From: a virus
Direction: 5' to 3' (one strand)
Virus record (IMG/VR): IMGVR_UViG_3300034190_002401
Coordinates: 1-64,000 of that record
Length of the DNA: 64,000 nucleotides
Shown here in pieces: positions 1-64,000 of the stretch. Positions within the stretch are counted from its first letter, which is position 1; every line of letters begins with the position of its first letter. The position numbers and the translations under genes are program-made. The notes beneath the pieces are model-generated. The model worked only from the letters and a program-made list of their open reading frames with translations, was not told the origin of the DNA and did no database searches.

Positions 1-1
1 T

Positions 2-3000
2 TCCACCCCAATCATCGACGGCAGCAGCCTTGTCGAACATGACAGTTGGGTTGTTAATCATCGGTAGGATGTGGTCTCCGCTGTGGCGTGTGAAACTCTC
101 GCCCTTCAGGTTCTTCCTCCAATCGCTGATGTCAACGGGGTTGTTCAGGGAGTCAACCAGCACTGGTGTGGCTGTGTTGCCGTTAGGCCCTTTGCTTCTG
201 GTGGCTATCTGTAGCAGGGTCTTGGGTATGTAACCACAGGCAATCTTCCTATTGGTCTCTATGTCTGCATCTGTCGTCGCTCTGGATGTGCCGAAGGCCC
301 AGCCTGTGGATAGCAGTTGTGTCTTCTCCGCCTCACCGAACTCGACGTGTGCCGCTTGTATTCCCAAGTCGCTGTGTATGGATGCGCTGAAGAGGTCTGA
401 TATGGGAGTGATGTTCTTGGTCGGGTCGAATGCTCGTATGGTGATGGCATCAGGCAACACACCCATGTCACCGAACGTCTTGCCGTTGGTGGCGTACATC
501 TCGGTGCAATCGAAGTTCACTCCCTCGGTCAACTGACTTGCTGTAGCATTGATTGCAGCAGTCGTGACAGCAGCCATCAACTCATCAGTGACGAGCGTGG
601 TCCAGTTGAGGACAGGGCTGATTAGATACCTGCCGCTGAAAGAGTTGGACAACTCATCACCAGCCAGACCGAAGAACTGGTGAGTCCCGTCCTTGGCGTT
701 TTGCGTTCTTCTCGTGTAGGAGAAGGTCATTCCTTGGTCTCCACCTTCTGAGTCTGTCACCTGTAGCATGCCGTTCGTGAGTGGGAAGCCGAGATACCCT
801 AGCACATCGTGATGTGCGAGACCACTACCGCTGTCGAAAGGTGCTTGTAGAGTCACTGTAAATGTAGTGCTGGATTTGGTTATTTCACAATCCACTGCTA
901 TGTTCGGTGCAGATACACCTCTCCATCTGTTGCCAGTCCAAGACTTGGCTGTCATACTAGAGTTGTTAGTACCTAGTTCTTCCATCCTACCAGTGGCATC
1001 ACCAGTGCCACGCATGTGCTTGCCTATGGTGAAGCCGCCCTGTGTCATGTCCCTGTCATCGAAGAACACGCAGACCTCATTCGAGATGGTGTCTGGGAGA
1101 ACTGTGTTGTCGTTTGCGAAACCTAGTCCTGCACCTCTGTAGATGTAGCGTATGCCGTGATTGCCTCCCCTGTGGTCTGTCAGTTTGAGACCGTATATCG
1201 GTGAGTCTCCTAGTGTGTCGGACTTCAGTTGATTCGCATCCGTATGAGTGGTATAGGTCACTGTTGTGCTCGACCTGCCATATGTGTCTCGGAATGACTG
1301 AGACCCCTTCTTGCCGAAGCCCCAAGGTCCTGCTATTGGTGAGAAACCGGGTATGCCACTCGCAACAAGCCCGCCGAAGTTGACTCTACCGACGGAGTTC
1401 TTCCCTACTCTCAGTCCCTGTATTATCGTTGATGAAGAGCCTATAGTGGAAAATGACTCGGTGTTTACGGTGTTGAACTGCTGTCCCCCACCTAGGGCAT
1501 TCGATATGGCCCTGATGACAGGGCTGCTGTCATCGTCGGAATCAGTGAAGTCAGTCGTGCTGATTACGTCTTCTCCTGTCTCTTCCGGGTTGACGTACTG
1601 AGTGAGAGTGGTGATTGGTGCGAACGGTCTGCCGTGCTTATTGAGTGGCATGGGGGCGGGATGCATGTTCTCACCCTCCTTCTCCTCAGGCAATGCCCAG
1701 AAGTCACGCCATCTACCGCCATGTCCTATGAGGAAGTCTGGTTGGTAGACGCTCTGTCCCTTGCTGTTGTCGAGCCAGACGCAGAAGTTCCTACCACTAG
1801 CACCCGGAACGGTGCTGTGTATGACCACGGTGAATCCCCTGTTGCCGTTCTTGTCCTGCACCTCCCTACCCATGTGTGCTCTGACGTATCCCATGTGCGT
1901 TCCTCTGTCACGAGAGGAGAACGCCTTGTCTGTATCCCAAAAGGGAGCGGGGTCATGGGCGCTGCCGGTAGTGTCCTTGTCAACTACGATTTGTCCCTTC
2001 GGTGCACCCGCTTGGTTGATTTGCCTAACAATCTCCTGTGCTGCTGATTCTATGGACACCACACCGGATTTACCTGCAACAGCGCCGCAGTCTATCGAAA
2101 GTCTCCTGAGGAAGTCCATATCCGTCCATTGCTTGAGATGCTGTAGCCTGCTCTCTTCATGGCCTGTGAGGTCGAGCGGTGTGTCTCTTATGCCCTTGAG
2201 ACAGAGGAATGCGGGAATGACACGAGTGCCGTCTGGTGTGTCGAAGAAGGTGGACGGGTCTCTGAGTGTAGCACCACTGGTGTCTGTCCTCAGTTTGACC
2301 AGTGCAGCGGTGAACGCCTCAGTCAGTGACCTCTTGGTCCTTGCGAAGGCGTGGTCGCTGTTCGCTGTGAATGGGTTGACCGTAGAGTCGCTCGTCCTCG
2401 GTAGAACGCTGTCACCCATTGAGTACTTGTTGGCCTCACCGAATATGCTGTATCCAGTGTGCACGTGATGACCGTGCGCCTTGCCGTATATCCCCGGCGA
2501 TGAGGATGTGGCTGCACTAGGGGGTAGGCTAGACGGTAGAGTGCCGTTGACTGCGGTCAGCACGTTAGTACCTATCCTGTTCGCTAGGTCATGTGAGTAT
2601 GCGCTTTCTATGAACTTGGACTGCTGTGTCGAGCGGATGTACCTGTTCTCGCTAGGATAGCCGTTCGCCACGTCTATCTGGGTGGTTATCCATGAAGGCC
2701 CGCCACCGTTGAAAGTGGCAGTGTACTCAGCCAAGTCTACTGGTGCTGTGCCGCTGCCTACCACCATGTTCCTCGGTCTGCCGATTGTGACTGCATCAGC
2801 GCTCGTCTGGACTTGCATGTGCAGGTCTTGGAAGGCGATGAACTCCTTGTCATGAGCAACGTCATAGAGAAGCACCCTAGCATGCCCATCTTCTGCAAGA
2901 TAGGGGTCAACGTAAGCCACCTTGGGAGCATCTGCCTCATCAAGTCCTAGTGATTTGTAGTTCTCCTTGACCGTCTGATTGACGTGCTGTGCGTAGTTTA

Positions 3001-6000
3001 TGGCTGTCTCAAGGCAGGTGTCACCGATGAGGAAGTTCTCCAACGGTACGCTCTCCCTAGGTCTGGATGCAGCGAGACTGGCCACACCACCGTTGAATCC
3101 CTTCCATACCTGAGCCTCGTTGAGTACTCCCCTGCTCTTAGCGAACAGACCCTCTGTCGCATAGGGGTTGTTGATTGTCATGTTGGCCCATATCGTATCA
3201 CCGCTTCTCAGTCCACCAGCAGCGTATGGGTAGTTCCAAGACTTGTTGAGAACAGCGTCAGCGTCTTCCTCGTATGCGTTGGCTATGGAAAGCCTGAGTG
3301 GTACGTCGTCAACATCTGCCGCAGCATTTGCAGCAAGGTCTGTAAGTGTAACAGAATAGTCTCCATTATCGTAGTCCTCTATGGTTGAGACAGTTCCTAT
3401 GAATAGAATCTTGGAAGCACTAGCCTCTGAGTAGAGTAGGTCTCCCTTTCTTAGATTGAGACCTAGGGTGTTAGCACCAGCGAGTCTCCCATTACTATTT
3501 TGAATTGTAACGGTTGCACTGTTTGTTGCCGCTATAATTGTCCAAGCATCGTCACCACCGGGGTCAGGCTTGTATGTCTTGGCTATGTTCTCGTTGTTGG
3601 CCTCCTTCAAGGCTGCGTTGTTGCCGTCATCCCCGTCAACAGCACCGAAGATGTCCCTCACCCTTCTGGTGAGTCTTATCTCCTTACCCGGAAGGTTGGT
3701 CACCCAAGGAGGTGTGGATGTTGTTGCTGCCCTATATACGAACACCAAGACGTTGGGCGCTATGGTGTCACTGATGCTGTTCTTGGTCAGCCTGCCGTAG
3801 TAGTGCATCTTCTGGACAGTGCCGTCGCTGAGTATTGTCTCAGCCTCGTAGAGGAACTCACCTGAGGAGAAGGAGTACGTGCTCATGTCCTCGTAGTCCA
3901 AGTCTGGGAAGAGGTCCATGTCCTCGTCAGACATGGTGATGAGGACTTGGTTGATGAAAGCACCATTACCGCCTGATAGGTTCTTGTGCGCGGCAGTGAC
4001 GACATTACCGACAGCCCTGCCGGAAACTATCCTCGGTGCGTGTGGGTTGGACTCAGGGCCTTCCTTGAACTCCACTGCGCTGACGTACTGGCGCAGCCCG
4101 TAGTCCACGTTGCCTCCCTGAGTCTTGACGCTGGCTGAGTCGTGGTAGTACTCCGACCTGTTCTCGAAGTCCGAGGATGGTGTGAAGGCATCAGAGCCTA
4201 TGGGAACTATACCCTCCAGTGGAAGTGAAGGTCCACCAGTGGTTATTGAAGCACCAACAACAGCCTCATCTAGGAAACCTGACGAGAATGCCCAGTTCTC
4301 TGCACCGTTGTCTCTAGGCACTGTTAGCGTCGATGAATCCCTAGCCGTCCCTATGTAATATGCCCATTCTCCGCTGGCTAGAAACATCTTCCTGTAGTTC
4401 CTGACGTTATCGACGTTCTGATAATTCTCATCGTCGTTACTATCCTCAGCCATATTGAGTATTGCAGCAGATTCATTCTGTTGTACGTTAGGAAAGATTC
4501 CAATGTCCTCCACTCGGATGAAATAACCGGATGGATTGGATGTCACTTTCGTGATTCTTGTCGAGGGAGAGTATTGGTTCTGCCTCTTGTTTAGGGCATA
4601 GGCTGACATCGCCTCCCTATCTGCCGGTTCGACACCCTTCGGTCTCCTACCGACAGGGCTTGGGTTGTAGGTGTGTGGGGTGTGTGTAGCGTCTATGTGA
4701 ATCTTGAACGAGTTGTCTGGTCCGGGGAAAGTGCCGGTTCGCACGTCATCGAAGAACTGGTTTGCAAAGAAGGGTATTTCCACCATCGCCCTTGTGCTTG
4801 CGTATTGAGTGCCGAGTTGGTAGTCATGCTGCACATCGCTCATGCCTTGGAACATTCTGTCGTTGATGGTAGAACCATCCTCAGCGAGAGATGACTCGTC
4901 AAAGAAGCGGTCTGCGAAGAGCGTCACTGAGACGTTGATGTCCTCCGCCGACGATATGCCCTTGGAGATGTCAGTGGCTGATAACCAACTTGAGAAGTCT
5001 GTGAACTCAGTGCCATTGGCTAGAAGGAACTTACCTGCCCCTGCACTGGCTGCGTCTGTGAAGACGAACTCCGATGCGGTTTTGCTGTCATATCTGGCAC
5101 TAGCGCCGTCTTGTAGGTAGACCCTGCCTGTCTTGGGGAAGCCGTATGTGCCCCAAGATGCTAGGTCTGTTGAATTGTTATTGAGGGGCTTGACTGCGAT
5201 TCGACCGCCCCCTGAGCCTGATACTGCTAGATAACCGACAGCACACATGTTTCTCCTCGTGGAGAACGGGAGTCTGGCTAGCGGGCTTGGGTCGTATGTG
5301 GGTTTGACATCCATAGCACCCTGACCCGGACCACCGAGGGTGACTGTGACTACGGGTGCGTTAGGCTCTATCTCCTTGACCACCTGTGAGTCTGGGCTTC
5401 CTTTGCCTCTCACATTGACTGACCTGTTGACTGTTGACTCTGTGAGACCCACACAGCGTACTGTGGTGAAACTGTCACCACTTTGATTGGAGTCCAGCAC
5501 GGCCCTGATTCTGGCCCTGCTCATGAGATACATCATGGTGATGTTGTTAGGCTCTTTGAAATCGGTAGACTGCGACCTCAATCCTGAGAGTTGGTTGACT
5601 CTCCTCCTATCTGAGGGTTGTATGAATACTCTCACGCTACCGTCATCTTGGAATTGGTTGTCGATGATGTCGAACATCTCGTATATGTGTGTGCCAGAGG
5701 AAGTACCTGCCTTGTCGAACTCTCCGTTGGATGGTGACTGTATGACCTCGCTAGGCTCTCTCCTGAAGTACAGTCCCTTGTCTGTCAAGGAGTCGTTCTT
5801 GCTCCTGCTGGGTTCTATGACCATCTTGTGAAACACTGAGTCGTGCTTGGTGGTGGGAGTATGGGAAGCGGTGATTATCTGTGGGGTTTTATTGGGGTGT
5901 GCGTTAGTGCCTATCCCTATGTACAACTCCTCTCCATTGGTGACAGCAGCAGCACGGTTATCCGTGAGGGTGATGTTAGCCCCTATGCCTCCTGATGCTA

Positions 6001-8389
6001 TTGTACCTACGAATGCTAGGTTGGAATTGTAGATGGCATCTCCCTCTGCTATGTTGCTGCTCTCGCTGCTAGTGCCATTGGTGGTGATGCTAGAACCACC
6101 ACCAGAGGCTTGGTCGCCATCTACAGTGATTCCAGTGGGTGTCATCGGTTTGTGGTTGATTGGTGTGAGGCTCTCGTCTAACTCGTCATCCGCCTCGTAT
6201 CCCTCACTGACATCACCTATGAGAGAGTGGTTTTCTCTCAACGACCCCTTGAGTATATTAGAATCTGTGAAGTCGATATAACCGCCAGCAGCGAACACCT
6301 CTGACCTTATGGTATTGGTTTCTATTGCGGTCTTGATTAGGCTGAAGAGAGTGGTAGTGCCGGTGACTATGGTAGAGCCAGCGGGTACTGTCTTCTCTAC
6401 CATGAGTAGAGGTTGTACGACACCGCTCATGCTAGCCCCAGTCAGGTCTATCGCATTGTAGTAGACCTTGACGAAGGGAGCGAGGTTGTAGGAAGTCAGA
6501 GCAGGTATTCTGAGAAGCGCTACCCTGCTCTTCTCACTGGGTCTGAGATGAAGCCTGCGTGTCTCTGCGTTCAGATTGTCTAGGTCTTGTGGGACAGGCC
6601 CTTTCAGCATGAAGGGGAGGTAGTCGAAACTAGGACCGCCAATCGCAATCACCTCTTTCTCTGCGTCTACCAAGCCGTTGTCGAACACGACTTGAGCCTC
6701 TGTCTTGTTGACTATCTCGTCAATCAGAACTGTTCCTTGGTCTCTGTAAACGTCAACTCTGCTGTTGATTGAAATCTGGTCGGAGATACCACCCTTGGAG
6801 ACATCGTACATCACGTCTATGATATCAGCAGAGCCGTCTATCTGCTGGTCGATTATCTCCTCCTGCGCTCTTGGCATCAATTTCAGGAAGTCATGACCGT
6901 CAACGTGGTTGAGGGCATGCCTTCCACTGTGACCGACTTGAAAGGATGCGTCTACGTCAGTGGGCCAAGTGACTGCATATGCGTTATCTGAGGTGTCTGT
7001 GGCCATTTCTGTTGAGTAGACGAAACCATGCAGAGCGAACGAACTCTCGTCAATGACCATCTGACCCGTCCTGTCTATCATTTGTGTGGAATGATGAGGT
7101 GGTTGGTATGGCCTACCACTGGCGCTGTCTATCAGCAGGTCAGCGCCGACGACCACGAAGTAGTTGTCAACCCCCGCTGTTCTGCTATGGAGAGCCTTGC
7201 GGAGTCCGTTGACCGAACTGGAGAAGTCAAGATGCACGCTGGAGACGAGGCAGTTGCCAGTCGATGTGTTGATGTTGTGAAGCCTGACTCTCTCTGGTGG
7301 TTTGTTGTTGGGCTTGAATACGTCCCTGTCTGTAGCACCGGCGTTGATGAGAAGGTTGTATGGTGTGTGAGAGACGACGTGTGTTGTTGGAGTACCTGTG
7401 TTCTGTAGGTAGTTAACGACCTTGTAGTCCCCACCTGTGTACTTGTGAGTACCTGTGCTGTCCTTTGAGAATACGTAGTTACCCGATACCGTCTCCAATC
7501 CGGTGAGTTTCTTGGCTAGTTTGACTGCATCAGCGGTACTGAGTGATATCTGGGATATGGTGACGCTCTCACCGTCCATGGTAGTGCTGTTGTCTGATAT
7601 CGAGGAGAAGGTGTAGACCTCCTCTACAGGTGCTATTGGTTCTTCAAACCTATAAAGCAGCAACGTATTATTGCTGGCTATGGGTGCAGACCTCTCTAAC
7701 GAGCCTTCCTCGAAGTTAGTGGAGATGTGTAGTGACTCCATCACACCTCGGAATTGCCCTCCCTTTCCTCCTACATACACGTGTGCGTTGCCCTTGGCTA
7801 TCTGTAGGGTTCTGTTCGGCAACTCCTTCGATGCCATCAATTCGCCATTGATGTAGAGTTCTATAGCACCAGTCCTCAATGCCGCCACTATGTGCATCAG
7901 GGGTCGTTGGTCTGTGTTGAGGGTGGTGGGGTCGTCGTATGAGCCGTTGTACTTGTTGTATGACGAGTGTATACCACCGAACTCAGAAGAGGGATAGACG
8001 ACTCCCTCGTATCCTCTACCGGATACCTTGGTCGCTGTGGATACGAAATGGTGCTCCTGTCCCGCATCAGTGTCGAGGAATATCTCGAAAGTGGCAGGAC
8101 CGGGCGTGTCTACCTCGCCTATTGACAACTTGAACTGGTCTTCCTTCTCTACTACCACACCACCGCAGTCGGGTATGACCCAAGCCTCTATGCAAATCTG
8201 GGTGTTCAGTAGACCGGATAGTGAGCCTTCTCCCTCTATGTGCTGCCTCTCACCCAGTATGTTGGCCTTCGACTTCGTTCCTGATGATGTCTCTTTTCCC
8301 AAGCGACTCATAGCGCCTTGTGGAACGACTATGCTGTCAGACACACCGTCGAAGAAGAAGGCGTGGTTTGAGCGTCCGAGTATAGGCAT
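2..8389 (-). CDS. Giant (>2796 aa, 3'-truncated) tail/adhesin protein with N-terminal LamG/ConA-like domain
   Basis: ATG at 8389 just after the upstream stop, with GTGA SD. N-terminus reads MPILGRSNHAFFFDGVSDSIVV..IEAWV..HIVA..LYINGEL..FRGVMESLHI..LLYRFEE (LamG pattern). The same frame is open at the window edge (..HILPMINNPTVMFDKAAAVDDWGG) and the track has no stop-bounded ORF in this frame. Confidence 0.85.
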   Translation of the reverse strand, partial: MPILGRSNHAFFFDGVSDSIVVPQGAMSRLGKETSSGTKSKANILGERQHIEGEGSLSGLLNTQICIEAWVIPDCGGVVVEKEDQFKLSIGEVDTPGPATFEIFLDTDAGQEHHFVSTATKVSGRGYEGVVYPSSEFGGIHSSYNKYNGSYDDPTTLNTDQRPLMHIVAALRTGAIELYINGELMASKELPNRTLQIAKGNAHVYVGGKGGQFRGVMESLHISTNFEEGSLERSAPIASNNTLLLYRFEEPIAPVEEVYTFSSISDNSTTMDGESVTISQISLSTADAVKLAKKLTGLETVSGNYVFSKDSTGTHKYTGGDYKVVNYLQNTGTPTTHVVSHTPYNLLINAGATDRDVFKPNNKPPERVRLHNINTSTGNCLVSSVHLDFSSSVNGLRKALHSRTAGVDNYFVVVGADLLIDSASGRPYQPPHHSTQMIDRTGQMVIDESSFALHGFVYSTEMATDTSDNAYAVTWPTDVDASFQVGHSGRHALNHVDGHDFLKLMPRAQEEIIDQQIDGSADIIDVMYDVSKGGISDQISINSRVDVYRDQGTVLIDEIVNKTEAQVVFDNGLVDAEKEVIAIGGPSFDYLPFMLKGPVPQDLDNLNAETRRLHLRPSEKSRVALLRIPALTSYNLAPFVKVYYNAIDLTGASMSGVVQPLLMVEKTVPAGSTIVTGTTTLFSLIKTAIETNTIRSEVFAAGGYIDFTDSNILKGSLRENHSLIGDVSEGYEADDELDESLTPINHKPMTPTGITVDGDQASGGGSSITTNGTSSESSNIAEGDAIYNSNLAFVGTIASGGIGANITLTDNRAAAVTNGEELYIGIGTNAHPNKTPQIITASHTPTTKHDSVFHKMVIEPSRSKNDSLTDKGLYFRREPSEVIQSPSNGEFDKAGTSSGTHIYEMFDIIDNQFQDDGSVRVFIQPSDRRRVNQLSGLRSQSTDFKEPNNITMMYLMSRARIRAVLDSNQSGDSFTTVRCVGLTESTVNRSVNVRGKGSPDSQVVKEIEPNAPVVTVTLGGPGQGAMDVKPTYDPSPLARLPFSTRRNMCAVGYLAVSGSGGGRIAVKPLNNNSTDLASWGTYGFPKTGRVYLQDGASARYDSKTASEFVFTDAASAGAGKFLLANGTEFTDFSSWLSATDISKGISSAEDINVSVTLFADRFFDESSLAEDGSTINDRMFQGMSDVQHDYQLGTQYASTRAMVEIPFFANQFFDDVRTGTFPGPDNSFKIHIDATHTPHTYNPSPVGRRPKGVEPADREAMSAYALNKRQNQYSPSTRITKVTSNPSGYFIRVEDIGIFPNVQQNESAAILNMAEDSNDDENYQNVDNVRNYRKMFLASGEWAYYIGTARDSSTLTVPRDNGAENWAFSSGFLDEAVVGASITTGGPSLPLEGIVPIGSDAFTPSSDFENRSEYYHDSASVKTQGGNVDYGLRQYVSAVEFKEGPESNPHAPRIVSGRAVGNVVTAAHKNLSGGNGAFINQVLITMSDEDMDLFPDLDYEDMSTYSFSSGEFLYEAETILSDGTVQKMHYYGRLTKNSISDTIAPNVLVFVYRAATTSTPPWVTNLPGKEIRLTRRVRDIFGAVDGDDGNNAALKEANNENIAKTYKPDPGGDDAWTIIAATNSATVTIQNSNGRLAGANTLGLNLRKGDLLYSEASASKILFIGTVSTIEDYDNGDYSVTLTDLAANAAADVDDVPLRLSIANAYEEDADAVLNKSWNYPYAAGGLRSGDTIWANMTINNPYATEGLFAKSRGVLNEAQVWKGFNGGVASLAASRPRESVPLENFLIGDTCLETAINYAQHVNQTVKENYKSLGLDEADAPKVAYVDPYLAEDGHARVLLYDVAHDKEFIAFQDLHMQVQTSADAVTIGRPRNMVVGSGTAPVDLAEYTATFNGGGPSWITTQIDVANGYPSENRYIRSTQQSKFIESAYSHDLANRIGTNVLTAVNGTLPSSLPPSAATSSSPGIYGKAHGHHVHTGYSIFGEANKYSMGDSVLPRTSDSTVNPFTANSDHAFARTKRSLTEAFTAALVKLRTDTSGATLRDPSTFFDTPDGTRVIPAFLCLKGIRDTPLDLTGHEESRLQHLKQWTDMDFLRRLSIDCGAVAGKSGVVSIESAAQEIVRQINQAGAPKGQIVVDKDTTGSAHDPAPFWDTDKAFSSRDRGTHMGYVRAHMGREVQDKNGNRGFTVVIHSTVPGASGRNFCVWLDNSKGQSVYQPDFLIGHGGRWRDFWALPEEKEGENMHPAPMPLNKHGRPFAPITTLTQYVNPEETGEDVISTTDFTDSDDDSSPVIRAISNALGGGQQFNTVNTESFSTIGSSSTIIQGLRVGKNSVGRVNFGGLVASGIPGFSPIAGPWGFGKKGSQSFRDTYGRSSTTVTYTTHTDANQLKSDTLGDSPIYGLKLTDHRGGNHGIRYIYRGAGLGFANDNTVLPDTISNEVCVFFDDRDMTQGGFTIGKHMRGTGDATGRMEELGTNNSSMTAKSWTGNRWRGVSAPNIAVDCEITKSSTTFTVTLQAPFDSGSGLAHHDVLGYLGFPLTNGMLQVTDSEGGDQGMTFSYTRRTQNAKDGTHQFFGLAGDELSNSFSGRYLISPVLNWTTLVTDELMAAVTTAAINATASQLTEGVNFDCTEMYATNGKTFGDMGVLPDAITIRAFDPTKNITPISDLFSASIHSDLGIQAAHVEFGEAEKTQLLSTGWAFGTSRATTDADIETNRKIACGYIPKTLLQIATRSKGPNGNTATPVLVDSLNNPVDISDWRKNLKGESFTRHSGDHILPMINNPTVMFDKAAAVDDWGG

Positions 8390-8393
8390 AGTA

Positions 8394-9617
8394 TCACAAC
8401 AAGAAGTCCACAGGCACGAATTGCATCACAATGTCGTAGACGTTCTCTCCTGCGTTGTATGTGATGTCGAGTTTGTTTACTGTGCCCTTTATTCCTGTTC
8501 TGTTGCCAGTGAAAGTCGCACCTGCTGGATTGGAGTTGTTGTCGCTCCTCTTGTCATTGAATGACTTGCCGAACCCTGTGGGCATGATGAAGTTGCGAGC
8601 GACGAAGGTATCGCCATCCGCTTGTATTGTTGAGTTGTATGGTATCTGTATACCTGTGATGTATCCGCTTCCATCACCAAGTCCTGCTTTACTGTCAAAC
8701 ATGATGCCCGCACCTGCTGCTGCTACACCTACACCAACGGGAGCACCGACACCACTGAGGGCTGCTGCACCTCCTCCTACTACCATTGCTCCTCCTATCA
8801 GGAACTTCTCGAAACTCTCTTTCTTGGAATTGTTCATGATACCGTAGAGGTCCATCGCCTTGTCTCCTGCCGACCTCTTGGATACGGTAAGCCCGCCTGC
8901 GAACTTCTCGTGAGAGGGAGGTCTGTATGTATTGGGCTTCTTTGAGAATGTGGGAGTGAGGTTGTTGCCATCCTCTCCTACGGTGTCTTGGAGTATTGTC
9001 ACTACTGTACTGGTTTGACCAGTGACAGCGGAGTCTGACTTCGATGCGGTGAACTTGGCCGCTAAATTGGATGTGTTGTTTATCAGGTCTGCGAATGCAG
9101 TGGCGAATCCAGCGGCAGTGAGTGAGCCTGCTGGGTTGATTCCTATGGTGTAATCGGTGTTCGTGGTGTTGGTGAATGTGCCTGATGAGAGTTTCTTGAG
9201 TCTGATGTTGAAGGAAGTACCATCGTGGGAGGTGAGTCTGATGGTGGAGAAACTGAACTCATCCGAACTAACGAAATACGTTGAATTGAACAACTTGGCT
9301 ATGTTGGAGTTCGTAGCCCCATCACCGTCTAGGTAACTCTGTATCTGACCGCCCAGCACTATGAATGAGAAGTCTATCTTCGCTTTTGCTGCTATACTAG
9401 AACCCACTAGATTCCTGTCGTCAGTGAGCACTGCGTTGATTAGAATCATCGACTTGTTCATGTTGAGGTCAAGCCCGACCCTTATACCACCGGTGAAGGG
9501 GGTGGGCATGCCACCTGTCTTTCTCTGTGTCGTCATTGTCATGCTAGTGGCGTTTATCTCAGTCAACAGTCCATTGTCATGAACTAGCCTGATAGGAACA
9601 CCATTTGCCGCCGCCAT
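8394..9617 (-). CDS. Putative distal tail/baseplate protein
   Basis: 407 aa, directly after the tape-measure-like gene, Thr/Ser/Gly-rich, internal hydrophobic Gly-rich segment. Confidence 0.5.
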   Translation of the reverse strand: MAAANGVPIRLVHDNGLLTEINATSMTMTTQRKTGGMPTPFTGGIRVGLDLNMNKSMILINAVLTDDRNLVGSSIAAKAKIDFSFIVLGGQIQSYLDGDGATNSNIAKLFNSTYFVSSDEFSFSTIRLTSHDGTSFNIRLKKLSSGTFTNTTNTDYTIGINPAGSLTAAGFATAFADLINNTSNLAAKFTASKSDSAVTGQTSTVVTILQDTVGEDGNNLTPTFSKKPNTYRPPSHEKFAGGLTVSKRSAGDKAMDLYGIMNNSKKESFEKFLIGGAMVVGGGAAALSGVGAPVGVGVAAAGAGIMFDSKAGLGDGSGYITGIQIPYNSTIQADGDTFVARNFIMPTGFGKSFNDKRSDNNSNPAGATFTGNRTGIKGTVNKLDITYNAGENVYDIVMQFVPVDFLL

Positions 9618-10489
9618 TATGCATACCTACTTCTTGTTGTTGTACCACCCATTGCTCTGGCTACTTCCTCTTGCATCAACTCGCCCATCTCTCTGGCTAG
9701 TTGTCTCTTGTCAGAGCGGTCTGTTATTCCTGAGATGTTGATGTTCATTGTGAAGTTCTGAGTGACACCACCAGATACAGCAGTGCCTATTTGAGTACCA
9801 CCAGATTCTTTCTTCTTCTTATTACCGCCGAATAGTCCTTTGGCTTTGTCTATCAGACCACCAACAGCACCGGCGATTGCATCCTTGATTTTCTTGATTA
9901 TATTCCAAACCTGTTTGAAAGGCCACAGCATTATGTCGCCTACCTTGGCGAACTGTTCTCCTATGAACTTACCAACACCCGTTAATTTGCTCTTTAATCC
10001 ACTGACAAACTTGCCTATTTTACTGAATGCCTTCCCTATTGCTTCGCTTATCTTAGACGGTATACCGAAGATGAAGTCCTTCAATGCAACCAGTTTGTCT
10101 ATTGCCTTATCCTTGAGAGTACCAAACAAATCAGGTATACCCACTATGGCATCTACCAGTTTCTCTTTTATCGTGCCGAACGTCTCAGGAATCTTCTTGA
10201 AACCATCAACGATGAAGCCTATTACTTTCTTTGCTATATTCAACACACCATTGAACACCTTCTTCGCTATATCTATGAAAGGCTCAAGCGCAGGTATCAC
10301 CTTGTCTTTTATGAAATCCTTAATCTTGGTGAATATCTTCACAGCGAGTTGTCCTAGTTTGTTGAATACTGCACTGAAAAGCGTGCCTATCATACCTATA
10401 CCACCCTGTACAGCAGATATACCGCCTTGAATCAAGGTGGTGGATGAGTTGATGGCCGCTAGGGATGCCAAGATTGGTGCGAACGCCAT
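9617..10489 (-). CDS. Short tape-measure-like protein
   Basis: Repetitive amphipathic helices with F/W about every 11 residues; follows the tail chaperone pair. Confidence 0.6.
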   Translation of the reverse strand: MAFAPILASLAAINSSTTLIQGGISAVQGGIGMIGTLFSAVFNKLGQLAVKIFTKIKDFIKDKVIPALEPFIDIAKKVFNGVLNIAKKVIGFIVDGFKKIPETFGTIKEKLVDAIVGIPDLFGTLKDKAIDKLVALKDFIFGIPSKISEAIGKAFSKIGKFVSGLKSKLTGVGKFIGEQFAKVGDIMLWPFKQVWNIIKKIKDAIAGAVGGLIDKAKGLFGGNKKKKESGGTQIGTAVSGGVTQNFTMNINISGITDRSDKRQLAREMGELMQEEVARAMGGTTTRSRYA

Positions 10490-10701
10490 TAGAAGTCATC
10501 CTCCTGCAAGAAGGAGTAGTCCAGTTTCACTATGTCACTGCTCTCAGTGTTGGACCTGACCCTCGCTTCCTCTGCCTGTTTCTCTTCCTCTGCGTCATAC
10601 ACCATGGCCCATACGAGGGACTGTTTGAATATCTCTTCGCTCATGTTGTATACCTCTGTTAGTGAAATCCCGTAATGTTTTGCTATGTTATATGCAAACA
10701 A
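10489..10701 (-). CDS. Tail assembly chaperone C-terminal extension (lambda gpT-like), probably reached by -1 frameshift
   Basis: Only a weak TTG start; frame stays open upstream to the G6 run at 10788-10793; lies in the -1 frame of 10767..11132. Confidence 0.65.
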   Translation of the reverse strand: MFAYNIAKHYGISLTEVYNMSEEIFKQSLVWAMVYDAEEEKQAEEARVRSNTESSDIVKLDYSFLQEDDF

Positions 10702-10766
10702 CTGTAGTTGGAGTTCAATGTCTTCTGATGATTCTATTGCTTGTCTCTTCAGAAAACTCTCAACCC

Positions 10767-11132
10767 TCAGTTGCTCGCTTTGGTAAACCCCCCTTGCATA
10801 GCCTCCGCCATCTCATCAGGCTTCGGGAGGAGCGATGCTAGTTGCTCACCAGCATATGCATTGAGTTGTCTCATTTCTTCTATGGTCAGTTCCGGGTTAG
10901 TGCCTACGACCCAATTAGTGAAAGCATACGACCAGTATGCCTCTAAATCAAGAGAAACGCCAGATTCATTCACCACGAACATCGTTTGTGCCGCTTTCTG
11001 TACATCTAGATACGTTATGTCTCTTATCCACACTTCCATGATAGCCTCAGGGTCGTCCCTATCGACTTGTATCTCATGTTTGTGTTCTTCTTTATTCGTT
11101 AATATTTTCCTCTTGTTCACTACTTTCGTCAT
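10767..11132 (-). CDS. Tail assembly chaperone (lambda gpG-like)
   Basis: 121 aa, acidic, between tail tube and tape measure, ends with a G-run slippery site. Confidence 0.65.
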   Translation of the reverse strand: MTKVVNKRKILTNKEEHKHEIQVDRDDPEAIMEVWIRDITYLDVQKAAQTMFVVNESGVSLDLEAYWSYAFTNWVVGTNPELTIEEMRQLNAYAGEQLASLLPKPDEMAEAMQGGFTKASN

Positions 11133-11727
11133 TGTTTGTCACTTCCTCGGTTACAGCCGCTTCTTCAGCAGGGGCATCCGACGATTCCTCAGCAGCCGTT
11201 TCTACGGGGGCTTCGGTCTCATCATCTGGTTGTGTTTCTTCGGTAATGCCTTCGTCGTCTCTCCTTAATCGGAGCACGACTTCAGCCTTAGTACCTCGAA
11301 TCGTAAGTCCTCTGTCTCTACATATGTCACGTAGTTCTGAGACAGTCATCGAATCATAATCTGTGTCTATGTTAAATGGGGAGTCGAAATTAGAAGGCAA
11401 TTCAGGCTCTTCTTCGGTTTCACCCTCTTCAGGTTGTAAGTCGCCTATGACTAGAGGCTCTTCTTCCACTTCGATTCCTGTGTCGTGTCCTGAGTCTGCA
11501 TAGTCAGTGTGGCTCAGGACTTCCTCAGCAGCATCCACCCAAGCGGGTTGCTCCTCTACCACCTCAGGAACGGCAAGAGCAGCCTTGAAAGCAGCGTCTA
11601 TGCGTGCTCTCTCCCTTGATGGTATGTGTGTGATTTCCACACCAGTCCTACTGGACATCCAAGAGAGGTAGTCCTCTTTGGAGATTCTGTTGAATCTCTT
11701 GGCTCTTTCTCTTAGTGCTGGCATCAT
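11092..11727 (-). CDS. Acidic SAP-domain protein
   Basis: YDSMTVSELRDICRDRGLTIRGTKAEVVLRL fits the SAP consensus; start placed at the ATG after a GAGG SD. Confidence 0.75.
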   Translation of the reverse strand: MMPALRERAKRFNRISKEDYLSWMSSRTGVEITHIPSRERARIDAAFKAALAVPEVVEEQPAWVDAAEEVLSHTDYADSGHDTGIEVEEEPLVIGDLQPEEGETEEEPELPSNFDSPFNIDTDYDSMTVSELRDICRDRGLTIRGTKAEVVLRLRRDDEGITEETQPDDETEAPVETAAEESSDAPAEEAAVTEEVTNNDESSEQEENINE

Positions 11728-11737
11728 CTTCAAAACC

Positions 11738-13978
11738 TCAGGAGTGGAACACAGGGTCAATCGTTATGACCTTGATTGACTTAGGCATTATCTTCAGCAT
11801 GCTCCTTATCGGCCCTTTGTCCTCAGGTATGGGCAGTGGTGCTTCTGTAATGAAGTAGTCATCAATTAGAATCTCTATGGTCTCTTTAGTGCCACTACCG
11901 CCTTGTTTGACGAATGATAGGCGTATCATGTCAGCGTCAGTGGTGTCTGTGGTGGTGTCATCGAAGTTGTCTATGCTCCTTCTCATGTTGTGGTAGAACA
12001 ACGGGTCGTCTACTATTATCTCCATCTCCATGTCATATTCTGTCTTACCAGCGACGGATATGGTCGGGTTTCTAGTGCCTGCGTATGGTACTTGGTCGGT
12101 CTCCGAGTCAGCGACGTTAGCACCTGTGATGGTGTAGAACTGCTGCACTCCGGTGCTTCCGTTGAGTTGGAAACTGACGACTTGACCAAGGGTAGTGCCC
12201 TTGACCCTCATCGTGCCGTTGTAGAACATGAATGGCTTCTGAGTCCTCTTGGCTATGCCGGACTCCTTCCTCTTGACCTCGGTGTTTGCCGTATCCTCGA
12301 AGAGCCTGTGTGCGTCGTACCTGTCACCTTCGTTTGAGGTCTCTAATCTCCCAGTGTCTGTGTAGCATAGAGCAGCGTCGAAGTTCACTGTCATTTTTAA
12401 GGCAGCATCAGTATCAGCCTTGAGTGAGAAATCCTTCACCTTGCATCCACGGAAGACACGTGTGAGTTGCTTGGAATCACCAGCACTACCATCAACGACC
12501 TCTGTCGTTGCTGTGCCTGCTCCTACACCTGTGTCGTTTCTCCTGATGCTGACCTCCATGGCGAAGGATGGTAGGTTGGTTCTGGAGTAGATGAGTTTCT
12601 CAATCGGATTCTCTAATGTACCGAAAGTACCAGCAGTTGAACTGGCCGCTGTAGTTAGGAGGTTCGGGCTGCCGTTAGAACCGTCAGCCATGAACCTACA
12701 GAAGTAGATGTCCATGTCTGTGTCATGGTGGAAGTTGAAGGGGTCATCGACCCATATCTTGCCGTTGTTTATGGCTACTATCCTTCTTATCTCGGTCTTG
12801 ATGGCCTTGCTTATGACGCTATCAGCGCCCTGTGCTGGCCAAGTGCCGTCGCTTGCTGTCTCCCTGTGAGTGTGTACGTCTGTAGTGTTGAACTCAGGGA
12901 TTATCACATAGTCTCCTGCTGCTGGCGGTTCGTTGTCGCTCGCACCTAGTTCGCTGACGGCAGTGCCAGTGAAAGCGAAGTAGGAGTCACCGGGCGAGAT
13001 AGGACCATCGGTCTCTAGGCTTGTTGTAGTGCTTGTAGGGCCACACAAAGCAGATGGACTGAAAGCGAGTGTGTCTGCTGTCGTCAACGCAACCTTAGTG
13101 CCACCCTCCTCGAATCTCATTGTGCTGTCTGCTCCGTTATTGACAACAGCAGTCAATCTACCCACGTATGTCCCGTCGCTCTTGAAGAGTGCATCACCAG
13201 CGGCGACTGTTTCAATTGCGCCGTCTAATGGAATTACAGTAGCAGTTCCTGCTGCGATAGTGCTTTCTACTTTACCGGTTATGGCTGTGAGTGGTAGTTT
13301 GGCCACCTCATGACCTAGTGCGTAGTAGAACCAGCGACCGTTGTGTATGTTGCACTCGAAAGAGCCGCCTGTGTTGATGAACCTGCCCGGAGTCTGTACT
13401 GCTACGTCTCGACCTAGACCGACCACGTGGTATCTCTTCAGGTCCACGACGGTCTCAGGTAGAGCCACAGTGCCTACCAGTCCCACGAACTGGTCAGTGA
13501 GAACCCTCTCAGCAGCAGCGTTGGCGTTGGCTGCGTGAGCCATGGATGTGTCCATGCTGGGGGTCTTGAACGGTAGTATGTGCAGAGCACCTGAGTCTGA
13601 CGTTATGTTACCATCGCTGTGGTTTGTCAGCAGATGTGGGGATATGGTGAGTTCAGTGTCGGATTGAGCGACTATGGTGTACACCCTGCCGGATTCGCTG
13701 TAGTTGTCATTCGCATCCCAAGGACTGCCATCCAGACCGCTGAAGACGAGTTGACTGCCGACCAGCATGCCTCTTGGAAAGGCAATCTTGGCGCTGTCTA
13801 TCGGTGCTCCCGATGTGCCACCACTGAACATGATGACGCTTGTGTCCTTGATTTTGTCTCTTGTACCGGACTTGGCGATGAACCTAACAGTGCCGAATGC
13901 ATTGTGCTCTATTGTGACTCCTGACTCGTGACCGAACGTGATTTCAGTCAGGTCTCCACGATAAACTGTTGACGGCAT
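11738..13978 (-). CDS. Major tail (tube) protein with inserted beta domains
   Basis: 746 aa, position in tail module, tube-like C-terminal segments (LPSFAMEV, RVFRGCKVKDFSL), GAGGTGA SD. Confidence 0.6.
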   Translation of the reverse strand: MPSTVYRGDLTEITFGHESGVTIEHNAFGTVRFIAKSGTRDKIKDTSVIMFSGGTSGAPIDSAKIAFPRGMLVGSQLVFSGLDGSPWDANDNYSESGRVYTIVAQSDTELTISPHLLTNHSDGNITSDSGALHILPFKTPSMDTSMAHAANANAAAERVLTDQFVGLVGTVALPETVVDLKRYHVVGLGRDVAVQTPGRFINTGGSFECNIHNGRWFYYALGHEVAKLPLTAITGKVESTIAAGTATVIPLDGAIETVAAGDALFKSDGTYVGRLTAVVNNGADSTMRFEEGGTKVALTTADTLAFSPSALCGPTSTTTSLETDGPISPGDSYFAFTGTAVSELGASDNEPPAAGDYVIIPEFNTTDVHTHRETASDGTWPAQGADSVISKAIKTEIRRIVAINNGKIWVDDPFNFHHDTDMDIYFCRFMADGSNGSPNLLTTAASSTAGTFGTLENPIEKLIYSRTNLPSFAMEVSIRRNDTGVGAGTATTEVVDGSAGDSKQLTRVFRGCKVKDFSLKADTDAALKMTVNFDAALCYTDTGRLETSNEGDRYDAHRLFEDTANTEVKRKESGIAKRTQKPFMFYNGTMRVKGTTLGQVVSFQLNGSTGVQQFYTITGANVADSETDQVPYAGTRNPTISVAGKTEYDMEMEIIVDDPLFYHNMRRSIDNFDDTTTDTTDADMIRLSFVKQGGSGTKETIEILIDDYFITEAPLPIPEDKGPIRSMLKIMPKSIKVITIDPVFHS

Positions 13979-13992
13979 GGCTCTCTCTCACC

Positions 13993-14442
13993 TCATGGGA
14001 TTAACTCTGCAAAGATAACAACTTCTATCTGAAAGGTCGTTCTGAACAACATTTTGCTCCTATCGGACAAATCCGTCCGTGTTTTGAACACGAGTCTGTC
14101 ATAGTTCTCACCGTCTCCTTTGCGCTTGGTGTGGATTGCTCTTCTTATCTCATTCTCCATGAGTTGCAAGTGCTTTCTGCTTCTCATGGTTCTCGCATCC
14201 AACGTGATATTTATCCTAGTGGTAACGAAGTCATACAATAGTTCCGGTGTCTCTTCGTTGTGTGCCGTCTCGAAGACCATGATGTAGTCGTGGTTCTTCA
14301 TGTCTAGCCTCTTTCCACGCTCTGGCCCTACATCGGCTATGTCTATGATGATAGGCTTGTAGTTGCCCGTATTGCCCCTGTTCCAATTGTCTCTTAAGAC
14401 AGCGAGAACAGCGTCTATGCCCTCTAGGAAGGTCGCTACCAT
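13993..14442 (-). CDS. Putative tail terminator/completion protein
   Basis: 149 aa directly upstream of the tail tube gene. Confidence 0.45.
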   Translation of the reverse strand: MVATFLEGIDAVLAVLRDNWNRGNTGNYKPIIIDIADVGPERGKRLDMKNHDYIMVFETAHNEETPELLYDFVTTRINITLDARTMRSRKHLQLMENEIRRAIHTKRKGDGENYDRLVFKTRTDLSDRSKMLFRTTFQIEVVIFAELIP

Positions 14443-14783
14443 CAGTTCCTCACCTCGGCAATCGGTAGCAGTTTGCCGCCTCTGTAGTTGAAGTTGTGCT
14501 CCCTCATCTCAGGGTTTCCCTCTGTGAGCATCCTCTCATCCACTCTCTTCATCACCTTGTCTATGATTTCCTGTGATGCCGGTAGACCTGTCTTGGTGAC
14601 TGTGATTAGACCCTCGTCATTGGTCAGACCCTCGGACATCATCTCCTCCCTCTCCTTCCTCGTTCTGAGGTTGGATGGATTCTTCGTGAAGTAGTTGAGT
14701 AGTTCTGCTTGGTTCGCTATGTTCTCAGAAAAGGTGTCCCTGACTCTACCTCGCATCTCATCTCCTGCGTCGTACTTGGTCAT
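14442..14783 (-). CDS. Hypothetical protein (neck module)
   Basis: Translationally coupled ORF. Confidence 0.6.
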   Translation of the reverse strand: MTKYDAGDEMRGRVRDTFSENIANQAELLNYFTKNPSNLRTRKEREEMMSEGLTNDEGLITVTKTGLPASQEIIDKVMKRVDERMLTEGNPEMREHNFNYRGGKLLPIAEVRN

Positions 14784-16375
14784 AGGAAACTTACCACCTC
14801 TTTGTAGCGTGGCATGGTGTTCTCTATGTCCATCTTGTACATCTGTATCTTCGATGCGAGGTCCACGTTCTGCGTTCCCTCAGGTATGAGTACGCTCCTG
14901 TCGTCACTCATGAGTAGGTCTATGGCTACCATCTTGGTGCACATGTCCTCTATCGCCTTCTCAAGATACCTCTCTCCGTAGATGTAGGATACCTTGACTG
15001 CGTTCCACTCGAAGAACGGGTATGAGTTGTTGAAGTATATGATTCCCATCTCAGGGTCTAGCCAGAAGTCACGTAGCCTGCCACCGTCTCCACTGCTTCC
15101 GTGCAGGTCAACATCCATCCTCTTCTGTGTCAGTGTGCCACTGATGTCTGTGAGAGCACTACCCACCACGCTGACGCATCCTGTGAATGAGGATGCTGTC
15201 TTGCCTGTGTATCTGATTACGGTGTCACCCACCCCAAACACACCAGAGTCTGCGAAGTCAGCAGTAGCATCTACAGTGGAGTCGTCGCTTGTGGATGTGA
15301 CATTGACAGTATCGCTGCTCAGACTGGCGAAAGTGCAGGTGTGGCTATGCGTGTCCTCTACAGTCACATTGGAATTAGTAGAGGCAATTGTGCATGATTC
15401 ACCCCCCTTTATCGGTCTCATACTGGTTATCTTTACAATACCAGTGCCTAAATCGGCGTTAGCAGTAGCGAGGAACTCATTGTGCACTGCCACGTTAGAG
15501 GTGCTTCCCTCTAATGTGAATGCAGGTGAGAAATCCACTCCTGCCTTTCCAACTCTGTCTTCCTTGTTGATTAGGTCAGCGAGGTTCTGTGCTGTGGTGG
15601 TGCTATCGAAATCTGCTCTCCACTGATTGGATGCAGTGCCCATAGTGAGAACCGCTACTGAGGCAGTGCTGTTTCCGGGGCATAGAACGATAGAACCTGT
15701 TAGTGAGTTGACGCTATCTGGGATATGGACTCTGGCTTCTGCTGCTCCTATCTCTCGATAGTCATCACCCTGCCATAGTTCCAAACGCAATATCTGCTGC
15801 ACGTTCCTGTACAGTAGAGGTGTAGTGCCTACGTAGTCCGTGTAGTATCGTCGCCTGTATGGTTTGTATGTGTCGAAGTTGATGTACTCGGCAGTGACTA
15901 GGTTCGGTCTCCATGAGTTGTGTGTTATGTTGTCTATCTTGTCCTGCATGCGTCTGATGATAGCATCGACCTTATCCTTGGTGAGACCTCGTGTTCTGCC
16001 GTTGGTGAATGATGCCTTGTTCTGAATGTAGCCGTTGTCAGTGGTCTCGTAAAGACCCGGATTGATGGCAGAAGAGAATGCCAGTCTGACACCACTGGCC
16101 GTTGATGTGATTGCAGTGATGTCCCTATCTACACCCATAGGGTCTGCATCTGAGTATAGTAGAAGTGTGTCACCGACTGAGAAGCCGATGTTCCTGTAGT
16201 CTGCCCCTGTCACGAATACGGCGTTAGCCTCTGCATTGGCTGACATCAAGACTGCTTCTTGCGGTCCTATGTCTAGTAGGTCTGCTACTTTCTGTGCTGT
16301 GGTGTATACAATCGCAGTGGGGTCGAGAGGCCTTGTCTCTGCCTCACCGGGACTGAACACCTGTGGCATTACCAC
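14780..16375 (-). CDS. Putative head-tail adaptor with insertions
   Basis: N-terminal YTTAQKVADLL and C-terminal VKVSYIYG..AIEDMC resemble gp6/gp15-type adaptors; position after capsid genes. Confidence 0.5.
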   Translation of the reverse strand: MVMPQVFSPGEAETRPLDPTAIVYTTAQKVADLLDIGPQEAVLMSANAEANAVFVTGADYRNIGFSVGDTLLLYSDADPMGVDRDITAITSTASGVRLAFSSAINPGLYETTDNGYIQNKASFTNGRTRGLTKDKVDAIIRRMQDKIDNITHNSWRPNLVTAEYINFDTYKPYRRRYYTDYVGTTPLLYRNVQQILRLELWQGDDYREIGAAEARVHIPDSVNSLTGSIVLCPGNSTASVAVLTMGTASNQWRADFDSTTTAQNLADLINKEDRVGKAGVDFSPAFTLEGSTSNVAVHNEFLATANADLGTGIVKITSMRPIKGGESCTIASTNSNVTVEDTHSHTCTFASLSSDTVNVTSTSDDSTVDATADFADSGVFGVGDTVIRYTGKTASSFTGCVSVVGSALTDISGTLTQKRMDVDLHGSSGDGGRLRDFWLDPEMGIIYFNNSYPFFEWNAVKVSYIYGERYLEKAIEDMCTKMVAIDLLMSDDRSVLIPEGTQNVDLASKIQMYKMDIENTMPRYKEVVSFL

Positions 16376-16668
16376 CGGGCCTCCTCATTTCTGTGGCCCA
16401 TGTTGTACTCCATCGGTTTCTTGCAAGAACTGCACTTCTCCACGAACATAAAGTGAAGCAGACCACAGTGCTTGCACCGTGTCCCTGCACCTATGTTGAG
16501 TATGTCGCTTATGTCCTCGACTCTCTTGTTCTGCTTGCTGACTGTGCCAGCAAGGGGCTTGTCTGTGTTGAACACAGAACCCATGTCAAGGGATTCGGCC
16601 AATCTGACGTTCTGCTTCTGTGCACGCTCTATGTCAGTGAGTTCAAGAGTTTGTATATCGAAACCCAT
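16369..16668 (-). CDS. Small zinc-ribbon protein
   Basis: CKHC-x10-CSSC. Confidence 0.65.
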   Translation of the reverse strand: MGFDIQTLELTDIERAQKQNVRLAESLDMGSVFNTDKPLAGTVSKQNKRVEDISDILNIGAGTRCKHCGLLHFMFVEKCSSCKKPMEYNMGHRNEEARW

Positions 16669-16683
16669 TCATATCCCTCACCA

Positions 16684-16857
16684 TCAACTCGTTGTCACAA
16701 ATATATACACGTTACCCAGAATCGTATGCGGGTCAACTGCCACAGGTGCGTTACTGCCTATAGCAGCAACCACTGCGTTCTGTATCGTCGTCTTCGCACT
16801 ACTGCTGTTGAAGTCAGTAGGAGCGAACGGTCCAAGTATCGTAAGTGTCTTTGCCAT
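16684..16857 (-). CDS. 57-aa hypothetical protein (below track cutoff)
   Basis: GGTGA-5nt-ATG; MAKTLTILGPFAPTDF..VYIFVTTS; fills the gap between neighbours. Confidence 0.7.
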   Translation of the reverse strand: MAKTLTILGPFAPTDFNSSSAKTTIQNAVVAAIGSNAPVAVDPHTILGNVYIFVTTS

Positions 16858-16870
16858 CTAGGTCACCGCC

Positions 16871-17188
16871 TCAATTGCGGCGGCCTATTGCTAAGAACGT
16901 ACCTGCTGCTGTAGTCTCACCGGCCAAGACTGGTGCAATCGTGATGGTTGTTCCACTGTAGATTGCCGTGTCAAGGTTCGATGCAGTCACTGCTGCGTAG
17001 GATGTGCCGTTTGCTATGTCCACATCCTGATGCTTTGCAGTCTGAACCGCTGATGGGTTGACTATTACTGCGTCGATGCTTGCTAGTAAGCCGCCTAGTG
17101 CTATTGATGTGTCACCTGCTGCATATGAGCCGGTTACAATCATTCTGTCTCCAAATACTGTTGGTCTGTTATCTATTGTTACTGCCAT
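16871..17188 (-). CDS. Putative virion structural/decoration protein
   Basis: 105 aa, Ala/Thr/Gly-rich beta protein downstream of the capsid gene. Confidence 0.55.
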   Translation of the reverse strand: MAVTIDNRPTVFGDRMIVTGSYAAGDTSIALGGLLASIDAVIVNPSAVQTAKHQDVDIANGTSYAAVTASNLDTAIYSGTTITIAPVLAGETTAAGTFLAIGRRN

Positions 17189-17192
17189 TCTT

Positions 17193-17627
17193 TTATTCCT
17201 CCGTTATTTCTGTTGCCGTCTCTTCGACTACTGCCTCTTCGACCGCTTCCTCAACCACTTCTTCCACAACTGGCTCTTCGGCTATCTCTTCGACAACCGG
17301 CTCAGGTGCGGGTGGGTTTAGAATTGTATCGACTTCTGCTAGTAGTTGGGTCTTGGTTTGGTAGACCCTACCGACAGTTCCGCCGTTTGCTCTTATCCAG
17401 TCTATGATGTCGGCTCTGCGCCATCCATCGTCAGGTAGACCGTCACCACCAGCATCGGTAGTGGGGGCTTCGTCTCCTTCCACCCTCCATACCGCTGCTG
17501 GTAGTTGTCTTCTGTACTGGTCTACCCATGCTTGGGATTTTTCTTGCGGAACCATCCTAACAAACTCAGCGCCATTGTCAGGAGAGTTCCTCCTGAAATG
17601 AGGGCCGAGAAAAGTTACGGTTGGCAA
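17193..17627 (-). CDS. HeH/LEM-like protein with acidic tail
   Basis: WRRADIIDWIRANG..TKTQLLAEV followed by EE-rich repeats. Confidence 0.5.
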   Translation of the reverse strand: MPTVTFLGPHFRRNSPDNGAEFVRMVPQEKSQAWVDQYRRQLPAAVWRVEGDEAPTTDAGGDGLPDDGWRRADIIDWIRANGGTVGRVYQTKTQLLAEVDTILNPPAPEPVVEEIAEEPVVEEVVEEAVEEAVVEETATEITEE

Positions 17628-17638
17628 CTATAACCACC

Positions 17639-18115
17639 TCAGGCGAGCACCAATAGTGATATCTGTACTGCGTCAACTATTGCTTCTGCATGAAGTGCTA
17701 GTGCTGGTAGAGAGCCACCTGTTTTTGCTGGTGCGCTGCTTCCGTTGTCAACTCCAGTGTCTGTGAAGGACAGTGATAGCGTCTTGTCTGCCGTTGGCAT
17801 GACTGTTCCGAGAACTGCCACGATTTTGTCAACGCCTTCTGTGAAGATTAGAACTTCTTCATCTGCTGTCTCCAAGTCCAGTTGGAGAGTTAGCAGCCTT
17901 AGACCGCCTTCTGCTGCACCATCTGTGTTGTTGGCTGCGAAGGTGCTCATGTCAGTACCACCGGGGTAGGTACTTCCATATCCTTTCAACCACTCAGTGC
18001 TGTCCACTAGAGTTCCTGTTCTCATGTCTAGGTCTAGTAGGAAACTAACATCCGTTATGTCTCCGTCATCTGCTTTCACCGTTATTCCGCCACTGCTTGC
18101 TGTAAATACTGTCAT
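17639..18115 (-). CDS. Putative capsid-associated protein
   Basis: 158 aa directly after MCP, strong GGAGG SD. Confidence 0.55.
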   Translation of the reverse strand: MTVFTASSGGITVKADDGDITDVSFLLDLDMRTGTLVDSTEWLKGYGSTYPGGTDMSTFAANNTDGAAEGGLRLLTLQLDLETADEEVLIFTEGVDKIVAVLGTVMPTADKTLSLSFTDTGVDNGSSAPAKTGGSLPALALHAEAIVDAVQISLLVLA

Positions 18116-18145
18116 ATTTTTTTCCTCCTTTTATCTCCAACTGAC

Positions 18146-19285
18146 TCACTTAAGGTCTCTGATGCTCCCTTGTCCTCCGAAGAAAGTGGTCCAAAGTTCT
18201 CCCATGGTCCTGTACATTCCCTCTTGTCCTAGTCTGTTGATTGCGAATGGGTCACCAGTCTCAATTCCACTCTCGTAGTATTGTGTTGGTATCGCCGTGC
18301 TGAAGTACATGTAATCAGTGTCTAGGAAGTACATCCTGCTGATTGTGTCTGGTTTGACATCCTTGGAAGGAATGATTGGGACTCCGTTGTAGGTTGCTAC
18401 TACGAATCCGGCTTCCATTCCGGGTACACCCTTGACACCGTTGTAGGTCGGGGTGACTCTCTTCTCTTCCATGAACCTCTGCTGGGACTGTAGCAGTTGC
18501 TGTAGTCTCATTAGAGTGTCATATCCAGTTAGCATGACTTTCGGGTTTCCACCACGTATCCATACTTTCTGGAATAGGTCGTCTAGTTGGTCTAGGCTTA
18601 GAACCCTGTCAGTTGCACCGGTGTCTGCGTTTACCTCTGCGTATGACCAAGAGTTAGCACTGCCATCTCTGTTGATGGAGTAGATGTCCTCTCTGCCAGC
18701 AGTGTAGTGAGTTCCGGCTGTCATTCCACTCGAATCACCAGTGGTCACTCTGTCGATGGACTCGAAGCCGTTGTCTGCTGTCGTGTCCACGTCTAGTAGT
18801 AGCATCTTGTTGGTCATCTCTGCGTGGTGCTTGCCCATCTCTTCTTTCAGGACCGAGCGTATGTCGCCCATTCCGTCATCCTTGTCAGCAAGGAAGATAG
18901 CAGTCTCGGACATGTCGAACGTGTGAACGACCGTCTTTGGTTTTGCAGCCACGTGCTGGAAGGTAGGCTTCACTGTGTCTGGTAGAGTTGCATTCTCTGC
19001 AACACCACCGTGGACTGCGCCTCCGTTGGGCTTGTCAGTGAGTACTCTCCATCCTGACCTGTCCCAAGGTCTCTTTGGTAGTATGCTGAATGCGTTGAAC
19101 TCTTGGTTCAACTGCGACCATACTTTGCGTCCGTAGATTGCGTTGTATGTTCCACCGGTGGTGGACAACATTGGTGCGTCTGCTTTCAATAATTCACTAC
19201 CGGAGTAGGAGTAACCCATCGAGTTACCTGCTCCGTAGTAGTATCTTTCCATATCTGTTACTGTTCTTATGTAGTTTCTTGCCAT
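18146..19285 (-). CDS. Major capsid protein (HK97 fold)
   Basis: 379 aa after protease/scaffold; E-loop-like GGVAENATLP; C-terminal YNGVPII..MYFLD..LWTTFFGGQGSIRDLK typical of halovirus-type MCPs. Confidence 0.88.
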   Translation of the reverse strand: MARNYIRTVTDMERYYYGAGNSMGYSYSGSELLKADAPMLSTTGGTYNAIYGRKVWSQLNQEFNAFSILPKRPWDRSGWRVLTDKPNGGAVHGGVAENATLPDTVKPTFQHVAAKPKTVVHTFDMSETAIFLADKDDGMGDIRSVLKEEMGKHHAEMTNKMLLLDVDTTADNGFESIDRVTTGDSSGMTAGTHYTAGREDIYSINRDGSANSWSYAEVNADTGATDRVLSLDQLDDLFQKVWIRGGNPKVMLTGYDTLMRLQQLLQSQQRFMEEKRVTPTYNGVKGVPGMEAGFVVATYNGVPIIPSKDVKPDTISRMYFLDTDYMYFSTAIPTQYYESGIETGDPFAINRLGQEGMYRTMGELWTTFFGGQGSIRDLK

Positions 19286-19287
19286 TC

Positions 19288-20691
19288 TTAATCACTCCTG
19301 AAGGTGCTGTTTGCGAGGTTATGTACCTCATCCCAACTCATTGTTGCGAGTTCCTCAGTTGAAGGGATTTCAACGGTTGGAAGGGATGCTGCTGATTTTG
19401 CGATTGTAGAACCGGACTCTACTGATGAGCCGATGCTGTCGATGCGCTCTGTAAGAGCGGCTAGAGACTTCTGGATAGCGGCTAGTGGGCTGCGAGCATC
19501 GAATGCTGCTGCTTCTGCTTTTGCTATTTCTTGTTGCCTCTCTGCTGCGAATCTGTTGGAGAAGTGGTTTTCTAGGCTTCCCTTGAACTCCTGCTCCAAT
19601 GCTGCTGCTTTGTAGACCTCGTATGCTGCCTCGATATCTGAGTCAGATACTCTGTCTGCTGTTAGGAAGTCGGACTTCTCTACTGTGGATTTCTTGCCCT
19701 TTCCACCAGAGCCAAAGTTGGCCTTGGGTGTTTCTGGCTTTCCGTCTACGGTTTCCCTCTTTGGTGCTTGTCCACCAAACCTTACCGCTCCGTCTCCAAT
19801 TTCTTCTGGGGTAGAACCAAGGTTTCCCTTGTTGACATCATCAAAGTGAGCACGTGCGGAAATTGTGTCCACACCTGCACTCTTCAGAGTGTCTTCCATC
19901 CAATTTAGGTACTCAGAGGAGATAACGTCAGAGTATTGTGATTTTTCGACATCTTCGTCTTCATCATCTTTCATGGCTTCTTTCTTGTCACCATACATTT
20001 TCTCTTCGTCGTCTTTCTCGTCGCCGTCGTCTTTCTTCTTGCCTTCCATATGTTCTTTCAAGCCCGGTGGCATTTCTCCTTTCTCCATAGAGTCGAGACG
20101 GCCTTCCAGACGTGACAGAACATCTGTCATTTGCGTCATTACATCATTTTCTGCTTCTGTCATTTTTTTCACCTTTTTTTTATCTTCTTTTAATATCCTG
20201 AATGTTGCTTCTGGATTGATTCCTTTCTCACAAATTGTGATTTCGTGTAGTTCAAGTTTGCTGATTTCTTGGTAGTCTCCATGTACCGGGTCTGATTTTC
20301 TGACTCGTTTGAATGCCTGCCCTCCAATACTAAAACCTCTCAATGAGCCTTTTCGTATTTCGGCAGCGACTTCCTTTGCTTTTTCGATGTCGTCTCGTAA
20401 TTCTACAACTACAAACATTCCGACATCGTCAACTTCGCTTTTCCACAACCTCCCTTCACTATCTGTATAATTAGGAATTACTTCACCCACTTGAATGTTA
20501 GAATGCGCTAATTGCACGTTTCTGTATCTGTGGTCCTCCATGTATTTCTTGAATGCGCCTTTCAATGCTTCTTTCGTAATTTTGTCTCCTTGCTTGTCAA
20601 CTACTTCTACGCTAGCATACCCGGCAACAACGAGGTCTCCACCCTTGATGAGTGTAATTCCAGACTGAGGTTGTCGCAATGGGGATAGCAC
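19288..20691 (-). CDS. Prohead protease fused to scaffold domain
   Basis: VAGYASV..D..GD, LAH, GFSIGG, LHEITICEKGINPEA (HK97-type protease), then acidic coiled coil. Confidence 0.88.
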   Translation of the reverse strand: MLSPLRQPQSGITLIKGGDLVVAGYASVEVVDKQGDKITKEALKGAFKKYMEDHRYRNVQLAHSNIQVGEVIPNYTDSEGRLWKSEVDDVGMFVVVELRDDIEKAKEVAAEIRKGSLRGFSIGGQAFKRVRKSDPVHGDYQEISKLELHEITICEKGINPEATFRILKEDKKKVKKMTEAENDVMTQMTDVLSRLEGRLDSMEKGEMPPGLKEHMEGKKKDDGDEKDDEEKMYGDKKEAMKDDEDEDVEKSQYSDVISSEYLNWMEDTLKSAGVDTISARAHFDDVNKGNLGSTPEEIGDGAVRFGGQAPKRETVDGKPETPKANFGSGGKGKKSTVEKSDFLTADRVSDSDIEAAYEVYKAAALEQEFKGSLENHFSNRFAAERQQEIAKAEAAAFDARSPLAAIQKSLAALTERIDSIGSSVESGSTIAKSAASLPTVEIPSTEELATMSWDEVHNLANSTFRSD

Positions 20692-20740
20692 ACTGACTCA
20701 GAGTTACTGCGTCATACTACTTATATGAAGCGGCAACAAA

Positions 20741-23700
20741 CTAAACTGTTGTTGCTTCTTTATCTGGACCTGAATCTTCGTTTTTGATACCCTTATCCTT
20801 CTTTTGTTGTCGCTTCATATGTGGATACGGCTTTTCATCATCTTCTGTGGGTCTTGCCCTCATATCATAGTCAGGCAAGGTCTGCTCCCCATCTAGGGTT
20901 GTTGGTCCTCTAGGACTTTCTACACTACCACCTAGTTCTATTCCTAGTCCCTTTCCACCACTCATTGGAAAATGTCCCTTCTCTAGAACATCCAGAACCC
21001 TTACCATAACACCGATGGCTTTCTCCATCTGCGGTTTGAGCAGTTGGTTCTTTTCTGCTAAGGTCTTGGCCTTGTCCTGTACTTTCTTCTCAGGTATGGG
21101 TCTTTTCTCGACCTTGCCCTTGAGCATCATGCTAGCGACCTGAGACCAAAATGGTTTGAGACTGTCAGACAATCTGATTGAGTAGTCTGACTCACCGAAC
21201 TCCGAGAGGAGTGTGCGTGGTGAGTGTACCCAATATCCCAAGTCTGATTTTTCCAATGTGTAGAATACGTCGTTGTGAATGCACGTCTTGACAATCAAGG
21301 TGTTGTCCTCTATATCCACGTCATGCGGGAAGTGTAGATTTGGTACGGACTTGGCTAGTATGTTGAGTGTCTCCATGCTGACGCTGGACTCACCCTCTCC
21401 CTCACCCACTATCTTTACTGGATTCAAGTCGTATACTTCTCTCCCATTGATTTTCTTTCTCTTGATGCCGGTGACCTCGACCTCGACTATGTCACCCTCT
21501 TCAAATGATTTAGGGCTAGATACCGTCCCTACGTCTAGATACACCTCCCCCTCGTAGTCTACTGTGGCATTCTCTATTCCCTCATCGTCAATCAGAGGTC
21601 CTGCGCCTAGCCTGTACGTGATGCTCTTCTTGCCTCTCTTATCGAGAATCCTGAGGTTGACATTCTTGTTGGGTCTGAGTAGAACCCACTTCGGGTGTCT
21701 TTTCTCTCCCTTCATGTATGTGCTTTTACCGTCTCTGATGAGTAGGCAGTCATGTTCCTCAAGAAGTGACTTTACCGTGTCTTCCAGACCATCATCGTCA
21801 GTCATGCGTGTGTCGTGTGGTCCGGGCACAGTGACGTTGTCGTATCCATCGAACTGTCCCCTGAGTATCTTCAATCTCTCTTGAATAGTCATGTCGGTAA
21901 CATCGGTGTCATCGTAGTAGGTGATGTCGATGATGTGCAACTCGTCATCTGAGAGTATACCGTCCAAGGTGCAGTCCTTCTTTCCGAGATTATTGACACC
22001 ATCCTTGACCCAATCAGGAATGCTCATTCTTGAGTTATGCTCGTTGTACGCTGATACCTTGTCGTTTAACTTCATGACTACGACCCTCTCTCCCTCATAC
22101 CACTTGGATACCACCCAAGAGCCAGTGAAACCCCTGAGTTGCTCCATGTCCTTGAAGTTGAATATCCTGTGCATGGGTCGTATCGGTGGTACGAAGTTCG
22201 GTGTGTCATCCCCTTTCAGCATCAGTGAGTCTGGGTTGAGAAGGAAGGCTGCGTAGTCCGACGGCTCGCTGGTTGTTATAGAGAAAGGCTGAGTTGCTGG
22301 GACAGTACCGTCTGGATAGGACATGAACTGATTAGCACCAGTCATAGAGATGTTCTGGTCATCGAGGTTCTGGACTGCTGATGCAACTTCTCCCCCGAAG
22401 TGCCGTTGAATGATTGACATGGGTACTGCGTGCATAGGTTGGGGAGCGGCTGTCGGTCCTGACGTGAGTTCACCGAAGGTAGCATCGAAGGACTCGGCTG
22501 GTTTCCTGAGTCTGTGATTGCTGTGGTCCATAAGTCCTGAATACCCATAGATGTCCATGACGGGTGAGCCTTGTACTCCTATAGGGTGCAAATCCCTTGC
22601 TCCGAATCCTATGGTCTCACTCTCAATCATAGCAGGTGACGATGACAGGTCGAAGTTGGGGTCATGCACGAAGAGGTCCTTACTCGCATGTTGGATGTAG
22701 TCTGCTCTTCTTTTCAAATCACCACCCTCTGCTTGACCACTTCGTCGTGCTTTGATTGGTTTATTGGAGAGCAGAGAGCGTCTTTCCTTACCCCTACCTA
22801 TCTCAGGGGCTGCGAAGTACGTCAGACCTAGATTGTCCTGAACCTCCTTGGGAAGGCTGTTGACCTGACCCCTGAGTCCTCTTATCTGTGATTCTATGCG
22901 CTTTGTGTATCCAAGCCTTTCATCTCTGGAATGTTTGTACTTCTTCTCGTACTCCTCGTCGGAGAGCGTTTGGTCTCTAGAAGAAGCGAATAATTTACCA
23001 GCATGGTCGTGCATGTGTTCTATATCATCGTACCCTAAGAACATCCGTTGGTCCTTTCCTGCGTATAACTCAGGTGGGTTTGTAGTCATGGAGTTGAGGG
23101 ACATCAGTACCCTGTGGTCATCCTCGTTGTTCGGGTCGAGTGATGCCTTTATCGAGTCCAGCACGTTTCCGTAGTGCGCTGAGTGATTACCATCCTCACC
23201 CATGCCTAGGTGTTTCACTAGGTCGTCTAGGGTTGTTTTCGAGTCTACTCTGAATCCGTGCTCTCGCATGTGCTCTGGTAGTCTGTGTAGGCCAGTCCTC
23301 TGCAATGGCGTTTCTATTTTATCTAAACCATGCTCCATCACCTTGAGGTTGTTTGTCCAAGTCTCACCGTTGGGTAGTTCTATCTCCGCTCCCCTCGGTA
23401 GGTGCATCAAGACCATGTTGGCATCCCTGAACAGGCCGTCAATCTCCGCATCCAAGTTGGGGTTGTCAGGGCTGAACGTGCCCTCTGGTTTGAGTTGCCT
23501 GAGAACCATCGCCATCTGTTCTATTGCTTTATGATGGGATTGTATCCTACTCATGTGCTGTCTCATGAGCGTACCTCCCATTCTGTCCTCTAGACCAAAG
23601 TGTGTTAGGAACTCCTCAACCGCCTCATCGTCTCCTGTCCTAGCACCGAATGACGGGAGATTCAACTTGAGGCTGGCTGGTGTCAAACCGAGCATACCAA

Positions 23701-26233
23701 CGGGTCTCCCATCAGTTCCTCTTCCCATCATGGTTGCTATGGAATGAGACCAGAGATGCTGGAACTTGGAAACTTGGTCTGGGTCTATCTTCTCCTCGTA
23801 ACTATCCTGCACGTTTTCCCCTGTCGGTAACTCCTCACCCACTCCTATGGTTGATGCTAGGTTCGTAGCGCCTATGTCTGCCTCTTTCTTGACTGACCTC
23901 TTGTACCCCTTGCCGTGCGGTATTCTTGAGTTGGTAGCACCTGAAGAGTACTGAGGTTTATTGATTCTGTAGTTCTTATTGTACTTCTCCACTAATTCCT
24001 CATCTGTCATTCTGGATATGACGTTGACCAGACCGGGTGATAGATGTGACAGGTTTGCCAGAATCTGGTTCTTCGGGGTTGTACCCTTTATCCCATTAAC
24101 CTGAGACTGTCCGTACTTAGATAGTATATTTGCTGGGGTGTTGAAGACACCACGCTTGTGATTGAGGAAAGGTGCAATCATTCCTATGTTGAACTCATTG
24201 GGTGTTATGCGCTCACCATCTACCATCCCTAGATGACTCTCACCCTCTGCGTTTGAGAAGTGCCTGAAAATCATCTCCATCAACGTGTGTGGGTTTCTAC
24301 CAAGACCACCAGCAGCGAAGGCCGGAGCGAAGAAAGCACCTAGGCCGTAGTGACCTGTGCTATCGGGAATCCTCAGGTCCTGCATGACCTCGGCCATCTC
24401 CGGGTCAATCTCGGACTCATCGAAGTACAGACCTCCATGTAGGAGCATGTCGTTGCGTATGTCCTTGGCATCCTTGCCTAGGTCTCCTTGGGACTTGGCT
24501 TTGGCGAGCACCGACATGAGCGTGTCCCTGTCGAGCAGAGGACCTGAGAAGTTGGGATAGTGATGGTTGTCATCCTCGCTCATCTCAGTCATGTCCTCGT
24601 TGTATCCCAATGCGTAGAGAATCTCCTTCTTGGATAGCCTATCTCCGTGACCTGTCCCTATTATGTCGTTGATGGACTTGTCATAGTGAGAGGCTATGGC
24701 ATCCTCCTCGGATGCACCCTTGTTCTTCTTCTGGTATCCCTTGATTGACCTATCACTGTGCTTCGACAACTTGGGTAGGTGGTTGAACTCCTTGTGTGCC
24801 TTGCCGGTCTCCTTGTGGAAATGACCATCCTTGTCAAGGCCGTTCTCATCATTGGCTTTGACGAACTCCAGACCCAGAGCCTCTCTGAGATTGTTGTGTA
24901 TGGTATCCCTATGCTCGAAATCGTCATCATGTACTATATCGTGAAGCGCTGCGAAGAACTCGTCTTTCTGGTTGTCAGAGAGTTGCTCTTCGTTGTTCTC
25001 CTTATGGGGTATGACGTTCTCATTCGTGAAACCATGCTGCCTGCCACCCCAGTTGGACATCGCATTGAGTATGTGCTGTGTTGACCTCTTTATCCTCCCA
25101 GCGGATACCGTAGTGCCGTCTGGTAGTTTGATGTCTTGGTTTCCCACCTTGTCCAACCCATCCTGCATCTTGTTCATTATCGCTGTCCTCTCTCTGGGGG
25201 AGAACCACTGTAGTTGGTGTATGAAACCACCAAGACCCAGATTGTATCCGTGGTCGATAGTCTCCGCTGGTGGCATCTTGCCTTCCTTGTCTGCTAGTGC
25301 GTAGTCGAAGGGTTGCTCCTTGACCTCGGTATCCACGTGCTTGTGATTCCAACTCCTAGCCCTGTCGTCTGCGTGTAGTTTCCTGAGAGCCAGTTCCTCC
25401 TGCGAGTGGAAATGACCTTCTGGTATCTCGTCTGACAGCCCCTCTGCTCTGGCATCTGCGATAGAGCCTGTCCTCCAAGACCCGTCGTGGTCCACCTCAC
25501 CAGTCTCAGGGTTGATGCTCTTCCATTCCTCGTCACCACTGAGCCAGCGCTGGTAGTCCCTCTCGTACACGTCATGCATGGTCTTGAGCGATACGTCCTT
25601 CAAACCACCAAGAGGACCGAGACCGTGGAAGTTCCTGACTGTGTTGCCCTCTAGGTCCAACTTCTGCATTCCCTTGTGGTGTGGGCTGCCCTTCTTCCTG
25701 AGCATCTTGTCTTGCGCATGCTCCACAGCCGCTGATATCTTTCCGTGGGTCTTGTGGTTGGTGAGCGTGGGTAGCATCTGCCTGACCATCAAATCGTCCC
25801 TGACTGAGCGCCCTGATGGTAGCATTCTCTTCGATGGGTCGTAGAAACTGCTGAAGGGGTTGGACTTCGAGTCACCGTAGGGTGCTAGACCAATATCTGC
25901 GACCTCAAGGTCGTGATGGTGCGAAGTCCCTCTTCTCTTGACCCTGCCTCTCCAAGGTTGAGTCTTGGAGAGATGCTGCTGGTTCTGCTCGGCTTGCATG
26001 GCTAGGAATTGCTGTTTCGGTATGTATCCTTTACCACTGTAAGTCATTTTTCTGACGAAGGAGTTGCATATGTTCTCCTTCCAAGTAATGTCATTGGTGA
26101 AGCCATCCTGCTCCATCACCGCTTTGGCGATGACGTACTCCTCTATACTCTCATCTACGTCTAATCCGTCTAGAATACTAAGCAGGAGTTGTTCTCTTGC
26201 CTTCACGAACGTGGATACTGAGTCTTCATACAC
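20741..26233 (-). CDS. 1830-aa head-module protein with degenerate ATP-dependent DNA-ligase-like domain
   Basis: SKWYEGER, LDGIL, IIDITYYD..ERLKIL, LLIRDGKSTY..KWVLLR and an OB-like region; catalytic residues altered. Confidence 0.7.
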   Translation of the reverse strand: MYEDSVSTFVKAREQLLLSILDGLDVDESIEEYVIAKAVMEQDGFTNDITWKENICNSFVRKMTYSGKGYIPKQQFLAMQAEQNQQHLSKTQPWRGRVKRRGTSHHHDLEVADIGLAPYGDSKSNPFSSFYDPSKRMLPSGRSVRDDLMVRQMLPTLTNHKTHGKISAAVEHAQDKMLRKKGSPHHKGMQKLDLEGNTVRNFHGLGPLGGLKDVSLKTMHDVYERDYQRWLSGDEEWKSINPETGEVDHDGSWRTGSIADARAEGLSDEIPEGHFHSQEELALRKLHADDRARSWNHKHVDTEVKEQPFDYALADKEGKMPPAETIDHGYNLGLGGFIHQLQWFSPRERTAIMNKMQDGLDKVGNQDIKLPDGTTVSAGRIKRSTQHILNAMSNWGGRQHGFTNENVIPHKENNEEQLSDNQKDEFFAALHDIVHDDDFEHRDTIHNNLREALGLEFVKANDENGLDKDGHFHKETGKAHKEFNHLPKLSKHSDRSIKGYQKKNKGASEEDAIASHYDKSINDIIGTGHGDRLSKKEILYALGYNEDMTEMSEDDNHHYPNFSGPLLDRDTLMSVLAKAKSQGDLGKDAKDIRNDMLLHGGLYFDESEIDPEMAEVMQDLRIPDSTGHYGLGAFFAPAFAAGGLGRNPHTLMEMIFRHFSNAEGESHLGMVDGERITPNEFNIGMIAPFLNHKRGVFNTPANILSKYGQSQVNGIKGTTPKNQILANLSHLSPGLVNVISRMTDEELVEKYNKNYRINKPQYSSGATNSRIPHGKGYKRSVKKEADIGATNLASTIGVGEELPTGENVQDSYEEKIDPDQVSKFQHLWSHSIATMMGRGTDGRPVGMLGLTPASLKLNLPSFGARTGDDEAVEEFLTHFGLEDRMGGTLMRQHMSRIQSHHKAIEQMAMVLRQLKPEGTFSPDNPNLDAEIDGLFRDANMVLMHLPRGAEIELPNGETWTNNLKVMEHGLDKIETPLQRTGLHRLPEHMREHGFRVDSKTTLDDLVKHLGMGEDGNHSAHYGNVLDSIKASLDPNNEDDHRVLMSLNSMTTNPPELYAGKDQRMFLGYDDIEHMHDHAGKLFASSRDQTLSDEEYEKKYKHSRDERLGYTKRIESQIRGLRGQVNSLPKEVQDNLGLTYFAAPEIGRGKERRSLLSNKPIKARRSGQAEGGDLKRRADYIQHASKDLFVHDPNFDLSSSPAMIESETIGFGARDLHPIGVQGSPVMDIYGYSGLMDHSNHRLRKPAESFDATFGELTSGPTAAPQPMHAVPMSIIQRHFGGEVASAVQNLDDQNISMTGANQFMSYPDGTVPATQPFSITTSEPSDYAAFLLNPDSLMLKGDDTPNFVPPIRPMHRIFNFKDMEQLRGFTGSWVVSKWYEGERVVVMKLNDKVSAYNEHNSRMSIPDWVKDGVNNLGKKDCTLDGILSDDELHIIDITYYDDTDVTDMTIQERLKILRGQFDGYDNVTVPGPHDTRMTDDDGLEDTVKSLLEEHDCLLIRDGKSTYMKGEKRHPKWVLLRPNKNVNLRILDKRGKKSITYRLGAGPLIDDEGIENATVDYEGEVYLDVGTVSSPKSFEEGDIVEVEVTGIKRKKINGREVYDLNPVKIVGEGEGESSVSMETLNILAKSVPNLHFPHDVDIEDNTLIVKTCIHNDVFYTLEKSDLGYWVHSPRTLLSEFGESDYSIRLSDSLKPFWSQVASMMLKGKVEKRPIPEKKVQDKAKTLAEKNQLLKPQMEKAIGVMVRVLDVLEKGHFPMSGGKGLGIELGGSVESPRGPTTLDGEQTLPDYDMRARPTEDDEKPYPHMKRQQKKDKGIKNEDSGPDKEATTV

Positions 26234-26243
26234 ACGTTACCAC

Positions 26244-26711
26244 CTAGTCTCTATCTGGTTGTTTGTTGTCTGTGGAAACGTCACGGTCTTGGTCTCCGCT
26301 TTGATGTGCATTCATCCTCTTTGCAAGTTCTTCGACATTGAAGGAACTGGAAGTTGCACCTTTGTTGGCTACGTCCTCCACCTCTAGTAGATGTCCGTTG
26401 GTCGAGTACCCTGCGCTCTTAGTCTGCCCACCAGTCTCTGATACGAAATGCATGCCTTCTGGTTTTGTGGAGAAAGTCTGTTCGTAGTGAGGTTGAGCAG
26501 ATTTGTTGACTTTACCGTGAACCTTATCGCACTGTGCCTTCTCCTTCGCTGAACACTCAGAGTATTTCTTGCCAAAGTTCTTCATACAATACTTATCTTT
26601 TTCAGCCATGGAAGCCTTCTCTATGGCATCTGCTTTCTTTGCTAAATACTGTGCTTTCTTCAATAGTGCTTCTGCCTCACTGGAAACTTTTTCATATCTC
26701 GGTCTCATCAT
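26244..26711 (-). CDS. Hypothetical head-module protein
   Basis: 155 aa; small C-C-C-H module between IEKA and VNKS. Confidence 0.6.
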   Translation of the reverse strand: MMRPRYEKVSSEAEALLKKAQYLAKKADAIEKASMAEKDKYCMKNFGKKYSECSAKEKAQCDKVHGKVNKSAQPHYEQTFSTKPEGMHFVSETGGQTKSAGYSTNGHLLEVEDVANKGATSSSFNVEELAKRMNAHQSGDQDRDVSTDNKQPDRD

Positions 26712-27058
26712 AATACCTCCACGTTCTTGGTGCTGTCTGCCAAATCGTGAATGTCATCCCAAGACATCTGGTGTACGTCTTCGTTGCTCATCACACCAAT
26801 ATCTACTCTTTTGCCTTTCAGTAGAGTAGCCTCTCCCATATCTAGGTCTGCTCTGAAATTATCATTTTCTACATCCTCAGAGAGAGGTGTGTTGACTGAT
26901 ATGAAACCTGCTCTCTTGAGTAGGTTTCCGGGTCGTTGAATCATTTTCTTGAGTTCTATGTTCTCTTGTTTCAAACTATCGAGAGAACGGTCCATGGACT
27001 CCATCTTGTTGATTAGAGCATTCATTAACCGCTCTGTTCCACTCTCTTCGGTTGTCAC
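26708..27058 (-). CDS. Scaffold-like protein
   Basis: N-terminal coiled coil; C-terminal MSWDDIHDLADS matches the scaffold end MSWDEVHNLANS. Confidence 0.6.
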   Translation of the reverse strand: MTTEESGTERLMNALINKMESMDRSLDSLKQENIELKKMIQRPGNLLKRAGFISVNTPLSEDVENDNFRADLDMGEATLLKGKRVDIGVMSNEDVHQMSWDDIHDLADSTKNVEVL

Positions 27059-27067
27059 AGTTAATCC

Positions 27068-27424
27068 TCACTCTGGTCTGTATGCTCTTCCGAAAGTACC
27101 AGTGTGGGGTCTCATCCTGCTGTTGCTTCGTGCAGAAATGACTGTGCCCGGCAACTGACTGTCTCTTTGATTGACATCGAAATTAGTGCCTCTCTCATTG
27201 AACTTCATAGGTGCTACACCATTTACGTATTCGGAAAGCGGGTTATCCGCTTTGGTTAGTTTGACACTTAGGTCCTCGTGCAGGTATCCACCGAACTTCA
27301 GCATCTCCTCTAGATGTTGTTTCGCATCATCTGCGTTTCCATTTTCAAAAGCCTTGGTGAAGGCTTCTGCATGCACGTTTAACTTCCTAGCCATCGGGTC
27401 TAACTTCAATAGGTCCATACTCAC
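27068..27424 (-). CDS. Hypothetical protein
   Basis: 118 aa with TAATTAAAGGAAC TATA-like element upstream. Confidence 0.65.
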   Translation of the reverse strand: MSMDLLKLDPMARKLNVHAEAFTKAFENGNADDAKQHLEEMLKFGGYLHEDLSVKLTKADNPLSEYVNGVAPMKFNERGTNFDVNQRDSQLPGTVISARSNSRMRPHTGTFGRAYRPE

Positions 27425-27459
27425 TCGTGCCCTCCGAAGTGTTGTTCCTTTAATTATCC

Positions 27460-29208
27460 TTATGCACCACGAGGGCGTTTTGCGTCTGAAATGCCACGTT
27501 GTGCTCTCTGAACGGGAGTTTGTTGTGGTCCTCTCTGTTGAACGTTGGAAAACGGTGAACCTGCTCCTGCTGTGGCTCTTTGTTCAGGCCTTGCTGGTGG
27601 TGCGTTTCTGATACCCATACCTTCACCACCGGGATTTGCTATTCCGGGCGGCATACCCTGTACTCTCTGCATGACTCCGGGCGGCATTGCCCCTCCCGGT
27701 GGCATTCCGGGTGGCATTCCGGGTGGCATTCCGGGTGGCATTCCGGGTGGCATCATAGGCATACCACCACCTCCGGGTGGCATTCCCTGTCCTTCCATCG
27801 GGTCTATCTTCTTGTATACGAAGCGAATGTCCCTCTCTCCTTCTTCGAGTAGTTCGGGTTTGTAGCCGAGCATCATCATTCGTTGTGCTAGGTTGGCTTC
27901 CATCTCGTCTCTCCTGAGTCTGGTTATCTCGTCTTCTTCCTCGTTCGGGTAGAGAGTCAGTTTCCAGTCGTTGACTCCCATCTCCTTGAGCATACGTGGG
28001 AAGAGAACATCGGTGTATACCTTCTGACCATACTCCACAGCCCGATTGGTAACGAGAATCTGCATACCCTCGTTGTTGAGACCGCCACTCTTACCGTTGT
28101 CAATCATGAAGACTGCTGATACCCCATAGAATGCTGCTATCCTGTTTCTCATTTCGTCACGGACAGCGATGTACTGCATCTCCTCAAGGGTGTCCATGAA
28201 CTTAATCCAATTGACACCCCCTCTTCCACTGGAACTCTCGATACCGACCTTGGGAATGTAGTGAGGGTCTCTCTCCATCTTCTCATCGACTGTCTTCCAG
28301 AAGGATTTCATCGACTCTAGATTGTCGGTCGTGACTGATATGATTCCCTTGGGTGCTCTTCTTTTCTGATAGGATGTGTACATGTAATTGTCCATCGCTG
28401 TGAGTGTCATGGCCTGTCTCCACATCGTGTTGACTGGACTTCTTCCGTAGAGTTTCGAGGGATTGTACTTGCTGACGTGCAGCACCTCGCCCTTGAGGTA
28501 GTACTGACTCTTGCCGCTACCAGCCATGTTGATGTAGTGCACGTCTTCCATCTGCCCACCGCAGACTTGGCAGTCACCCTCTTGACCGGGATAGGACACC
28601 TCTGTCCTGTGCAATGGGCAGACCTTGTACCTGCCACCTCTGACTCCTCTCTTGTCTGATACTATACGCATGAATATGGGGTCGCCACGAATGAGTTCCT
28701 TGACTCTGAAGAACTGTATCTCTCCATCATCTGGGTCAACGTAGTACTCCTTCACTATAATTAGAAATGCGTCGTCAACGACATTGAGGTCTTTCTCTAT
28801 CTCATACAGAACATGCATGAAATCTTGCTCCATCGAGTTCTGCTCCTTGAGAAGCCATCTTGGGTAGACAATCTCGTCTGGGCTTGGTGGTCTTACCGGA
28901 CTTTGACATGATGTGCACATCTCTATGTCATGTTGGTATTCCTCGCCGCAGGTGTCACACTTGAATCTGAATCTCTTTTCCCAGAAGTACCCTCTCCTGA
29001 ATATCTCCTGCTGTAGTTTTGACAGGACTGTTCTGAGAATCAGGTTCTCATGTGATACAGCGTACAAGGCTGGGATGGTAATACCCTGTGCCAACACTGG
29101 TTCTTGTATACCAGTGGTATACAGGGGCATTTGTGGTTGAGGGGTGGTTCGCCTCTTGAAGGGGTTCAAAGAGTCTAGGAATCTTCTAACAGGACTCTCA
29201 TCTGCCAT
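27460..29208 (-). CDS. Portal protein with zinc-ribbon insertions and Pro/Gly/Met-rich tail
   Basis: DLNVVDDAF, EVLH..LYGRSP, RNRIAAFYGVS motifs; lies between terminase and protease. Confidence 0.85.
   Translation of the reverse strand: MADESPVRRFLDSLNPFKRRTTPQPQMPLYTTGIQEPVLAQGITIPALYAVSHENLILRTVLSKLQQEIFRRGYFWEKRFRFKCDTCGEEYQHDIEMCTSCQSPVRPPSPDEIVYPRWLLKEQNSMEQDFMHVLYEIEKDLNVVDDAFLIIVKEYYVDPDDGEIQFFRVKELIRGDPIFMRIVSDKRGVRGGRYKVCPLHRTEVSYPGQEGDCQVCGGQMEDVHYINMAGSGKSQYYLKGEVLHVSKYNPSKLYGRSPVNTMWRQAMTLTAMDNYMYTSYQKRRAPKGIISVTTDNLESMKSFWKTVDEKMERDPHYIPKVGIESSSGRGGVNWIKFMDTLEEMQYIAVRDEMRNRIAAFYGVSAVFMIDNGKSGGLNNEGMQILVTNRAVEYGQKVYTDVLFPRMLKEMGVNDWKLTLYPNEEEDEITRLRRDEMEANLAQRMMMLGYKPELLEEGERDIRFVYKKIDPMEGQGMPPGGGGMPMMPPGMPPGMPPGMPPGMPPGGAMPPGVMQRVQGMPPGIANPGGEGMGIRNAPPARPEQRATAGAGSPFSNVQQRGPQQTPVQRAQRGISDAKRPRGA
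27695..27754. repeat. 5 x 12-bp tandem repeat (CCGGGTGGCATT) encoding (MPPG)n
   Basis: Read directly from the sequence. Confidence 0.95.
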
Positions 29209-30346
29209 CTACATCACCCACCTGTTTAGCAGAGTCGTGTAGAGCGTCGTGCTTGAGTGTTTCCATCTTTTCAAGGACATATTCGGCTTGTTGCCTCTTG
29301 GAGGATAGGTATGGTAGCATGTTCTTGAGGATATTAGACACCTCATTGTCCATGCTGAAGATGAGGCGGTGTTGAGTTGTATGTTGTTTCGAGATTTTTC
29401 TATTGAGTTGCAGAGAGCCACCTTGAATCATCTTGTGCAATTGCTCGCAATGCACCTTGCCTCTTTTTCCCGGTGATATGAAACCCAGTGAGACCTCACC
29501 TCGCTCAGAGATTTTGATGAAACCATCCGACTCTAGGAAGTCAGCGGCATATGACCAAGGATTCTTGATGATGATTCCATCGTCATGCATCTTGACGAAT
29601 GTGCCCTTCTTAGGACCGCTGATGATATCGTACTCCTCACCGTACATCGAGAGCAACTTGGACAACTTGCCTGTGGTCATGCTCTTGTGCAAGACCGATT
29701 CATCCAGCATTCTCTCCTGTAGTCTCCTGCTGGAAAGAGCACCTTCTAATTGTAGTATATGTGATGCCTTGATTAGTGTGTCCTGCTCCTTCTGTGTCAG
29801 ACGTTCAGATTGATGTAGAGTGCTTCTCCACATTTTCTTGGCATCGGTTTTGCTCTGCATTGCAGTTGCCCAAGCCTGTGATTCATGTTCTCCCCATACA
29901 TCTGTGAATTGGTCTAGCATCTTCAATGATGAGTCTGCGCTGTCCCATAGATTACAGGCTTGTATGAGACCGACTCTTCGACTCTCACCGAATCTCCTGA
30001 GGCTCTTGAGGTCTCTATCACTAGCACCAAGTTGCTTTATGGTGCTCTCTTTGCCGTTTGCCCAAGATATTCCTTTGAGTGTGGTCTTCACCTCTAGCGC
30101 CTTGAGTGTCCTAACATCGTCAATCAATAGGTCGATGTCGGCCTTTACGTCCTTGTTGTTTCTCCTCATCTTCCTAAGTCTCAATACGAAATCGGAAGCA
30201 CTGCAACCCAGATGAGTCTCGAACCAACCGTTGCCTGTATTGGAGAATGCGTATGAGGGTGTGAACTTCTCCTCTTCCTTCTGTATGGTTTCAGTCTGGA
30301 AGTCTATGTCTTCCTTCAGTATTGCACTATACCAGATTGTCTTCAC
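29198..30346 (-). CDS. Protein with C-terminal LAGLIDADG endonuclease-like domain
   Basis: YAADFLESDGFI resembles YLAGFxDADG; ends LPYLSSKRQQAE. Confidence 0.7.
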   Translation of the reverse strand: MKTIWYSAILKEDIDFQTETIQKEEEKFTPSYAFSNTGNGWFETHLGCSASDFVLRLRKMRRNNKDVKADIDLLIDDVRTLKALEVKTTLKGISWANGKESTIKQLGASDRDLKSLRRFGESRRVGLIQACNLWDSADSSLKMLDQFTDVWGEHESQAWATAMQSKTDAKKMWRSTLHQSERLTQKEQDTLIKASHILQLEGALSSRRLQERMLDESVLHKSMTTGKLSKLLSMYGEEYDIISGPKKGTFVKMHDDGIIIKNPWSYAADFLESDGFIKISERGEVSLGFISPGKRGKVHCEQLHKMIQGGSLQLNRKISKQHTTQHRLIFSMDNEVSNILKNMLPYLSSKRQQAEYVLEKMETLKHDALHDSAKQVGDVDGR

Positions 30347-30419
30347 CCCAGTATGTGTAGAAAACGCCTGTCGTATTGTCTGATATGTTTGTACTGCTGT
30401 TACTCTCGTATTTCGCCAT
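30327..30419 (-). CDS. 30-aa small ORF
   Basis: GAGGTGA-5nt-ATG; MAKYESNSSTNISDNTTGVFYTYWGEDNLV. Confidence 0.5.
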   Translation of the reverse strand: MAKYESNSSTNISDNTTGVFYTYWGEDNLV

Positions 30420-30429
30420 CTCTCTCACC

Positions 30430-31908
30430 TCAGGGTATTAACCACCCTCCGCCGGACTGTTCCTTCCCGCCGAACATGCTGTCGAAGCCCGGCATATAAT
30501 CATCTAGGAGGACAACCGTTCCTTTGAACTCCTTTGATGCCCAATTAGCGAGTGCCAAACTCATCGCTAAGTCGTCATGAACACCCACGCTCTCAAGCCT
30601 GCCGTTCTTCTGCATGCCGAATCTGTTTAACTGACTCTCAACCTCATGTGTGTACTTCCTGCTTCTCTCGTCGCCGTATGGTAGTTTGATGTGCCCCTGC
30701 TCGAATGCTAGTAGTAGGGACATGAAGAGTGATTCCTTCTTTGCTCTGGTAGTCATGAAGACACGGATTGGCATGTCTGCCGCCATCTCCCTCATCTCCT
30801 GCTCAAGCATCCTCTGGAAGTTGTTACCCTCAAGTTCTATCAATTCTGGACTGAACTTGTTGTTGAGCATGACCATCATCCTCTTCTGAGCCATTGAGGA
30901 CATACCACGCTCGTGTACGACGTGCACTATCTGCTTGAACTCCTCATCTGGAATCTGCCTCATGACAGTCATCGCTGTGAAGTCAGCGTTCTTGTCGGAG
31001 GATATGGCCGGGTCGTGTCCTATGAAGTGCTGACCGAACACACCGTCAGGCTCTCCCTCCTCGTTGTAGTTGGTCTCAGCCCTGTCTATCAGGGTGAGTT
31101 CGTTGTCCCTAGCGGCCTCCAGTATGTCCATCGGGAACATACTCGCCACGTCGTGGATAGGCTCGCACAGATACTCACGGCTGAATTGTATGGCTGGCAT
31201 GGAAAGCCTTCTCTGTTCCAGCGCTTCTATGTTCCAACGCTCAGGCCAGAGTGCTACACCTTCGGCGTTTATCGCAGGGAAGGTCTCCACACGGAAGGTC
31301 TCCTTCTGCTCCAATTCCGCATACAGGTCGTTGTAACTGAATGGAGTTCCTACCATCATGAGTTTGCTGCTGTGGTGGAGAACAGGGAGCAGTACACCGT
31401 AGAACCAGTCTGCTGTCCTCTGTAGTTCAGTACCGCTAGTGCCCCACAGGATATCGTCGCATACAACCACGTCAGGGTGGAAACCACGAGTAGCACCACC
31501 GACCGACTTGGCCATGATACGAGAGCCGTTGGAGAACTCGAAGTACGATTTAGCCCAAGGTCTGCCCTCTGGTATCAGACCACGAAGGCAATCGGTCCTG
31601 TCGATGTTGCTTTTTATGAAGCGCATGTGCTCAAGCGTCTGCTCAAGGGAGTGTGAGAAAATCATGATGTGCTTGCCGGGATTGAATGCAGCAAGCCACA
31701 ATGCATAGGACATGAAGAACACGGACTTGCCGTGGTCACGAGATGCCTTCACGCAGTAGTACTGCGATTCCTCAAGCCCGTCCTTCCAAGATTGGTGATG
31801 ACCGCTGAAGAGGAAACCGAGTATGTCAACGAAGAAGTACTCGAATGACTTCCTGCACATCTCCTTGTCCATCTGGATGATGAAGTCATCCATCGACTCG
31901 TCACTCAT
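30430..31908 (-). CDS. terL: Terminase large subunit
   Basis: Walker A SRDHGKS, Walker B VVVCDD, GTP coupling motif, nuclease motifs GHDPA and HDDLAMS. Confidence 0.95.
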   Translation of the reverse strand: MSDESMDDFIIQMDKEMCRKSFEYFFVDILGFLFSGHHQSWKDGLEESQYYCVKASRDHGKSVFFMSYALWLAAFNPGKHIMIFSHSLEQTLEHMRFIKSNIDRTDCLRGLIPEGRPWAKSYFEFSNGSRIMAKSVGGATRGFHPDVVVCDDILWGTSGTELQRTADWFYGVLLPVLHHSSKLMMVGTPFSYNDLYAELEQKETFRVETFPAINAEGVALWPERWNIEALEQRRLSMPAIQFSREYLCEPIHDVASMFPMDILEAARDNELTLIDRAETNYNEEGEPDGVFGQHFIGHDPAISSDKNADFTAMTVMRQIPDEEFKQIVHVVHERGMSSMAQKRMMVMLNNKFSPELIELEGNNFQRMLEQEMREMAADMPIRVFMTTRAKKESLFMSLLLAFEQGHIKLPYGDERSRKYTHEVESQLNRFGMQKNGRLESVGVHDDLAMSLALANWASKEFKGTVVLLDDYMPGFDSMFGGKEQSGGGWLIP

Positions 31909-32873
31909 CGCATCACCGACTTCAATAACATAAAAGCCAGTTCCATCGGTTCTCCTGCGTTTTTCATATTATTCTGATAACCAAAATAACCAGCAGCGCC
32001 CTGTGCATCCATCTCAGCAACAAGGTCTTCAGGTGGTACTTGATTCGGGTCTACCGCCGCTTTTGCAGGAACACCAATTTGAGAAGAGCCGACTTTAGCA
32101 TTCTGTGTTTGAAGAGGGGTTTGTTCGACCCCCGGTAGCATCTGACCCATCTGTTCCATGGTCATGGTAGGCACTCCGGCAGAGCCGGTTGGTGTCTGGT
32201 AAACTTGGTCAGCATATGACTGTCCTGCTCTAACATCAGGATTAGGAGCGACATTTTGCAGCATTGATGGGTCTACGTTGCCTAGTCCTGCTGCTCCAAG
32301 ACCGGTAGGTGCTGCTGGTGCTGCTGGGTTGAACATATTTCTCTGTATACCCTTTTGACCTGATACCACTTGATTACCTCCGGGCATGGGTGTGCCGTAT
32401 ATTCCCAGTTGGAAGTTTTCTGGTATGTTGAAGTCCGGCGAGGCGGCAGGTTGTGCTGCTCTTTCTCTACGTACTGCTACTTGAGTATCATAATGCTGCG
32501 GAGGGGCAACATTACCACCGGGTGGCATTTGGGCGTTGAACGCTTCCATTCCCATTCGATTTGCCCTTTCTAACTTCTTTTTCTCTTTGTGCTGTTCTCT
32601 AGCCTCAACACCAGAATCTATGGTTTTACCTGCTCCGAGATAAGTACCTACACCACGACCAGCAGCCGTTTGTGCTGCGCTGAATGCATCCTGCTGGTTC
32701 TCGCTTGCATCTGCTAGGGATGTCAGTGCTGAAAGTCCACCGAGAGCACCACCTACAATTTTTCCGGGTTTGGTCTTAACTCTGAATAGGTCTTGGAGTG
32801 CTTGTCCCCCGTAGGCGTTTGCTAGAGATGTCATAGCACTAGGGGACTTGACCAGAACCTTGCCTTTCTTCAT
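31905..32873 (-). CDS. Gly/Ala/Gln-rich putative internal virion protein
   Basis: TGATG-coupled start (MKKGKVLVKS); Gly-zipper-like segment; C-terminal EPMELAFMLLKS. Confidence 0.6.
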   Translation of the reverse strand: MKKGKVLVKSPSAMTSLANAYGGQALQDLFRVKTKPGKIVGGALGGLSALTSLADASENQQDAFSAAQTAAGRGVGTYLGAGKTIDSGVEAREQHKEKKKLERANRMGMEAFNAQMPPGGNVAPPQHYDTQVAVRRERAAQPAASPDFNIPENFQLGIYGTPMPGGNQVVSGQKGIQRNMFNPAAPAAPTGLGAAGLGNVDPSMLQNVAPNPDVRAGQSYADQVYQTPTGSAGVPTMTMEQMGQMLPGVEQTPLQTQNAKVGSSQIGVPAKAAVDPNQVPPEDLVAEMDAQGAAGYFGYQNNMKNAGEPMELAFMLLKSVMR

Positions 32874-35113
32874 CACTCTCCCCCCAGTGTGACCTTGACC
32901 ACCTTGACTACTGATGGTTTGATTTTGTATGCCTTGGCAATCCTGTCCCAATCGCCCTTGCTGTTGGATATGGTTCTGACATCCTGCTTGGTGATACCGA
33001 GTTTCATGGCGAGGAATGACACGTCATCCTCCTTGTTGGCACTCAACTTCTCCTTGGGCATCTGCTTGAGCACAGCCACGTCCCTTTTAGCCTCAAGCAT
33101 CTGGACTCTTTCCATTGCTTTCACCAGTCTGTCTTCGATGGATAGTGTATCGAAACTGGTTGCCACTGGGAAGGAGTCAGTCAACTTTGTTTGATAAGGG
33201 CTTTGTGAAGCACCAAAAGTTTTGACTGCTTCCATGAGTTTTTGCCTTTGCTGCTCGTCAAGAGAAAGAGGGTCTACTGGTTGCTTACCAGTCTGTTGGA
33301 AATACGATGGAAGACCGAACATTGGCTCTTTTTGCATTCTTCTGGATATAGCCTCTCCTACTTTCTTCCGGTATTCGTCATCCATACTAGCGAAATCAGG
33401 TGGTGCTGCTTCGGGTTGTGCTTCTGGTTTCGCCATCGGCTCTGAGTCGTCTGCCGCTAGCGGAGAGTCGTATGCCTCTGTCATTGCGCTCGGCACGAAG
33501 TAGTTCTGCATGTGCTCAGGCAGTGGTCTGTTGACATCGAGGTGACCATCTAGATACTTGGGGACTAGACCGGGAGCGGCCTCGCCTGACACAGGTGCGA
33601 ACTCACGCACCGTGCCACCGTGACCCAATGTGACGAGAGAACCTAAGAGGGAGAACATGTCTTTCTGACTCTGAGAGGTCTCATGAGCAGGCTCTTCTTG
33701 GGCGAAGTTAGTGAGAGCGTCTAAACTTCCTATGACACCTGAGAGTGCGAGGAACTCGGCTGCTGGCATATGAACCGCCTTGCCCTTCTTCTCGTGAGTT
33801 CCCAGAGTGTTACCGGCAGTGACCCTCTCCATTGCGTTGTCGAACATCTGCTGTCCTTGCCCCTTCAAATCGGGGTGTCCTATCAGGGTATCTTTGAGAG
33901 TATTCACCAACTTATTGACACGTGATGTCTTCTGAGCGGGGTTGCCGAGCATGAATTGAAGAGCATCAGGACTCATGGCCATCTGGTCTATCAAATTATC
34001 AAGTTTGGGAAACTTCTTTCCAAATCTAGTCTCCTCGTATATCTCCCTGACTGTAGGTCCTTCAACAGGACCTGATGGGTCTTGTCTCGTGAATATGGGA
34101 ACGTCTAGCATCTCGGTGTTGTTCTTGTTGAGATTGGAGACAATCGCTGGTAGCAATTTTAACATGTATTCACGATAGTTTTCTTTCTTTATATTAGTGC
34201 CACCCGGATTCTTTACTCCCTCTCCATATTCGGGAAGAGGATTGAAGATGTCAAGAGGCATGTGTTGAATCATCTCCCAGTTGTGAACGTTGTCGTGCAC
34301 CACATCACCTACGGATGAGTGTCCCAGCATCTCCCTGAACTCAGGTGGTAGTGTCATGTCATCTGCTAGGTTCTCACCGACCACGCCTCTCAGTCTCCTA
34401 GTGTTGGGGGATATGTGCCTGCCTGAGATGTAGCCATGCGTGATTCCCTCATCGAAGTTTGATTTGTAGTTGAAGTCCTCCTTGAGAGTATTATGTAGAT
34501 AGGGTGCGAATGGTATCCTGTACGACTCAGGGTGCTGTGCTAGACCCTGCTTGGAGTGCTTGAGACGGGCATCGCTGCTCATGTTGAGGTTGATGAAAGT
34601 GCCACCCTTGCCACGAGCGGAGAACTGGTTCGCCTGCTCTGTAGTTTTCGGACTGGAGAAATCACCCTTGGTCAGCCTCCTCCATTCTGGTGACATGATG
34701 TCCTCAGGCAGGCTCTGGTTCTTCGCATCCTGATGGTCTTCGTTGTAGTCGCCTATCGCATCGCTGATTATCTCCCTAGCGAGTTTACCATTGCCGACTA
34801 TCTTGGACACCTTCGCTATCAGTGCGTCGATTCCGTGTCGGTGCTCGTTGCCGTGTATGTCGGTGTAGACGTGCTCGCCATCAGCCCCCATTCCCCAATC
34901 TCCCTCTGCTGCCCTGTCACCGTATCTGGCGTTCTTGGGGAGGTCGTATCCCATGTCATTGGTGGGGTTGAGGTCGTGGTACTGGTCTGGGTGAGTGTCT
35001 CCTAAGAACACCAACTCACCAGTGAGAGGGTCAACGGTGTACGTTCCCTCTCCCTTTCTGAGCATGCCACTTGCGAGTAAGGCATGTGTGACGGATTTGA
35101 AAAGCAGGCTCAT
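32873..35113 (-). CDS. 746-aa hypothetical (putative internal virion) protein
   Basis: Long coupled ORF with possible C-terminal HTH-like segment. Confidence 0.7.
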   Translation of the reverse strand: MSLLFKSVTHALLASGMLRKGEGTYTVDPLTGELVFLGDTHPDQYHDLNPTNDMGYDLPKNARYGDRAAEGDWGMGADGEHVYTDIHGNEHRHGIDALIAKVSKIVGNGKLAREIISDAIGDYNEDHQDAKNQSLPEDIMSPEWRRLTKGDFSSPKTTEQANQFSARGKGGTFINLNMSSDARLKHSKQGLAQHPESYRIPFAPYLHNTLKEDFNYKSNFDEGITHGYISGRHISPNTRRLRGVVGENLADDMTLPPEFREMLGHSSVGDVVHDNVHNWEMIQHMPLDIFNPLPEYGEGVKNPGGTNIKKENYREYMLKLLPAIVSNLNKNNTEMLDVPIFTRQDPSGPVEGPTVREIYEETRFGKKFPKLDNLIDQMAMSPDALQFMLGNPAQKTSRVNKLVNTLKDTLIGHPDLKGQGQQMFDNAMERVTAGNTLGTHEKKGKAVHMPAAEFLALSGVIGSLDALTNFAQEEPAHETSQSQKDMFSLLGSLVTLGHGGTVREFAPVSGEAAPGLVPKYLDGHLDVNRPLPEHMQNYFVPSAMTEAYDSPLAADDSEPMAKPEAQPEAAPPDFASMDDEYRKKVGEAISRRMQKEPMFGLPSYFQQTGKQPVDPLSLDEQQRQKLMEAVKTFGASQSPYQTKLTDSFPVATSFDTLSIEDRLVKAMERVQMLEAKRDVAVLKQMPKEKLSANKEDDVSFLAMKLGITKQDVRTISNSKGDWDRIAKAYKIKPSVVKVVKVTLGGE

Positions 35114-36429
35114 GCTGTTCGACCCGCCCTGCTGGTGTAGATACCAACAGGGTCAGCACCATGCATCTCCTCTTCCTCTATGTTCTCTGTTGGTCCATTG
35201 GGTTTGCTGGTCTGGTCTCTTGAGTTAGAGGGGTGTTTTGGTAGATTAGAACCACCACCTGAAGTGTCCTTGTCTCCCTTCCCTTTCTTCTTGTTCTCCT
35301 TCCTGTCAAGTAGCCTTGCCACCTTTTGTGCGAGTATCCTCAGTTCCTGCTTGTCTCCCCATGTCGTCTTTCGACTCTTGCCTATCATCGACATTGATTG
35401 ATTAGACATTCTAGGGGAGAAGGATTGTGTAGAGCCACCCATGTTGAGATGCGGCATACCACTGATTCTAGGTGGTACTATTGGAGGAGCACGGTGTGGT
35501 TTCAGTCTAGGTCTTGGGACTTTCGGCCTCATCTCACCCGGTAGTTTGGATTGGATTGTACCTGCACCGGTCTCACCTGCCTTGTACGACCTAGGGTTCT
35601 TCGGATTGGGTGTTGACTCTGTGACTCTGACGTTTCCTGTTCTTTTCCTACCACCTTGAGCACCCATGTAACTCCTGTATGCACCGGGGTCTTTGCTCAT
35701 CGGTTGTTTGGTTGCGATGGCTCTGTGTTCCATCTCGACGGAGAGTGGCGCTTGCATCATTCCTCTTTTCTTGCCTCTCGTGACACCTCTTCTCTTGGCC
35801 TTGTACGAACGCTCGGTGGCGTTGATACCACCACTCATCCCTCCCGGTCCTGTCTTGAACTGCCCTGTGCTGGGCTTGAACTTCTTTCTCCTCTCCTGCA
35901 CCGCTTCCTTGTCGTCTGCTCTACCTGACTCACTGAGTGGTCTGAGCATAGCGGTATCCGCATTCTCACCGAATGACTTGAGCAATGAGGACCAAGCATT
36001 CTCCATTGGTTCACTTGTGAATACCGGGTGGCCGTATGCCGCTCCCGGTCCTTTTGCCTGATTTGCTAAACTGGTCATGAACCCACCATTGCCGGGCGGT
36101 CCAGTGAATGCGTTGATTTCTCCCTCGTTCGTCAATCTACCTGACAGGCTTCTGGGGTCTTCTTCGGTATCGTCTCTCGTTTCTGATGGGTCGTCCTTGA
36201 ATTGTTGGAGCATAGCAGGTGTGACCTTGACGTGTTTTCTGTTCTTGAGTTTCTTCTCCTGCATGTCCTGCTCCTTCTGCTTCTTCTCCTTCTCAGCATC
36301 TAGATACTCAGGGTCACCGGGGTTGTAGCGACTCTCGTATCCATCGTTGTACCTGAACATCGTGGATGATTCGCTTCTTGAGTTGTATAGTCTGGTATCG
36401 CTACCACGACCCATCATTCCCTCGGTCAT
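35110..36429 (-). CDS. Basic, disordered hypothetical protein
   Basis: 439 aa, K/R/G/P-rich, contains EPMENAWSSLLKS. Confidence 0.7.
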   Translation of the reverse strand: MTEGMMGRGSDTRLYNSRSESSTMFRYNDGYESRYNPGDPEYLDAEKEKKQKEQDMQEKKLKNRKHVKVTPAMLQQFKDDPSETRDDTEEDPRSLSGRLTNEGEINAFTGPPGNGGFMTSLANQAKGPGAAYGHPVFTSEPMENAWSSLLKSFGENADTAMLRPLSESGRADDKEAVQERRKKFKPSTGQFKTGPGGMSGGINATERSYKAKRRGVTRGKKRGMMQAPLSVEMEHRAIATKQPMSKDPGAYRSYMGAQGGRKRTGNVRVTESTPNPKNPRSYKAGETGAGTIQSKLPGEMRPKVPRPRLKPHRAPPIVPPRISGMPHLNMGGSTQSFSPRMSNQSMSMIGKSRKTTWGDKQELRILAQKVARLLDRKENKKKGKGDKDTSGGGSNLPKHPSNSRDQTSKPNGPTENIEEEEMHGADPVGIYTSRAGRTA

Positions 36430-36845
36430 ATCGCCTCAGTCTCCCCCATCATGGAGTTAGCGGTCTGTGATATAGCATCTGATAGTTCGATGTAAAACGA
36501 CTTGACGAATGGCGGGTTGGTGAAGCACTTGCCCATTCTCCTGCATTCGTCCTCGAAGAGCGGTAGTAGTGATTTGAGATTGTCCCTCACTGGCCAAACC
36601 GTCACTGGGTCGTCATCCTCAGATAGGGTCTTCAAAGCATCCACTATGTCATTGAGGAACGATGAGTACTCAAGGTTGCCATATGAATCTCGATTGACGT
36701 AGAACTTGAATCTCTTGTACACCAAAGTGGCGTAGTCTAGTAGTACGGGTAGTTCGTTTTCATTGATTACCCTACCATTCTTGATGAGTCTGTAGCCCGG
36801 ATGGGACATCTGTAGTAAATCAGTAATTACTATTCTCTGCTCCAT
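36426..36845 (-). CDS. Hypothetical protein
   Basis: 139 aa with GAGGTGG SD. Confidence 0.65.
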   Translation of the reverse strand: MEQRIVITDLLQMSHPGYRLIKNGRVINENELPVLLDYATLVYKRFKFYVNRDSYGNLEYSSFLNDIVDALKTLSEDDDPVTVWPVRDNLKSLLPLFEDECRRMGKCFTNPPFVKSFYIELSDAISQTANSMMGETEAI

Positions 36846-36854
36846 CTCCCCACC

Positions 36855-37532
36855 TCACTCGCCTTGCTGTTCCAATAACTGCTCTTTAATCCTCTTCCAA
36901 CTATCAGGGCTTTCCTTTGCTAATTCGACTTTTAGTATGTTAAACGTCTGGTTGATTTGAGTACCATCACTGTCTGCCCCCCAACTGTCATTTAACTTCA
37001 CTAGGTCTTTGATGCTCTCCCTCACCTCTTTGTGTAGTTTCACTGCATCACCGACGAAACCATCTTCATGCACACTACCGTAATCTAACAACTCATTGAA
37101 CTTGTCGTTGAGTTTCTCAACATTAGTACGGAGAACATTGACTTCTTGACCTAGAGTGATAGCGACCTCGAATGCTGCTGCCTTCTTGACGAGAGGCTGG
37201 AAGTGGTGTTTCATGTGGTGATAGACGGAGTTCTCAGAGCATCCAATGACTTCTGCTATATCCTCACTAGGCAGTATACCCTCGAAGTATCCTGTCTCGA
37301 ACTCCCCTCTCCTGTCATGTGTGCAAACCACACAGGAATGGTTGGAATCCATGTGATACTCACCCATGTGATTCTTGAAGTGACGGTCTGCTGTATTGGC
37401 CCTCCAATTCATGTCTTTATCCAGTTGCTTACAACTGATTTCACCGTTCAAGAGAGACTGTTCTAGTTGCTCTCTATCATCAGATTGGCAAAAGGCGCAG
37501 GACCTCTTGACCACTCGCTCTCGCTCGGTCAC
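36855..37532 (-). CDS. Tandem CxxC-HTH-HxxxH protein; candidate terminase small subunit
   Basis: Two internal repeats plus coiled coil; first gene of the run leading to terL. Confidence 0.45.
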   Translation of the reverse strand: MTERERVVKRSCAFCQSDDREQLEQSLLNGEISCKQLDKDMNWRANTADRHFKNHMGEYHMDSNHSCVVCTHDRRGEFETGYFEGILPSEDIAEVIGCSENSVYHHMKHHFQPLVKKAAAFEVAITLGQEVNVLRTNVEKLNDKFNELLDYGSVHEDGFVGDAVKLHKEVRESIKDLVKLNDSWGADSDGTQINQTFNILKVELAKESPDSWKRIKEQLLEQQGE

Positions 37533-37580
37533 GAGTGACCGGAGGTATAATCACCAAATGAACGTTGTTGATTTATAGAT

Positions 37581-37847
37581 TTACATCCGACTTATTCTGG
37601 TGTATATCGTAGTCAGTCCCATCATGGAGATAAATATCGCAATCATAGCCATTGAAGCATCAGTTTGACTGATGTCAGAGGCCTTGAAGACCAAAACGAA
37701 AAGCATGACGAGTATTGCGCTGATGAGTTGAATCATCACCATGTCGATAATGACGCTTCTCTTGTGGGAGAACATGTTTAACGACAAGTTGGCCACTTGG
37801 TTCGGCACTCCTAGGGGAAGCGAACCTCTGCTAGGTCCTGACATCAT
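37581..37847 (-). CDS. Small 2-TM membrane protein
   Basis: Two hydrophobic segments of about 20 aa. Confidence 0.7.
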   Translation of the reverse strand: MMSGPSRGSLPLGVPNQVANLSLNMFSHKRSVIIDMVMIQLISAILVMLFVLVFKASDISQTDASMAMIAIFISMMGLTTIYTRISRM

Positions 37848-38485
37848 ACTCTACCCCCGAATAGTGCTCTGTTGATGAAACCACCAGTGGCTTGTCCTAC
37901 CGATTCCATCATACCGGGGTCTGCTAATGCTGTGTTCAACATACCCTGCATGAGAGATTGGTCAGCCATCTGTAGTATCTGCTGTCTCTCAGCCTCAGCC
38001 TTCTGTATTATCTGCATGGATGTATTCTGTAGACTGTTTAGTTGTGCTATAATATTCTCAGCACTTAGAGTTTGTAGGTCGCTAGGCATAGAAGTGACAT
38101 CAAGTGAGAGACTACCTGTAGTCTCGTCCATAATGAACTTGGAGTTCTTCAACACGTTGAGAAGCGAGAATGTAGTGATATTCGACAGCATCTCGATGAA
38201 TATAGGCATGTTCTGACTGATGATGAACTTGTCAATTGGTTGAATTGTGTTGAGCATCGAAGCCAGAATCTGAGTTTCCGAAGGTGGGGCTATTGGTGTG
38301 TTGTATTGTTGAGGAGATATACCTGCTCCCCCTAGAATACCACCCATTAGAGGGGAAGTGCCGTATGAATTAGGAGCATACCCGTTTTGCATGGGTTGTT
38401 GACCGAAAGTGTTTGATTGACCAGTGCCTAGACTAAGCGAGGAGGTGTTTTGAGTGCCCCCTAGATTTGAGAGTCCTAATGTCAT
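37844..38485 (-). CDS. Gln/Ser/Gly-rich helical protein
   Basis: 213-aa coupled ORF. Confidence 0.7.
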   Translation of the reverse strand: MTLGLSNLGGTQNTSSLSLGTGQSNTFGQQPMQNGYAPNSYGTSPLMGGILGGAGISPQQYNTPIAPPSETQILASMLNTIQPIDKFIISQNMPIFIEMLSNITTFSLLNVLKNSKFIMDETTGSLSLDVTSMPSDLQTLSAENIIAQLNSLQNTSMQIIQKAEAERQQILQMADQSLMQGMLNTALADPGMMESVGQATGGFINRALFGGRV

Positions 38486-39516
38486 TGTATCACCTCTGCT
38501 GGGTTTGCTGCTGTTGCTATAGTGGGCACTACCGGAGGCGGTGCTTGCATAGTCGCAGCGGGGTTCAGGGTTTGAGCCTGTTGGTTGAGAACTGTATTGA
38601 ACGCTTGTTGTGCTGCTAATTGTTGTTCATGTGCCTCTCTTTGAAACATTCTCATGTCAAATTGCACCATGGTGATGTCATTTGAGCCTGTTTCTGGATT
38701 TGGTATGTGCCATACGTTGATTCCCTTCGTTCTCTGTGAGTCTTTCTCAATCTCTTGGAAGAAAGGCTCGTACTTCTGAACTAAGTCGGGTGCTCTAACC
38801 TCGTTGGATTGCAGTGATGACACTGGTATAGTAACTAGACTGACTCCTTTCTTCACCTTGTCCTTGAATCTGCTAGGTCTCATCTCATCTTCCTTGTCTT
38901 GAGCGTCTTCCCATTTGCAGAGCAGGTGATAGAGATGTAGATGTTCAGGGCAGTATGTACCTTTGAGAGTCTTACCGCTGGTTACTCCACTCCTCGCTAA
39001 GAATGCTTCAGTTTGTCCTGAAATAGGATTCTGCCAGTACATGTCCCAAAGACTTCTACCTGTGTCTTCGTCTGTGATTCTCGCATAGAGGTTGTCATAT
39101 TCTATGAGTTGCTTGCAATCACAACCATCGACAACACAAGTGCCGCTGTCTTTGGTGTATCTGTATGGACTTCCCAACCACCTTCTTGGGTCTAAAACAG
39201 ACCTCCTTGTTGGTTTGAGTAGTCTGTATGCCTGTTTGATGTCTTTTCTTCTGGCTTTGCGAGGGTCAGCGTGATTAGAGGGGTAGAAGTTCACTTTTGG
39301 AACTTCGAGATTCTTCTGTCCTGCTATCTGCTGCATCTGCTGCTGCGCTATTGCTTGTTCCATAATCGCTGCTTGATTAAACTGAGGATTGCCCATTTGG
39401 GCCATGTTCAACATTGCTGCGTCATTCAAATTGCTTAGACTCTGAGTTTGCATCGGAGTTCTTGTTATTGTGCGATACATATTATCGGGTACATCTAAGA
39501 GACCGCCTACCATCAT
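38482..39516 (-). CDS. Gln-rich protein with putative Zn site
   Basis: CVVDGCDC and YCPEH; Q-rich termini. Confidence 0.7.
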   Translation of the reverse strand: MMVGGLLDVPDNMYRTITRTPMQTQSLSNLNDAAMLNMAQMGNPQFNQAAIMEQAIAQQQMQQIAGQKNLEVPKVNFYPSNHADPRKARRKDIKQAYRLLKPTRRSVLDPRRWLGSPYRYTKDSGTCVVDGCDCKQLIEYDNLYARITDEDTGRSLWDMYWQNPISGQTEAFLARSGVTSGKTLKGTYCPEHLHLYHLLCKWEDAQDKEDEMRPSRFKDKVKKGVSLVTIPVSSLQSNEVRAPDLVQKYEPFFQEIEKDSQRTKGINVWHIPNPETGSNDITMVQFDMRMFQREAHEQQLAAQQAFNTVLNQQAQTLNPAATMQAPPPVVPTIATAANPAEVIQ

Positions 39517-39698
39517 TCAACCTCCGCTGGTGTCACATGAATAGACATTTGCCCGTTTTCTGCCGATAAACGCCATTCTAATTTACTTCCAGCAGTCATA
39601 CCAAACTGCTGAACAATCCACATAGGTATAGTAGTTCTAAGTGAGTTACTACCCCCTCCTGTGGGGACGAGTGTTGTGGTAGTCTTACCCTTCGCCAT
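39513..39698 (-). CDS. AbrB/SpoVT-like swapped-hairpin regulator
   Basis: GGSNSLRTTIPMWIVQQFGMTAGSKLEW. Confidence 0.75.
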   Translation of the reverse strand: MAKGKTTTTLVPTGGGSNSLRTTIPMWIVQQFGMTAGSKLEWRLSAENGQMSIHVTPAEVE

Positions 39699-39733
39699 GG
39701 AGGTCGCACACCCTACTACATCAAAAAGGTCAC

Positions 39734-40447
39734 TCAAGAGGTCAAGAGTTCTACTAGGGTTGGTTCAACATTCCAACCCACACGAGTAGCCATGAAAGCA
39801 CGCTTTGTTGGTAACCTTGCTTTCTGCAAGCGAATTAGGTCATCTCTGAAGGGGTCGAATATCTTGTGCTCACCTATTCTGTTCTGCTGCCATAGTTCAG
39901 CAGCCTTCTTGTCGAAGAACCTGTCTGCCTTATTAGCCACTAACATGACCATTCTGGGTGTGTATTTCTTTCCCTTCAATCTGCTTCTGAGAGTTCTATA
40001 TCTGTAGTCTCTCTGGATAAGTCTATCTACAAGATATTTGAAACCAGCAACTTGCTCTGCGCCTTCAGGCCCACCAGCAAAGGCTCTGTCATCAAACACA
40101 AACATGACACATTCCACTTGTCTAGACACCATATCGTCAATCCACAGATTCCAGAATCTCTCTTGACCACCTATGTCTGCTGAGTATACCACTCTCTTTT
40201 CGCCTTGCCAAGATATTCTCTTCCTAGTGGGTTTTGGTAGCATATACCTTGTTAGTAACTTGAAATGTTTGGTTCTCTCATCCTCGTGTATCTCTTCCAT
40301 CTCACCGGGAGTGGTCATATAGCGGTCTAATGTGGTCTTGCCAACCATGCTAGTGCCGTAGATACCGACTTTTCTTGGCTTCCATGAGTTGTAGAGGTGT
40401 TGTCCGTATATGGCTACACCAACGAGTACACTCCCCCCGCCTACCAT
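39734..40447 (-). CDS. Ras-superfamily (Arf/Rab-like) small GTPase
   Basis: G1 GTSMVGKTT, G3 DIGGQ(ERF), G4 NKAD, G5-like MAT; hydrophobic N-terminus. Confidence 0.85.
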   Translation of the reverse strand: MVGGGSVLVGVAIYGQHLYNSWKPRKVGIYGTSMVGKTTLDRYMTTPGEMEEIHEDERTKHFKLLTRYMLPKPTRKRISWQGEKRVVYSADIGGQERFWNLWIDDMVSRQVECVMFVFDDRAFAGGPEGAEQVAGFKYLVDRLIQRDYRYRTLRSRLKGKKYTPRMVMLVANKADRFFDKKAAELWQQNRIGEHKIFDPFRDDLIRLQKARLPTKRAFMATRVGWNVEPTLVELLTS

Positions 40448-40456
40448 TTACTTCAC

Positions 40457-40717
40457 CTAGTTGGGCAATTTAGAGTAGAGCCAATCAGCAAAACCCTCAA
40501 CCTGCTGATATGTCCACTCAACTGTCCAACCCCAAAGCGTGAAATCACTGTATGATTCCATTGCACTAACTGCTAGCGATGCTCCTAGTGCCGCAAGTAT
40601 GGTTCTAAGCCAACCGACACCCCATTCGTAGGTGTTATCAACAGTGTTAGCAAGGTGCATTGCGCGTAGAGTTTCCTCTACAGAGTCGTCTTTTGGAGTC
40701 TTGAATATCCTACCCAT
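40457..40717 (-). CDS. Small membrane protein
   Basis: WLRTILAALGASLAVSAM segment and Trp-rich C-terminus. Confidence 0.7.
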   Translation of the reverse strand: MGRIFKTPKDDSVEETLRAMHLANTVDNTYEWGVGWLRTILAALGASLAVSAMESYSDFTLWGWTVEWTYQQVEGFADWLYSKLPN

Positions 40718-41355
40718 TAGTTATCGCCACTACCCTTCGTATATCTAAGGTCTGGCGTTCCGTCCTTCTTCAAACGGACATTATTCGATGATATGTCTCT
40801 AGGCGGAACTACTGATTCACGAACCATTTCATCAGCCAGAGAATCTAAGCCAAAACTTGTTGATTGAGTAACATTAGCGTTATGAGACGGAGGTTTTGAT
40901 GTGTTAAATAGGTCAACTCCTAATCCTGAGATACCGGATTGACTGTTAGACATCATGGAAGGGGGCATCTTACCGGGATTCTGCTGCATCCAAAGCAGTT
41001 CCTTCTCCAACTGCATCTCCTGCATTCGTAGTTCCATGTCCGCTCTACGCTGGTCGTAACTGAATTGCTGCTCTCTGAAACGGTAGTCCCTCTGCCTCTG
41101 CATCTCTGACATTCTAACTCGCTCTTGCATCTGTTCTTCAAAGAACATCTTGAACAAGTAATACGCTAGAATCTGAATTGCTAACGCTCCCATAGCGTAT
41201 GTCATTCCGTTGACATACTGATTTGCATTCTCTCCACCGGGCAACCACAATCCGGCATCGTAGATACCTATTGCGACTCCCACTAGAGCCGACTGAGTTA
41301 GTATCAACCCAGTCAATCTCATTTCTGATTTATCCGAAGGGTCTTGTCTGCTCAT
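40717..41355 (-). CDS. 2-TM plus coiled-coil membrane protein
   Basis: Two hydrophobic helices, then E/Q/R coiled coil; start at ATG after GAGGT SD. Confidence 0.7.
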   Translation of the reverse strand: MSRQDPSDKSEMRLTGLILTQSALVGVAIGIYDAGLWLPGGENANQYVNGMTYAMGALAIQILAYYLFKMFFEEQMQERVRMSEMQRQRDYRFREQQFSYDQRRADMELRMQEMQLEKELLWMQQNPGKMPPSMMSNSQSGISGLGVDLFNTSKPPSHNANVTQSTSFGLDSLADEMVRESVVPPRDISSNNVRLKKDGTPDLRYTKGSGDN

Positions 41356-41409
41356 CTTAGTGACCTCTAGAAAGACCCCACGAGGGTGGCTATCATAAGC
41401 CTTCTGCAC

Positions 41410-42438
41410 CTAATTCAGTGTCTGGTAAAGATTAGAACCCGGATAATTAGTATAATAATCAGGTTTCTTCGGAGTAATAGATGACGATTGATATTGTTCG
41501 GTAATATCACCACGAGCATCTCTGAAAGATGGTTTTTGCTGACCAGCAGTATACATGACTGCCTCTTGGCCATACTTCGCTGCCAACTCCAGAAGTTTGG
41601 CCTGTTGCTCTGGGTTTACTCTAGGTATGGTGAATGAGGGTTCTGTGTCTCCCCCCTCTGTCCATTTAGAACCCCCCTCGGCTGATATTATGTCTGGTAG
41701 TTTAAGCCCCGCTAGTTCTGCAAGCATTTGATTACTCAACCCTTCTGCTCTTTTCCTACCCACGGTTGTTGCTCCCGGTTTAGTGCCTATGGTCATGGTG
41801 GGGTACTTGTGAGGTCGATGTGCACCCTCTATTTTAGAGGGGGAAAACTCAGAAAGAGTAGTCTGCTTTGATTTTATCACTCTCAAAGTCCCTTTGTCTT
41901 TGAAGTGTCTAGCCCTGTTCGCGTGCTCCCCCTCTAACGTGAGCCTCCCACCTTGTGTGTGACTGACATCCTTACGATTGTGAGACCCGTAGATGCCTCG
42001 TCGTCTTCTTTCCCTATTGAGTTCTTCACGGTACTTCACACGTTCAGGGCTGGACTCGTATTTTGTGTCATATTCCTTCTTATGACGCTGGGCTTCTGGT
42101 GATAACTCCCTTGCTTTGAGGACTGCAACCCCCTTAACAATCGTCGGTTTCCCACCAATCCCCTGTTTCTTGGCTCTTTTGCGTTTTGTGGCTGACCTTT
42201 TCTGTCCACTTGACATCGAACCAGAAGTCTTTGGAGTTTTGTCTGAAACTTTCACCGATGGCCTGCACTTCGGGTATCCTTTTCCAGACAATTTTGCTTT
42301 CCCCCTCCCGCATGGTGGGTGTTTCCCATCCTTGTCCTTTCTCGATACGTCTACCCACTTCTCCTTGAACCATCGGTTCAGGTTCTTTACCACTAACGTA
42401 TTGTGGCAGGTGCAGCGGGAGTCTGAATCGGTACTCAT
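41410..42438 (-). CDS. Three-module basic protein (DUF5872-like / HNH-like / DUF3293-like)
   Basis: LNRWFKEKWVD..CGR..YPKCRP; KDVSH..NRAR; EPSF..LAAKYGQEAV (family names from memory). Confidence 0.55.
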   Translation of the reverse strand: MSTDSDSRCTCHNTLVVKNLNRWFKEKWVDVSRKDKDGKHPPCGRGKAKLSGKGYPKCRPSVKVSDKTPKTSGSMSSGQKRSATKRKRAKKQGIGGKPTIVKGVAVLKARELSPEAQRHKKEYDTKYESSPERVKYREELNRERRRRGIYGSHNRKDVSHTQGGRLTLEGEHANRARHFKDKGTLRVIKSKQTTLSEFSPSKIEGAHRPHKYPTMTIGTKPGATTVGRKRAEGLSNQMLAELAGLKLPDIISAEGGSKWTEGGDTEPSFTIPRVNPEQQAKLLELAAKYGQEAVMYTAGQQKPSFRDARGDITEQYQSSSITPKKPDYYTNYPGSNLYQTLN

Positions 42439-42626
42439 TTCTTCTTACCTTTCCCTCGAAACTTTCCCCTGCAATATTGTACAGCCCATCCATTAGCATA
42501 GGCAGACGGATAGACCTTGAACTTTCTTTTTGCAGCGGCTTTACCTGCTGGACAGAGTTTCTTTTCAAGTGTGTCCCATGCACCATTCATACCGACGCAA
42601 TGACCACAATCACAAGAACCTATCAT
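42435..42626 (-). CDS. Small basic protein of the marine-virus 'YPSAYANG' type
   Basis: KAAAKRKFKVYPSAYANGWAVQYC. Confidence 0.65.
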   Translation of the reverse strand: MIGSCDCGHCVGMNGAWDTLEKKLCPAGKAAAKRKFKVYPSAYANGWAVQYCRGKFRGKGKKK

Positions 42627-42799
42627 ATCACAAACACCATTTTAGTAATTTTATCAGCGGCTTTTCTCTGAGCATACAGTAAACTGTAGCAGGGACATCG
42701 AGGTGGGGTCATTGAGCATTTCATCACTCCCTTTTCCATGCATTTGCATGGATTCTTCTTATTTCCACCACAACAACAACTATCTCTTTTCAATGCCAT
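42623..42799 (-). CDS. Cys-rich small protein
   Basis: 8 Cys in about 30 aa; TGATG-coupled start. Confidence 0.55.
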   Translation of the reverse strand: MALKRDSCCCGGNKKNPCKCMEKGVMKCSMTPPRCPCYSLLYAQRKAADKITKMVFVI

Positions 42800-43578
42800 C
42801 AGCAGTTCCACCTCTTCAGTGCTGCACCCTTTGGTGTGAGTTTGCCGTCCTTGCTGGTAGGACCTTTACTCCCACCCATGCGAGCGCAGAAGGACTTTCT
42901 TCTCTTCGCCTTTTTACTACCCGGTTTGAGTTTGGATGGTTTTGTCGTGACCGGGGGTTTGAGGTTCGCACCGGTTTCTCTCTTGAACTTGGCACGCCCC
43001 TTTGCGTTCAGACCGCCCTTCTTGTGATGCCTCTTCGGGTTGTATCCGTGAAACGGCTTGGATTTCTTCTTGGCCTTCTCGAAATAGTCCTCAATCAGAG
43101 TGCCGAATGCCTGTGTGGAAGGAGAACAGCAGTCACAAGTCGCTGTGACTTGCACGTAAGCGTCTGATTTCATCGTCATGGGGGCTAGATTGGCCCTAGG
43201 AATGCCTCCACTCCTCACATTACTTTCAGTACCACTGAAAATACCACCGCTAGGCTCTGGTTGTGCGACTGGGTTAGCCAGTCCTCCACCCCTCACGCCT
43301 ACTACACCCACATTGCTCTGAGGCAGACCGAACTTTTTGGCCCTTTCTAATGCGAACTGGTACGCTAGTTCTGGATTGTCGGTTGTGTAGGACACCCTGT
43401 CCTCATTCCTGAGGCTGGGTGGGACGTAGTGTTTCGAGCGTTTTTTCGGGTCTCCACCCATGATTCCTTGGTCGAGAACGCCCTGCATGTCGATTGTTCC
43501 GTGGTACTCACTGACTGGACCAAGGCTGCTGGGAAAATCAGAGTGGAACTCACCGAGTTCTGTCTGTCTGCTTACCAT
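42799..43578 (-). CDS. ADP-ribosyltransferase-like domain fused to basic DUF6321-like domain
   Basis: YHGT..VLDQGI..YTTDNPELAYQFA; GGLNAKGRA..RRKSFCARM..RWNC. Confidence 0.55.
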   Translation of the reverse strand: MVSRQTELGEFHSDFPSSLGPVSEYHGTIDMQGVLDQGIMGGDPKKRSKHYVPPSLRNEDRVSYTTDNPELAYQFALERAKKFGLPQSNVGVVGVRGGGLANPVAQPEPSGGIFSGTESNVRSGGIPRANLAPMTMKSDAYVQVTATCDCCSPSTQAFGTLIEDYFEKAKKKSKPFHGYNPKRHHKKGGLNAKGRAKFKRETGANLKPPVTTKPSKLKPGSKKAKRRKSFCARMGGSKGPTSKDGKLTPKGAALKRWNC

Positions 43579-43590
43579 GAATAGCCCTCC

Positions 43591-44136
43591 TTAGAGTCTC
43601 TGTGGAGGACTCCTTCGCTCGATTGGCGAGTTTTGTCGATTCACCTGTGATAGAATCTCATTTATCGCATTCCGGTAGTAGTCTGTGGCTTCCGGTGGTG
43701 CTTCTCTACGTGGAGGACTTGGGTCTGGCTTCTTGTCCATGGGGTTGGGCATCTCGAACAGGTCTGGCCTTTCTCTCTTGAGTTGCTCTTGGTCTATGTG
43801 TAGACCTGCATTAAGTTTTTCTTCCAAGTCTTCTCTTTCTGGAGAATGGTCGAGGTAGTCATATTTAGACTCAAAAAAGTCCCCTCTATGCATCTTTTCT
43901 TCATCCGGTATAAGTGGTAGACCATATTCGTCAAAGTTCTCGTTTTCTCTGCTCAGAGGCCTGCCCATTGCGTCTATGAGAGGCTCGCCCGGCTCGAACT
44001 TGAGGAACTCCCATGCTTTCTTCATGGCTTTCTCGTCTGGTTTCGAGGTTTCAGTAGGCTTCTTGGGCATCTTAGGGCCGACAGCGATAACCAGTGTCAT
44101 CCCTGCTTTCTTACCCTTGTCCTTCATACATATCAC
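43591..44136 (-). CDS. Hypothetical protein with AWEFLK motif
   Basis: Coupled ORF. Confidence 0.6.
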   Translation of the reverse strand: MICMKDKGKKAGMTLVIAVGPKMPKKPTETSKPDEKAMKKAWEFLKFEPGEPLIDAMGRPLSRENENFDEYGLPLIPDEEKMHRGDFFESKYDYLDHSPEREDLEEKLNAGLHIDQEQLKRERPDLFEMPNPMDKKPDPSPPRREAPPEATDYYRNAINEILSQVNRQNSPIERRSPPQRL

Positions 44137-44678
44137 TGGTTATTTCTCTGCTCTGGTATCTGAGGGGCGGAAACTCCTATTTTTGATGGTGCGCTGTCCC
44201 TACCGGTCATACCGGTGTTCATGGCATTCATGTCCCTCATGTGCTCTACAAAGTACTCTTGAGCGATATCAGAACTCAATTGGTGCTCATCATCATCCAT
44301 TCCCTGCTCTACCGCAGACAAACCGGGGATGATGCCTAGTTTGTTCATGTAGTGATGTAGTATCTGCTGCTCCTTCTCGTTCCTAGGCTTGTGGTCATCG
44401 AAGATAGTGCCACCATGTGCGTCGAAGTCAGCCTGAGCCTGCTCGAACTCATCCAATTCAGGACCATCCGAGTAGTCCTCGTACTCATCTCTGTACGATT
44501 TCCTGAGTGTGTTGTAGTCGTATTGTAGTTTGAGGGCGGCCTTTCTCATGACATAGGCCTTCTTCATCTCGCCGCCGCAGCCCATCTTCTGCATGCAGTG
44601 TGCTTTTTTCATGCCGCATCCGGGGCACTTCTCATTGTCTGCTTTCAATAGAGTCCATGCTGTGTCAAATGCGCTCAT
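44133..44678 (-). CDS. Hypothetical protein with N-terminal AFDTAWTLLKA motif
   Basis: GAAGGAG SD; motif at N-terminus. Confidence 0.7.
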   Translation of the reverse strand: MSAFDTAWTLLKADNEKCPGCGMKKAHCMQKMGCGGEMKKAYVMRKAALKLQYDYNTLRKSYRDEYEDYSDGPELDEFEQAQADFDAHGGTIFDDHKPRNEKEQQILHHYMNKLGIIPGLSAVEQGMDDDEHQLSSDIAQEYFVEHMRDMNAMNTGMTGRDSAPSKIGVSAPQIPEQRNNQ

Positions 44679-44684
44679 ATTCTT

Positions 44685-44924
44685 CTATCTCCTTCTGGAT
44701 ACTCTTACTAGGCCTGTCTGCCTACGCATCCTCGGACGTGTGTTACCCCTATCTAGGTTGCGTTTGTAGCGAGCCTTCGTCTTGCGATTCTTCGTCTTCC
44801 TCGCTAGACGCTGGACCTTGGCTTTAGCCCTCGCTTTTGGTCTATTTGAGATATATTGAGAGGTTTTCATCCCGAACTGACCCTTCTTGAGTGACTCGAA
44901 CGCCAAATCGAACTCAAACCCCAT
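44685..44924 (-). CDS. Small Arg/Lys-rich protein
   Basis: 79 aa, protamine-like body, FDLAFESLKK at N-terminus. Confidence 0.65.
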   Translation of the reverse strand: MGFEFDLAFESLKKGQFGMKTSQYISNRPKARAKAKVQRLARKTKNRKTKARYKRNLDRGNTRPRMRRQTGLVRVSRRR

Positions 44925-44947
44925 GATTGCAGCGTATAAGGCGACAC

Positions 44948-44957
44948 CATAATTAGT
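44948..44957. promoter_or_regulatory. Candidate bidirectional TATA element
   Basis: Palindromic TAATTA midway between divergent ATGs at 44924 and 44978. Confidence 0.5.
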
Positions 44958-44977
44958 TTCTGCTTCTCCGACGTGTT

Positions 44978-45328
44978 ATGGACTCGGATTACGACATTGA
45001 GAAGTTTCTTCCGGCTCTAGTCGCTGGATTGGCCAGAATAGGTCCAGCAGCGGCAAAATTAGGCTCAAAAGGCCTACAATCCGCTAAAAAAGTAGGTGTA
45101 GCGGCCAAAAACTCGAAAATGGGCCAAAATATGGCCAATTTAGCCGATAAAGGCAAGGAAATGAAGGAAACTTTGGATGCAGCGAAGGAAAGTCCGATGG
45201 GACAGGCCATGAGCAGCCTGCAAGAGGCAGCAGCACGAAATCAGCAGGATACAGCCAGAATGGAGCAAGAAGCACGTCAAAGGATGATGTCTGGTGCTTC
45301 CACTGGAAGTACAACCACTCGTTCTTAG
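44978..45328 (+). CDS. Amphipathic helical protein on the opposite strand
   Basis: 116 aa filling the gap between minus-strand genes. Confidence 0.7.
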   Translation: MDSDYDIEKFLPALVAGLARIGPAAAKLGSKGLQSAKKVGVAAKNSKMGQNMANLADKGKEMKETLDAAKESPMGQAMSSLQEAAARNQQDTARMEQEARQRMMSGASTGSTTTRS

Positions 45329-45516
45329 GTTCTCATGCCCTTGTAGCGTGCGTAAAGCATGCCTGCTTCCTCTTGAAGCCTCAAATCATCGGAGTTCATC
45401 ATCTTGAGGATAGTCCCAGTGATGAATTGGTCCTCTTTAGAGGTGAAATCTACCCCATTCTCCTGATGCTTGAGTAGAAGCCACGCCGCAGCGAAGGCGC
45501 TCTCGGATACTGTCAT
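45325..45516 (-). CDS. Small protein with AFAAAWLLLK motif
   Basis: TTATTAAA about 25 nt upstream; motif at N-terminus. Confidence 0.65.
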   Translation of the reverse strand: MTVSESAFAAAWLLLKHQENGVDFTSKEDQFITGTILKMMNSDDLRLQEEAGMLYARYKGMRT

Positions 45517-45592
45517 CGGGAATACTATGTATGGTGCTGCTTTAATAAGGGTTTAGTTAAAAGACCGTCTTTTGCTCGATGAAACGTCAGTT

Positions 45593-45712
45593 ATGGGTAT
45601 CAGCGAAGTTATTTTTGACAAGTTTAGAATGGTAGTGATTGATTTACTAATCAAAATAGGACTAACAGGTGTGGTTCTGCTGTTCGGAGTCAGTTGGTTA
45701 CTGTCCCTCTGA
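45593..45712 (+). CDS. 39-aa single-TM peptide
   Basis: MGISEVIFDKFRMVVIDLLIKIGLTGVVLLFGVSWLLSL; AT-rich element upstream. Confidence 0.45.
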   Translation: MGISEVIFDKFRMVVIDLLIKIGLTGVVLLFGVSWLLSL

Positions 45713-45988
45713 CCTTTTCTGCGCTTCCATGGCCTGCCTTGCCCTCTCAATCATGGATTTCTGGCCTTCTGAGTGAGTATTTCCGTCTCCCATGACGTTT
45801 CTCATGCTCATTCCGCTGGGTGCGCCACAGTTTTCGCACTGTGGGTTGCCGGGATTGAGACCCTGCTTGCAACTCTGGCAGAACATCGAGTCCATCGCCC
45901 GTGCGCCCATCGGGTCGTCAGGAGATGTGGGCATGATGTTTTTCAGAACAGCCCAAGACTTGTCGAAAGCGCCCATGTCCGAGCGCAA
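45698..45988 (-). CDS. Small zinc-ribbon protein with AFDKSWAVLK motif
   Basis: CQSC..CENC; likely start is the ATG of MGAFD. Confidence 0.65.
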   Translation of the reverse strand: MRSDMGAFDKSWAVLKNIMPTSPDDPMGARAMDSMFCQSCKQGLNPGNPQCENCGAPSGMSMRNVMGDGNTHSEGQKSMIERARQAMEAQKRSEGQ

Positions 45989-46168
45989 GGGGGGTCAGAA
46001 TAAAATCATTGCTGGTTTTTAGGTGCAGTCGATGCCATCTGCGTAGAAACATGAAAGAGTGTTGTCAATTTCGGAACAGGTTGAGAGATGACAAACAGAT
46101 GACACCGACCACGATGTATGATTACATGCATTCTACTTGTATGTTCTTACTCTCTTGGTCGAAAGGAT

Positions 46169-47098
46169 TTATGTCACAGCCACCTTGTCTTGCCAATCGA
46201 AAAGGCGATTGTCTATATTTCTTGAAACCGTATTTCTGTCACCGAACATCATACGTTGAGTTGCCTCATCATATTCCGGCTCATCCCCCATGAAGACAGG
46301 TGCGGACTCCTCGTCTCCGACATGCCAAGCCGATAGGTACGGGGTATCGCCCATTTGAGCCATTATCGCTTGATTTAGTTTATTCAACTCAGGTACTTGC
46401 CTAGCAGCAGAATCCAGTTTCTCGTTGAATCTCTGCCAAACGGGGGGACGACTAATCCTTGAACTTCGCTCAGGATGCAAGACGTAATCCACACCAGCAT
46501 TGGCGAGCAACTCATTCAAATTGTTCATTCTCATGTGGCCCGGAGAAGAAGTGTATGCGCTTTCCAGTTGCTGTGCCCTCTCCATGGCACTTGCTGGCGA
46601 TATGTTCGACCCCTCTGCCAATCTCTGTACGACAGGCGATTCGATATCATTCAACGGCCCTCCATGGTCAAACGCCCTCCTACCGAGATTCAACACGGAA
46701 TCGTCGTTGAATGACACTGGCATCTCGAAGCGACCTATCCGCCTTGGCTTCGCGGGGTCTCTCCATGCTTCGGAGTATTGCTGGGCGGTTATCCTCTGTG
46801 GGCTAAAGTACCTCTTTGGGTATTTGTCGCCTATCTTGAGTTCAGGCTCATCTTTCGACATAGACCTAAAGACGCTAGGGGTTCTAGCAGTCGGATACGT
46901 CGGTCTGTTGGTGATGTCCCGCATGGCTTCCCTGAGTATCCTACTGTATCTGTCCCTGTCGCTATCACTGGCAAGACTAGCGAGAAGGCCATAATCCACA
47001 GCCTTCAGCAGAGACCACGCTTGGTCGAAGGGCGTGCTGACAGGCGACTTGCCGATGCGTGCAGCCATGCTTTTACCGACAACGCCTCCTGCCAACAC
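46169..47098 (-). CDS. Protein with PFDQAWSLLKA motif and possible ART-like domain
   Basis: VFRSM..RYFSPQRITAQQYS resembles ART core strands. Confidence 0.55.
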   Translation of the reverse strand: MLAGGVVGKSMAARIGKSPVSTPFDQAWSLLKAVDYGLLASLASDSDRDRYSRILREAMRDITNRPTYPTARTPSVFRSMSKDEPELKIGDKYPKRYFSPQRITAQQYSEAWRDPAKPRRIGRFEMPVSFNDDSVLNLGRRAFDHGGPLNDIESPVVQRLAEGSNISPASAMERAQQLESAYTSSPGHMRMNNLNELLANAGVDYVLHPERSSRISRPPVWQRFNEKLDSAARQVPELNKLNQAIMAQMGDTPYLSAWHVGDEESAPVFMGDEPEYDEATQRMMFGDRNTVSRNIDNRLFDWQDKVAVT

Positions 47099-47190
47099 GC
47101 TAGAGGGGAGGGGGGCTGGATTATTGATTTTTTTCTGTAATTTTTTTTCGGGAAAGGGCCTTCCACCGAAAAAATGGTGCAGCGCTGTGT

Positions 47191-47289
47191 GCGACTAAAA
47201 GATGCGATTAACCGTTGCGATTAACATCGCCTCCGGCGATTAACCCTGCGATTAACCCCGCGATTAACTGTTTTCAGGGTGCGATTAAC
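47191..47289 (+). repeat. GCGATTAAC direct-repeat array (6 perfect, 1 degenerate)
   Basis: Copies at 47204, 47217, 47236, 47248, 47260 and 47281; GCGACTAAA at 47191. Confidence 0.95.
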
Positions 47290-47373
47290 TAGGCCACTGG
47301 GGATACAAGTATCCCAACACATGTGTGTACACACGTGAACGTACCGTTCCAAGGAACGGAACGTTTAGACTAG

Positions 47374-47390
47374 GGCTTTCCCATTTAAAG
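47374..47390 (+). promoter_or_regulatory. Early promoter copy 1 (GGCTTTCCCATTTAAAG)
   Basis: TTTAAA starts 26 nt before ATG 47410. Confidence 0.8.
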
Positions 47391-47409
47391 TCTCAACACA
47401 TGAGAGTCG

Positions 47410-48165
47410 ATGGCCAAGAAATCAGACATCCTAAGAAGCATAAAGACGACCGCCGAGTTCCTAGGGAACTCAGACAGACCTTCGGTCTGTACTCTCAGAG
47501 TAGACTCATTGTCTACTCTAAAGAGGAACACCAAAGGTGTTCAATACACAAGGAAAAGCCTTAGGGCTTTTGCCAAAGCAGTACTGACGGAACGTCAGTC
47601 CTTCAGAGAAGGTATCTACATCCTTAAGGATGTAAACATCAAGGCTCTGAAAGACTCTCAACTCGGAGAGTTGCTTTCGGCTACTAACCCCAATGGGGAT
47701 AGTAAGTATTACACCACAGTCCGAAGGATGACCTATCAGAACATCCTTGCTGATGCCATAGCATCAGCAGAAGAAGAAGATGAGCCTGAGGCAAAGCCTC
47801 AGAAGAAGACAACCAAGAAGGCTAGGAAGCCTAAGGCTTCCAAGAAGCCTAAACTCACACCTGTTGAAGAGGAACTCTTCGATGAGGATGGCAACCTTGA
47901 CCCTCAGCCAAAGGCTGAAGCAAAGCCAAAGGCTACCAAGCCAAAGGCTTCCAAGGTCAAGAAAGCAGTACCCAAAGGTACTGTCACCTTGACTGCCGTT
48001 ATCAACGGCAAGAAGAGAGAAGCCACACTGCCAAAGGCAGACTGGGAAGGAAGCAACCACTCCCAATGGGAGTTCAAGGCTGATTCCAGAGACATCCCTA
48101 CCAAAGGTAGGAGCAAGAAAGAACTTGCAGTGCTCGTTGGAGTCCATGACTCCATCTTCGAGTGA
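47410..48165 (+). CDS. First early gene; Lys/Pro/Ala-rich protein
   Basis: 251 aa, leaderless behind the promoter, KPKA repeats. Confidence 0.75.
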   Translation: MAKKSDILRSIKTTAEFLGNSDRPSVCTLRVDSLSTLKRNTKGVQYTRKSLRAFAKAVLTERQSFREGIYILKDVNIKALKDSQLGELLSATNPNGDSKYYTTVRRMTYQNILADAIASAEEEDEPEAKPQKKTTKKARKPKASKKPKLTPVEEELFDEDGNLDPQPKAEAKPKATKPKASKVKKAVPKGTVTLTAVINGKKREATLPKADWEGSNHSQWEFKADSRDIPTKGRSKKELAVLVGVHDSIFE

Positions 48166-48688
48166 ATCGAAGATTCCAACACACAAGTGTTCGGACATAC
48201 GTAAGTGTTGGAGAGTGAGTCTAACGACTCGCTCTTCAGCATGCCAACTGACCTGTGCTCCCACGTGTTAGAACACACACAGGTTGCCCCCCAAAAAAAA
48301 CGTCAAACTCCGAGAGGCATAGCCTCCCAGTGCTTTGGCTTATCAATGCCTAGCCTTCGGCTTAGGCTTCTTCTCCAGCACATACGTGTGTTGAACACGT
48401 GCTGGTATACATCTACACATATACGTATACGTGAATACGTGTTGCCTTTCCTGTGTGTTGGATACCTTTGGTATAACTATCCAACTGTCTAACTGTATTG
48501 TCTATACAATAGACTGTACATACATATATGTAGAGACTACAATGAAACTTGTATTCTTAGACACATGTATATTGTATGAATGAACCATCGGACTATTGAA
48601 CATGAGACACATCAACATGCACGCAGGAAGGAAATGGAATACGTATGATTGGAATCGTTTAACACTCATGCAATAGAATCAACTTCGT

Positions 48689-48710
48689 GGCTTTCCCATT
48701 TAAAGGAACA
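48689..48710 (+). promoter_or_regulatory. Early promoter copy 2
   Basis: GGCTTTCCCATTTAAAGGAACA; TTTAAA 26 nt before ATG 48725. Confidence 0.85.
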
Positions 48711-48724
48711 TAATAGTAGCAGCG

Positions 48725-49012
48725 ATGCCGATGGTAATCAGTGTAAACAAAAACGAAAGAAGCCCTGCTAACGAATGCCGATATCCCAACACGATTGTTG
48801 TAAGACCGAGGTCTGACTTCCGTATGTTGGGAAGTGGAATCTCAGTGTCGAGTTCCAAAACATACACAGCAATTGACGCTGTCAATCAGCCAGACTGGAA
48901 GACCAGAGGTTTGGTCTTCATCTTAGATGCCGAAGGAGATACAACTAACTTGGGTTTCCTGATTGACAAACACGACTATGTTGTGGTCGATGATGATGAG
49001 GTGGTTCAATGA
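48725..49012 (+). CDS. Hypothetical protein
   Basis: Behind promoter; ATGA overlap with the next gene. Confidence 0.7.
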   Translation: MPMVISVNKNERSPANECRYPNTIVVRPRSDFRMLGSGISVSSSKTYTAIDAVNQPDWKTRGLVFILDAEGDTTNLGFLIDKHDYVVVDDDEVVQ

Positions 49013-49914
49013 GTATTGAACACACGAGACTTCTGACAACCTCCCGTAAGAGATGGGTTGGACTGGAGTACTCCACTCTAGTGGACAAGATGAAGTGGGT
49101 TGATGTCCCAACACACATAGGTGAATGGCTGGAAGCCATTGGTGGGACTTGGGACTTGGGTTGGACTATGCCGAAGGGCTTGACCAGTTTCATGGCTGAC
49201 AAAGACATGTCCGTGTCCCAACTTGATACTGTGTTGAAGTGGTTCGTTGACCACAGTGGTCACTGCTTCACGTATTACTGCCGGAACGAACATCCGTTTG
49301 GTAGGAGATACAGAATGTCGAAGAAGCCATTTACACACAAGTCTCACAACTACTCTGCAAAGGGATTGGCTGGAACCATCCAAGACAACCAGTTCTATGT
49401 GAACACAAGTGTGTTCGGTGATGGTGCTATCACCATGGACAATGCAACACTCAAGGATTGGTACAACCAAGTGTTGGTTGATTTGCCCAAGGCGAGGTTG
49501 CAAATGTTGTTAGCAAACGACAACGAGAAAGTTGAGCAAGTGACAAGCAACTATGCAGACCTTGCGGTCTACGACTCGAAACTGAGCAAGAGACTGGCGG
49601 AGTTAGACATACACAAGTTGCTGAAGGTGACCATTGAGAGCCACTTCGACAACATGCTCCACGAGAGTTGGGACATGCATCCGTTGGCTAAGGCCGATGA
49701 CTTCGTGGCGACACTCAAGAGTGACTACTTGATTGACACACAGAGCATGTCCTTCGATGAGCAGATTGAGAAGGTCAAGGCTGCCAACACACAGGTGAAG
49801 CAACTCGGAGCGAGCGTGTTCAGCAACATACTTGCGATTGAGTCAGCCAAGGAACAGGCACTGGCTAGCATAGCCAGTCTAGCAACTACAACACAGGAGA
49901 GTGAAGAGGAATGA
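49009..49914 (+). CDS. Hypothetical protein
   Basis: 301-aa coupled ORF. Confidence 0.75.
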   Translation: MSIEHTRLLTTSRKRWVGLEYSTLVDKMKWVDVPTHIGEWLEAIGGTWDLGWTMPKGLTSFMADKDMSVSQLDTVLKWFVDHSGHCFTYYCRNEHPFGRRYRMSKKPFTHKSHNYSAKGLAGTIQDNQFYVNTSVFGDGAITMDNATLKDWYNQVLVDLPKARLQMLLANDNEKVEQVTSNYADLAVYDSKLSKRLAELDIHKLLKVTIESHFDNMLHESWDMHPLAKADDFVATLKSDYLIDTQSMSFDEQIEKVKAANTQVKQLGASVFSNILAIESAKEQALASIASLATTTQESEEE

Positions 49915-52274
49915 GCATTGAGAAGATGATGAATATGGAAAAGAACACACAGGTGATTGAGATGAACGACGAACACAAGACATACACAGACGAAGACACG
50001 TGGAACACACACAGGTTGAAACTGGTGAAGTCACAGAAGGCTATCGCCTTAGACCACTACCGGGACTTCGGCAAGTCTTACGCAGGCTACCGTGTTCCCA
50101 AGACGCTCTACGTGTTGGTTGACGACGACCCTTGGGAGGTTGTCAAGTGGTGTGAGTCTACCATATCAGTGGACACTGATATCTTCGTGAGGACTTGCCC
50201 TCTCAATCCAAGGCACGGCGTGTTGGAAAGCACGAGGTGTGCCAACCACAAGAATGCCATAGTCAAGACGATTCAACACCTACAGGCAGTCATGTTGGAA
50301 CACGACCCTGAGGGTTGCTTGATTGTTCAGCCTTACCAACCTGCGATTGCCTCGTGTGTCCTTGCTCCGAACATGTATGTTGTATTCGGTGAGGGTCACG
50401 ACGGAGTGACTGCCGGAACTAACTACTCTGACGCAGGTACATCTCTGATGTTCCCGCTATCAGAGAAAGACCGTGTGTTTGAGGGAGCACTCGTCAAGAT
50501 GAGCCTTGGAAGTGGACACATATACAATACCGACAAGCATGAGATTGAGATGGTCTTCAACGATGAGGAGCATTACAACAGACAGTGGGGTGACGATTAC
50601 ATCAATTCGGTCAAGGCAATACTCACACAGATACGTGGGTGTGACGAACACATACAGGTTGGGACACCACCGGAAGGAGTCAGCATCAACGGCTCTATCC
50701 CCTCTGGGGATGTAGTGGTGACTGAGACTGTGGTCATGACTGGACTTGAACAAGTCCAGTGGCTTGAGGAGAACATCACGAAGGAACTTTGTCCTGATGG
50801 CTTCGTTGTCGTTGAGCCTAACGGCTCTCTGTTGAGTCACATCAACGCACACTGCCGAACACATGGCATCCCGTATGTCATAACAGACGAGGTGTGTGTT
50901 GGAGACACATGGACTGAGGTTGCTTCGGGATGGGTCATTCAGAACAATGACGGTGACTTCGTTGCCAATCCATACAACCCTTGGCAACACGTCAGTGCGT
51001 TCAGGGATGGGGTGACATACGGCAATGCACATTGGAACAGGAAGCAGTCAGCATTGTCTACGTTCTTCCATCAGTGGATGGGTCAGCCTTGCAACGACCC
51101 ACAACTCAGTGCGTTCCTTGGTGGTGTGTTCTGTGCATGGATTGTCAAAGCCACAATCGGTGCGACTGTTGGAGAGATGAGACACGCTAGGTCTCAGAAG
51201 AAGAACTACCGAGTCACCATACCACTGGCCACCAACTCGTTCATGGGTGTTGAACCCATGGATGATTGGGACATGGACAGTGGGATTGGGATACCTAACA
51301 GTCGAACACCATACCACCGATGGATGAGAGACACCATCGTGGATTGGGAACAGGCATCGCACCTTCTGACATACATGCATGACGAATACAAGACCGGTTG
51401 GTCATCAGCCTACGGTGGGCCGAAGTGGGGAGACGGAGCGGAGAAAGGTGCTCGTGTTGCAACACTCATACACCAACTCGTGAGTGCATCAGATGACGTG
51501 TTGGAAGACGTGGGCAAGGAACTGGTCGAAGCAGTCAACGCCTTGGAGAATGCACAGCACAACAACGGTGGTCTACTGAACAAGTTCGGTGGTGATACCA
51601 TGACTCACTTCAATGCTGGAACACATGGCTACGCAGAGAGTGAGATGAGGCATGCTCTTCACTCATACATGATTGCGATGGACATCGTGAACGACCGTGT
51701 TGAGACAAACGCACGGGAATGCAACATACTATGGGGAGATGTCGTTGCCTTCCTCGGCAAGAGTCCTTCGTACTTCAGGAACAACCCTGTGTTCAAACAC
51801 ACGGATGCACCCAAGGATGTTCAGGTTGTCCTTGACAAGTGGAACGAGACCGGAGACCTAACACACATGTTCCACGGCGACTCAAACCACCAGTACAACA
51901 AGACTGGCCACGAGTCTTACATCCCTACGGGACACAGTTGTGATGGTTCAGACACACATCACTTCAACAAGGTGAGCATGCAGGCCAACAAGTCCGTGCC
52001 TTCCAACACATACGACGTGTTCCTGCTTGGGAAGCAACAGACGCAGGTTATCAAGGTCGAGTCAGATGTGGTCAAGAGTGTGAAGAAATTACAGGCACTG
52101 GTCGGCAACGACTGGAATCTATCGAACTTGATAGCACAAGTCTGTCAACACGTAGAGGATGGAACATGGGAAGAAGTCGAACACTTGTGGGCTACGTATG
52201 TGTATGGACTTGAGACGAGTGAGTTCGTGACATACATGAACGCATTGAAACTAGCACAGGAGATGAAACAATGA
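49911..52274 (+). CDS. PEP-synthase/PPDK-like dikinase (ATP-grasp-like, His swivel domain, unknown C-terminal domain)
   Basis: GSLLSHINAHCRTHGIPYV matches the phospho-His motif; FVRTCP, IVQPY and GEGHDGVTAG resemble the PPDK N-domain. Confidence 0.7.
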   Translation: MSIEKMMNMEKNTQVIEMNDEHKTYTDEDTWNTHRLKLVKSQKAIALDHYRDFGKSYAGYRVPKTLYVLVDDDPWEVVKWCESTISVDTDIFVRTCPLNPRHGVLESTRCANHKNAIVKTIQHLQAVMLEHDPEGCLIVQPYQPAIASCVLAPNMYVVFGEGHDGVTAGTNYSDAGTSLMFPLSEKDRVFEGALVKMSLGSGHIYNTDKHEIEMVFNDEEHYNRQWGDDYINSVKAILTQIRGCDEHIQVGTPPEGVSINGSIPSGDVVVTETVVMTGLEQVQWLEENITKELCPDGFVVVEPNGSLLSHINAHCRTHGIPYVITDEVCVGDTWTEVASGWVIQNNDGDFVANPYNPWQHVSAFRDGVTYGNAHWNRKQSALSTFFHQWMGQPCNDPQLSAFLGGVFCAWIVKATIGATVGEMRHARSQKKNYRVTIPLATNSFMGVEPMDDWDMDSGIGIPNSRTPYHRWMRDTIVDWEQASHLLTYMHDEYKTGWSSAYGGPKWGDGAEKGARVATLIHQLVSASDDVLEDVGKELVEAVNALENAQHNNGGLLNKFGGDTMTHFNAGTHGYAESEMRHALHSYMIAMDIVNDRVETNARECNILWGDVVAFLGKSPSYFRNNPVFKHTDAPKDVQVVLDKWNETGDLTHMFHGDSNHQYNKTGHESYIPTGHSCDGSDTHHFNKVSMQANKSVPSNTYDVFLLGKQQTQVIKVESDVVKSVKKLQALVGNDWNLSNLIAQVCQHVEDGTWEEVEHLWATYVYGLETSEFVTYMNALKLAQEMKQ

Positions 52275-53359
52275 AATGGAAGAAGTACCTTACAGGAAAG
52301 AATGGAGATGAGAAGATGAAACAGAGAAAGATATGCAAACACGAGACATGCCAGAATGACGCACCGAAGGTCGGGGACTACTGTGCTACGCACAAGTCCA
52401 AGTCCAAGTCCAAGGGACACACGTATGTATCCAAGAATGGATGTCACACAGGCAACGTGCTTGTGTTCACAACACCTGAGGGTATCAAGGTCTACGGTGG
52501 TGGCTCAAGCCGTCAAGGTGGTTGGTGGTTGATGAACCCACTACCGGATGTTGCAATAGGTCCGAGTGAGATTGTGTCCAAGGGTCACAGGTATCTCAAG
52601 AGTGGTGACCATGACTTCCCCGAAGGTTGGAAGGCATCCAACACACAAGCGTCTGACAACACGACTGCTGTGTTCAGCATCGACTGGCCGGACTACTCCA
52701 TCCCTACGGGGCTGGGTCGTGAGTTCTGGCTCGCACTTGTTGAGGACATCTACACCAAGGGTGTCATGACTGTCTCTTGCCAGTGCATGGGTGGACATGG
52801 TAGAACTGGTGTGCAGTTGGCTATCCTTGCTCACTACCTACTGCCTGAGTCCCAACACTCATGGAGGGATGCAGGTCAGTTGATTGACTGGGTCAGGGAA
52901 CACATGTGTGTCCATGAGGTCGAGGCATCGAGTCAGCAGAAGTACATCGCTGATGTGTGTGGCTTGCCTGTTGGAGACTCACGTGTGTCATCCAGCAAGT
53001 GGGGTGGCTACTCAGGTGGATGGGGCAATCACTATGCGAGTATCAACACGCAGAGCATATACAAACAGGTGAATGATTCCCTTGAGGATGGCGACGACTT
53101 CGATGACTGGGAGTACACTGAAAGTGGTTGGTCAAGGAAGGATGATAGTGAAGAAACAGACGTGCTCGACAGGGTATTTGAGTGTCTGAATTGCGATGCT
53201 CAAGAAGTCATCGGGCCGCACATAGAGCGAGACAGCAACGGTGAGATACCGTGCATCACATGTGGTAGTTCCAACATGATAGATGTGACAGACGTAGGTG
53301 TGGGTAAGGTTGACCTTTCCCATTTAAAGGAACAAGATAAGAAACAGGAGAGTGAATGA
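52271..53359 (+). CDS. Cys-based (PTP/DSP-family) phosphatase with Zn ribbons
   Basis: WPD loop, CMGGHGRTG (CX5R), E..SQ; CLNC..CITC. Confidence 0.85.
   Translation: MKWKKYLTGKNGDEKMKQRKICKHETCQNDAPKVGDYCATHKSKSKSKGHTYVSKNGCHTGNVLVFTTPEGIKVYGGGSSRQGGWWLMNPLPDVAIGPSEIVSKGHRYLKSGDHDFPEGWKASNTQASDNTTAVFSIDWPDYSIPTGLGREFWLALVEDIYTKGVMTVSCQCMGGHGRTGVQLAILAHYLLPESQHSWRDAGQLIDWVREHMCVHEVEASSQQKYIADVCGLPVGDSRVSSSKWGGYSGGWGNHYASINTQSIYKQVNDSLEDGDDFDDWEYTESGWSRKDDSEETDVLDRVFECLNCDAQEVIGPHIERDSNGEIPCITCGSSNMIDVTDVGVGKVDLSHLKEQDKKQESE
53315..53334 (+). promoter_or_regulatory. Early promoter copy 3 (inside CDS 3' end)
   Basis: CTTTCCCATTTAAAGGAACA. Confidence 0.8.
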
Positions 53360-53790
53360 ACATGAATGAACAAACGAATGGAAATGGAATAATGGAAAGA
53401 ATGCAAGTGAGAACGGAATACAGCAGTGAGTATGCGATGCATATTCAGATACTTGGGAGTATCAATGTGAACCGTGAGTATGGATATGCGAACGAGTTGA
53501 GAGCACCACAGGTTGTGATTGACTGGCTACGTGAGCAAGAGCCAATCTTGGAGAGTGCAGCGAGCAAGGGACACAACTACTACATCCGCATGGATGCGGT
53601 TGAGTTCGATGACAACACGCATGCGTTGCTGATACACGGCACGCCTTTGAATCACGAGAAGGGTTGCCTCTTGGGTGTGAACCCCAGTCCCTCAGTGACA
53701 CAGGTGTTTGACTACGCCAAGCAAGGCGAGTGTGTTGTGTCAATGGACAAGGCTGATGCTATGGCATCAATGGTAGGTGAGGAAGAATGA
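53356..53790 (+). CDS. Hypothetical protein
   Basis: Coupled ORF. Confidence 0.7.
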   Translation: MNMNEQTNGNGIMERMQVRTEYSSEYAMHIQILGSINVNREYGYANELRAPQVVIDWLREQEPILESAASKGHNYYIRMDAVEFDDNTHALLIHGTPLNHEKGCLLGVNPSPSVTQVFDYAKQGECVVSMDKADAMASMVGEEE

Positions 53791-54074
53791 TTGACACAGA
53801 CAAATACGAAGGACATACACAGGGTCATTGGGCTATCACTACTCGTAAAGGAACATGGGTAGTCTATACACAGGACAACGGTGATGTTGCTACCATGAAT
53901 GATTACGAAGATGCAAGACTCATAGCAGACGCACCACTTCTCCTTGAGGAAGTCCAGCGGTTGCGTAAGCAATTGAGCGAGGCAGAGGATGTTATCCAAT
54001 ACGCTCTTGACATGACAAGTGATGATGATGCCAAGAATGTGTTTGAGGATTTCTTGGGGGTGAAAGAAGAATGA
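53787..54074 (+). CDS. Common phage 'HTPGPW..ARLIAAAP'-type protein
   Basis: GHTQGHW..DARLIADAPLLL. Confidence 0.7.
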   Translation: MIDTDKYEGHTQGHWAITTRKGTWVVYTQDNGDVATMNDYEDARLIADAPLLLEEVQRLRKQLSEAEDVIQYALDMTSDDDAKNVFEDFLGVKEE

Positions 54075-54616
54075 TTGACACAAACGAGTACAAGTTCTAC
54101 GTGGGAGACCCATGCTACGTGATTGACAGCAGGAGATGGAGCGAGTTCTGTGACAAGTTGTTTGCCCTTGAGGGATTCAAGAAGAACGAGGACTACTATG
54201 GCATAGTCAAGTGGGAAGTGAATGGTCGAACATACGACGTTGAGTGTCACGCATCACCCGGTGGTGATAACACGTGGTACTTCAACGAGAAAGATGATTC
54301 AGGCAACGACATCGAGTTGGGTGTTGACGCAGGCATGTTGGCAATCGTGCCCATGGAGTGCGTGTGTCCTGTACAGGTATCAGGGTACGGTGGTGGCATC
54401 ACTGGTCTAGGTGCGGTGTTCAACACAGTCCCGATTCTGGTGACGTCCAATCACAGTTGTGGTTGGGTCGAACTCAACGGAGTCAAGGACACGCAGTACA
54501 CAGACAACTTGTGTGAGGAGTGTGGTGGCCATGACTTCAACCTTGAGTACTGTGAGTACTACGGTGCTATGGTATGTTGGGGATGCTACGAAGAAGAGGA
54601 GAGTGAGGAAGAATGA
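54071..54616 (+). CDS. Hypothetical phage protein with C-terminal Cys cluster
   Basis: YVGDPCYV..VDAGMLAIVP; CEEC..C..CWGC. Confidence 0.7.
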   Translation: MIDTNEYKFYVGDPCYVIDSRRWSEFCDKLFALEGFKKNEDYYGIVKWEVNGRTYDVECHASPGGDNTWYFNEKDDSGNDIELGVDAGMLAIVPMECVCPVQVSGYGGGITGLGAVFNTVPILVTSNHSCGWVELNGVKDTQYTDNLCEECGGHDFNLEYCEYYGAMVCWGCYEEEESEEE

Positions 54617-55086
54617 CACACAGATACATAGGTCTTGGATACATGAAAATTACAGACAACGTTTTCTGTGCCGATGGTAAGAAGTTCATCGAGGGTGATG
54701 ACACACATCGCATGTTGAACACGGAGCGGATAGACACAGTCGTGTCCCTTGACAGGAGAGCAGGTAAGTGGGTTGAAAACAACTCGCACACAGTGTATGT
54801 CAGTAGGATTGTCAGACACATCGAGAATCCCTACGGGAAGAAGAACTACGTCAAGGACGAGGACTACATTCGTGACACTGCTCAGTTGATACTGACACTG
54901 GCACAAGACGCACCAGTGTTCTTCCACTGCTTGCATGGCAAGGACAGGACGGGCTTCGTCAGGGATGCCATCGAACGCATGCTTGACCCCAAGCGTGTTC
55001 CAACAGGCATGCGTGAGGATGACGAGTTAATCATACGTGTTGAGGATGGAGAGACAATTCACGAGAGGTGGGAACTTGACTCTTAA
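54613..55086 (+). CDS. Second CX5R phosphatase
   Basis: PVFFHCLHGKDRTG. Confidence 0.85.
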   Translation: MTHRYIGLGYMKITDNVFCADGKKFIEGDDTHRMLNTERIDTVVSLDRRAGKWVENNSHTVYVSRIVRHIENPYGKKNYVKDEDYIRDTAQLILTLAQDAPVFFHCLHGKDRTGFVRDAIERMLDPKRVPTGMREDDELIIRVEDGETIHERWELDS

Positions 55087-57163
55087 GGCAGACATGTACA
55101 CAGAGACGTACTACACGAATAACGACACACAGCGTAGGTATCCAAGACAGGCGAAGCGTGTTGCACTGTCCTTCCCATACAACCCTGAGATAAACAATGC
55201 CATGAAGACTGAGTTGAAGTCCCTTGAGGGATTCTACAACGTCAAGTGGAGCAACAACACATGGAGCGTGCGTTTCGACAGGGATGTGTTGCAGGTCACT
55301 GCTTCCATCTTTGAGAGGTTCGGCTACGACAGTTCACCTATCACTGAGCACATAGCATCCGCTCCTTCAAACACGAGTACTGCGAGCAAGTGTTCAGCAT
55401 ACATCGTGGATGGTGCGTTGGCATTGGAGTGGCCTTTCATTAGGGATGAATCCCTGAGGGATGAGGTCAAGGAGATTGTCAAGGGCATTCCTAACAGGAA
55501 GTGGGACAAAGACAACAAGCGTTGGATGATACCGATAAAGCAAGCAGGATTCCTAGTCAAGAGACTGGAGGATGTCTACGAGCCACTGGCCACAGTGGTG
55601 AACGAACTTGAGGATGTTCAGATGTACATCACCAAACATGCGGAGCGTGTTGCAATCAGCAGTGCAGTGGAGTTGTCAAACTCACACACAGTAGATGATA
55701 TGCAGAAGAGGTTGTCTGAACACTTCCACGAAGGCCGTGAGTTGTACCCCTTCCAATACGTGGGTGTTCGCTTCGCTGAACTGGCAGGTGGTAGATGCCT
55801 CATCGGAGACGACATGGGCATAGGCAAGACCATCCAAGCGATAGCATACGCATCCCTTCACAGGGAACTATGGCCTGTGTTGGTGGTCTGTCCCTCTAGC
55901 GTCAAGTACAACTGGGCCAAGGAGATAGACACATGGCTCAAAGACGTGAGTGTCGAGGTGGTCAATGGCTTCAAGGGTGAGATAGCAGATGCTGACTTCA
56001 CTGTGGTCAACTATGACTTGATGGGTAAGAGAGAGGAGCAACTCACGGGCATGGGATTCAACCTATGCGTGTTCGATGAGTCACACTTCCTGAAGAACAA
56101 GACAGCCAAGAGGACACAGGCTTGTCTCAACATAGGGAAGCAGTCACAGAGCGTGCTCTGTCTCAGTGGTACTGCCATAACCAGTCGGCCTGAGGAGTAC
56201 TTCACCACGCTGAACCTACTCAGGCCTGTTGACTTCCCGTCATGGCTCAAGTATGTTCGGAGGTACTGCGATGCGTATCACAACGGGTTCGGTTGGGACA
56301 CACGTGGCTCTTCCAACGAGAAGGAACTACACAATGTGAGTAGAGACTTCGTGCTTCGCAGACTGAAGAAGGAGGTCATGGAGGAACTGCCAGACAAGAT
56401 AAGGCAGGACTTCGCAGTCGAGCCTTCGGCATCTGGGGTCAAGTCCTACCAGACCTTGCAGTCTGGGTGGTTGGATGAGTACAGGCAACACAAGCAGAAC
56501 AACACACTCCCTGCGGGATTCGTGTTGAACATGCTCACGAGTCTGAGACATCACTGTGGGATGCTCAAGGTGCAGTCGGCTTGTGAATGGGTGGCTCAGT
56601 ACCACGAACAGACAGGCAAGCCTGTCATCGTGTACACGCATCACAGGGATGTGTTGAAACGAGTAGTGGACACACTCAACCCTGATTTCCTACGTGTTGC
56701 AGTCATCGAAGGTGGAGTGACAGCACAGAAGAGGCAGTCCATAATAGAGGACTTCCAAGCGGGGAACGTAGACGTGTTGGTTGCTAACATACTGTCGGCC
56801 AACATGGGAATAACACTCACCAAAGCAGACACGGTTGTGTTCGTGGAACGTGAGTGGACTCCTGCCGTAGAGGAACAGGCGGAGGACAGAGTGAATAGGA
56901 TAGGTCAGGATGCGAGTGTTGTTCACGCAGTCTACCTGTCTGTCTCCAACACGATTGACGAGAGGTTCTCTCGCATCGTCTCTCAGAAGAGAGATGTAGT
57001 CAAAGGGATACTGGATGGAGGAGAGAAGGAACAGAGGAAGGCCTTGGCAACAGAGTTGCTCATGGGCATGGTTGATTCAGGTGAGATACCTGCGAGCATG
57101 CTAACCGATTTCATCGGTGGAAAAGGGTCTTCCCCATTTAAAGGAACAACAGAGGAGTGGTGA
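55076..57163 (+). CDS. SNF2-family helicase with two HARP-like domains (SMARCAL1-like)
   Basis: DDMGIGKT, DESH, LSGT, QAEDRVNRIGQ; N-terminal SFPYN.. and KGIPNRKWDKDNKRW; TTG start after GAGGTGG. Confidence 0.9.
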   Translation: MTLKADMYTETYYTNNDTQRRYPRQAKRVALSFPYNPEINNAMKTELKSLEGFYNVKWSNNTWSVRFDRDVLQVTASIFERFGYDSSPITEHIASAPSNTSTASKCSAYIVDGALALEWPFIRDESLRDEVKEIVKGIPNRKWDKDNKRWMIPIKQAGFLVKRLEDVYEPLATVVNELEDVQMYITKHAERVAISSAVELSNSHTVDDMQKRLSEHFHEGRELYPFQYVGVRFAELAGGRCLIGDDMGIGKTIQAIAYASLHRELWPVLVVCPSSVKYNWAKEIDTWLKDVSVEVVNGFKGEIADADFTVVNYDLMGKREEQLTGMGFNLCVFDESHFLKNKTAKRTQACLNIGKQSQSVLCLSGTAITSRPEEYFTTLNLLRPVDFPSWLKYVRRYCDAYHNGFGWDTRGSSNEKELHNVSRDFVLRRLKKEVMEELPDKIRQDFAVEPSASGVKSYQTLQSGWLDEYRQHKQNNTLPAGFVLNMLTSLRHHCGMLKVQSACEWVAQYHEQTGKPVIVYTHHRDVLKRVVDTLNPDFLRVAVIEGGVTAQKRQSIIEDFQAGNVDVLVANILSANMGITLTKADTVVFVEREWTPAVEEQAEDRVNRIGQDASVVHAVYLSVSNTIDERFSRIVSQKRDVVKGILDGGEKEQRKALATELLMGMVDSGEIPASMLTDFIGGKGSSPFKGTTEEW
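57129..57148 (+). promoter_or_regulatory. Early promoter copy 4 (inside helicase 3' end)
   Basis: CTTCCCCATTTAAAGGAACA. Confidence 0.8.
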
Positions 57164-58374
57164 TTGATATGGATATGAACATTGATACAAACGAGATGAC
57201 GAATGACGACGAAAGCCCGAACTGGGATACACACACTATTGCTAGTGGTGCTATGCAAGTTCACGAAGGAGAAGGCTTTGCCTTCTTGACCAAAGGTGGT
57301 AGGACTAAAACAGTCTGTGACTGGGACTTCAAACCCTATGTGTTGCCTGCTGTGATAAACGTTGACCAACATCCTGAGGACTCAGGTGTGGATGACGGAC
57401 TGTACACAGTAACAGATGCATACAACGGTGAGAACAACCTGTTCATTATCATGAACCCCAAGGTCAGGACAGAAAAGCAACCTGTCGGTGCTATACTAGG
57501 TGCTGTCTCCAAGAGATACGCAGGTGTGTCTTACCCAGAAGTGTTTGCTCCATTGGCAATGCACTGCAACGAGAAGGGATGGGACTTCAAGATAACAGCC
57601 TACGACTTCGGCAAGAAAGCACGAATGGACATCAACGTGGTTGCTAACGAGAAGTCAGAACTCACACAGGTTGGAGACTTGTACAAGTATGGTGTGTCTA
57701 TTCACAACAGCCTTGACGGTAGTGGCTCTCTGAAAATCAACGGAGTTGCAGAAAGGCTTGCCTGTACCAACGGTATGGTTGCTACATCCACCAAGAACCT
57801 AGCGAGTTTGAGACACACGAAGAATGGTGTTGGCTCAATTGACTTCGCAAAGTTCAGCAACTCGATTGCGGGTATGATTGAAGACGTGGTGAAGGAACTC
57901 GAACTCGTTGAGTCTATGACTTCCTTCGGGATGGACAACGACCTGTTCGGCAAACTTCTAGTTGCGGCACGAGAGAGAAAGATTCTCTCCCTGCCTCAAG
58001 CAACACCCATGATAAACAAGCAGACCGATACAGTTGTGGACTACTCCATCTCCAGAGGCTACGGTTTCCGTGCGGCACTCATGGGTTGGAACAGACCTGA
58101 GGCTGACTTCGTGAAGGTTGAGGGTGAGGCAATCGGTACGGCATACCATGCTTACAACGTACTCACTGGTGTTCTAACACACAAGCCTACATGGAGTGGT
58201 GCTAACACACTGAGTGGTAAAGGCAACGCTGTCCTTACAGGAAGTGCCCTAGCAATCGGTGCTCTTGACACACGACTACATGCAGTCCACAAACTCATGT
58301 CGGATGTTGTATCCGGTGTTGTGGATTTGAACGAGTACGTCACCCCTATGGAAGCCATGGGGGTGACACTCTGA
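57157..58374 (+). CDS. DUF932-family protein
   Basis: NSLDGSGS..RLACTNGM..RHT. Confidence 0.8.
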   Translation: MVIDMDMNIDTNEMTNDDESPNWDTHTIASGAMQVHEGEGFAFLTKGGRTKTVCDWDFKPYVLPAVINVDQHPEDSGVDDGLYTVTDAYNGENNLFIIMNPKVRTEKQPVGAILGAVSKRYAGVSYPEVFAPLAMHCNEKGWDFKITAYDFGKKARMDINVVANEKSELTQVGDLYKYGVSIHNSLDGSGSLKINGVAERLACTNGMVATSTKNLASLRHTKNGVGSIDFAKFSNSIAGMIEDVVKELELVESMTSFGMDNDLFGKLLVAARERKILSLPQATPMINKQTDTVVDYSISRGYGFRAALMGWNRPEADFVKVEGEAIGTAYHAYNVLTGVLTHKPTWSGANTLSGKGNAVLTGSALAIGALDTRLHAVHKLMSDVVSGVVDLNEYVTPMEAMGVTL

Positions 58375-58400
58375 GCACTGAATACGGCAAGAAGACAGGT

Positions 58401-58829
58401 GTGTTGATTCGCACCAACGGGAAGGTCGAACCAATCAACGTGTACGACCTTGACGACATGCAGAATGCCGTAGGTGGGAACATCGAATACGCATTGACTG
58501 GGGGTGATGACATCACCCTCAACGGTGTCAAGCAGACATGGGACTTGATTGGGAACGAGGAAGGCAGGCTACGTGAACTGCCCCTCAACCCAATCGCTCG
58601 TGAGTTCATCGCAGAGATGTGCAACATGCCCCTTGGGAGTGTGTTGTCAATGCACGGTGACTTCCTGTTGCTAGGCCACGATGATGAGGGTGCTACCACA
58701 GACTGCCCGACACACATCCGTGAGCGAGTCATGCAGATGAGCATGTTCGATGCTCCCTTCGCATCAGTGACCACAGTCGATGCCGATGGGACATACGATG
58801 TGCAACTGTTCGGAGGTGATGAGGAATGA
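58401..58829 (+). CDS. DUF3846-like protein
   Basis: LDDMQNAVGGNIE..NEEGRLRELPLNPIA. Confidence 0.75.
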   Translation: MLIRTNGKVEPINVYDLDDMQNAVGGNIEYALTGGDDITLNGVKQTWDLIGNEEGRLRELPLNPIAREFIAEMCNMPLGSVLSMHGDFLLLGHDDEGATTDCPTHIRERVMQMSMFDAPFASVTTVDADGTYDVQLFGGDEE

Positions 58830-59011
58830 AGGTAGCGAGATACCAGTACAAGCCTGACGGCATGCGGTGCTCTCCTGTGTTTGATACACACAAGGGTAAG
58901 GAGTGGTGCAACGCTGGCTTTGGGACTCATGGACACATAGGTGCGACAGAGGGTATGTCCTTCTGCTCCGCTTGTGGCCAAGAGGTAGGCAAGGAGAAGG
59001 TGGTTGAATGA
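58826..59011 (+). CDS. Small Zn-finger protein
   Basis: FCSACG; coupled ORF. Confidence 0.6.
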   Translation: MKVARYQYKPDGMRCSPVFDTHKGKEWCNAGFGTHGHIGATEGMSFCSACGQEVGKEKVVE

Positions 59012-59187
59012 GTTACTGGGAAAGCCTGACAGAGACACACGAGATACTGGCATGGGAGGAAGGCAGGCTTCAGGGGATGAAGGACATTCGTATGCTCGCC
59101 TTCTCTGTGCCTGCTCCTAAGTGTGTGCTACAAGCCATCAGAGAGCAACAGGAGGTTATCGATGAGATACGAGGTGAGGAAGAATGA
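59008..59187 (+). CDS. 59-aa hypothetical protein (below track cutoff)
   Basis: ATGA overlaps at both ends. Confidence 0.65.
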   Translation: MSYWESLTETHEILAWEEGRLQGMKDIRMLAFSVPAPKCVLQAIREQQEVIDEIRGEEE

Positions 59188-59444
59188 GTGGAGCATCCAT
59201 AGCACTGAACATAGTCAGGAAGCAATACAGGGAGATACGTGAGGCACTTGTTGGAGATGGGATGTTTACCCACTCCGAAGTTTTGCAGAAAGCCTTTTCT
59301 GTATATGACGACAGTCAGGAACTGCTCAAGGTGCAGGACAGGCTAGCCAAGGCGGAGCAACTCATACACGAGTTGACTGGAGAGTCGGACAACTACTACT
59401 GGGATGGTGACGAGTACAGATTCCACTACGAGGTGACAACATGA
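59184..59444 (+). CDS. Hypothetical protein
   Basis: Coupled ORF. Confidence 0.65.
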   Translation: MSGASIALNIVRKQYREIREALVGDGMFTHSEVLQKAFSVYDDSQELLKVQDRLAKAEQLIHELTGESDNYYWDGDEYRFHYEVTT

Positions 59445-59950
59445 ACATATTCGTGTTGGATGAAGACCCAGCGAAGGCAGCACAGGCGATTGATTGTGTG
59501 CGAGTACCGAAGATGGTCACCGAGTCAGCACAGATGATGGCATCAGCCCTGCGTAGGTGGGGTGCTCCTGATGAACGGATGCCGTTGACGAAGGCTGGAC
59601 GTCCATACAAGGGCGGGTACAAAAATCACCCATGCACAATTTTTGCGGGAGATACACGCACTAACTTCTTGTGGCTTGCGACACACGCCTTGGCTTTGTG
59701 TAGAGAGTATGAGCAACGCTTCCTCAAAGAACACGCATGTAAGCAACCAATCATACACATGATAGAATGGATAGAATACATCCCTGAAGGCGACCTTACT
59801 CCATTCGCTCAGGCCATGCCTGACGAGTTCAAACACGAGGATGCAGTACAGGCATACCGTCGCTACTACCACAGCAAGATACACAGTGCAGGTGGTGTGC
59901 ATTACAGACACACAAGCCCGCCTGACTGGTGGATGGGGGTGACGGCATGA
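59441..59950 (+). CDS. Pyrimidine-dimer DNA glycosylase-like (DenV-related) protein
   Basis: MNIFVLDEDP..KMVTESAQM..NHPC..TPFAQAMP..AYRRYY. Confidence 0.75.
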   Translation: MNIFVLDEDPAKAAQAIDCVRVPKMVTESAQMMASALRRWGAPDERMPLTKAGRPYKGGYKNHPCTIFAGDTRTNFLWLATHALALCREYEQRFLKEHACKQPIIHMIEWIEYIPEGDLTPFAQAMPDEFKHEDAVQAYRRYYHSKIHSAGGVHYRHTSPPDWWMGVTA

Positions 59951-60168
59951 ATAGTGGAATGATTGGGGATACGGAGGTCCAGATGCATGCAATCTATGAG
60001 CATGTTTGGGCCATCGATATTATCGAACACACATCTGAGGACACGAAGGAGTTGGTCGAAGGATGGGAAGTCGAAGGATGGGAAGAGGCACTTGCATTGT
60101 ACAATAAAAAGGTAGAGGAAATAGAAGAGGCACATGCAATGAACGAGAGCGAGGAGGTGACGGCGTGA
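59947..60168 (+). CDS. Acidic hypothetical protein
   Basis: ATGA-coupled ORF. Confidence 0.6.
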   Translation: MNSGMIGDTEVQMHAIYEHVWAIDIIEHTSEDTKELVEGWEVEGWEEALALYNKKVEEIEEAHAMNESEEVTA

Positions 60169-60542
60169 GTAAGACACAGGTGTATTGGCACGCTAGTCCA
60201 TACGAGAACCTAACAAGCATACTGGGCAACGGCATACAACCACGCTTCGGTGAGGTGTACTGCTCGACTAACCTAGAGGCAAGTGCGAGGTGGATTTGCT
60301 TTACCAGACGAGATGCAGAAAAGGTTGTCCTGATTCCATTCACGGCTAACCCTGATGACATGAGTCTGGGTATAGACCACTCGCCTATGATGACCAAGAT
60401 GCTAGGCGTTCCTGACGAGGGTGCGTCGTATGTCTATGGTCAGACCGTGAACTTCAGGCAGATTGTGTTTGATGATATCAGAATTGTAGACAACCCCTTC
60501 TACAACAAGAACGTAAAGGAGATGATGCAAGGTGAGGAATAG
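60165..60542 (+). CDS. ADP-ribosyltransferase-fold (Tpt1/KptA-like) protein
   Basis: YWHAS..NLTSILGNGIQP..VYCST. Confidence 0.6.
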   Translation: MSKTQVYWHASPYENLTSILGNGIQPRFGEVYCSTNLEASARWICFTRRDAEKVVLIPFTANPDDMSLGIDHSPMMTKMLGVPDEGASYVYGQTVNFRQIVFDDIRIVDNPFYNKNVKEMMQGEE

Positions 60543-60654
60543 GCTCTCATGCAGATGGTGTGGGGCTAAGGTGCACTGGGGGCACGACCGAAGGGGAAAG
60601 TGCGATAGTTGTAGGCTTTCCCATTTAAAGGAACAAGAGAGGAGAGATGTATGA
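60532..60654 (+). CDS. 40-aa zinc-ribbon peptide
   Basis: GTG start; CRWC..CDSC; ATGA overlap with the next gene. Confidence 0.5.
   Translation: MRNRLSCRWCGAKVHWGHDRRGKCDSCRLSHLKEQERRDV
60614..60635 (+). promoter_or_regulatory. Early promoter copy 5
   Basis: GGCTTTCCCATTTAAAGGAACA; TTTAAA 27 nt before ATG 60651. Confidence 0.85.
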
Positions 60655-61271
60655 AACAAGCAGAACAGATGAAATGGACAGATGGTGTGGGTAAGGCACT
60701 CGCATCACTAGGAGCAGTAATAACGAAAGCGGAGAAGGCTCGCTATGATGATAGTGAGGAATACTTCAGTGACCCTGAGATAATGGTCATGGATATGAGG
60801 ACAGGTTCGACCGTCATGGTACAGACAGAGCCACACACAGGTGGCAGGACACAGGGACATGGATACAGGAAGGAAGCCGGATGGGAGCAGAGGATACCGA
60901 TGAAAGTGCCTTTGACCCTACAGAGGAACATCCTGTTGGACATGCTTGTGGGTATGCTAGTACCTGCGGATTCAGACACAGCAGGTCCACTGGGCAAAGC
61001 GGCATACACACGTATTGCTGAGGCACTGAAGGAAGGACTTGAGATGTCTATCAGCACTGACAAGGAATTGGCCAAGCACTGGAAGGACAAGTATGCGAAG
61101 CATGCTAAACTGGTGGATGAGATATCATCACAAATCAATGATTTGACTATGACCAAGATGTCAGGCAGACAACAGATACGTGTTGAAGCCGTACCTGTGA
61201 CCAATGCAATTCTTAACCCTGAACTCGTAGGAGAGAGCATCTCAACACAAGAGGCAGAGGTGATTCAATGA
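60651..61271 (+). CDS. Hypothetical protein
   Basis: 206 aa behind promoter. Confidence 0.75.
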   Translation: MKQAEQMKWTDGVGKALASLGAVITKAEKARYDDSEEYFSDPEIMVMDMRTGSTVMVQTEPHTGGRTQGHGYRKEAGWEQRIPMKVPLTLQRNILLDMLVGMLVPADSDTAGPLGKAAYTRIAEALKEGLEMSISTDKELAKHWKDKYAKHAKLVDEISSQINDLTMTKMSGRQQIRVEAVPVTNAILNPELVGESISTQEAEVIQ

Positions 61272-61531
61272 ATGAGATAAGATTGTCAAAGGACATGAAG
61301 TCTATGTTGCTACATCTAGTGGGCTTCGATGATACGCCTAAGAGAATGGCAGGTCAAATACACAATGAGTTTTGTGATAAACCAACAGAGTTGCCAGACT
61401 CTAAACTTGTGAAAGATACCATACGACTTTTGAAACACTGTGGTGACTTTTGGGGAGTAGATTTGGTTGAGCCTTTCATAACACACTTGAACGAGATGAT
61501 GGAATGGGCAGACGTGAAGGTGGAAGTATGA
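61268..61531 (+). CDS. Hypothetical protein
   Basis: Coupled ORF with GAGGTGA SD. Confidence 0.7.
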   Translation: MNEIRLSKDMKSMLLHLVGFDDTPKRMAGQIHNEFCDKPTELPDSKLVKDTIRLLKHCGDFWGVDLVEPFITHLNEMMEWADVKVEV

Positions 61532-62103
61532 TTACGACTCAGAACATATACGACATACTCCATGGTGTTGCAGAAAAGGTGAACGACACACCAATACCCG
61601 AAGAGGCTATGTCTTACACTAGGATGAGGAACAAAGCCAAGGAACGCATACACAATGAGGCACATGACACTGCTCACATGCATTCCATGTACGTTTTGGA
61701 TTCGGTCATGTTGAACCAAGTCGATACTATGGATGACATAGGTTGGGAGATTCTCTACAGCAACGTAAGTGAGAGGGAGAACATACCCCTGTCATTTGCA
61801 CGTGGCCTTTCCTACAATCTGAACCCTGACCCGATGGTCAAGAAGTTGTATTGCAAGGTGGATAAAGAAAGCATAGAAGACAATCAGAGGATTTTGATTG
61901 GTATTGTATTCGATGGTGTCAAGAATGGATTCTGGGAGTTGGATGATGCGAGGTCATTCGCAGACAAGAAATGCCCAGACATACCGTACTTTGACAAGGA
62001 TGAGTGGGTGAAGACACTCTCACAGATGATGGGCGGTCATGTTATAGAAGACCTTATTGACACAGATATCCCAGAGGGTGGTGACGATGTCTACCTATTC
62101 TAA
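61528..62103 (+). CDS. Hypothetical protein
   Basis: ATGA-coupled start (MITTQN). Confidence 0.7.
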   Translation: MITTQNIYDILHGVAEKVNDTPIPEEAMSYTRMRNKAKERIHNEAHDTAHMHSMYVLDSVMLNQVDTMDDIGWEILYSNVSERENIPLSFARGLSYNLNPDPMVKKLYCKVDKESIEDNQRILIGIVFDGVKNGFWELDDARSFADKKCPDIPYFDKDEWVKTLSQMMGGHVIEDLIDTDIPEGGDDVYLF

Positions 62104-62107
62104 TTTA

Positions 62108-62220
62108 CATTCCTTGATTGCTGTAGTCTCGTGGTGGCGGGGGCTACAAAAAGCAGTCATCGGAAGTTTCGTTTGTGTTTTATACATCCCTACCGTCACC
62201 ACCAAAACACATGGATGTGA
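62108..62220 (+). ncRNA. Candidate structured cis-regulatory RNA (hairpin, loop pairing, pseudoknot)
   Basis: Five complementary segment pairs in a 120-nt intergenic gap; mismatches are G-U on the plus strand. Confidence 0.55.
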
Positions 62221-62223
62221 TGC

Positions 62224-62535
62224 ATGATGGCTGAGAAGTATGTTGAACACACGTTGACTACGAAGTCGTTTCTCCCCTATGGTAAGTTCATCAATCACAT
62301 GGGAGAGATAGCCGAACTGTGTGAGGAAGTCATGTACATCACCTACAATGGTGAGGAACGTGAAGTGCTTCTGGCTATGCCCGCTAAACCAGTTTTGGAA
62401 TGCTGTCCATTGTGTAAGGGTAAAATACATGATGGGAGTGTGGTGGTAATTACCGACTCGCACAGTCTATTCCCATGTTGGGAATGCGAGCAGTTGGTGG
62501 AACAGGAAAACACAGGAGATGCAATAGATGAGTGA
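62224..62535 (+). CDS. Zn-binding hypothetical protein
   Basis: CPLC..CWEC. Confidence 0.65.
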   Translation: MMAEKYVEHTLTTKSFLPYGKFINHMGEIAELCEEVMYITYNGEEREVLLAMPAKPVLECCPLCKGKIHDGSVVVITDSHSLFPCWECEQLVEQENTGDAIDE

Positions 62536-63250
62536 GTTTGAAATAAATGAAGAGATGAAGACATGGGCGAAGAACCATTTCGATAACATGGGTATCGGTG
62601 GTGTGTGGAGTCCAGAAGGAACGGGACTGACATACCAGAAGGTGACAGACGACAGTTGGAAGGTGATTCGTATGATGAATCATCCTACAGTTCAGGAGAA
62701 CCACATGAGGTTCTCTACAATCATGATGAGTGTTGGGATAAACATGGTCATGGGCGATGAGGTGGCATACGACCCACCTGCATCATCTGAGGAAGCCTAT
62801 GCACAGGAGACAGCACACAGGATGGAGATAGCGAAGTCTTGGGCGTGTTCTGAATGTGGACACAAACTAGCCGAACTGGATTTGGAGACGGCTCGCCCTA
62901 GTTTCGAGGGGGAACAGGAGATTCTACTTGAAGATGGCAACACACATGAGGTTGAGGTATGGGCCTATGGTCTGTCATGCTCATGCGGTCATGTCACTAA
63001 GATAGACCCTGATGACTTCCATCTACTAGCAGGTGACTATCTGTTCATGAGGTATGTCAACAGCGAGGGAACTCTAAGACAATGTATGACTAGGAAGCAG
63101 ATGGTCGAGATGGCTGACGCTGAGAATCCTGAGTTAGGTGTAGTGCTTGGGAGCAAAGACCCAGACACAGGAGAGCGTGTTCCCTCATGGATGTGGGGTA
63201 CGTACTGCATGAGTGTTGAGAGATGGGGACTGACTGACGAGGAGGAGTGA
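62528..63250 (+). CDS. Hypothetical protein with Zn ribbon
   Basis: CSECG..CSCG. Confidence 0.7.
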   Translation: MSEFEINEEMKTWAKNHFDNMGIGGVWSPEGTGLTYQKVTDDSWKVIRMMNHPTVQENHMRFSTIMMSVGINMVMGDEVAYDPPASSEEAYAQETAHRMEIAKSWACSECGHKLAELDLETARPSFEGEQEILLEDGNTHEVEVWAYGLSCSCGHVTKIDPDDFHLLAGDYLFMRYVNSEGTLRQCMTRKQMVEMADAENPELGVVLGSKDPDTGERVPSWMWGTYCMSVERWGLTDEEE

Positions 63251-63531
63251 AGATGGGCGAAGAGCACGTCTGGCGTTCAGTGAGCATGGAAGGCAAGTGG
63301 AAGGATGGCAAGGGAGACGTTGCTGTCAGGCGTGTTGATTACTATGACAAGGTCTGGTTGGATTTCAGAATCATGAATGTTCAAGATGGTAAGAACCAAC
63401 ACACACGACACGGAGTCAGACTCACAGCAGAGCAAGTGAAGGAACTCATACCCAGACTTGTTGACTTCATCAATGAGTATGAAGACCAGAAAGAACAACA
63501 GGAAAGACAGCCCGAAAAAAATGTGGCTTAG
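63247..63531 (+). CDS. PC4-like ssDNA-binding/transcription coactivator
   Basis: WLDFR..TRHGVRLTAEQVKEL resembles PC4 'vDiR..TkKGisL'. Confidence 0.75.
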   Translation: MKMGEEHVWRSVSMEGKWKDGKGDVAVRRVDYYDKVWLDFRIMNVQDGKNQHTRHGVRLTAEQVKELIPRLVDFINEYEDQKEQQERQPEKNVA

Positions 63532-63622
63532 GTTATCCTGTTAGAAATGAAAGTGAAAACCCTGAGAGTATATGAACTAAGCAAACTACAGTTATAAGGC
63601 AACAACAAAATGAAAAGGAGAG

Positions 63623-63862
63623 ATGAAAGTGAAAGAAGAAAGAGCAACAAGTGTATCTCATGTTGAGTTTGAGATATTGAATGAATTAATCGAGACTGTA
63701 GACCTAGAGTCTCTGAAGCAGATTATGGTTGACGACAAGGTGACAGGCAAGCGTTGGGACTCAGGTGCAAAGAACGTGCTCCTGTTGCTTGAGAACATGA
63801 AGGATAGGAGGCGACATAGATTGAAGCCTGACCATCCTGACTACAGGGGGAAGGAGAAATGA
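63623..63862 (+). CDS. Hypothetical protein
   Basis: AAGGAG SD; TTATAA upstream. Confidence 0.65.
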   Translation: MKVKEERATSVSHVEFEILNELIETVDLESLKQIMVDDKVTGKRWDSGAKNVLLLLENMKDRRRHRLKPDHPDYRGKEK

Positions 63863-64000
63863 TTCACTTCCGTATATTAGACAAGACGCTTTGCGGTGCT
63901 GACTACAAAGAGCCTAGCAAGAAAGTAGCGAAGGATGGTAGATTCTGTGATGAATGCATACAGGTAATGTGGCAAGAGCAGTACAGGCGAAACACACTCA
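63859..64000 (+). CDS. Partial hypothetical protein
   Basis: ATGA-coupled start MIHFRILDKTLCG..CDEC; runs off the window. Confidence 0.55.
   Translation, partial: MIHFRILDKTLCGADYKEPSKKVAKDGRFCDECIQVMWQEQYRRNTL

What the first reader, a model, noticed from the sequence alone, without database searches (positions are those of the whole stretch)
37581..41355. Viral Arf/Rab-like small GTPase in a membrane-protein operon
Seen: a compact co-oriented cluster of a 2-TM coiled-coil protein, a small TM protein, a GTPase with intact G1/G3(DIGGQ)/G4 and hydrophobic N-terminus, an AbrB-like regulator, two Gln-rich proteins and a 2-TM protein. Known: DxGGQ with the catalytic Gln is typical of Arf/Sar-type GTPases that remodel membranes, and such GTPases are not standard in tailed viruses. 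I see no Roadblock/MglB partner and no holin/endolysin in the window. Inferred: a GTPase-timed membrane remodelling, lysis or egress system for an archaeal host.
Basis: partly seen in the sequence, partly recalled or inferred. Interest (0 to 1): 0.85.

Follow-up and report, generated by a model that had tools for sequence, protein, structure and literature searches.

The report
Magrovirus Arf-like GTPase membrane cassette
A tailed virus of the abundant ocean archaea Poseidoniales carries its own very divergent Arf-type GTP switch, always in one gene block with small membrane proteins and orphan partner proteins; it is an untested candidate for how such viruses act on, or break out through, the host membrane.

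Summary
On the minus strand at 37581-41409, seven abutting genes encode a TM/charged-helix protein (A), a small TM protein (B), a 237-aa small GTPase, an AbrB/MazE-like protein (D), a Cys/His protein with Gln-rich tails (E), a Gln-rich protein (F) and a 2-TM protein (G). The window is a magrovirus-type tailed virus (TerL, portal, PolB, chaperonin, SNF2). A related 106-kb contig lies in a Poseidoniales single-cell genome.

The GTPase founds a virus-only family: 82 representatives among 1.84 billion proteins, with no cellular Ras or Arf among the 12 whose sequences I fetched. Its nearest solved relative by sequence is the Asgard Arf GerdArfR1. By fold, Arf6, SRbeta and Sar1 tie at the top. It passes no Pfam cut-off.

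A-B-GTPase-E-F is conserved across three deep clades and was present in 37 of 37 loci chosen by TerL alone. The AbrB gene is accessory. The 'catalytic' Gln is not conserved (Q in 71 of 131). The partners are unrelated to ArvB/ArvC, and sampled host genomes lack OapB, Arf and this family.

Function is inferred, not shown: a GTP-switched module at the host membrane late in infection, possibly for egress. I found no paper describing it. This scan has already noted the same cassette in at least 44 other genomes.

The parts
40717..41409 (-). A: 230-aa membrane protein. It has a hydrophobic segment at 32-50 and a weaker second one, then an Arg/Glu/Gln/Met-rich helical stretch and a Ser/Asn/Gly-rich tail. 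The alternative ATG start is at 41355.
   Evidence: ORF. Hydrophobic segments. No Pfam or PHROG match. Found in 79 of 80 GTPase-selected loci, 36 of 37 TerL-selected loci, 10 of 13 P0126-clade loci and 4 of 4 P0128-clade loci.
40457..40717 (-). B: 86-aa protein with one hydrophobic segment and a Trp-rich C-terminus. Its start overlaps the stop of A by 1 nt.
   Evidence: one segment at KD >= 1.2 in 69 of 70. Found in 79 of 80 loci, 37 of 37 and 13 of 13 in the P0126 clade. A small ORF at the same position in the P0128 clade matches the B profile by hhalign at 76% probability over 54 columns.
39734..40447 (-). Small GTPase, 237 aa. Features: N-terminal hydrophobic helix 4-22; G1 GTSMVGKT; invariant R58-T59-x-H61 (candidate switch I); G3 DIGGQ followed by an invariant Trp at Q+7; polybasic insert 146-163; G4 NKAD; G5-like MATR.
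   Evidence: G1, D91, G94, N172, K173, D175, R58, T59, H61 and W102 are invariant in 131 of 131 distinct sequences. The insert carries net charge +5 to +9 in all 131.
39513..39737 (-). D: 74-aa AbrB/MazE/SpoVT-like protein. It is accessory and found only in the main clade.
   Evidence: Pfam PF04014 at E = 1.3e-3, 19.0 bits against a cut-off of 24.7. 10 of 10 orthologues match at E <= 0.058 and 1 of 10 exceeds the cut-off. Present in 79 of 80 and 34 of 37 loci, and in 0 of 17 distant-clade loci.
38482..39516 (-). E: 344-aa orphan protein. The conserved core spans about residues 70-290, with invariant C127 and C189 and near-invariant H192/H194/H197. It is flanked by Gln-rich tails. It is the best-conserved partner of the GTPase.
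   Evidence: Alignment A3. Its profile finds 755 proteins, none with a Pfam domain or an informative name. No PDB sequence match at E <= 10. No atlas hit. Present in 80 of 80, 37 of 37 and 17 of 17 loci, directly after the GTPase in the two distant clades.
37844..38485 (-). F: 213-aa protein with a Gly/Ser/Asn/Gln-rich N-terminal region and a C-terminal domain containing a hydrophobic segment.
   Evidence: Present in 80 of 80, 37 of 37 and 13 of 13 P0126-clade loci. The ORF at the same position in the P0128 clade matches only weakly, at 27% hhalign probability over 82 columns.
37581..37847 (-). G: 88-aa protein with two hydrophobic segments (36-54 and 64-82). It is holin-sized but matches no family.
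   Evidence: two segments in 68 of 72. No Pfam match under E = 0.3 and no PHROG match. Present in 80 of 80, 37 of 37 and 12 of 13 P0126-clade loci, the miss being cut by a contig end. Not detected in the P0128 clade.
37533..37580 (-). 48-nt spacer between G and the next gene, holding a TATAAAT box about 40 nt before the GTG of H. This may mark the 3' boundary of the cassette and the start of a new transcription unit.
   Evidence: Sequence read. By eye only; no archaeal promoter model was run.
36855..37532 (-). H: 225-aa Cys/His plus helix-turn-helix protein. It is a conserved downstream neighbour, not counted as part of the cassette core.
   Evidence: Pfam HTH_20 at 5.6e-5, below the cut-off. 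Weak hit to PHROG 867, 'DNA binding domain'. Present in 80 of 80 and 12 of 13 P0126-clade loci, and in 0 of 4 P0128-clade loci.

Best explanation
The cassette is conserved and specific to magrovirus-type tailed viruses of Poseidoniales (Marine Group II archaea). Its core is A-B-GTPase-E-F, with G and the AbrB-like D in some lineages. It is built round a very divergent Arf-like small GTPase.

Proposed working (inferred):
- The cassette is expressed with the co-oriented morphogenesis genes.
- The GTP-bound GTPase sits on the cytoplasmic face of the host membrane, held by its N-terminal hydrophobic helix and its polybasic insert.
- There it meets the integral membrane proteins A, B and G.
- It recruits the soluble orphan partners E (a Cys/His core, possibly metal-binding) and F (low-complexity and helical).
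- The nucleotide state sets when and where this assembly reshapes or breaches the membrane. The most likely purpose is release of progeny.

Shown here: the genes, the GTPase motifs and fold, deep co-inheritance of the block, its restriction to viruses, and the host link.

Inferred: GTP binding, membrane association, partner contacts, late timing and the egress role.
For: GTPase identity:
- G1, DxxG and NKxD are invariant in 131 of 131 distinct family members.
- The AlphaFold2 model has mean pLDDT 73 and pTM 0.75, with helix 4-22 followed by a Ras-type core.
- The family profile's best solved sequence is 8oun_A, at E = 4.7e-8 and 36.2 bits. That entry is the Asgard Arf GerdArfR1. Arl8A follows at 9.4e-5.
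- Trp at Q+7 in switch II is invariant, and one distant clade reads D-I-A-G-Q-x-x-F-R-N-M-W.

Membrane context:
- A, B and G carry conserved hydrophobic segments.
- The GTPase insert 146-163 has net charge +5 to +9 in all 131 sequences.

A unit under selection:
- The block is colinear in 79-80 of 80 loci.
- It is present in 37 of 37 loci picked by TerL alone that have enough upstream DNA.
- A-B-GTPase-E-F-G recurs in a clade whose GTPase is only about 33% identical to the reference used in alignment A2.
- A-B-GTPase-E, followed by an F-like gene, recurs next to a chaperonin gene in a third clade. The two records of that clade showed no TerL like the window's.
- The block therefore travels independently of the packaging genes.

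Virus-only distribution:
- 82 representatives at E <= 1e-3 among 1.84 billion proteins.
- Three family hits among 185,579 species genomes. One is the virus-like 106-kb contig of a Poseidoniales single-cell genome.
- 1 of 61 Poseidoniales genomes matches, and that one is the same single-cell genome.

Precedent and open question:
- In Euryarchaeota the small GTPase ArvA, which has an N-terminal amphipathic helix, drives vesicle formation (PMC10927574, passages read).
- The egress machinery of tailed archaeal viruses is described as completely uncharacterised (PMC10791045, passages read).
Against: - No experiment or computation here shows GTP binding, membrane binding, partner contacts or expression timing.
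- The N-terminal helix is only moderately hydrophobic (mean KD 0.51). It reaches the TM threshold in 4 of 74 members and has a low hydrophobic moment (0.24). It is therefore neither a clear anchor nor a clear amphipathic helix.
- The model is unsure at the P-loop end and switch I (pLDDT below 50 at 36-39 and 41-51).
- Gln after DxGG is replaced by Glu, Asp or His in 60 of 131 sequences, so Arf-type catalysis is not assured.
- None of A, B, E, F or G matches any family of known function.
- The partners show no likeness to ArvB or ArvC.
- The cassette lies among head and packaging genes, which fits an assembly role equally well.
- G, the holin-sized protein, was not detected in the third clade.
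Confidence: 0.45

Rival explanations
1. Assembly or packaging helper. The GTPase and its partners organise capsid assembly, cargo loading or DNA packaging, perhaps at a membrane-attached assembly site, rather than acting on the membrane for release.
For: - In the window and in the P0126 clade, the cassette sits between tagged putative head-cargo genes and the H-I-J-K-TerL-portal genes.
- It is co-oriented and abutting with them.
Against: - In the P0128 clade the block lies beside a chaperonin gene, with no TerL like the window's in either of the two records searched. Those records are 79% and 33% complete.
- None of the seven cassette proteins carries the FDxAWxLLK-type tag seen on neighbouring late proteins.
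- Three of the seven proteins are integral-membrane, which is unusual for head or tail assembly factors.
Confidence: 0.17
2. Host takeover or exclusion module. This would be a membrane-located GTP switch that blocks superinfection, host defence, division or secretion, or that mimics a host vesiculation pathway for purposes other than release.
For: - The family is restricted to viruses, and the host order lacks any relative: OapB in 0 of 61, Arf in 0 of 61, and the family profile in 1 of 61 (the infected single-cell genome).
- An AbrB/MazE-like gene is inserted in the main clade.
- A distant cyanobacterial P-loop protein with an N-terminal TM helix and a TM neighbour was the only cellular look-alike.
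Against: - The cassette is co-oriented with the morphogenesis genes and opposite to the replication module, which is not where early takeover genes usually lie.
- It is universal and syntenic in this lineage (37 of 37), unlike typically patchy accessory defence or exclusion genes.
- No PADLOC scan was run.
Confidence: 0.15
3. A nucleotide-binding scaffold without switch function (pseudo-GTPase), retained only as a structural partner of E.
For: - Gln95 varies (Q 71, E 40, D 17, H 3 of 131).
- Switch I is unusual and long, and it is modelled with low confidence.
- The protein is basic throughout (net charge +8 to +21).
Against: - G1 Lys and Thr, the DxxG Asp and Gly, NKxD, and R58-T59-x-H61 are all invariant in 131 of 131 sequences. 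Pseudo-GTPases usually lose these.
- The top 120 listed homologues are 71-86% identical to the window's protein.
Confidence: 0.06

Closest known systems
Arf-family small GTPases: Asgard ArfR (GerdArfR1, PDB 8OUN/8OUM) and eukaryotic Arl8, Arf6, Arf1 and Sar1
   Same: - Ras-type fold with an N-terminal helix directly before strand 1.
- Best solved sequence match is GerdArfR1, at E = 4.7e-8 over profile positions 13-121, followed by Arl8A and Arl8B.
- Arf6 and Sar1 are in the tied top group by fold.
- DxGG followed by Trp at +7.
- An NKxD motif.
- An 'AT'-type G5 in the main clade. The comparison with Arf motifs is partly from my own recall.
   Different: - The window's protein reaches no Pfam cut-off. 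Roc scores 19.5 bits against 27 and Ras 12.3 against 21.6. Arf matches 7 of 12 family members at E >= 0.0048.
- No cellular Arf appeared among the 12 fetched of the 82 representatives the profile finds.
- Gln is not conserved.
- There is a 30-residue switch I region with an invariant R-T-x-H, and a polybasic insert before strand 5.
- The N-helix has a low hydrophobic moment.
- The interswitch toggle could not be tested.
- The protein is virus-encoded and has unrelated partners.
ArvA-ArvB-ArvC (OapABC), the archaeal vesiculating GTPase operon (PMC10927574)
   Same: - A small GTPase with an N-terminal helix, encoded in an operon with small partner proteins in Euryarchaeota-type archaea, and acting on the cell membrane.
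- Profile-profile match of the viral family to ArvA from seven genomes of the host's phylum: 96% probability over 70 columns, covering the helix end, P-loop and switch I.
   Different: - The match covers only the N-terminal third.
- With the same profile and database size, ArvA scores 17.7-24.2 bits against 36.2 for GerdArfR1.
- ArvA has DTPG, not DxGG.
- Viral A, B, D, E, F and G show no likeness to ArvB or ArvC (hhalign probability <= 0.9%, the same as control families).
- OapB was found in 0 of 61 sampled Poseidoniales genomes but in 60 of 121 genomes of the phylum.
SRbeta, the membrane-anchored Arf-like GTPase of the SRP receptor
   Same: - An N-terminal hydrophobic segment directly followed by an Arf-like G domain.
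   Different: - Pfam SRPRB matches only 2 of 12 members, at E >= 0.089.
- No SRX or longin-type partner was recognised.
- The viral N-segment does not score as a TM helix in 70 of 74 members.
Holin-endolysin lysis cassettes of tailed bacteriophages
   Same: - Small multi-TM proteins, notably the 88-aa 2-TM protein G, clustered in the late region near the packaging genes.
- That lysis cassettes lie next to terminase genes in some phages is from my own knowledge.
   Different: - No endolysin or holin family matched.
- A GTPase and large soluble orphan proteins are not parts of any described lysis cassette.
- The host is not known to have murein (my own knowledge).

Membership tests
Ras-superfamily (TRAFAC) small GTPase | G1 P-loop GxxxxGK[ST] | tested here: met
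   GTSMVGKT at 31-38. G31, G36 and K37 are invariant, and position 38 is T in 130 and S in 1 of 131 sequences.
Ras-superfamily (TRAFAC) small GTPase | G3 DxxG and G4 NKxD | tested here: met
   D91, G94, N172, K173 and D175 are invariant in 131 of 131.
Ras-superfamily (TRAFAC) small GTPase | Six-stranded sheet, five-helix G-domain fold | tested here: met
Ras-superfamily (TRAFAC) small GTPase | Binds and hydrolyses GTP | not testable with these tools
   Needs a biochemical assay.
Arf family (Pfam PF00025) | Reaches the family's curated score | tested here: not met
   The window's protein does not match Arf at E <= 1. 7 of 12 diverse family members match at E >= 0.0048.
Arf family (Pfam PF00025) | N-terminal amphipathic helix that binds membrane in the GTP form | tested here: inconclusive
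   Helix predicted at 4-22. Mean Eisenberg hydrophobicity 0.40 and moment 0.24 in 130 sequences. Membrane binding was not tested.
Arf family (Pfam PF00025) | Switch II signature DxGGQxxxRxxW with catalytic Gln (signature recalled, not from a call) | tested here: inconclusive
   W at Q+7 is invariant. Position 95 is Q in 71, E in 40, D in 17 and H in 3 of 131. Arg at Q+4 occurs only in the P0126 clade.
Arf family (Pfam PF00025) | Interswitch toggle coupled to the N-helix | not testable with these tools
   Needs GDP-bound and GTP-bound structures. The feature is as described in bioRxiv 10.1101/2024.02.28.582541 (passages read).
ArvABC (OapABC) vesiculation operon | ArvA-type GTPase | tested here: inconclusive
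   hhalign gives 96% probability but over only 70 N-terminal columns. Scores are 17.7-24.2 bits, lower than to GerdArfR1. G3 is DTPG in ArvA against DxGG here.
ArvABC (OapABC) vesiculation operon | ArvB (OapB, PF09846) partner next to the GTPase | tested here: not met
   No Pfam match for any cassette protein. hhalign of A, B, D, E, F and G against ArvB gives <= 0.9% probability.
ArvABC (OapABC) vesiculation operon | ArvC Zn-ribbon (DUF2072) partner | tested here: not met
   No Pfam match. hhalign of E against ArvC gives 0.7% probability, like the controls.
MglA/MglB-type GTPase pair | Roadblock/LC7 partner | tested here: not met
   No Roadblock family among the Pfam matches of the seven proteins at E <= 1.
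SRbeta (PF09439) | Family score and an N-terminal TM anchor | tested here: inconclusive
Holin-endolysin lysis cassette | Recognisable endolysin next to a holin | tested here: not met
   No enzyme family in the cassette. G is holin-sized with two hydrophobic segments but matches no holin family.
AbrB/MazE/SpoVT domain (PF04014), for gene D | Reaches the curated score of 24.7 bits | tested here: inconclusive
   The window's D scores 19.0 bits. 10 of 10 orthologues match at E <= 0.058, and one (25.7 bits) exceeds the cut-off.
Magrovirus (order Magrovirales), group A-like | Tailed-virus module plus archaeal-type replication genes, with SNF2 helicase and a chaperonin; Poseidoniales host | tested here: met
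   - TerL and portal.
- SNF2.
- PolB, in an 85,458-nt record.
- Cpn60/TCP1 chaperonin.
- The PolB's nearest relatives in the phage collection are haloarchaeal tailed viruses at about 26% identity.
- SNF2 in group A, and thermosome in groups A and D, per PMC5434244 (passages read).
- Host link.
No tree was built, so the group assignment is provisional.

The most novel reading that the evidence does not exclude
The cassette is the missing release machine of tailed archaeal viruses. A virus-made Arf-like GTPase docks on the host membrane with A, B and G. With E and F it then drives vesiculation or rupture at a time set by its nucleotide state. It does this in a host order that, in the genomes sampled, has lost the cellular ArvABC vesiculation system. 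This would be an independent, viral invention of GTPase-driven membrane remodelling outside eukaryotes.
Probability: 0.27. Interest if true: 0.9.

Novelty: new variant of a known kind. Interest (0 to 1): 0.7.

Why it matters
Magroviruses are among the most abundant archaeal viruses of the surface ocean. A 2024 review calls the egress machinery of tailed archaeal viruses completely uncharacterised (PMC10791045).

Small Ras-type GTPases are not a usual part of prokaryotic tailed viruses. The GTPase matched no PHROG family and no record in a 50,697-record phage collection.

A virus-specific Arf-like switch that is co-inherited with membrane proteins gives a concrete gene set for that question. 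The genes can be tested by heterologous expression. It also adds a new branch to the debate on prokaryotic Arf-like GTPases and membrane remodelling.

The apparent lack of OapB, Arf and this family in sampled host genomes suggests the virus brings a capacity the host does not have.

Tried and rejected
Profile searches of E gave nothing: no PDB sequence at E <= 10, no atlas hit, and 755 relatives that are all unnamed and without Pfam domains. The atlas search for F gave only unnamed viral clusters at scores 0.80 and 0.76, which are chance-level by the tool's own note.

Binding. Complex prediction for GTPase with E was not available. No statement about contacts is made.

RNA evidence.
- Two oligo-dT marine RNA-seq runs from one study, and one run only guessed to be RNA, hold short contigs (151-458 nt, depth 2-6, 90-99% alike). 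These lie on G/F, the F/E junction, E, the GTPase and A, as well as on neighbouring genes.
- The tool warns that DNA can be present in such libraries and that contigs show presence only.
- I take this as inconclusive for transcription and uninformative for timing. Uncovered parts mean nothing.

Bacterial-type signals. There were 8 promoter-like sites against 8.2 +/- 3.1 expected. There were 8 terminator-like sites against 4.4 +/- 2.1, all on the plus strand. This is not informative for an archaeal virus.

The phage collection (INPHARED) had no match to the GTPase. It may simply lack magroviruses.

Rejected readings.
- Recent capture of a host GTPase: only 1 of 61 host-order genomes matches the family profile, and that one is the infected single-cell genome.
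- Homologue of the ArvABC operon: the partners are unrelated.
- GTPase-AbrB pair as the functional core: D is absent from 17 of 17 distant-clade loci.

Not done.
- No phylogeny against Arf, Sar, SRbeta or MglA, because sequences of solved eukaryotic GTPases could not be brought into the script box.
- No coiled-coil program.
- No PADLOC scan.
- No exhaustive screen of the window for lysis enzymes.
- Supplementary files of the magrovirus papers were closed and may list this gene.

Literature. The GTPase is not mentioned in the main text of PMC5434244, PMC11706807 or PMC10160649 (term searches). Library searches were:
- 'magroviruses' + 'GTPase': 0 papers.
- 'small GTPase' + 'archaeal virus': 16 papers, none with a title or abstract about a virus-encoded GTPase of tailed archaeal viruses.
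- 'Poseidoniales' + 'GTPase' + 'viruses': 3 papers, on Asgard archaea.
- 'marine group II' + 'GTPase' + 'viral contigs': 2 unrelated papers.

Full report
OBSERVATION

One search shows seven co-oriented minus-strand ORFs filling 37581-41409:
- A, 230 aa, 40717-41409.
- B, 86 aa, 40457-40717.
- A 237-aa GTPase, 39734-40447.
- D, 74 aa, 39513-39737.
- E, 344 aa, 38482-39516.
- F, 213 aa, 37844-38485.
- G, 88 aa, 37581-37847.

Five of the six internal junctions overlap by 1-4 nt. B and the GTPase are 9 nt apart. A abuts the upstream 342-aa gene, and a 48-nt spacer follows G.

The GTPase reads GTSMVGKT (31-38), DIGGQ (91-95) and NKAD (172-175).

Kyte-Doolittle windows give two hydrophobic segments in G, one strong segment in A and none at threshold 1.6 in the window's B. 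Across orthologues:
- G has two segments in 68 of 72.
- B has one at the lower threshold in 69 of 70.
- A has two at the lower threshold in 45 of 71, and three in a further 11.

E and F are 9.3% and 9.9% Gln. The description is therefore correct. Only the 'coiled coil' of A rests on reading the sequence by eye.

WHAT THE WINDOW IS

Neighbouring minus-strand genes include a T4-type large terminase (30430-31908) and a portal (27460-29208). The plus-strand half encodes an SNF2 helicase, a DUF932 protein and a tyrosine-phosphatase-like protein.

The window is part of an 85,458-nt virus record, estimated 72% complete. The record also encodes a family-B DNA polymerase and a Cpn60/TCP1 chaperonin. 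The polymerase's nearest relatives in the phage collection are haloarchaeal tailed viruses, at about 26% identity.

Philosof et al. (PMC5434244, passages read) report SNF2 helicase in magrovirus group A and a thermosome subunit in groups A and D. The ICTV profile of Apasviridae (PMC12999244, whole text read) describes morphogenetic and replication modules transcribed in opposite directions, as seen here. I therefore call the window a magrovirus-type virus, probably group A-like. No tree was built.

Host. A scan of one genome per species (185,579 species) found the GTPase family in three records.
- Two are 8-kb contigs binned with alphaproteobacterial MAGs, probably mis-binned viral fragments.
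- The third is a 106,262-nt contig of the single-cell genome 'Candidatus Poseidoniales archaeon AG-422-I20'. On that contig the GTPase, a TerL (45% identical) and a portal (48%) lie in the same order and strand as in the window.
This is direct, if single, support for a Poseidoniales host.

THE GTPASE

Sequence families.
- Pfam gives only sub-threshold matches for the window's protein: Roc at 19.5 bits against a cut-off of 27, and Ras at 12.3 against 21.6.
- PHROGs gives none.
- NCBIfam gives only the generic small_GTP model, in 8 of 12 diverse members.
- Across 12 diverse members, Arf matches 7, Roc 6, MMR_HSR1 6, Gtr1_RagA 2, Ras 2 and SRPRB 2, all weakly.

Size of the family.
- A word-indexed search found 495 relatives. 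The 120 listed are 71-86% identical to the window's protein, come from marine metagenomes including Tara, and a few are labelled by JGI as 'GTPase SAR1 family protein'.
- A full HMMER scan with the family profile found only 82 representatives at E <= 1e-3, against 1.84 billion representatives clustered at 50% identity. Many are fragments.
- I fetched 12 of them. All share the same architecture: an N-terminal hydrophobic helix, GKTTLD, TxPG, DxGG, NKxD and HPIF. No canonical cellular GTPase appeared among these 12.
The family is thus an isolated island in sequence space.

Fold. The AlphaFold2 model from a 24-sequence alignment has mean pLDDT 73.2 and pTM 0.75. It shows helix 4-22 followed by a Ras-type alternation of strands and helices. 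Confidence is low at 1-6, 36-39 and 41-51, which is the end of the P-loop and the start of switch I.
- Foldseek against the PDB returns at least 500 matches at E <= 0.001, headed by Rac, Rho and Rab chains (E about 4e-7, TM about 0.55 per target length, 12-19% identity).
- The Foldseek-independent VIA-align search puts these on top:
  Rows within 1 Z are ties.

Nearest solved sequence. The diverse-family profile hits PDB 8oun_A best, at E = 4.7e-8 and 36.2 bits over profile positions 13-121. Next come Arl8A (9.4e-5), Arl8B, 8oum_A, Rab33B (1.8e-3), KRas (8e-3) and Arf1 (0.022). Entries 8OUN and 8OUM are GerdArfR1, an Arf-family GTPase of Asgard archaea (bioRxiv 10.1101/2024.02.28.582541, passages read).

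Membership in the Arf family is not shown.

Family-wide features. Among 131 distinct sequences taken from IMG/VR loci:
- G31, G36, K37, D91, G94, N172, K173, D175, W102 and the triplet R58-T59-x-H61 are invariant.
- The residue after DxGG, the 'catalytic Gln', is Q in 71, E in 40, D in 17 and H in 3.
- The main clade has an 'AT' G5 (MATR). The distant clades have S-A-[QRKT].

A polybasic insert before strand 5 (residues 146-163 in the window's protein) carries net charge +5 to +9 in all 131. The whole protein carries +8 to +21.

The N-terminal segment is moderately hydrophobic (mean KD 0.51, Eisenberg 0.40) with a low helical moment of 0.24. It passes a TM threshold in 4 of 74 members. It is neither a textbook anchor nor a textbook amphipathic helix.

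THE CASSETTE AS A UNIT

GTPase-selected loci. Of 171 IMG/VR contigs found with the GTPase, 80 were kept. tblastn found the following, all colinear:
- E, F, G, H and J in 80 of 80.
- A, B and D in 79 of 80.
The A and B misses are in a locus that starts 99 nt before the GTPase. The D miss is in L018.

TerL-selected loci. Because that set was chosen by the GTPase, I repeated the test on loci chosen by TerL alone (505 relatives, 80 kept, all at least 72% identical). Of these, 37 had at least 9.5 kb upstream. Among the 37:
- All 37 had B, the GTPase, E, F, G, H, J and K.
- 36 had A. The miss lies at the locus edge.
- 34 had D.

Two distant clades were reached with single-protein queries.
- P0126 clade, 13 loci. 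The family reference used in alignment A2 is about 33% identical to its GTPase. Profile HMMs found B, the GTPase, E and F in 13 of 13, G and H in 12 of 13, A in 10 of 13 and D in 0 of 13. Three records of this clade have a TerL very like the window's.
- P0128 clade, 4 loci. A, the GTPase and E were found in 4 of 4, and D, G and H in 0 of 4. The small ORF between A and the GTPase matches the B profile (hhalign 76% probability, 54 columns). The ORF after E matches F only weakly (27%, 82 columns). Other families score <= 2%.
  In this clade the block directly follows a chaperonin gene and is followed by unrelated genes, several with hydrophobic segments. Neither of the two records searched has a TerL like the window's; they are 79% and 33% complete. 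One has a PolB.

The conserved core is therefore A-B-GTPase-E, probably with F. G and H are lineage-restricted. D is an insertion in the main clade. The core keeps together in different genomic surroundings.

E is the best-conserved partner, with HMM E-values of 1e-23 to 1e-48 in the distant clades. In most loci of those clades it starts within a few bases of the GTPase stop.

None of the seven proteins carries the FDxAWxLLK-type motif. I found that motif on five neighbouring late proteins.

COMPARISON WITH THE CELLULAR ArvABC SYSTEM

Mills et al. (PMC10927574, passages read) showed that vesicle formation in Haloferax volcanii needs three proteins: the small GTPase ArvA (N-terminal amphipathic helix), ArvB (DUF2073) and the Zn-ribbon protein ArvC.

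Distribution in the host lineage.
- OapB/ArvB (PF09846) was found in 0 of 61 sampled genomes of the host order. It was found in 60 of 121 sampled genomes of the phylum.
- Pfam Arf was found in 0 of 61 genomes of the host order.
- The viral family profile matched 1 of 61, the infected single-cell genome.
These are samples of incomplete genomes, so the result is 'not found in those searched'.

Direct comparison. From seven phylum loci I took the arvA-arvB-arvC genes.
- The viral family matches ArvA at 96% hhalign probability, but over only 70 N-terminal columns: helix end, P-loop and switch I.
- With the same profile and database size as the PDB search, ArvA scores 17.7-24.2 bits. That is similar to Arl8 and below GerdArfR1.
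- ArvA has DTPG rather than DxGG.
- Viral A, B, D, E, F and G have no likeness to ArvB or ArvC (probability <= 0.9%). The control families H, I and J score the same (<= 0.7%).

The cassette therefore works, at most, like ArvABC. It is not a copy of it.

HOW IT MOST LIKELY WORKS

Shown:
- A conserved GTPase with intact nucleotide-binding motifs.
- A hydrophobic N-terminal helix and a polybasic surface insert.
- Three co-inherited integral membrane proteins.
- Two co-inherited soluble orphans with low-complexity Gln/Met/Gly-rich regions.
- Co-orientation and abutment with the morphogenesis genes.
- Restriction to viruses.

Inferred: the GTP form docks on the inner face of the host membrane with A and B, engages E and F, and this assembly reshapes or opens the membrane late in infection. 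Release of progeny is the most attractive purpose, for three reasons:
- No lysis system is known for tailed archaeal viruses (PMC10791045).
- G is holin-sized.
- Membrane-active cassettes sit near packaging genes in many phages (my own knowledge).

I put about 0.45 on a late membrane-acting GTP switch, and about 0.27 on egress specifically. The rivals are an assembly or packaging helper (0.17), a takeover or exclusion module (0.15) and a non-switching scaffold (0.06).

Against the main reading:
- There is no functional evidence of any kind.
- The N-helix is ambiguous.
- The Gln is variable.
- G is absent from one clade.
- The partners are of unknown fold.

NOVELTY

I found no paper that mentions this GTPase or the cassette.
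- Term searches inside three magrovirus papers gave no hit.
- Four library searches gave nothing relevant.
Supplementary tables were closed and might list the gene. Automatic JGI labels ('GTPase SAR1 family protein') show that the domain has been noticed by pipelines.

Within this scan the same cassette has already been reported many times. The notes hold 51 findings in at least 44 genomes, and follow-up agents reached the same general reading. My results were obtained independently and agree.

- The non-conservation of the Gln, counted.
- The TerL-selected co-occurrence test.
- The explicit ArvA/ArvB/ArvC comparison.
- The apparent absence of OapB, Arf and the family itself from sampled host-order genomes.
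- The single-cell host link.

LIMITS

- RNA-library contigs overlapping the cassette do not prove transcription.
- No phylogeny with eukaryotic and archaeal reference GTPases could be built.

Noticed in passing
window 37533-37580 (minus strand): The only sizeable spacer in the block, between G and H, holds a TATAAAT box about 40 nt before the GTG start of H. It may be an archaeal-type promoter that starts a new transcription unit after the cassette.
   Followed up: no
window 36855-37532 (minus strand): H is a 225-aa protein with two Cys/His-containing repeats, a weak HTH_20 match (5.6e-5, below cut-off) and a charged helical C-terminal half. It follows the cassette in the main and P0126 clades. 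It could be a small terminase subunit or a late regulator.
   Followed up: partly
window 31905-47098 (minus strand): An FDxAWxLLK-like motif occurs near the N-terminus of the proteins at 46169-47098, 44133-44678 and 43591-44136, inside the protein at 35110-36429, and at the C-terminus of the protein at 31905-32951. It occurs in none of the seven cassette proteins.
   Followed up: partly
window 41410-41884: An 8.7-kb contig of a public run of unrecorded type matches 34257-41409 and then skips 475 nt (41409 to 41885), with 12 other letters between. A relative therefore lacks the C-terminal part of the 342-aa gene upstream of A. This fits a modular make-up of that gene (DUF5872 and other small domains).
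   Followed up: no
L163 and L166 (IMG/VR contigs of 45.8 and 110.1 kb): In this distant clade the cassette directly follows a chaperonin (thermosome-like) gene. It is followed by several small proteins with hydrophobic segments. No TerL like the window's was found in either record, and one has a PolB. This may be the magrovirus group reported to lack recognisable structural genes.
   Followed up: partly
G165, G084, G071 and other genomes of the host's phylum (L267-L274): arvA-arvB-arvC operons are common in the phylum (OapB in 60 of 121 sampled genomes). OapB was found in none of 61 sampled genomes of the Poseidoniales order. This may be a lineage-specific loss of the cellular vesiculation GTPase system.
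   Followed up: partly
L183:5980-7511 (Microcoleaceae cyanobacterium MAG): The only distant cellular look-alike is a 245-aa P-loop protein with an N-terminal TM helix, YDVGGG in place of G3 and no NKxD. It is followed by a 265-aa protein with a C-terminal TM segment. Its function is unknown.
   Followed up: no
window 49911-55086 and 57157-58374 (plus strand): The early region holds a 787-aa protein with no Pfam match, a Zn-ribbon (Elf1-like) protein, a tyrosine-phosphatase-like protein (PF13350, 6.6e-7) and a DUF932 protein beside the SNF2 helicase.
   Followed up: no

What the first reader, a model, noticed from the sequence alone, without database searches (positions are those of the whole stretch)
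47300..48236. First early gene is tiled end to end with perfect short-loop hairpins
Seen: about 25 inverted repeats in about 940 bp. Examples are GAGTTCC-TAG-GGAACTC (47455), ACAGACC-TTC-GGTCTGT (47474), AGAGTAGAC-5-GTCTACTCT (47497), GAACACC-AAA-GGTGTTC (47526), ACTGACG-GAA-CGTCAGT (47583), TACATCCTTAAGGATGTA (47617), TGCTGATGC-4-GCATCAGCA (47748), CTGAGGC-AAA-GCCTCAG (47786), GGAAGCC-TAA-GGCTTCC (47825), GAAGAG-GAA-CTCTTC (47866), TCAGCC-AAA-GGCTGA (47904), TGCCGTT-ATC-AACGGCA (47994), CCTACC-AAA-GGTAGG (48097) and TGGAGTC-CAT-GACTCCA (48138). Stems differ in sequence but share geometry, and they overlay a 251-aa ORF whose KPKA repeats are themselves hairpins. Inferred: pure Watson-Crick stems with 3-nt loops suggest a DNA-level code (hairpin/cruciform or dyad binding) at the first-entering genome end. 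Known analogies are the palindromic T5 injection-stop region and N4 triloop hairpin promoters. An alternative is nuclease-resistant mRNA.
Basis: partly seen in the sequence, partly recalled or inferred. Interest (0 to 1): 0.9.

Follow-up and report, generated by a model that had tools for sequence, protein, structure and literature searches.

The report
Phage gene tiled with DNA mini-hairpins
A real protein gene at the head of the replication-gene module of an uncultured 85-kb marine phage is also a row of about 21 perfect short hairpins, which evolution has preserved by paired mutations even when this changes the protein, and their purpose has not been described.

Summary
ORF 47410-48165 holds 21 perfect hairpins (stem >=6 bp, mostly 3-nt loops), against 3.0 +/- 1.7 in synonymous-codon shuffles. 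It is the genome's top outlier. All 23 orthologue loci from marine metagenomes keep 18-25 hairpins at the same positions. On 19 aligned orthologues, 42 of 141 pairs changed on both sides (shuffles 19.1 +/- 2.5; 0 of 500 reach 42), and these paired changes often alter amino acids on both arms.

The ORF is truly coding: diversity runs codon position 3 > 1 > 2, and the model shows two folded domains joined by a disordered K/P/A-rich linker.

The ORF stems tolerate no wobble (G.T 62, A.C 68, Watson-Crick 2285). A 3'UTR helix in the same sequences is 23% G.U with no A.C. I therefore read the hairpins as DNA-type (extruded or single-stranded DNA), at about 45%. A structured mRNA is the main rival, at about 30%.

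"First-entering genome end" could not be tested. N4-promoter membership fails. The gene adjoins six GCGATTAAC iterons and one copy of a 22-bp promoter-like motif.

This scan noted the same kind of gene in other phages. I verified one, mycobacteriophage Patience gp47, which is not homologous. I found no phage report of it in two full-text searches.

The parts
47410..48165 (+). Protein-coding ORF of 251 aa. It has an N-domain (1-122), a disordered acidic/K-P-A-rich linker (123-186) and a C-domain (187-251).
   Evidence: ORF. 79 homologues at 47-95% identity. Diversity by codon position runs 3 > 1 > 2 both inside and outside stems. AF2 mean pLDDT 70.7, with residues 124-186 below 50. No Pfam, PHROG, PDB or BFVD relative. 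Residues 207-251 weakly resemble SAP/Rho-N helix-extended-helix motifs (Z 5.0, below the tool's noise level).
47455..48161 (.). Array of 21 perfect hairpins with stems of 6-9 bp and loops mostly 3 nt. Typical form is 5'-C(NAA)G-3'. The stem sequences all differ.
   Evidence: 23 conserved helices; 42 of 141 pairs changed on both sides against 19.1 +/- 2.5 in shuffles (0/500) and 7-13 when the partner is slid. WC 2285, G.T 62, A.C 68. The three codon-phase classes hold 7, 5 and 9 hairpins.
47395..47454 (+). Hairpin-free leader plus the first 15 codons (translation initiation region).
   Evidence: No hairpin here in the window or in any orthologue. The first stem starts at alignment column 46 in almost all sequences.
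47373..47394 (+). First of seven copies of a 22-bp promoter-like motif, GGCTTTCCCATTTAAAGGAACA. This copy has a variant 3' half.
   Evidence: Copies at 47373, 48688, 53312, 57126, 60613, 64111 and 67570, all on the + strand. The motif is conserved upstream of the orthologues.
47300..47365 (.). Three non-coding palindromes upstream of the promoter motif: U1 GGGATAC-aa-GTATCCC (47300-47315), U2 GTGTGTACACAC (47323-47334), and U3 AACGTACCGTTCC-AA-GGAACGGAACGTT (47338-47365).
   Evidence: U1 and U3 covary in orthologues. U1 variants: GGCTAAC/GTTAGCC, GGGTTAC/GTAACCC, AGGCTAC/GTAGCCT. U3 variants: ATCGTTGT/ACAACGT, ACGTTTC/GAAACGT.
47204..47289 (+). Six direct copies of GCGATTAAC (iteron- or operator-like), found only here in the genome.
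   Evidence: Exact copies at 47204, 47217, 47236, 47248, 47260 and 47281 and nowhere else on either strand. All 15 orthologue loci with upstream sequence show four or more copies.
47120..47200 (.). Near-invariant T-run/A-run element with an imperfect hairpin (47142-47174), between the divergent gene modules.
   Evidence: It is more conserved than the coding sequence, even in the orthologue with 51% protein identity.
48164..48176 (+). Hairpin GAATC-GAA-GATTC overlapping the stop codon.
   Evidence: Orthologue loops are GAA, AAA, AGA, GGA and ATA, and one clade has the covarying stem GAGAC/GTCTC.
48205..48242 (+). 17-bp RNA-type helix in the 3' untranslated region, with four to six conserved G.U pairs.
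   Evidence: RNAalifold on the + strand gives -77.1 kcal/mol against -68.0 on the - strand. One-sided GU<->GC/AU changes occur. On the - strand only 5 of its pairs are predicted. WC 131, G.T 39, A.C 0.
48250..48285 (+). Conserved longer-range helix CCTGTG...CACAGG with compensatory changes (CCCATG...CATGGG).
48348..48376 (+). Terminator-like hairpin with a C(TTCG)G loop followed by TTCTTCTCC. It probably ends the gene's transcript.
   Evidence: The core AGCCTTCGGCT is invariant in the orthologues.

Best explanation
The stretch is dual-coded. It is a genuine, translated protein gene, the first gene of the + strand (replication) module. It encodes an orphan two-domain protein with a lysine/proline/alanine-rich linker. 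Its DNA also carries about 21, or about 25 with the flanks, position-conserved perfect mini-hairpins. Shown: the hairpins are far denser than the protein sequence requires; they are kept in every orthologue by paired substitutions that often change amino acids on both arms; they obey Watson-Crick-only pairing with minimal, mostly 3-nt loops closed by 5'-C...G-3'; and the array has covarying members upstream of the gene's promoter-like motif. Inferred: the hairpins are selected as DNA structure, not as ordinary RNA structure. When this duplex is underwound or opened, each inverted repeat can flip out as a small hairpin on one strand or as a cruciform on both. The underwinding could come from gyrase, from the divergent transcription that starts here, or from melting at the adjacent AT-rich and iteron region. 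N4 promoter hairpins of the same geometry do this at physiological supercoiling. Together the repeats would absorb and hold unwinding over about 0.9 kb. My best guess is that this acts in cis, either as a topological switch or timer for this first transcription unit or as an unwinding aid for a neighbouring replication start. That last step is a hypothesis and not a result.
For: Density against codon-shuffled controls; genome-wide outlier. All 23 orthologue loci keep 18-25 hairpins against about 2.5-3 in shuffles. The enrichment follows the gene and not its position. Covariation: 42 of 141 pairs changed on both sides against 19.1 +/- 2.5 in shuffles (0/500), with 7-13 in slid controls. Coupled amino-acid changes such as DSLST / VNLTT / SNLET. 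A 51-nt in-frame insertion in some orthologues is itself built of hairpins. Coding signal and foldable domains. DNA-type pairing rule: ORF stems have G.T 62 and A.C 68 with WC 2285, and none of the 11 single-mismatch hairpins is a G.T or A.C. The 3'UTR helix 40 nt downstream, in 10 of the same loci, has G.T 39, A.C 0 and WC 131 (Fisher p = 1e-21). RNAalifold finds no further G.U-rich local helices in the ORF. Effective loop length is 3 nt in 64% of unique hairpins, and the closing pair is C-G in 83 of 160. U1 and U3 covary upstream of the promoter motif. Physical precedent: N4 promoter hairpins extrude at sub-physiological superhelical density (-0.035) with Mg2+ (PMC4496689). Analogue: Patience gp47 has 20 hairpins against 4.4 +/- 1.7 in shuffles, and most of its loops (14 of 20) are C-GAA-G. 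From my own knowledge, not tested here, that is the loop of the very stable DNA mini-hairpin d(GCGAAGC).
Against: The dense part of the array coincides with one transcription unit, from the promoter motif at 47373 to the TTCG-loop terminator-like hairpin at 48348. The 3'UTR of that unit does carry a real RNA helix, so the message is certainly structured. Loops are purine- and A-rich on the + (mRNA-sense) strand: AAA 25, GAA 11, GGA 6, against TTT 0 and TTC 1. A purely double-stranded, symmetric function does not predict this, although lysine codons may explain it. The translation start region is kept free of hairpins, which shows that folding of the mRNA matters at least there. The transcription start is not mapped, so U1-U3 could lie in a longer leader. 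Stems of 6-9 bp are costly to extrude from duplex DNA and no probing data exist. No function is demonstrated. The origin and timer ideas rest on position alone.
Confidence: 0.45

Rival explanations
1. RNA-level structure. The hairpins are selected in the mRNA. The message of the first expressed gene is kept folded almost end to end to resist single-strand-specific endoribonucleases, Rho loading or RNA-guided targeting. Only the ribosome-loading region is left open.
For: The dense array sits between a promoter-like motif and a terminator-like hairpin. There is a genuine G.U-containing RNA helix in the 3'UTR. The translation start region is hairpin-free in all orthologues. Loops are A- and purine-rich on the sense strand. 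RNA fold z = -10.3. The enrichment is gene-specific and not positional. Low-depth contigs of relatives occur in three RNA libraries from two studies, but late genes are present there too.
Against: There is no wobble tolerance: G.T 2.4% and A.C 2.6% in ORF stems, against 23% G.U in the 3'UTR helix of the same sequences. Triloops dominate, not the tetraloops usual in stable RNA hairpins; that RNA hairpins prefer tetraloops is my own knowledge. U1 and U3 covary upstream of the promoter motif. In Patience gp47 the loops are GAA triloops and not GNRA tetraloops.
Confidence: 0.3
2. By-product of a DNA copying bias. Quasi-palindromes are repeatedly corrected to perfect ones by intrastrand template switching or arm-to-arm conversion. 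The hairpins would then persist without serving the phage, as was proposed for the coding palindromes of hairworm mitochondria.
For: The pattern is binary: 160 unique perfect hairpins against 11 with a single mismatch, and none of those 11 is a transition-type mismatch. Watson-Crick-only arms are what copying would produce. The Nematomorpha authors propose this (PMC6649704).
Against: The effect is confined to one gene and its flanks in an 85-kb genome. Positions are conserved down to 51% protein identity and are not gained and lost. The 17-bp 3'UTR helix next door keeps its G.T pairs unconverted. An unrelated gene at the equivalent place in Patience shows the same pattern.
Confidence: 0.08
3. 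Each hairpin is a start signal on single-stranded DNA: an N4-like hairpin promoter, a single-strand initiation or primase site, or a plasmid-type ssDNA promoter.
For: The geometry matches N4 promoters, with 5-7 bp stems and 3-nt loops. The array adjoins iterons and an AT-rich element. Purine-rich loops are on one strand. A weak PHROG hit (E 1.9e-5) suggests a phage primase.
Against: N4 promoters share a conserved -17 to +1 sequence that the polymerase reads. Here only the closing C-G pair and the NAA loop recur. No virion RNA polymerase was detected in the 2803-aa or 1830-aa proteins. Twenty-one start sites inside one ORF have no precedent. With the purine loops on the template strand, synthesis would run antisense to the gene.
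Confidence: 0.07
4. Injection-stop or entry signal at the first-entering genome end, as in phage T5.
Against: No terminus is known. The gene map is continuous around the circle. The analogous Patience gene lies at 38.7 kb of a 70.5-kb linear genome. The array is coding, whereas the T5 region, from my own knowledge, is non-coding.
Confidence: 0.04
5. The palindromes are dyad-symmetric binding sites for one or more dimeric DNA-binding proteins.
For: Perfect dyad symmetry; there are regulatory repeats nearby.
Against: The stem sequences all differ, and they covary instead of being conserved. That is the signature of base pairing and not of sequence read-out.
Confidence: 0.03

Closest known systems
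[quoted passage not shown] 2019, PMC6649704)
   Same: Perfect inverted repeats lie inside functional protein-coding genes, and both arms encode protein. There is almost no excess of imperfect repeats. The purpose is unknown.
   Different: Those repeats are long (up to 284 bp), scattered, and gained and lost between species, and the authors suspect they are a maintenance by-product. Here the stems are 6-11 bp, densely tiled in one gene, and fixed in position across the whole gene family with compensatory changes. The setting is a phage.
Mycobacteriophage Patience gene 47 (JN412589, 38753-39469)
   Same: Verified here: 20 perfect hairpins against 4.4 +/- 1.7 in codon shuffles, with triloops closed by C-G. 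It is the first gene after the lysis genes, behind a 400-bp gap. It is about 240 aa with A/K/P-rich stretches. The protein was detected only early in infection (PMC4324244).
   Different: No detectable sequence relationship (hhalign probability 0.1). Its loops are mostly GAA (14 of 20), not mostly AAA or NAA. All Patience genes point the same way, and I did not check for iterons there. The paper does not mention the hairpins (0 occurrences of 'palindrom' or 'stem-loop').
Bacteriophage N4 early promoters (hairpins read by the virion RNA polymerase)
   Same: Small DNA hairpins with 5-7 bp stems and 3-nt purine-containing loops that extrude from supercoiled duplex. They are used at the very start of infection (PMC4496689).
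   Different: N4 has three promoters, upstream of genes, with a conserved sequence recognised base by base, and a 3,500-aa virion polymerase (the size is from my own knowledge). Here there are about 21 sequence-diverse hairpins inside an ORF and no such polymerase was found.
Replication origins embedded in or next to an initiator gene (lambda ori inside gene O; iteron plasmids such as RSF1010 with hairpin single-strand initiation sites). This entry is from my own knowledge.
   Same: Direct repeats plus an AT-rich stretch plus structured DNA overlapping coding sequence, at a point where gene orientation and cumulative GC skew turn.
   Different: No origin has been mapped here. Known origins do not carry some twenty unrelated hairpins. 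The GC-skew turn is confounded with the change of gene orientation.
T5 injection-stop region
   Different: It is non-coding and defined by its distance from a mapped terminus. Neither property holds or can be tested here.

Membership tests
N4-type hairpin promoters | Hairpin with a 5-7 bp stem and a 3-nt loop | tested here: met
   Stems are 6-9 bp and 12 of 21 loops are 3 nt. This shows geometry only.
N4-type hairpin promoters | Sequence conserved from -17 to +1 among the promoters, including a GC-rich heptamer centred at -11 (PMC4496689) | tested here: not met
   Aligning 17 odd-loop hairpins on their loops shows only the C-G closing pair and the NAA loop recurring. Information content is below 0.5 bit at all other positions.
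N4-type hairpin promoters | A virion-packaged T7-like RNA polymerase encoded by the phage | tested here: inconclusive
   No Pfam or PHROG polymerase hit in the 2803-aa and 1830-aa proteins or in other large ORFs, and no PDB sequence hit. A very divergent enzyme cannot be excluded.
Coding palindromes (Nematomorpha type) | Perfect inverted repeats inside a gene that is under protein-level selection | tested here: met
Coding palindromes (Nematomorpha type) | Long repeats that are gained and lost between related genomes | tested here: not met
   Stems are 6-11 bp, and 23 helices keep their positions in 19 orthologues.
Conserved RNA structure (Rfam-type element) | Match to a curated RNA family | tested here: not met
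   No Rfam hit at E <= 1 in 46500-49500.
Conserved RNA structure (Rfam-type element) | Pairing kept through G.U wobble: one-sided changes tolerated and G.U far more frequent than A.C | tested here: not met
   ORF stems have G.T 62 and A.C 68. The criterion is met only by the 3'UTR helix 48205-48242, with G.T 39 and A.C 0.
T5-type injection stop signal | Fixed position relative to the first-entering physical end | not testable with these tools
   All available runs are kept as contigs, and the assembly is circular.
Iteron-type replication origin | Three or more direct repeats beside an AT-rich stretch | tested here: met
   Six copies of GCGATTAAC at 47204-47289, unique in the genome, next to T- and A-runs at 47120-47175. 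Conserved in orthologues.
Iteron-type replication origin | Initiator binding and a mapped replication start | not testable with these tools
   This needs experiments or raw-read depth profiles from infected cells.

The most novel reading that the evidence does not exclude
Unrelated phages (this marine phage, mycobacteriophage Patience, and others noted by this scan) have independently overprinted the first gene of their early or replication module with an array of about 20 extrudable DNA mini-hairpins. That would make it a general, undescribed cis-acting DNA-structure code. It would work through DNA topology, as a supercoil-triggered switch or timer or as an unwinding element, and it would be strong enough to dictate the amino-acid sequence of the protein it overlaps.
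Probability: 0.3. Interest if true: 0.9.

Novelty: new variant of a known kind. Interest (0 to 1): 0.8.

Why it matters
Selection on nucleic-acid folding here overrides selection on protein sequence across a whole gene, and it does so with DNA-type pairing rules instead of RNA-type ones. If the hairpins act as DNA, this would be a second and far more extensive case, after the three N4 promoters, of small extruded DNA hairpins used by a phage. It would also tie DNA topology to the first minutes of infection. It bears on annotation and evolutionary analysis too: such genes violate the assumption that synonymous sites, and even amino-acid replacements, evolve independently. Because a cultivable phage (Patience) carries a verified analogue, the question can be tested directly at the bench.

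Tried and rejected
- blastn and tblastn of the region and the protein against 50,697 phage records: no match.
- Pfam and PHROGs on the protein and its neighbours: nothing meaningful.
- Rfam: no hit.
- Foldseek against PDB and BFVD: nothing at E <= 0.001. VIA-align wide search: best Z 5.0 over 45 residues (SAP/Rho-N-like), below the tool's stated noise level.
- ESM Atlas: no usable hit.
- Profile search of 1.84 billion representatives: only 6 clusters, so the family is narrow.
- Homology with Patience gp47: rejected (hhalign probability 0.1).
- Sequencing runs: all holders are stored as contigs, so read starts, termini, strand and expression level cannot be read. Three RNA libraries hold short low-depth contigs of relatives over the gene, but also over late genes, so expression is not shown.
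- Sigma-70 and terminator consensus scans: uninformative apart from the hairpin at 48348.
- A positional gradient away from 47.3 kb was considered and rejected. The orthologue clade L020-L024 shows no enrichment downstream of the gene.
- Circular closure rests on gene order across the junction, not on a repeated end.
Full report
**Setting.** The window is the first 64 kb of a single 85,458-bp contig. Head, portal and terminase genes lie on the - strand. SNF2 helicase, clamp loader, family-B DNA polymerase and exonuclease genes, and a weak primase hit, lie on the + strand. The two sets diverge at 47.1-47.4 kb and meet again near 83.6 kb. A 2803-aa ORF and further - strand ORFs run on across the contig junction, so the assembly closes into a circle and gives no physical ends. 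The best terminase match in the phage records (Bacteroides phages) is only 27% identical. This is a new marine lineage, and the stretch occurs in seawater, estuary and sediment metagenomes from several studies.

There are 25 perfect inverted repeats (stem >=6, loop <=6) between 47300 and 48161, against 2.6 per kb genome-wide.
- Inside ORF 47410-48165 there are 21. In 1000 synonymous-codon shuffles the mean is 3.0 +/- 1.7 with a maximum of 10. For stems >=7 the count is 15 against 1.0.
- Of 95 ORFs in the genome this one ranks first.
- Folding z-scores against dinucleotide shuffles run from -10 to -14 for either strand and for either DNA or RNA parameters.

**The ORF is a real gene.**
- It has 79 homologues in marine metagenomes at 47-95% identity, with indels in multiples of three.
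- Nucleotide diversity runs codon position 3 > 1 > 2 both inside stems (0.236, 0.172, 0.110) and outside them (0.403, 0.256, 0.203).
- AlphaFold gives two folded domains (1-122 and 187-251) joined by a disordered acidic and K/P/A-rich linker.
- No family, solved structure or viral model matches it. The last 45 residues weakly resemble SAP/Rho-N helix-extended-helix motifs (Z 5.0), which is a lead and not a finding.
- A profile search of 1.84 billion representatives finds only six clusters, so the family is confined to this lineage.

**The hairpins are conserved as structures.**
- All 23 orthologue loci carry 18-25 perfect hairpins in the ORF, against 2-3 in their own shuffles.
- On a 19-sequence alignment, 141 pairs in 23 helices are 90.8% paired, against 32-42% when the partner is slid by 1-3 columns.
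- 42 pairs show changes on both sides, against 19.1 +/- 2.5 in shuffles (0 of 500 reach it) and 7-13 in slid controls.
- The paired changes alter the protein on both arms. AGAGTAGAC/GTCTACTCT becomes AGGGTAGTTA/TAACTACCCT or AGAGTCTCTAA/TTAGAGACTCT, so DSLST becomes VNLTT or SNLET.
- A 51-nt in-frame insertion present in some orthologues is itself made of two or three hairpins.
- Stems start in all three codon phases.
- The enrichment follows the gene and about 110 bp upstream. One orthologue clade shows nothing unusual further downstream.

**DNA or RNA?** This is the central question, and the locus supplies its own control.
- About 40 nt after the stop codon lies a 17-bp helix (48205-48242). 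RNAalifold predicts the full helix only on the + strand (5 of its pairs on the - strand). It carries four to six conserved G.U pairs and shows one-sided GU<->GC/AU changes.
- Counted on 10 of the same orthologue loci, this helix has Watson-Crick 131, G.T 39 and A.C 0. The ORF stems have 2285, 62 and 68 (Fisher p = 1e-21).
- Thus G.T, which is harmless in RNA, is no better tolerated in the ORF stems than A.C. None of the 11 unique single-mismatch hairpins carries a transition-type mismatch.
- RNAalifold, which allows G.U, finds no further local helices in the ORF.
- Effective loop length is 3 nt in 64% of unique hairpins, and the commonest closing pair is 5'-C...G-3'.
- Two non-coding hairpins with compensatory changes (U1 and U3) lie upstream of the gene's promoter-like motif.
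- These features fit DNA hairpins or cruciforms, where a G.T on one strand is an A.C on the other. They do not fit ordinary RNA structure.
- Against this, the dense array lies between a promoter-like motif (47373) and a TTCG-loop terminator-like hairpin (48348). The ribosome-loading region is kept free of stems in every orthologue. Loops are A- and purine-rich on the sense strand, although lysine codons may account for that.
- I put the DNA-level reading at about 0.45 and a structured mRNA at about 0.3.

**Surroundings.**
- Immediately upstream are six exact GCGATTAAC repeats found nowhere else in the genome.
- Next to them is a near-invariant T-run/A-run element.
- The gene carries the first of seven + strand copies of a 22-bp motif, GGCTTTCCCATTTAAAGGAACA.
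- Cumulative GC skew turns here, but so does gene orientation.
- This looks like a control hub and possibly a replication origin. That is an inference from position only.

**Comparison with known systems.**
- N4 early promoters share the geometry and show that such small hairpins can extrude at physiological supercoiling. They also require a conserved -17 to +1 sequence and a virion RNA polymerase (PMC4496689). The hairpins here share only the closing pair and the loop bias, and no such polymerase was detected. Membership fails.
- The closest published parallel is the coding palindromes of hairworm mitochondria (PMC6649704). Those are long, scattered and evolutionarily unstable.
- Earlier notes of this scan describe hairpin-tiled early genes in other phages. 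I checked one myself. Patience gene 47 has 20 perfect hairpins against 4.4 +/- 1.7, mostly with C-GAA-G loops (14 of 20). It is the first gene after the lysis cassette. Its protein was seen only early in infection (PMC4324244). It is not detectably related to the protein here.
- Two unrelated genes at equivalent map positions with the same overprint argue for function and against a copying by-product.
- Two full-text searches found no description of this in phages.

**Limits.**
- No raw reads were available, so termini, transcript ends and expression level are unknown.
- What the hairpins do remains a hypothesis. That they exist, are conserved and follow a DNA-type pairing rule is shown.

Noticed in passing
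window 47204-47289: Six exact direct copies of GCGATTAAC, three of them spaced 12 nt apart. They occur nowhere else in the 85-kb genome. All orthologues with upstream sequence keep four or more copies. They look like iterons or operators.
   Followed up: partly
window 47120-47200: A T-run/A-run element with an imperfect hairpin (47142-47174) that resembles a bidirectional terminator, yet it sits between divergent modules. It is almost invariant even in orthologues whose hairpin protein is only 51% identical.
   Followed up: partly
window 47373, 48688, 53312, 57126, 60613; genome 64111, 67570: A 22-bp motif, GGCTTTCCCATTTAAAGGAACA, occurs seven times, all on the + strand, each about 25-40 nt before a start codon. 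No phage RNA polymerase gene was recognised, so the enzyme or factor that reads it is unknown.
   Followed up: partly
window 48166-48690: About 0.5 kb without a credible ORF that is highly conserved. It contains the G.U-rich helix 48205-48242, a covarying helix at 48250-48285, a TTCG-loop terminator-like hairpin at 48348-48367, and many CAACAC/GTGTTG and ACACGTGT motifs. It may hold regulatory sites or a small RNA.
   Followed up: partly
window 49009-49914: The next large + strand gene (301 aa, no known family) has the second-highest hairpin excess in the genome: 9 against 2.0 +/- 1.3. Four positions are kept in the closer orthologues (59-69% identity) and none in the distant clade (30-36%).
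   Followed up: partly
L002 5001-5798 and other orthologues (alignment A4 columns 223-273): A 51-nt in-frame insertion (protein PRDWTSTCPKTGKVTSGTTTG) splits the N-domain in about a third of the family. It consists of perfect hairpins (GGACAAGTACTTGTCC, CCAGTGGTACTACCACTGG). New sequence entering this gene is also hairpin-shaped.
   Followed up: no
window 2-8389 and genome 85436-85458: A 2803-aa - strand ORF (only a Laminin_G_3 domain was recognised) crosses the contig junction. The 1830-aa ORF at 20741-26233 lies between the protease and portal genes. Neither has a PHROG or PDB relative.
   Followed up: partly
window 49911-52274: A 787-aa + strand protein with no Pfam, PHROG or PDB sequence match.
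   Followed up: no
L028 (Patience JN412589) 14466-14670 in locus coordinates: In Patience the hairpins continue for about 200 nt past the stop codon of gene 47. One has an 11-bp stem with a GAA loop (GGCGCAACTCA-gaa-TGAGTTGCGCC). The published paper notes the gene's raised GC content (62% against 50%) but not the hairpins.
   Followed up: partly
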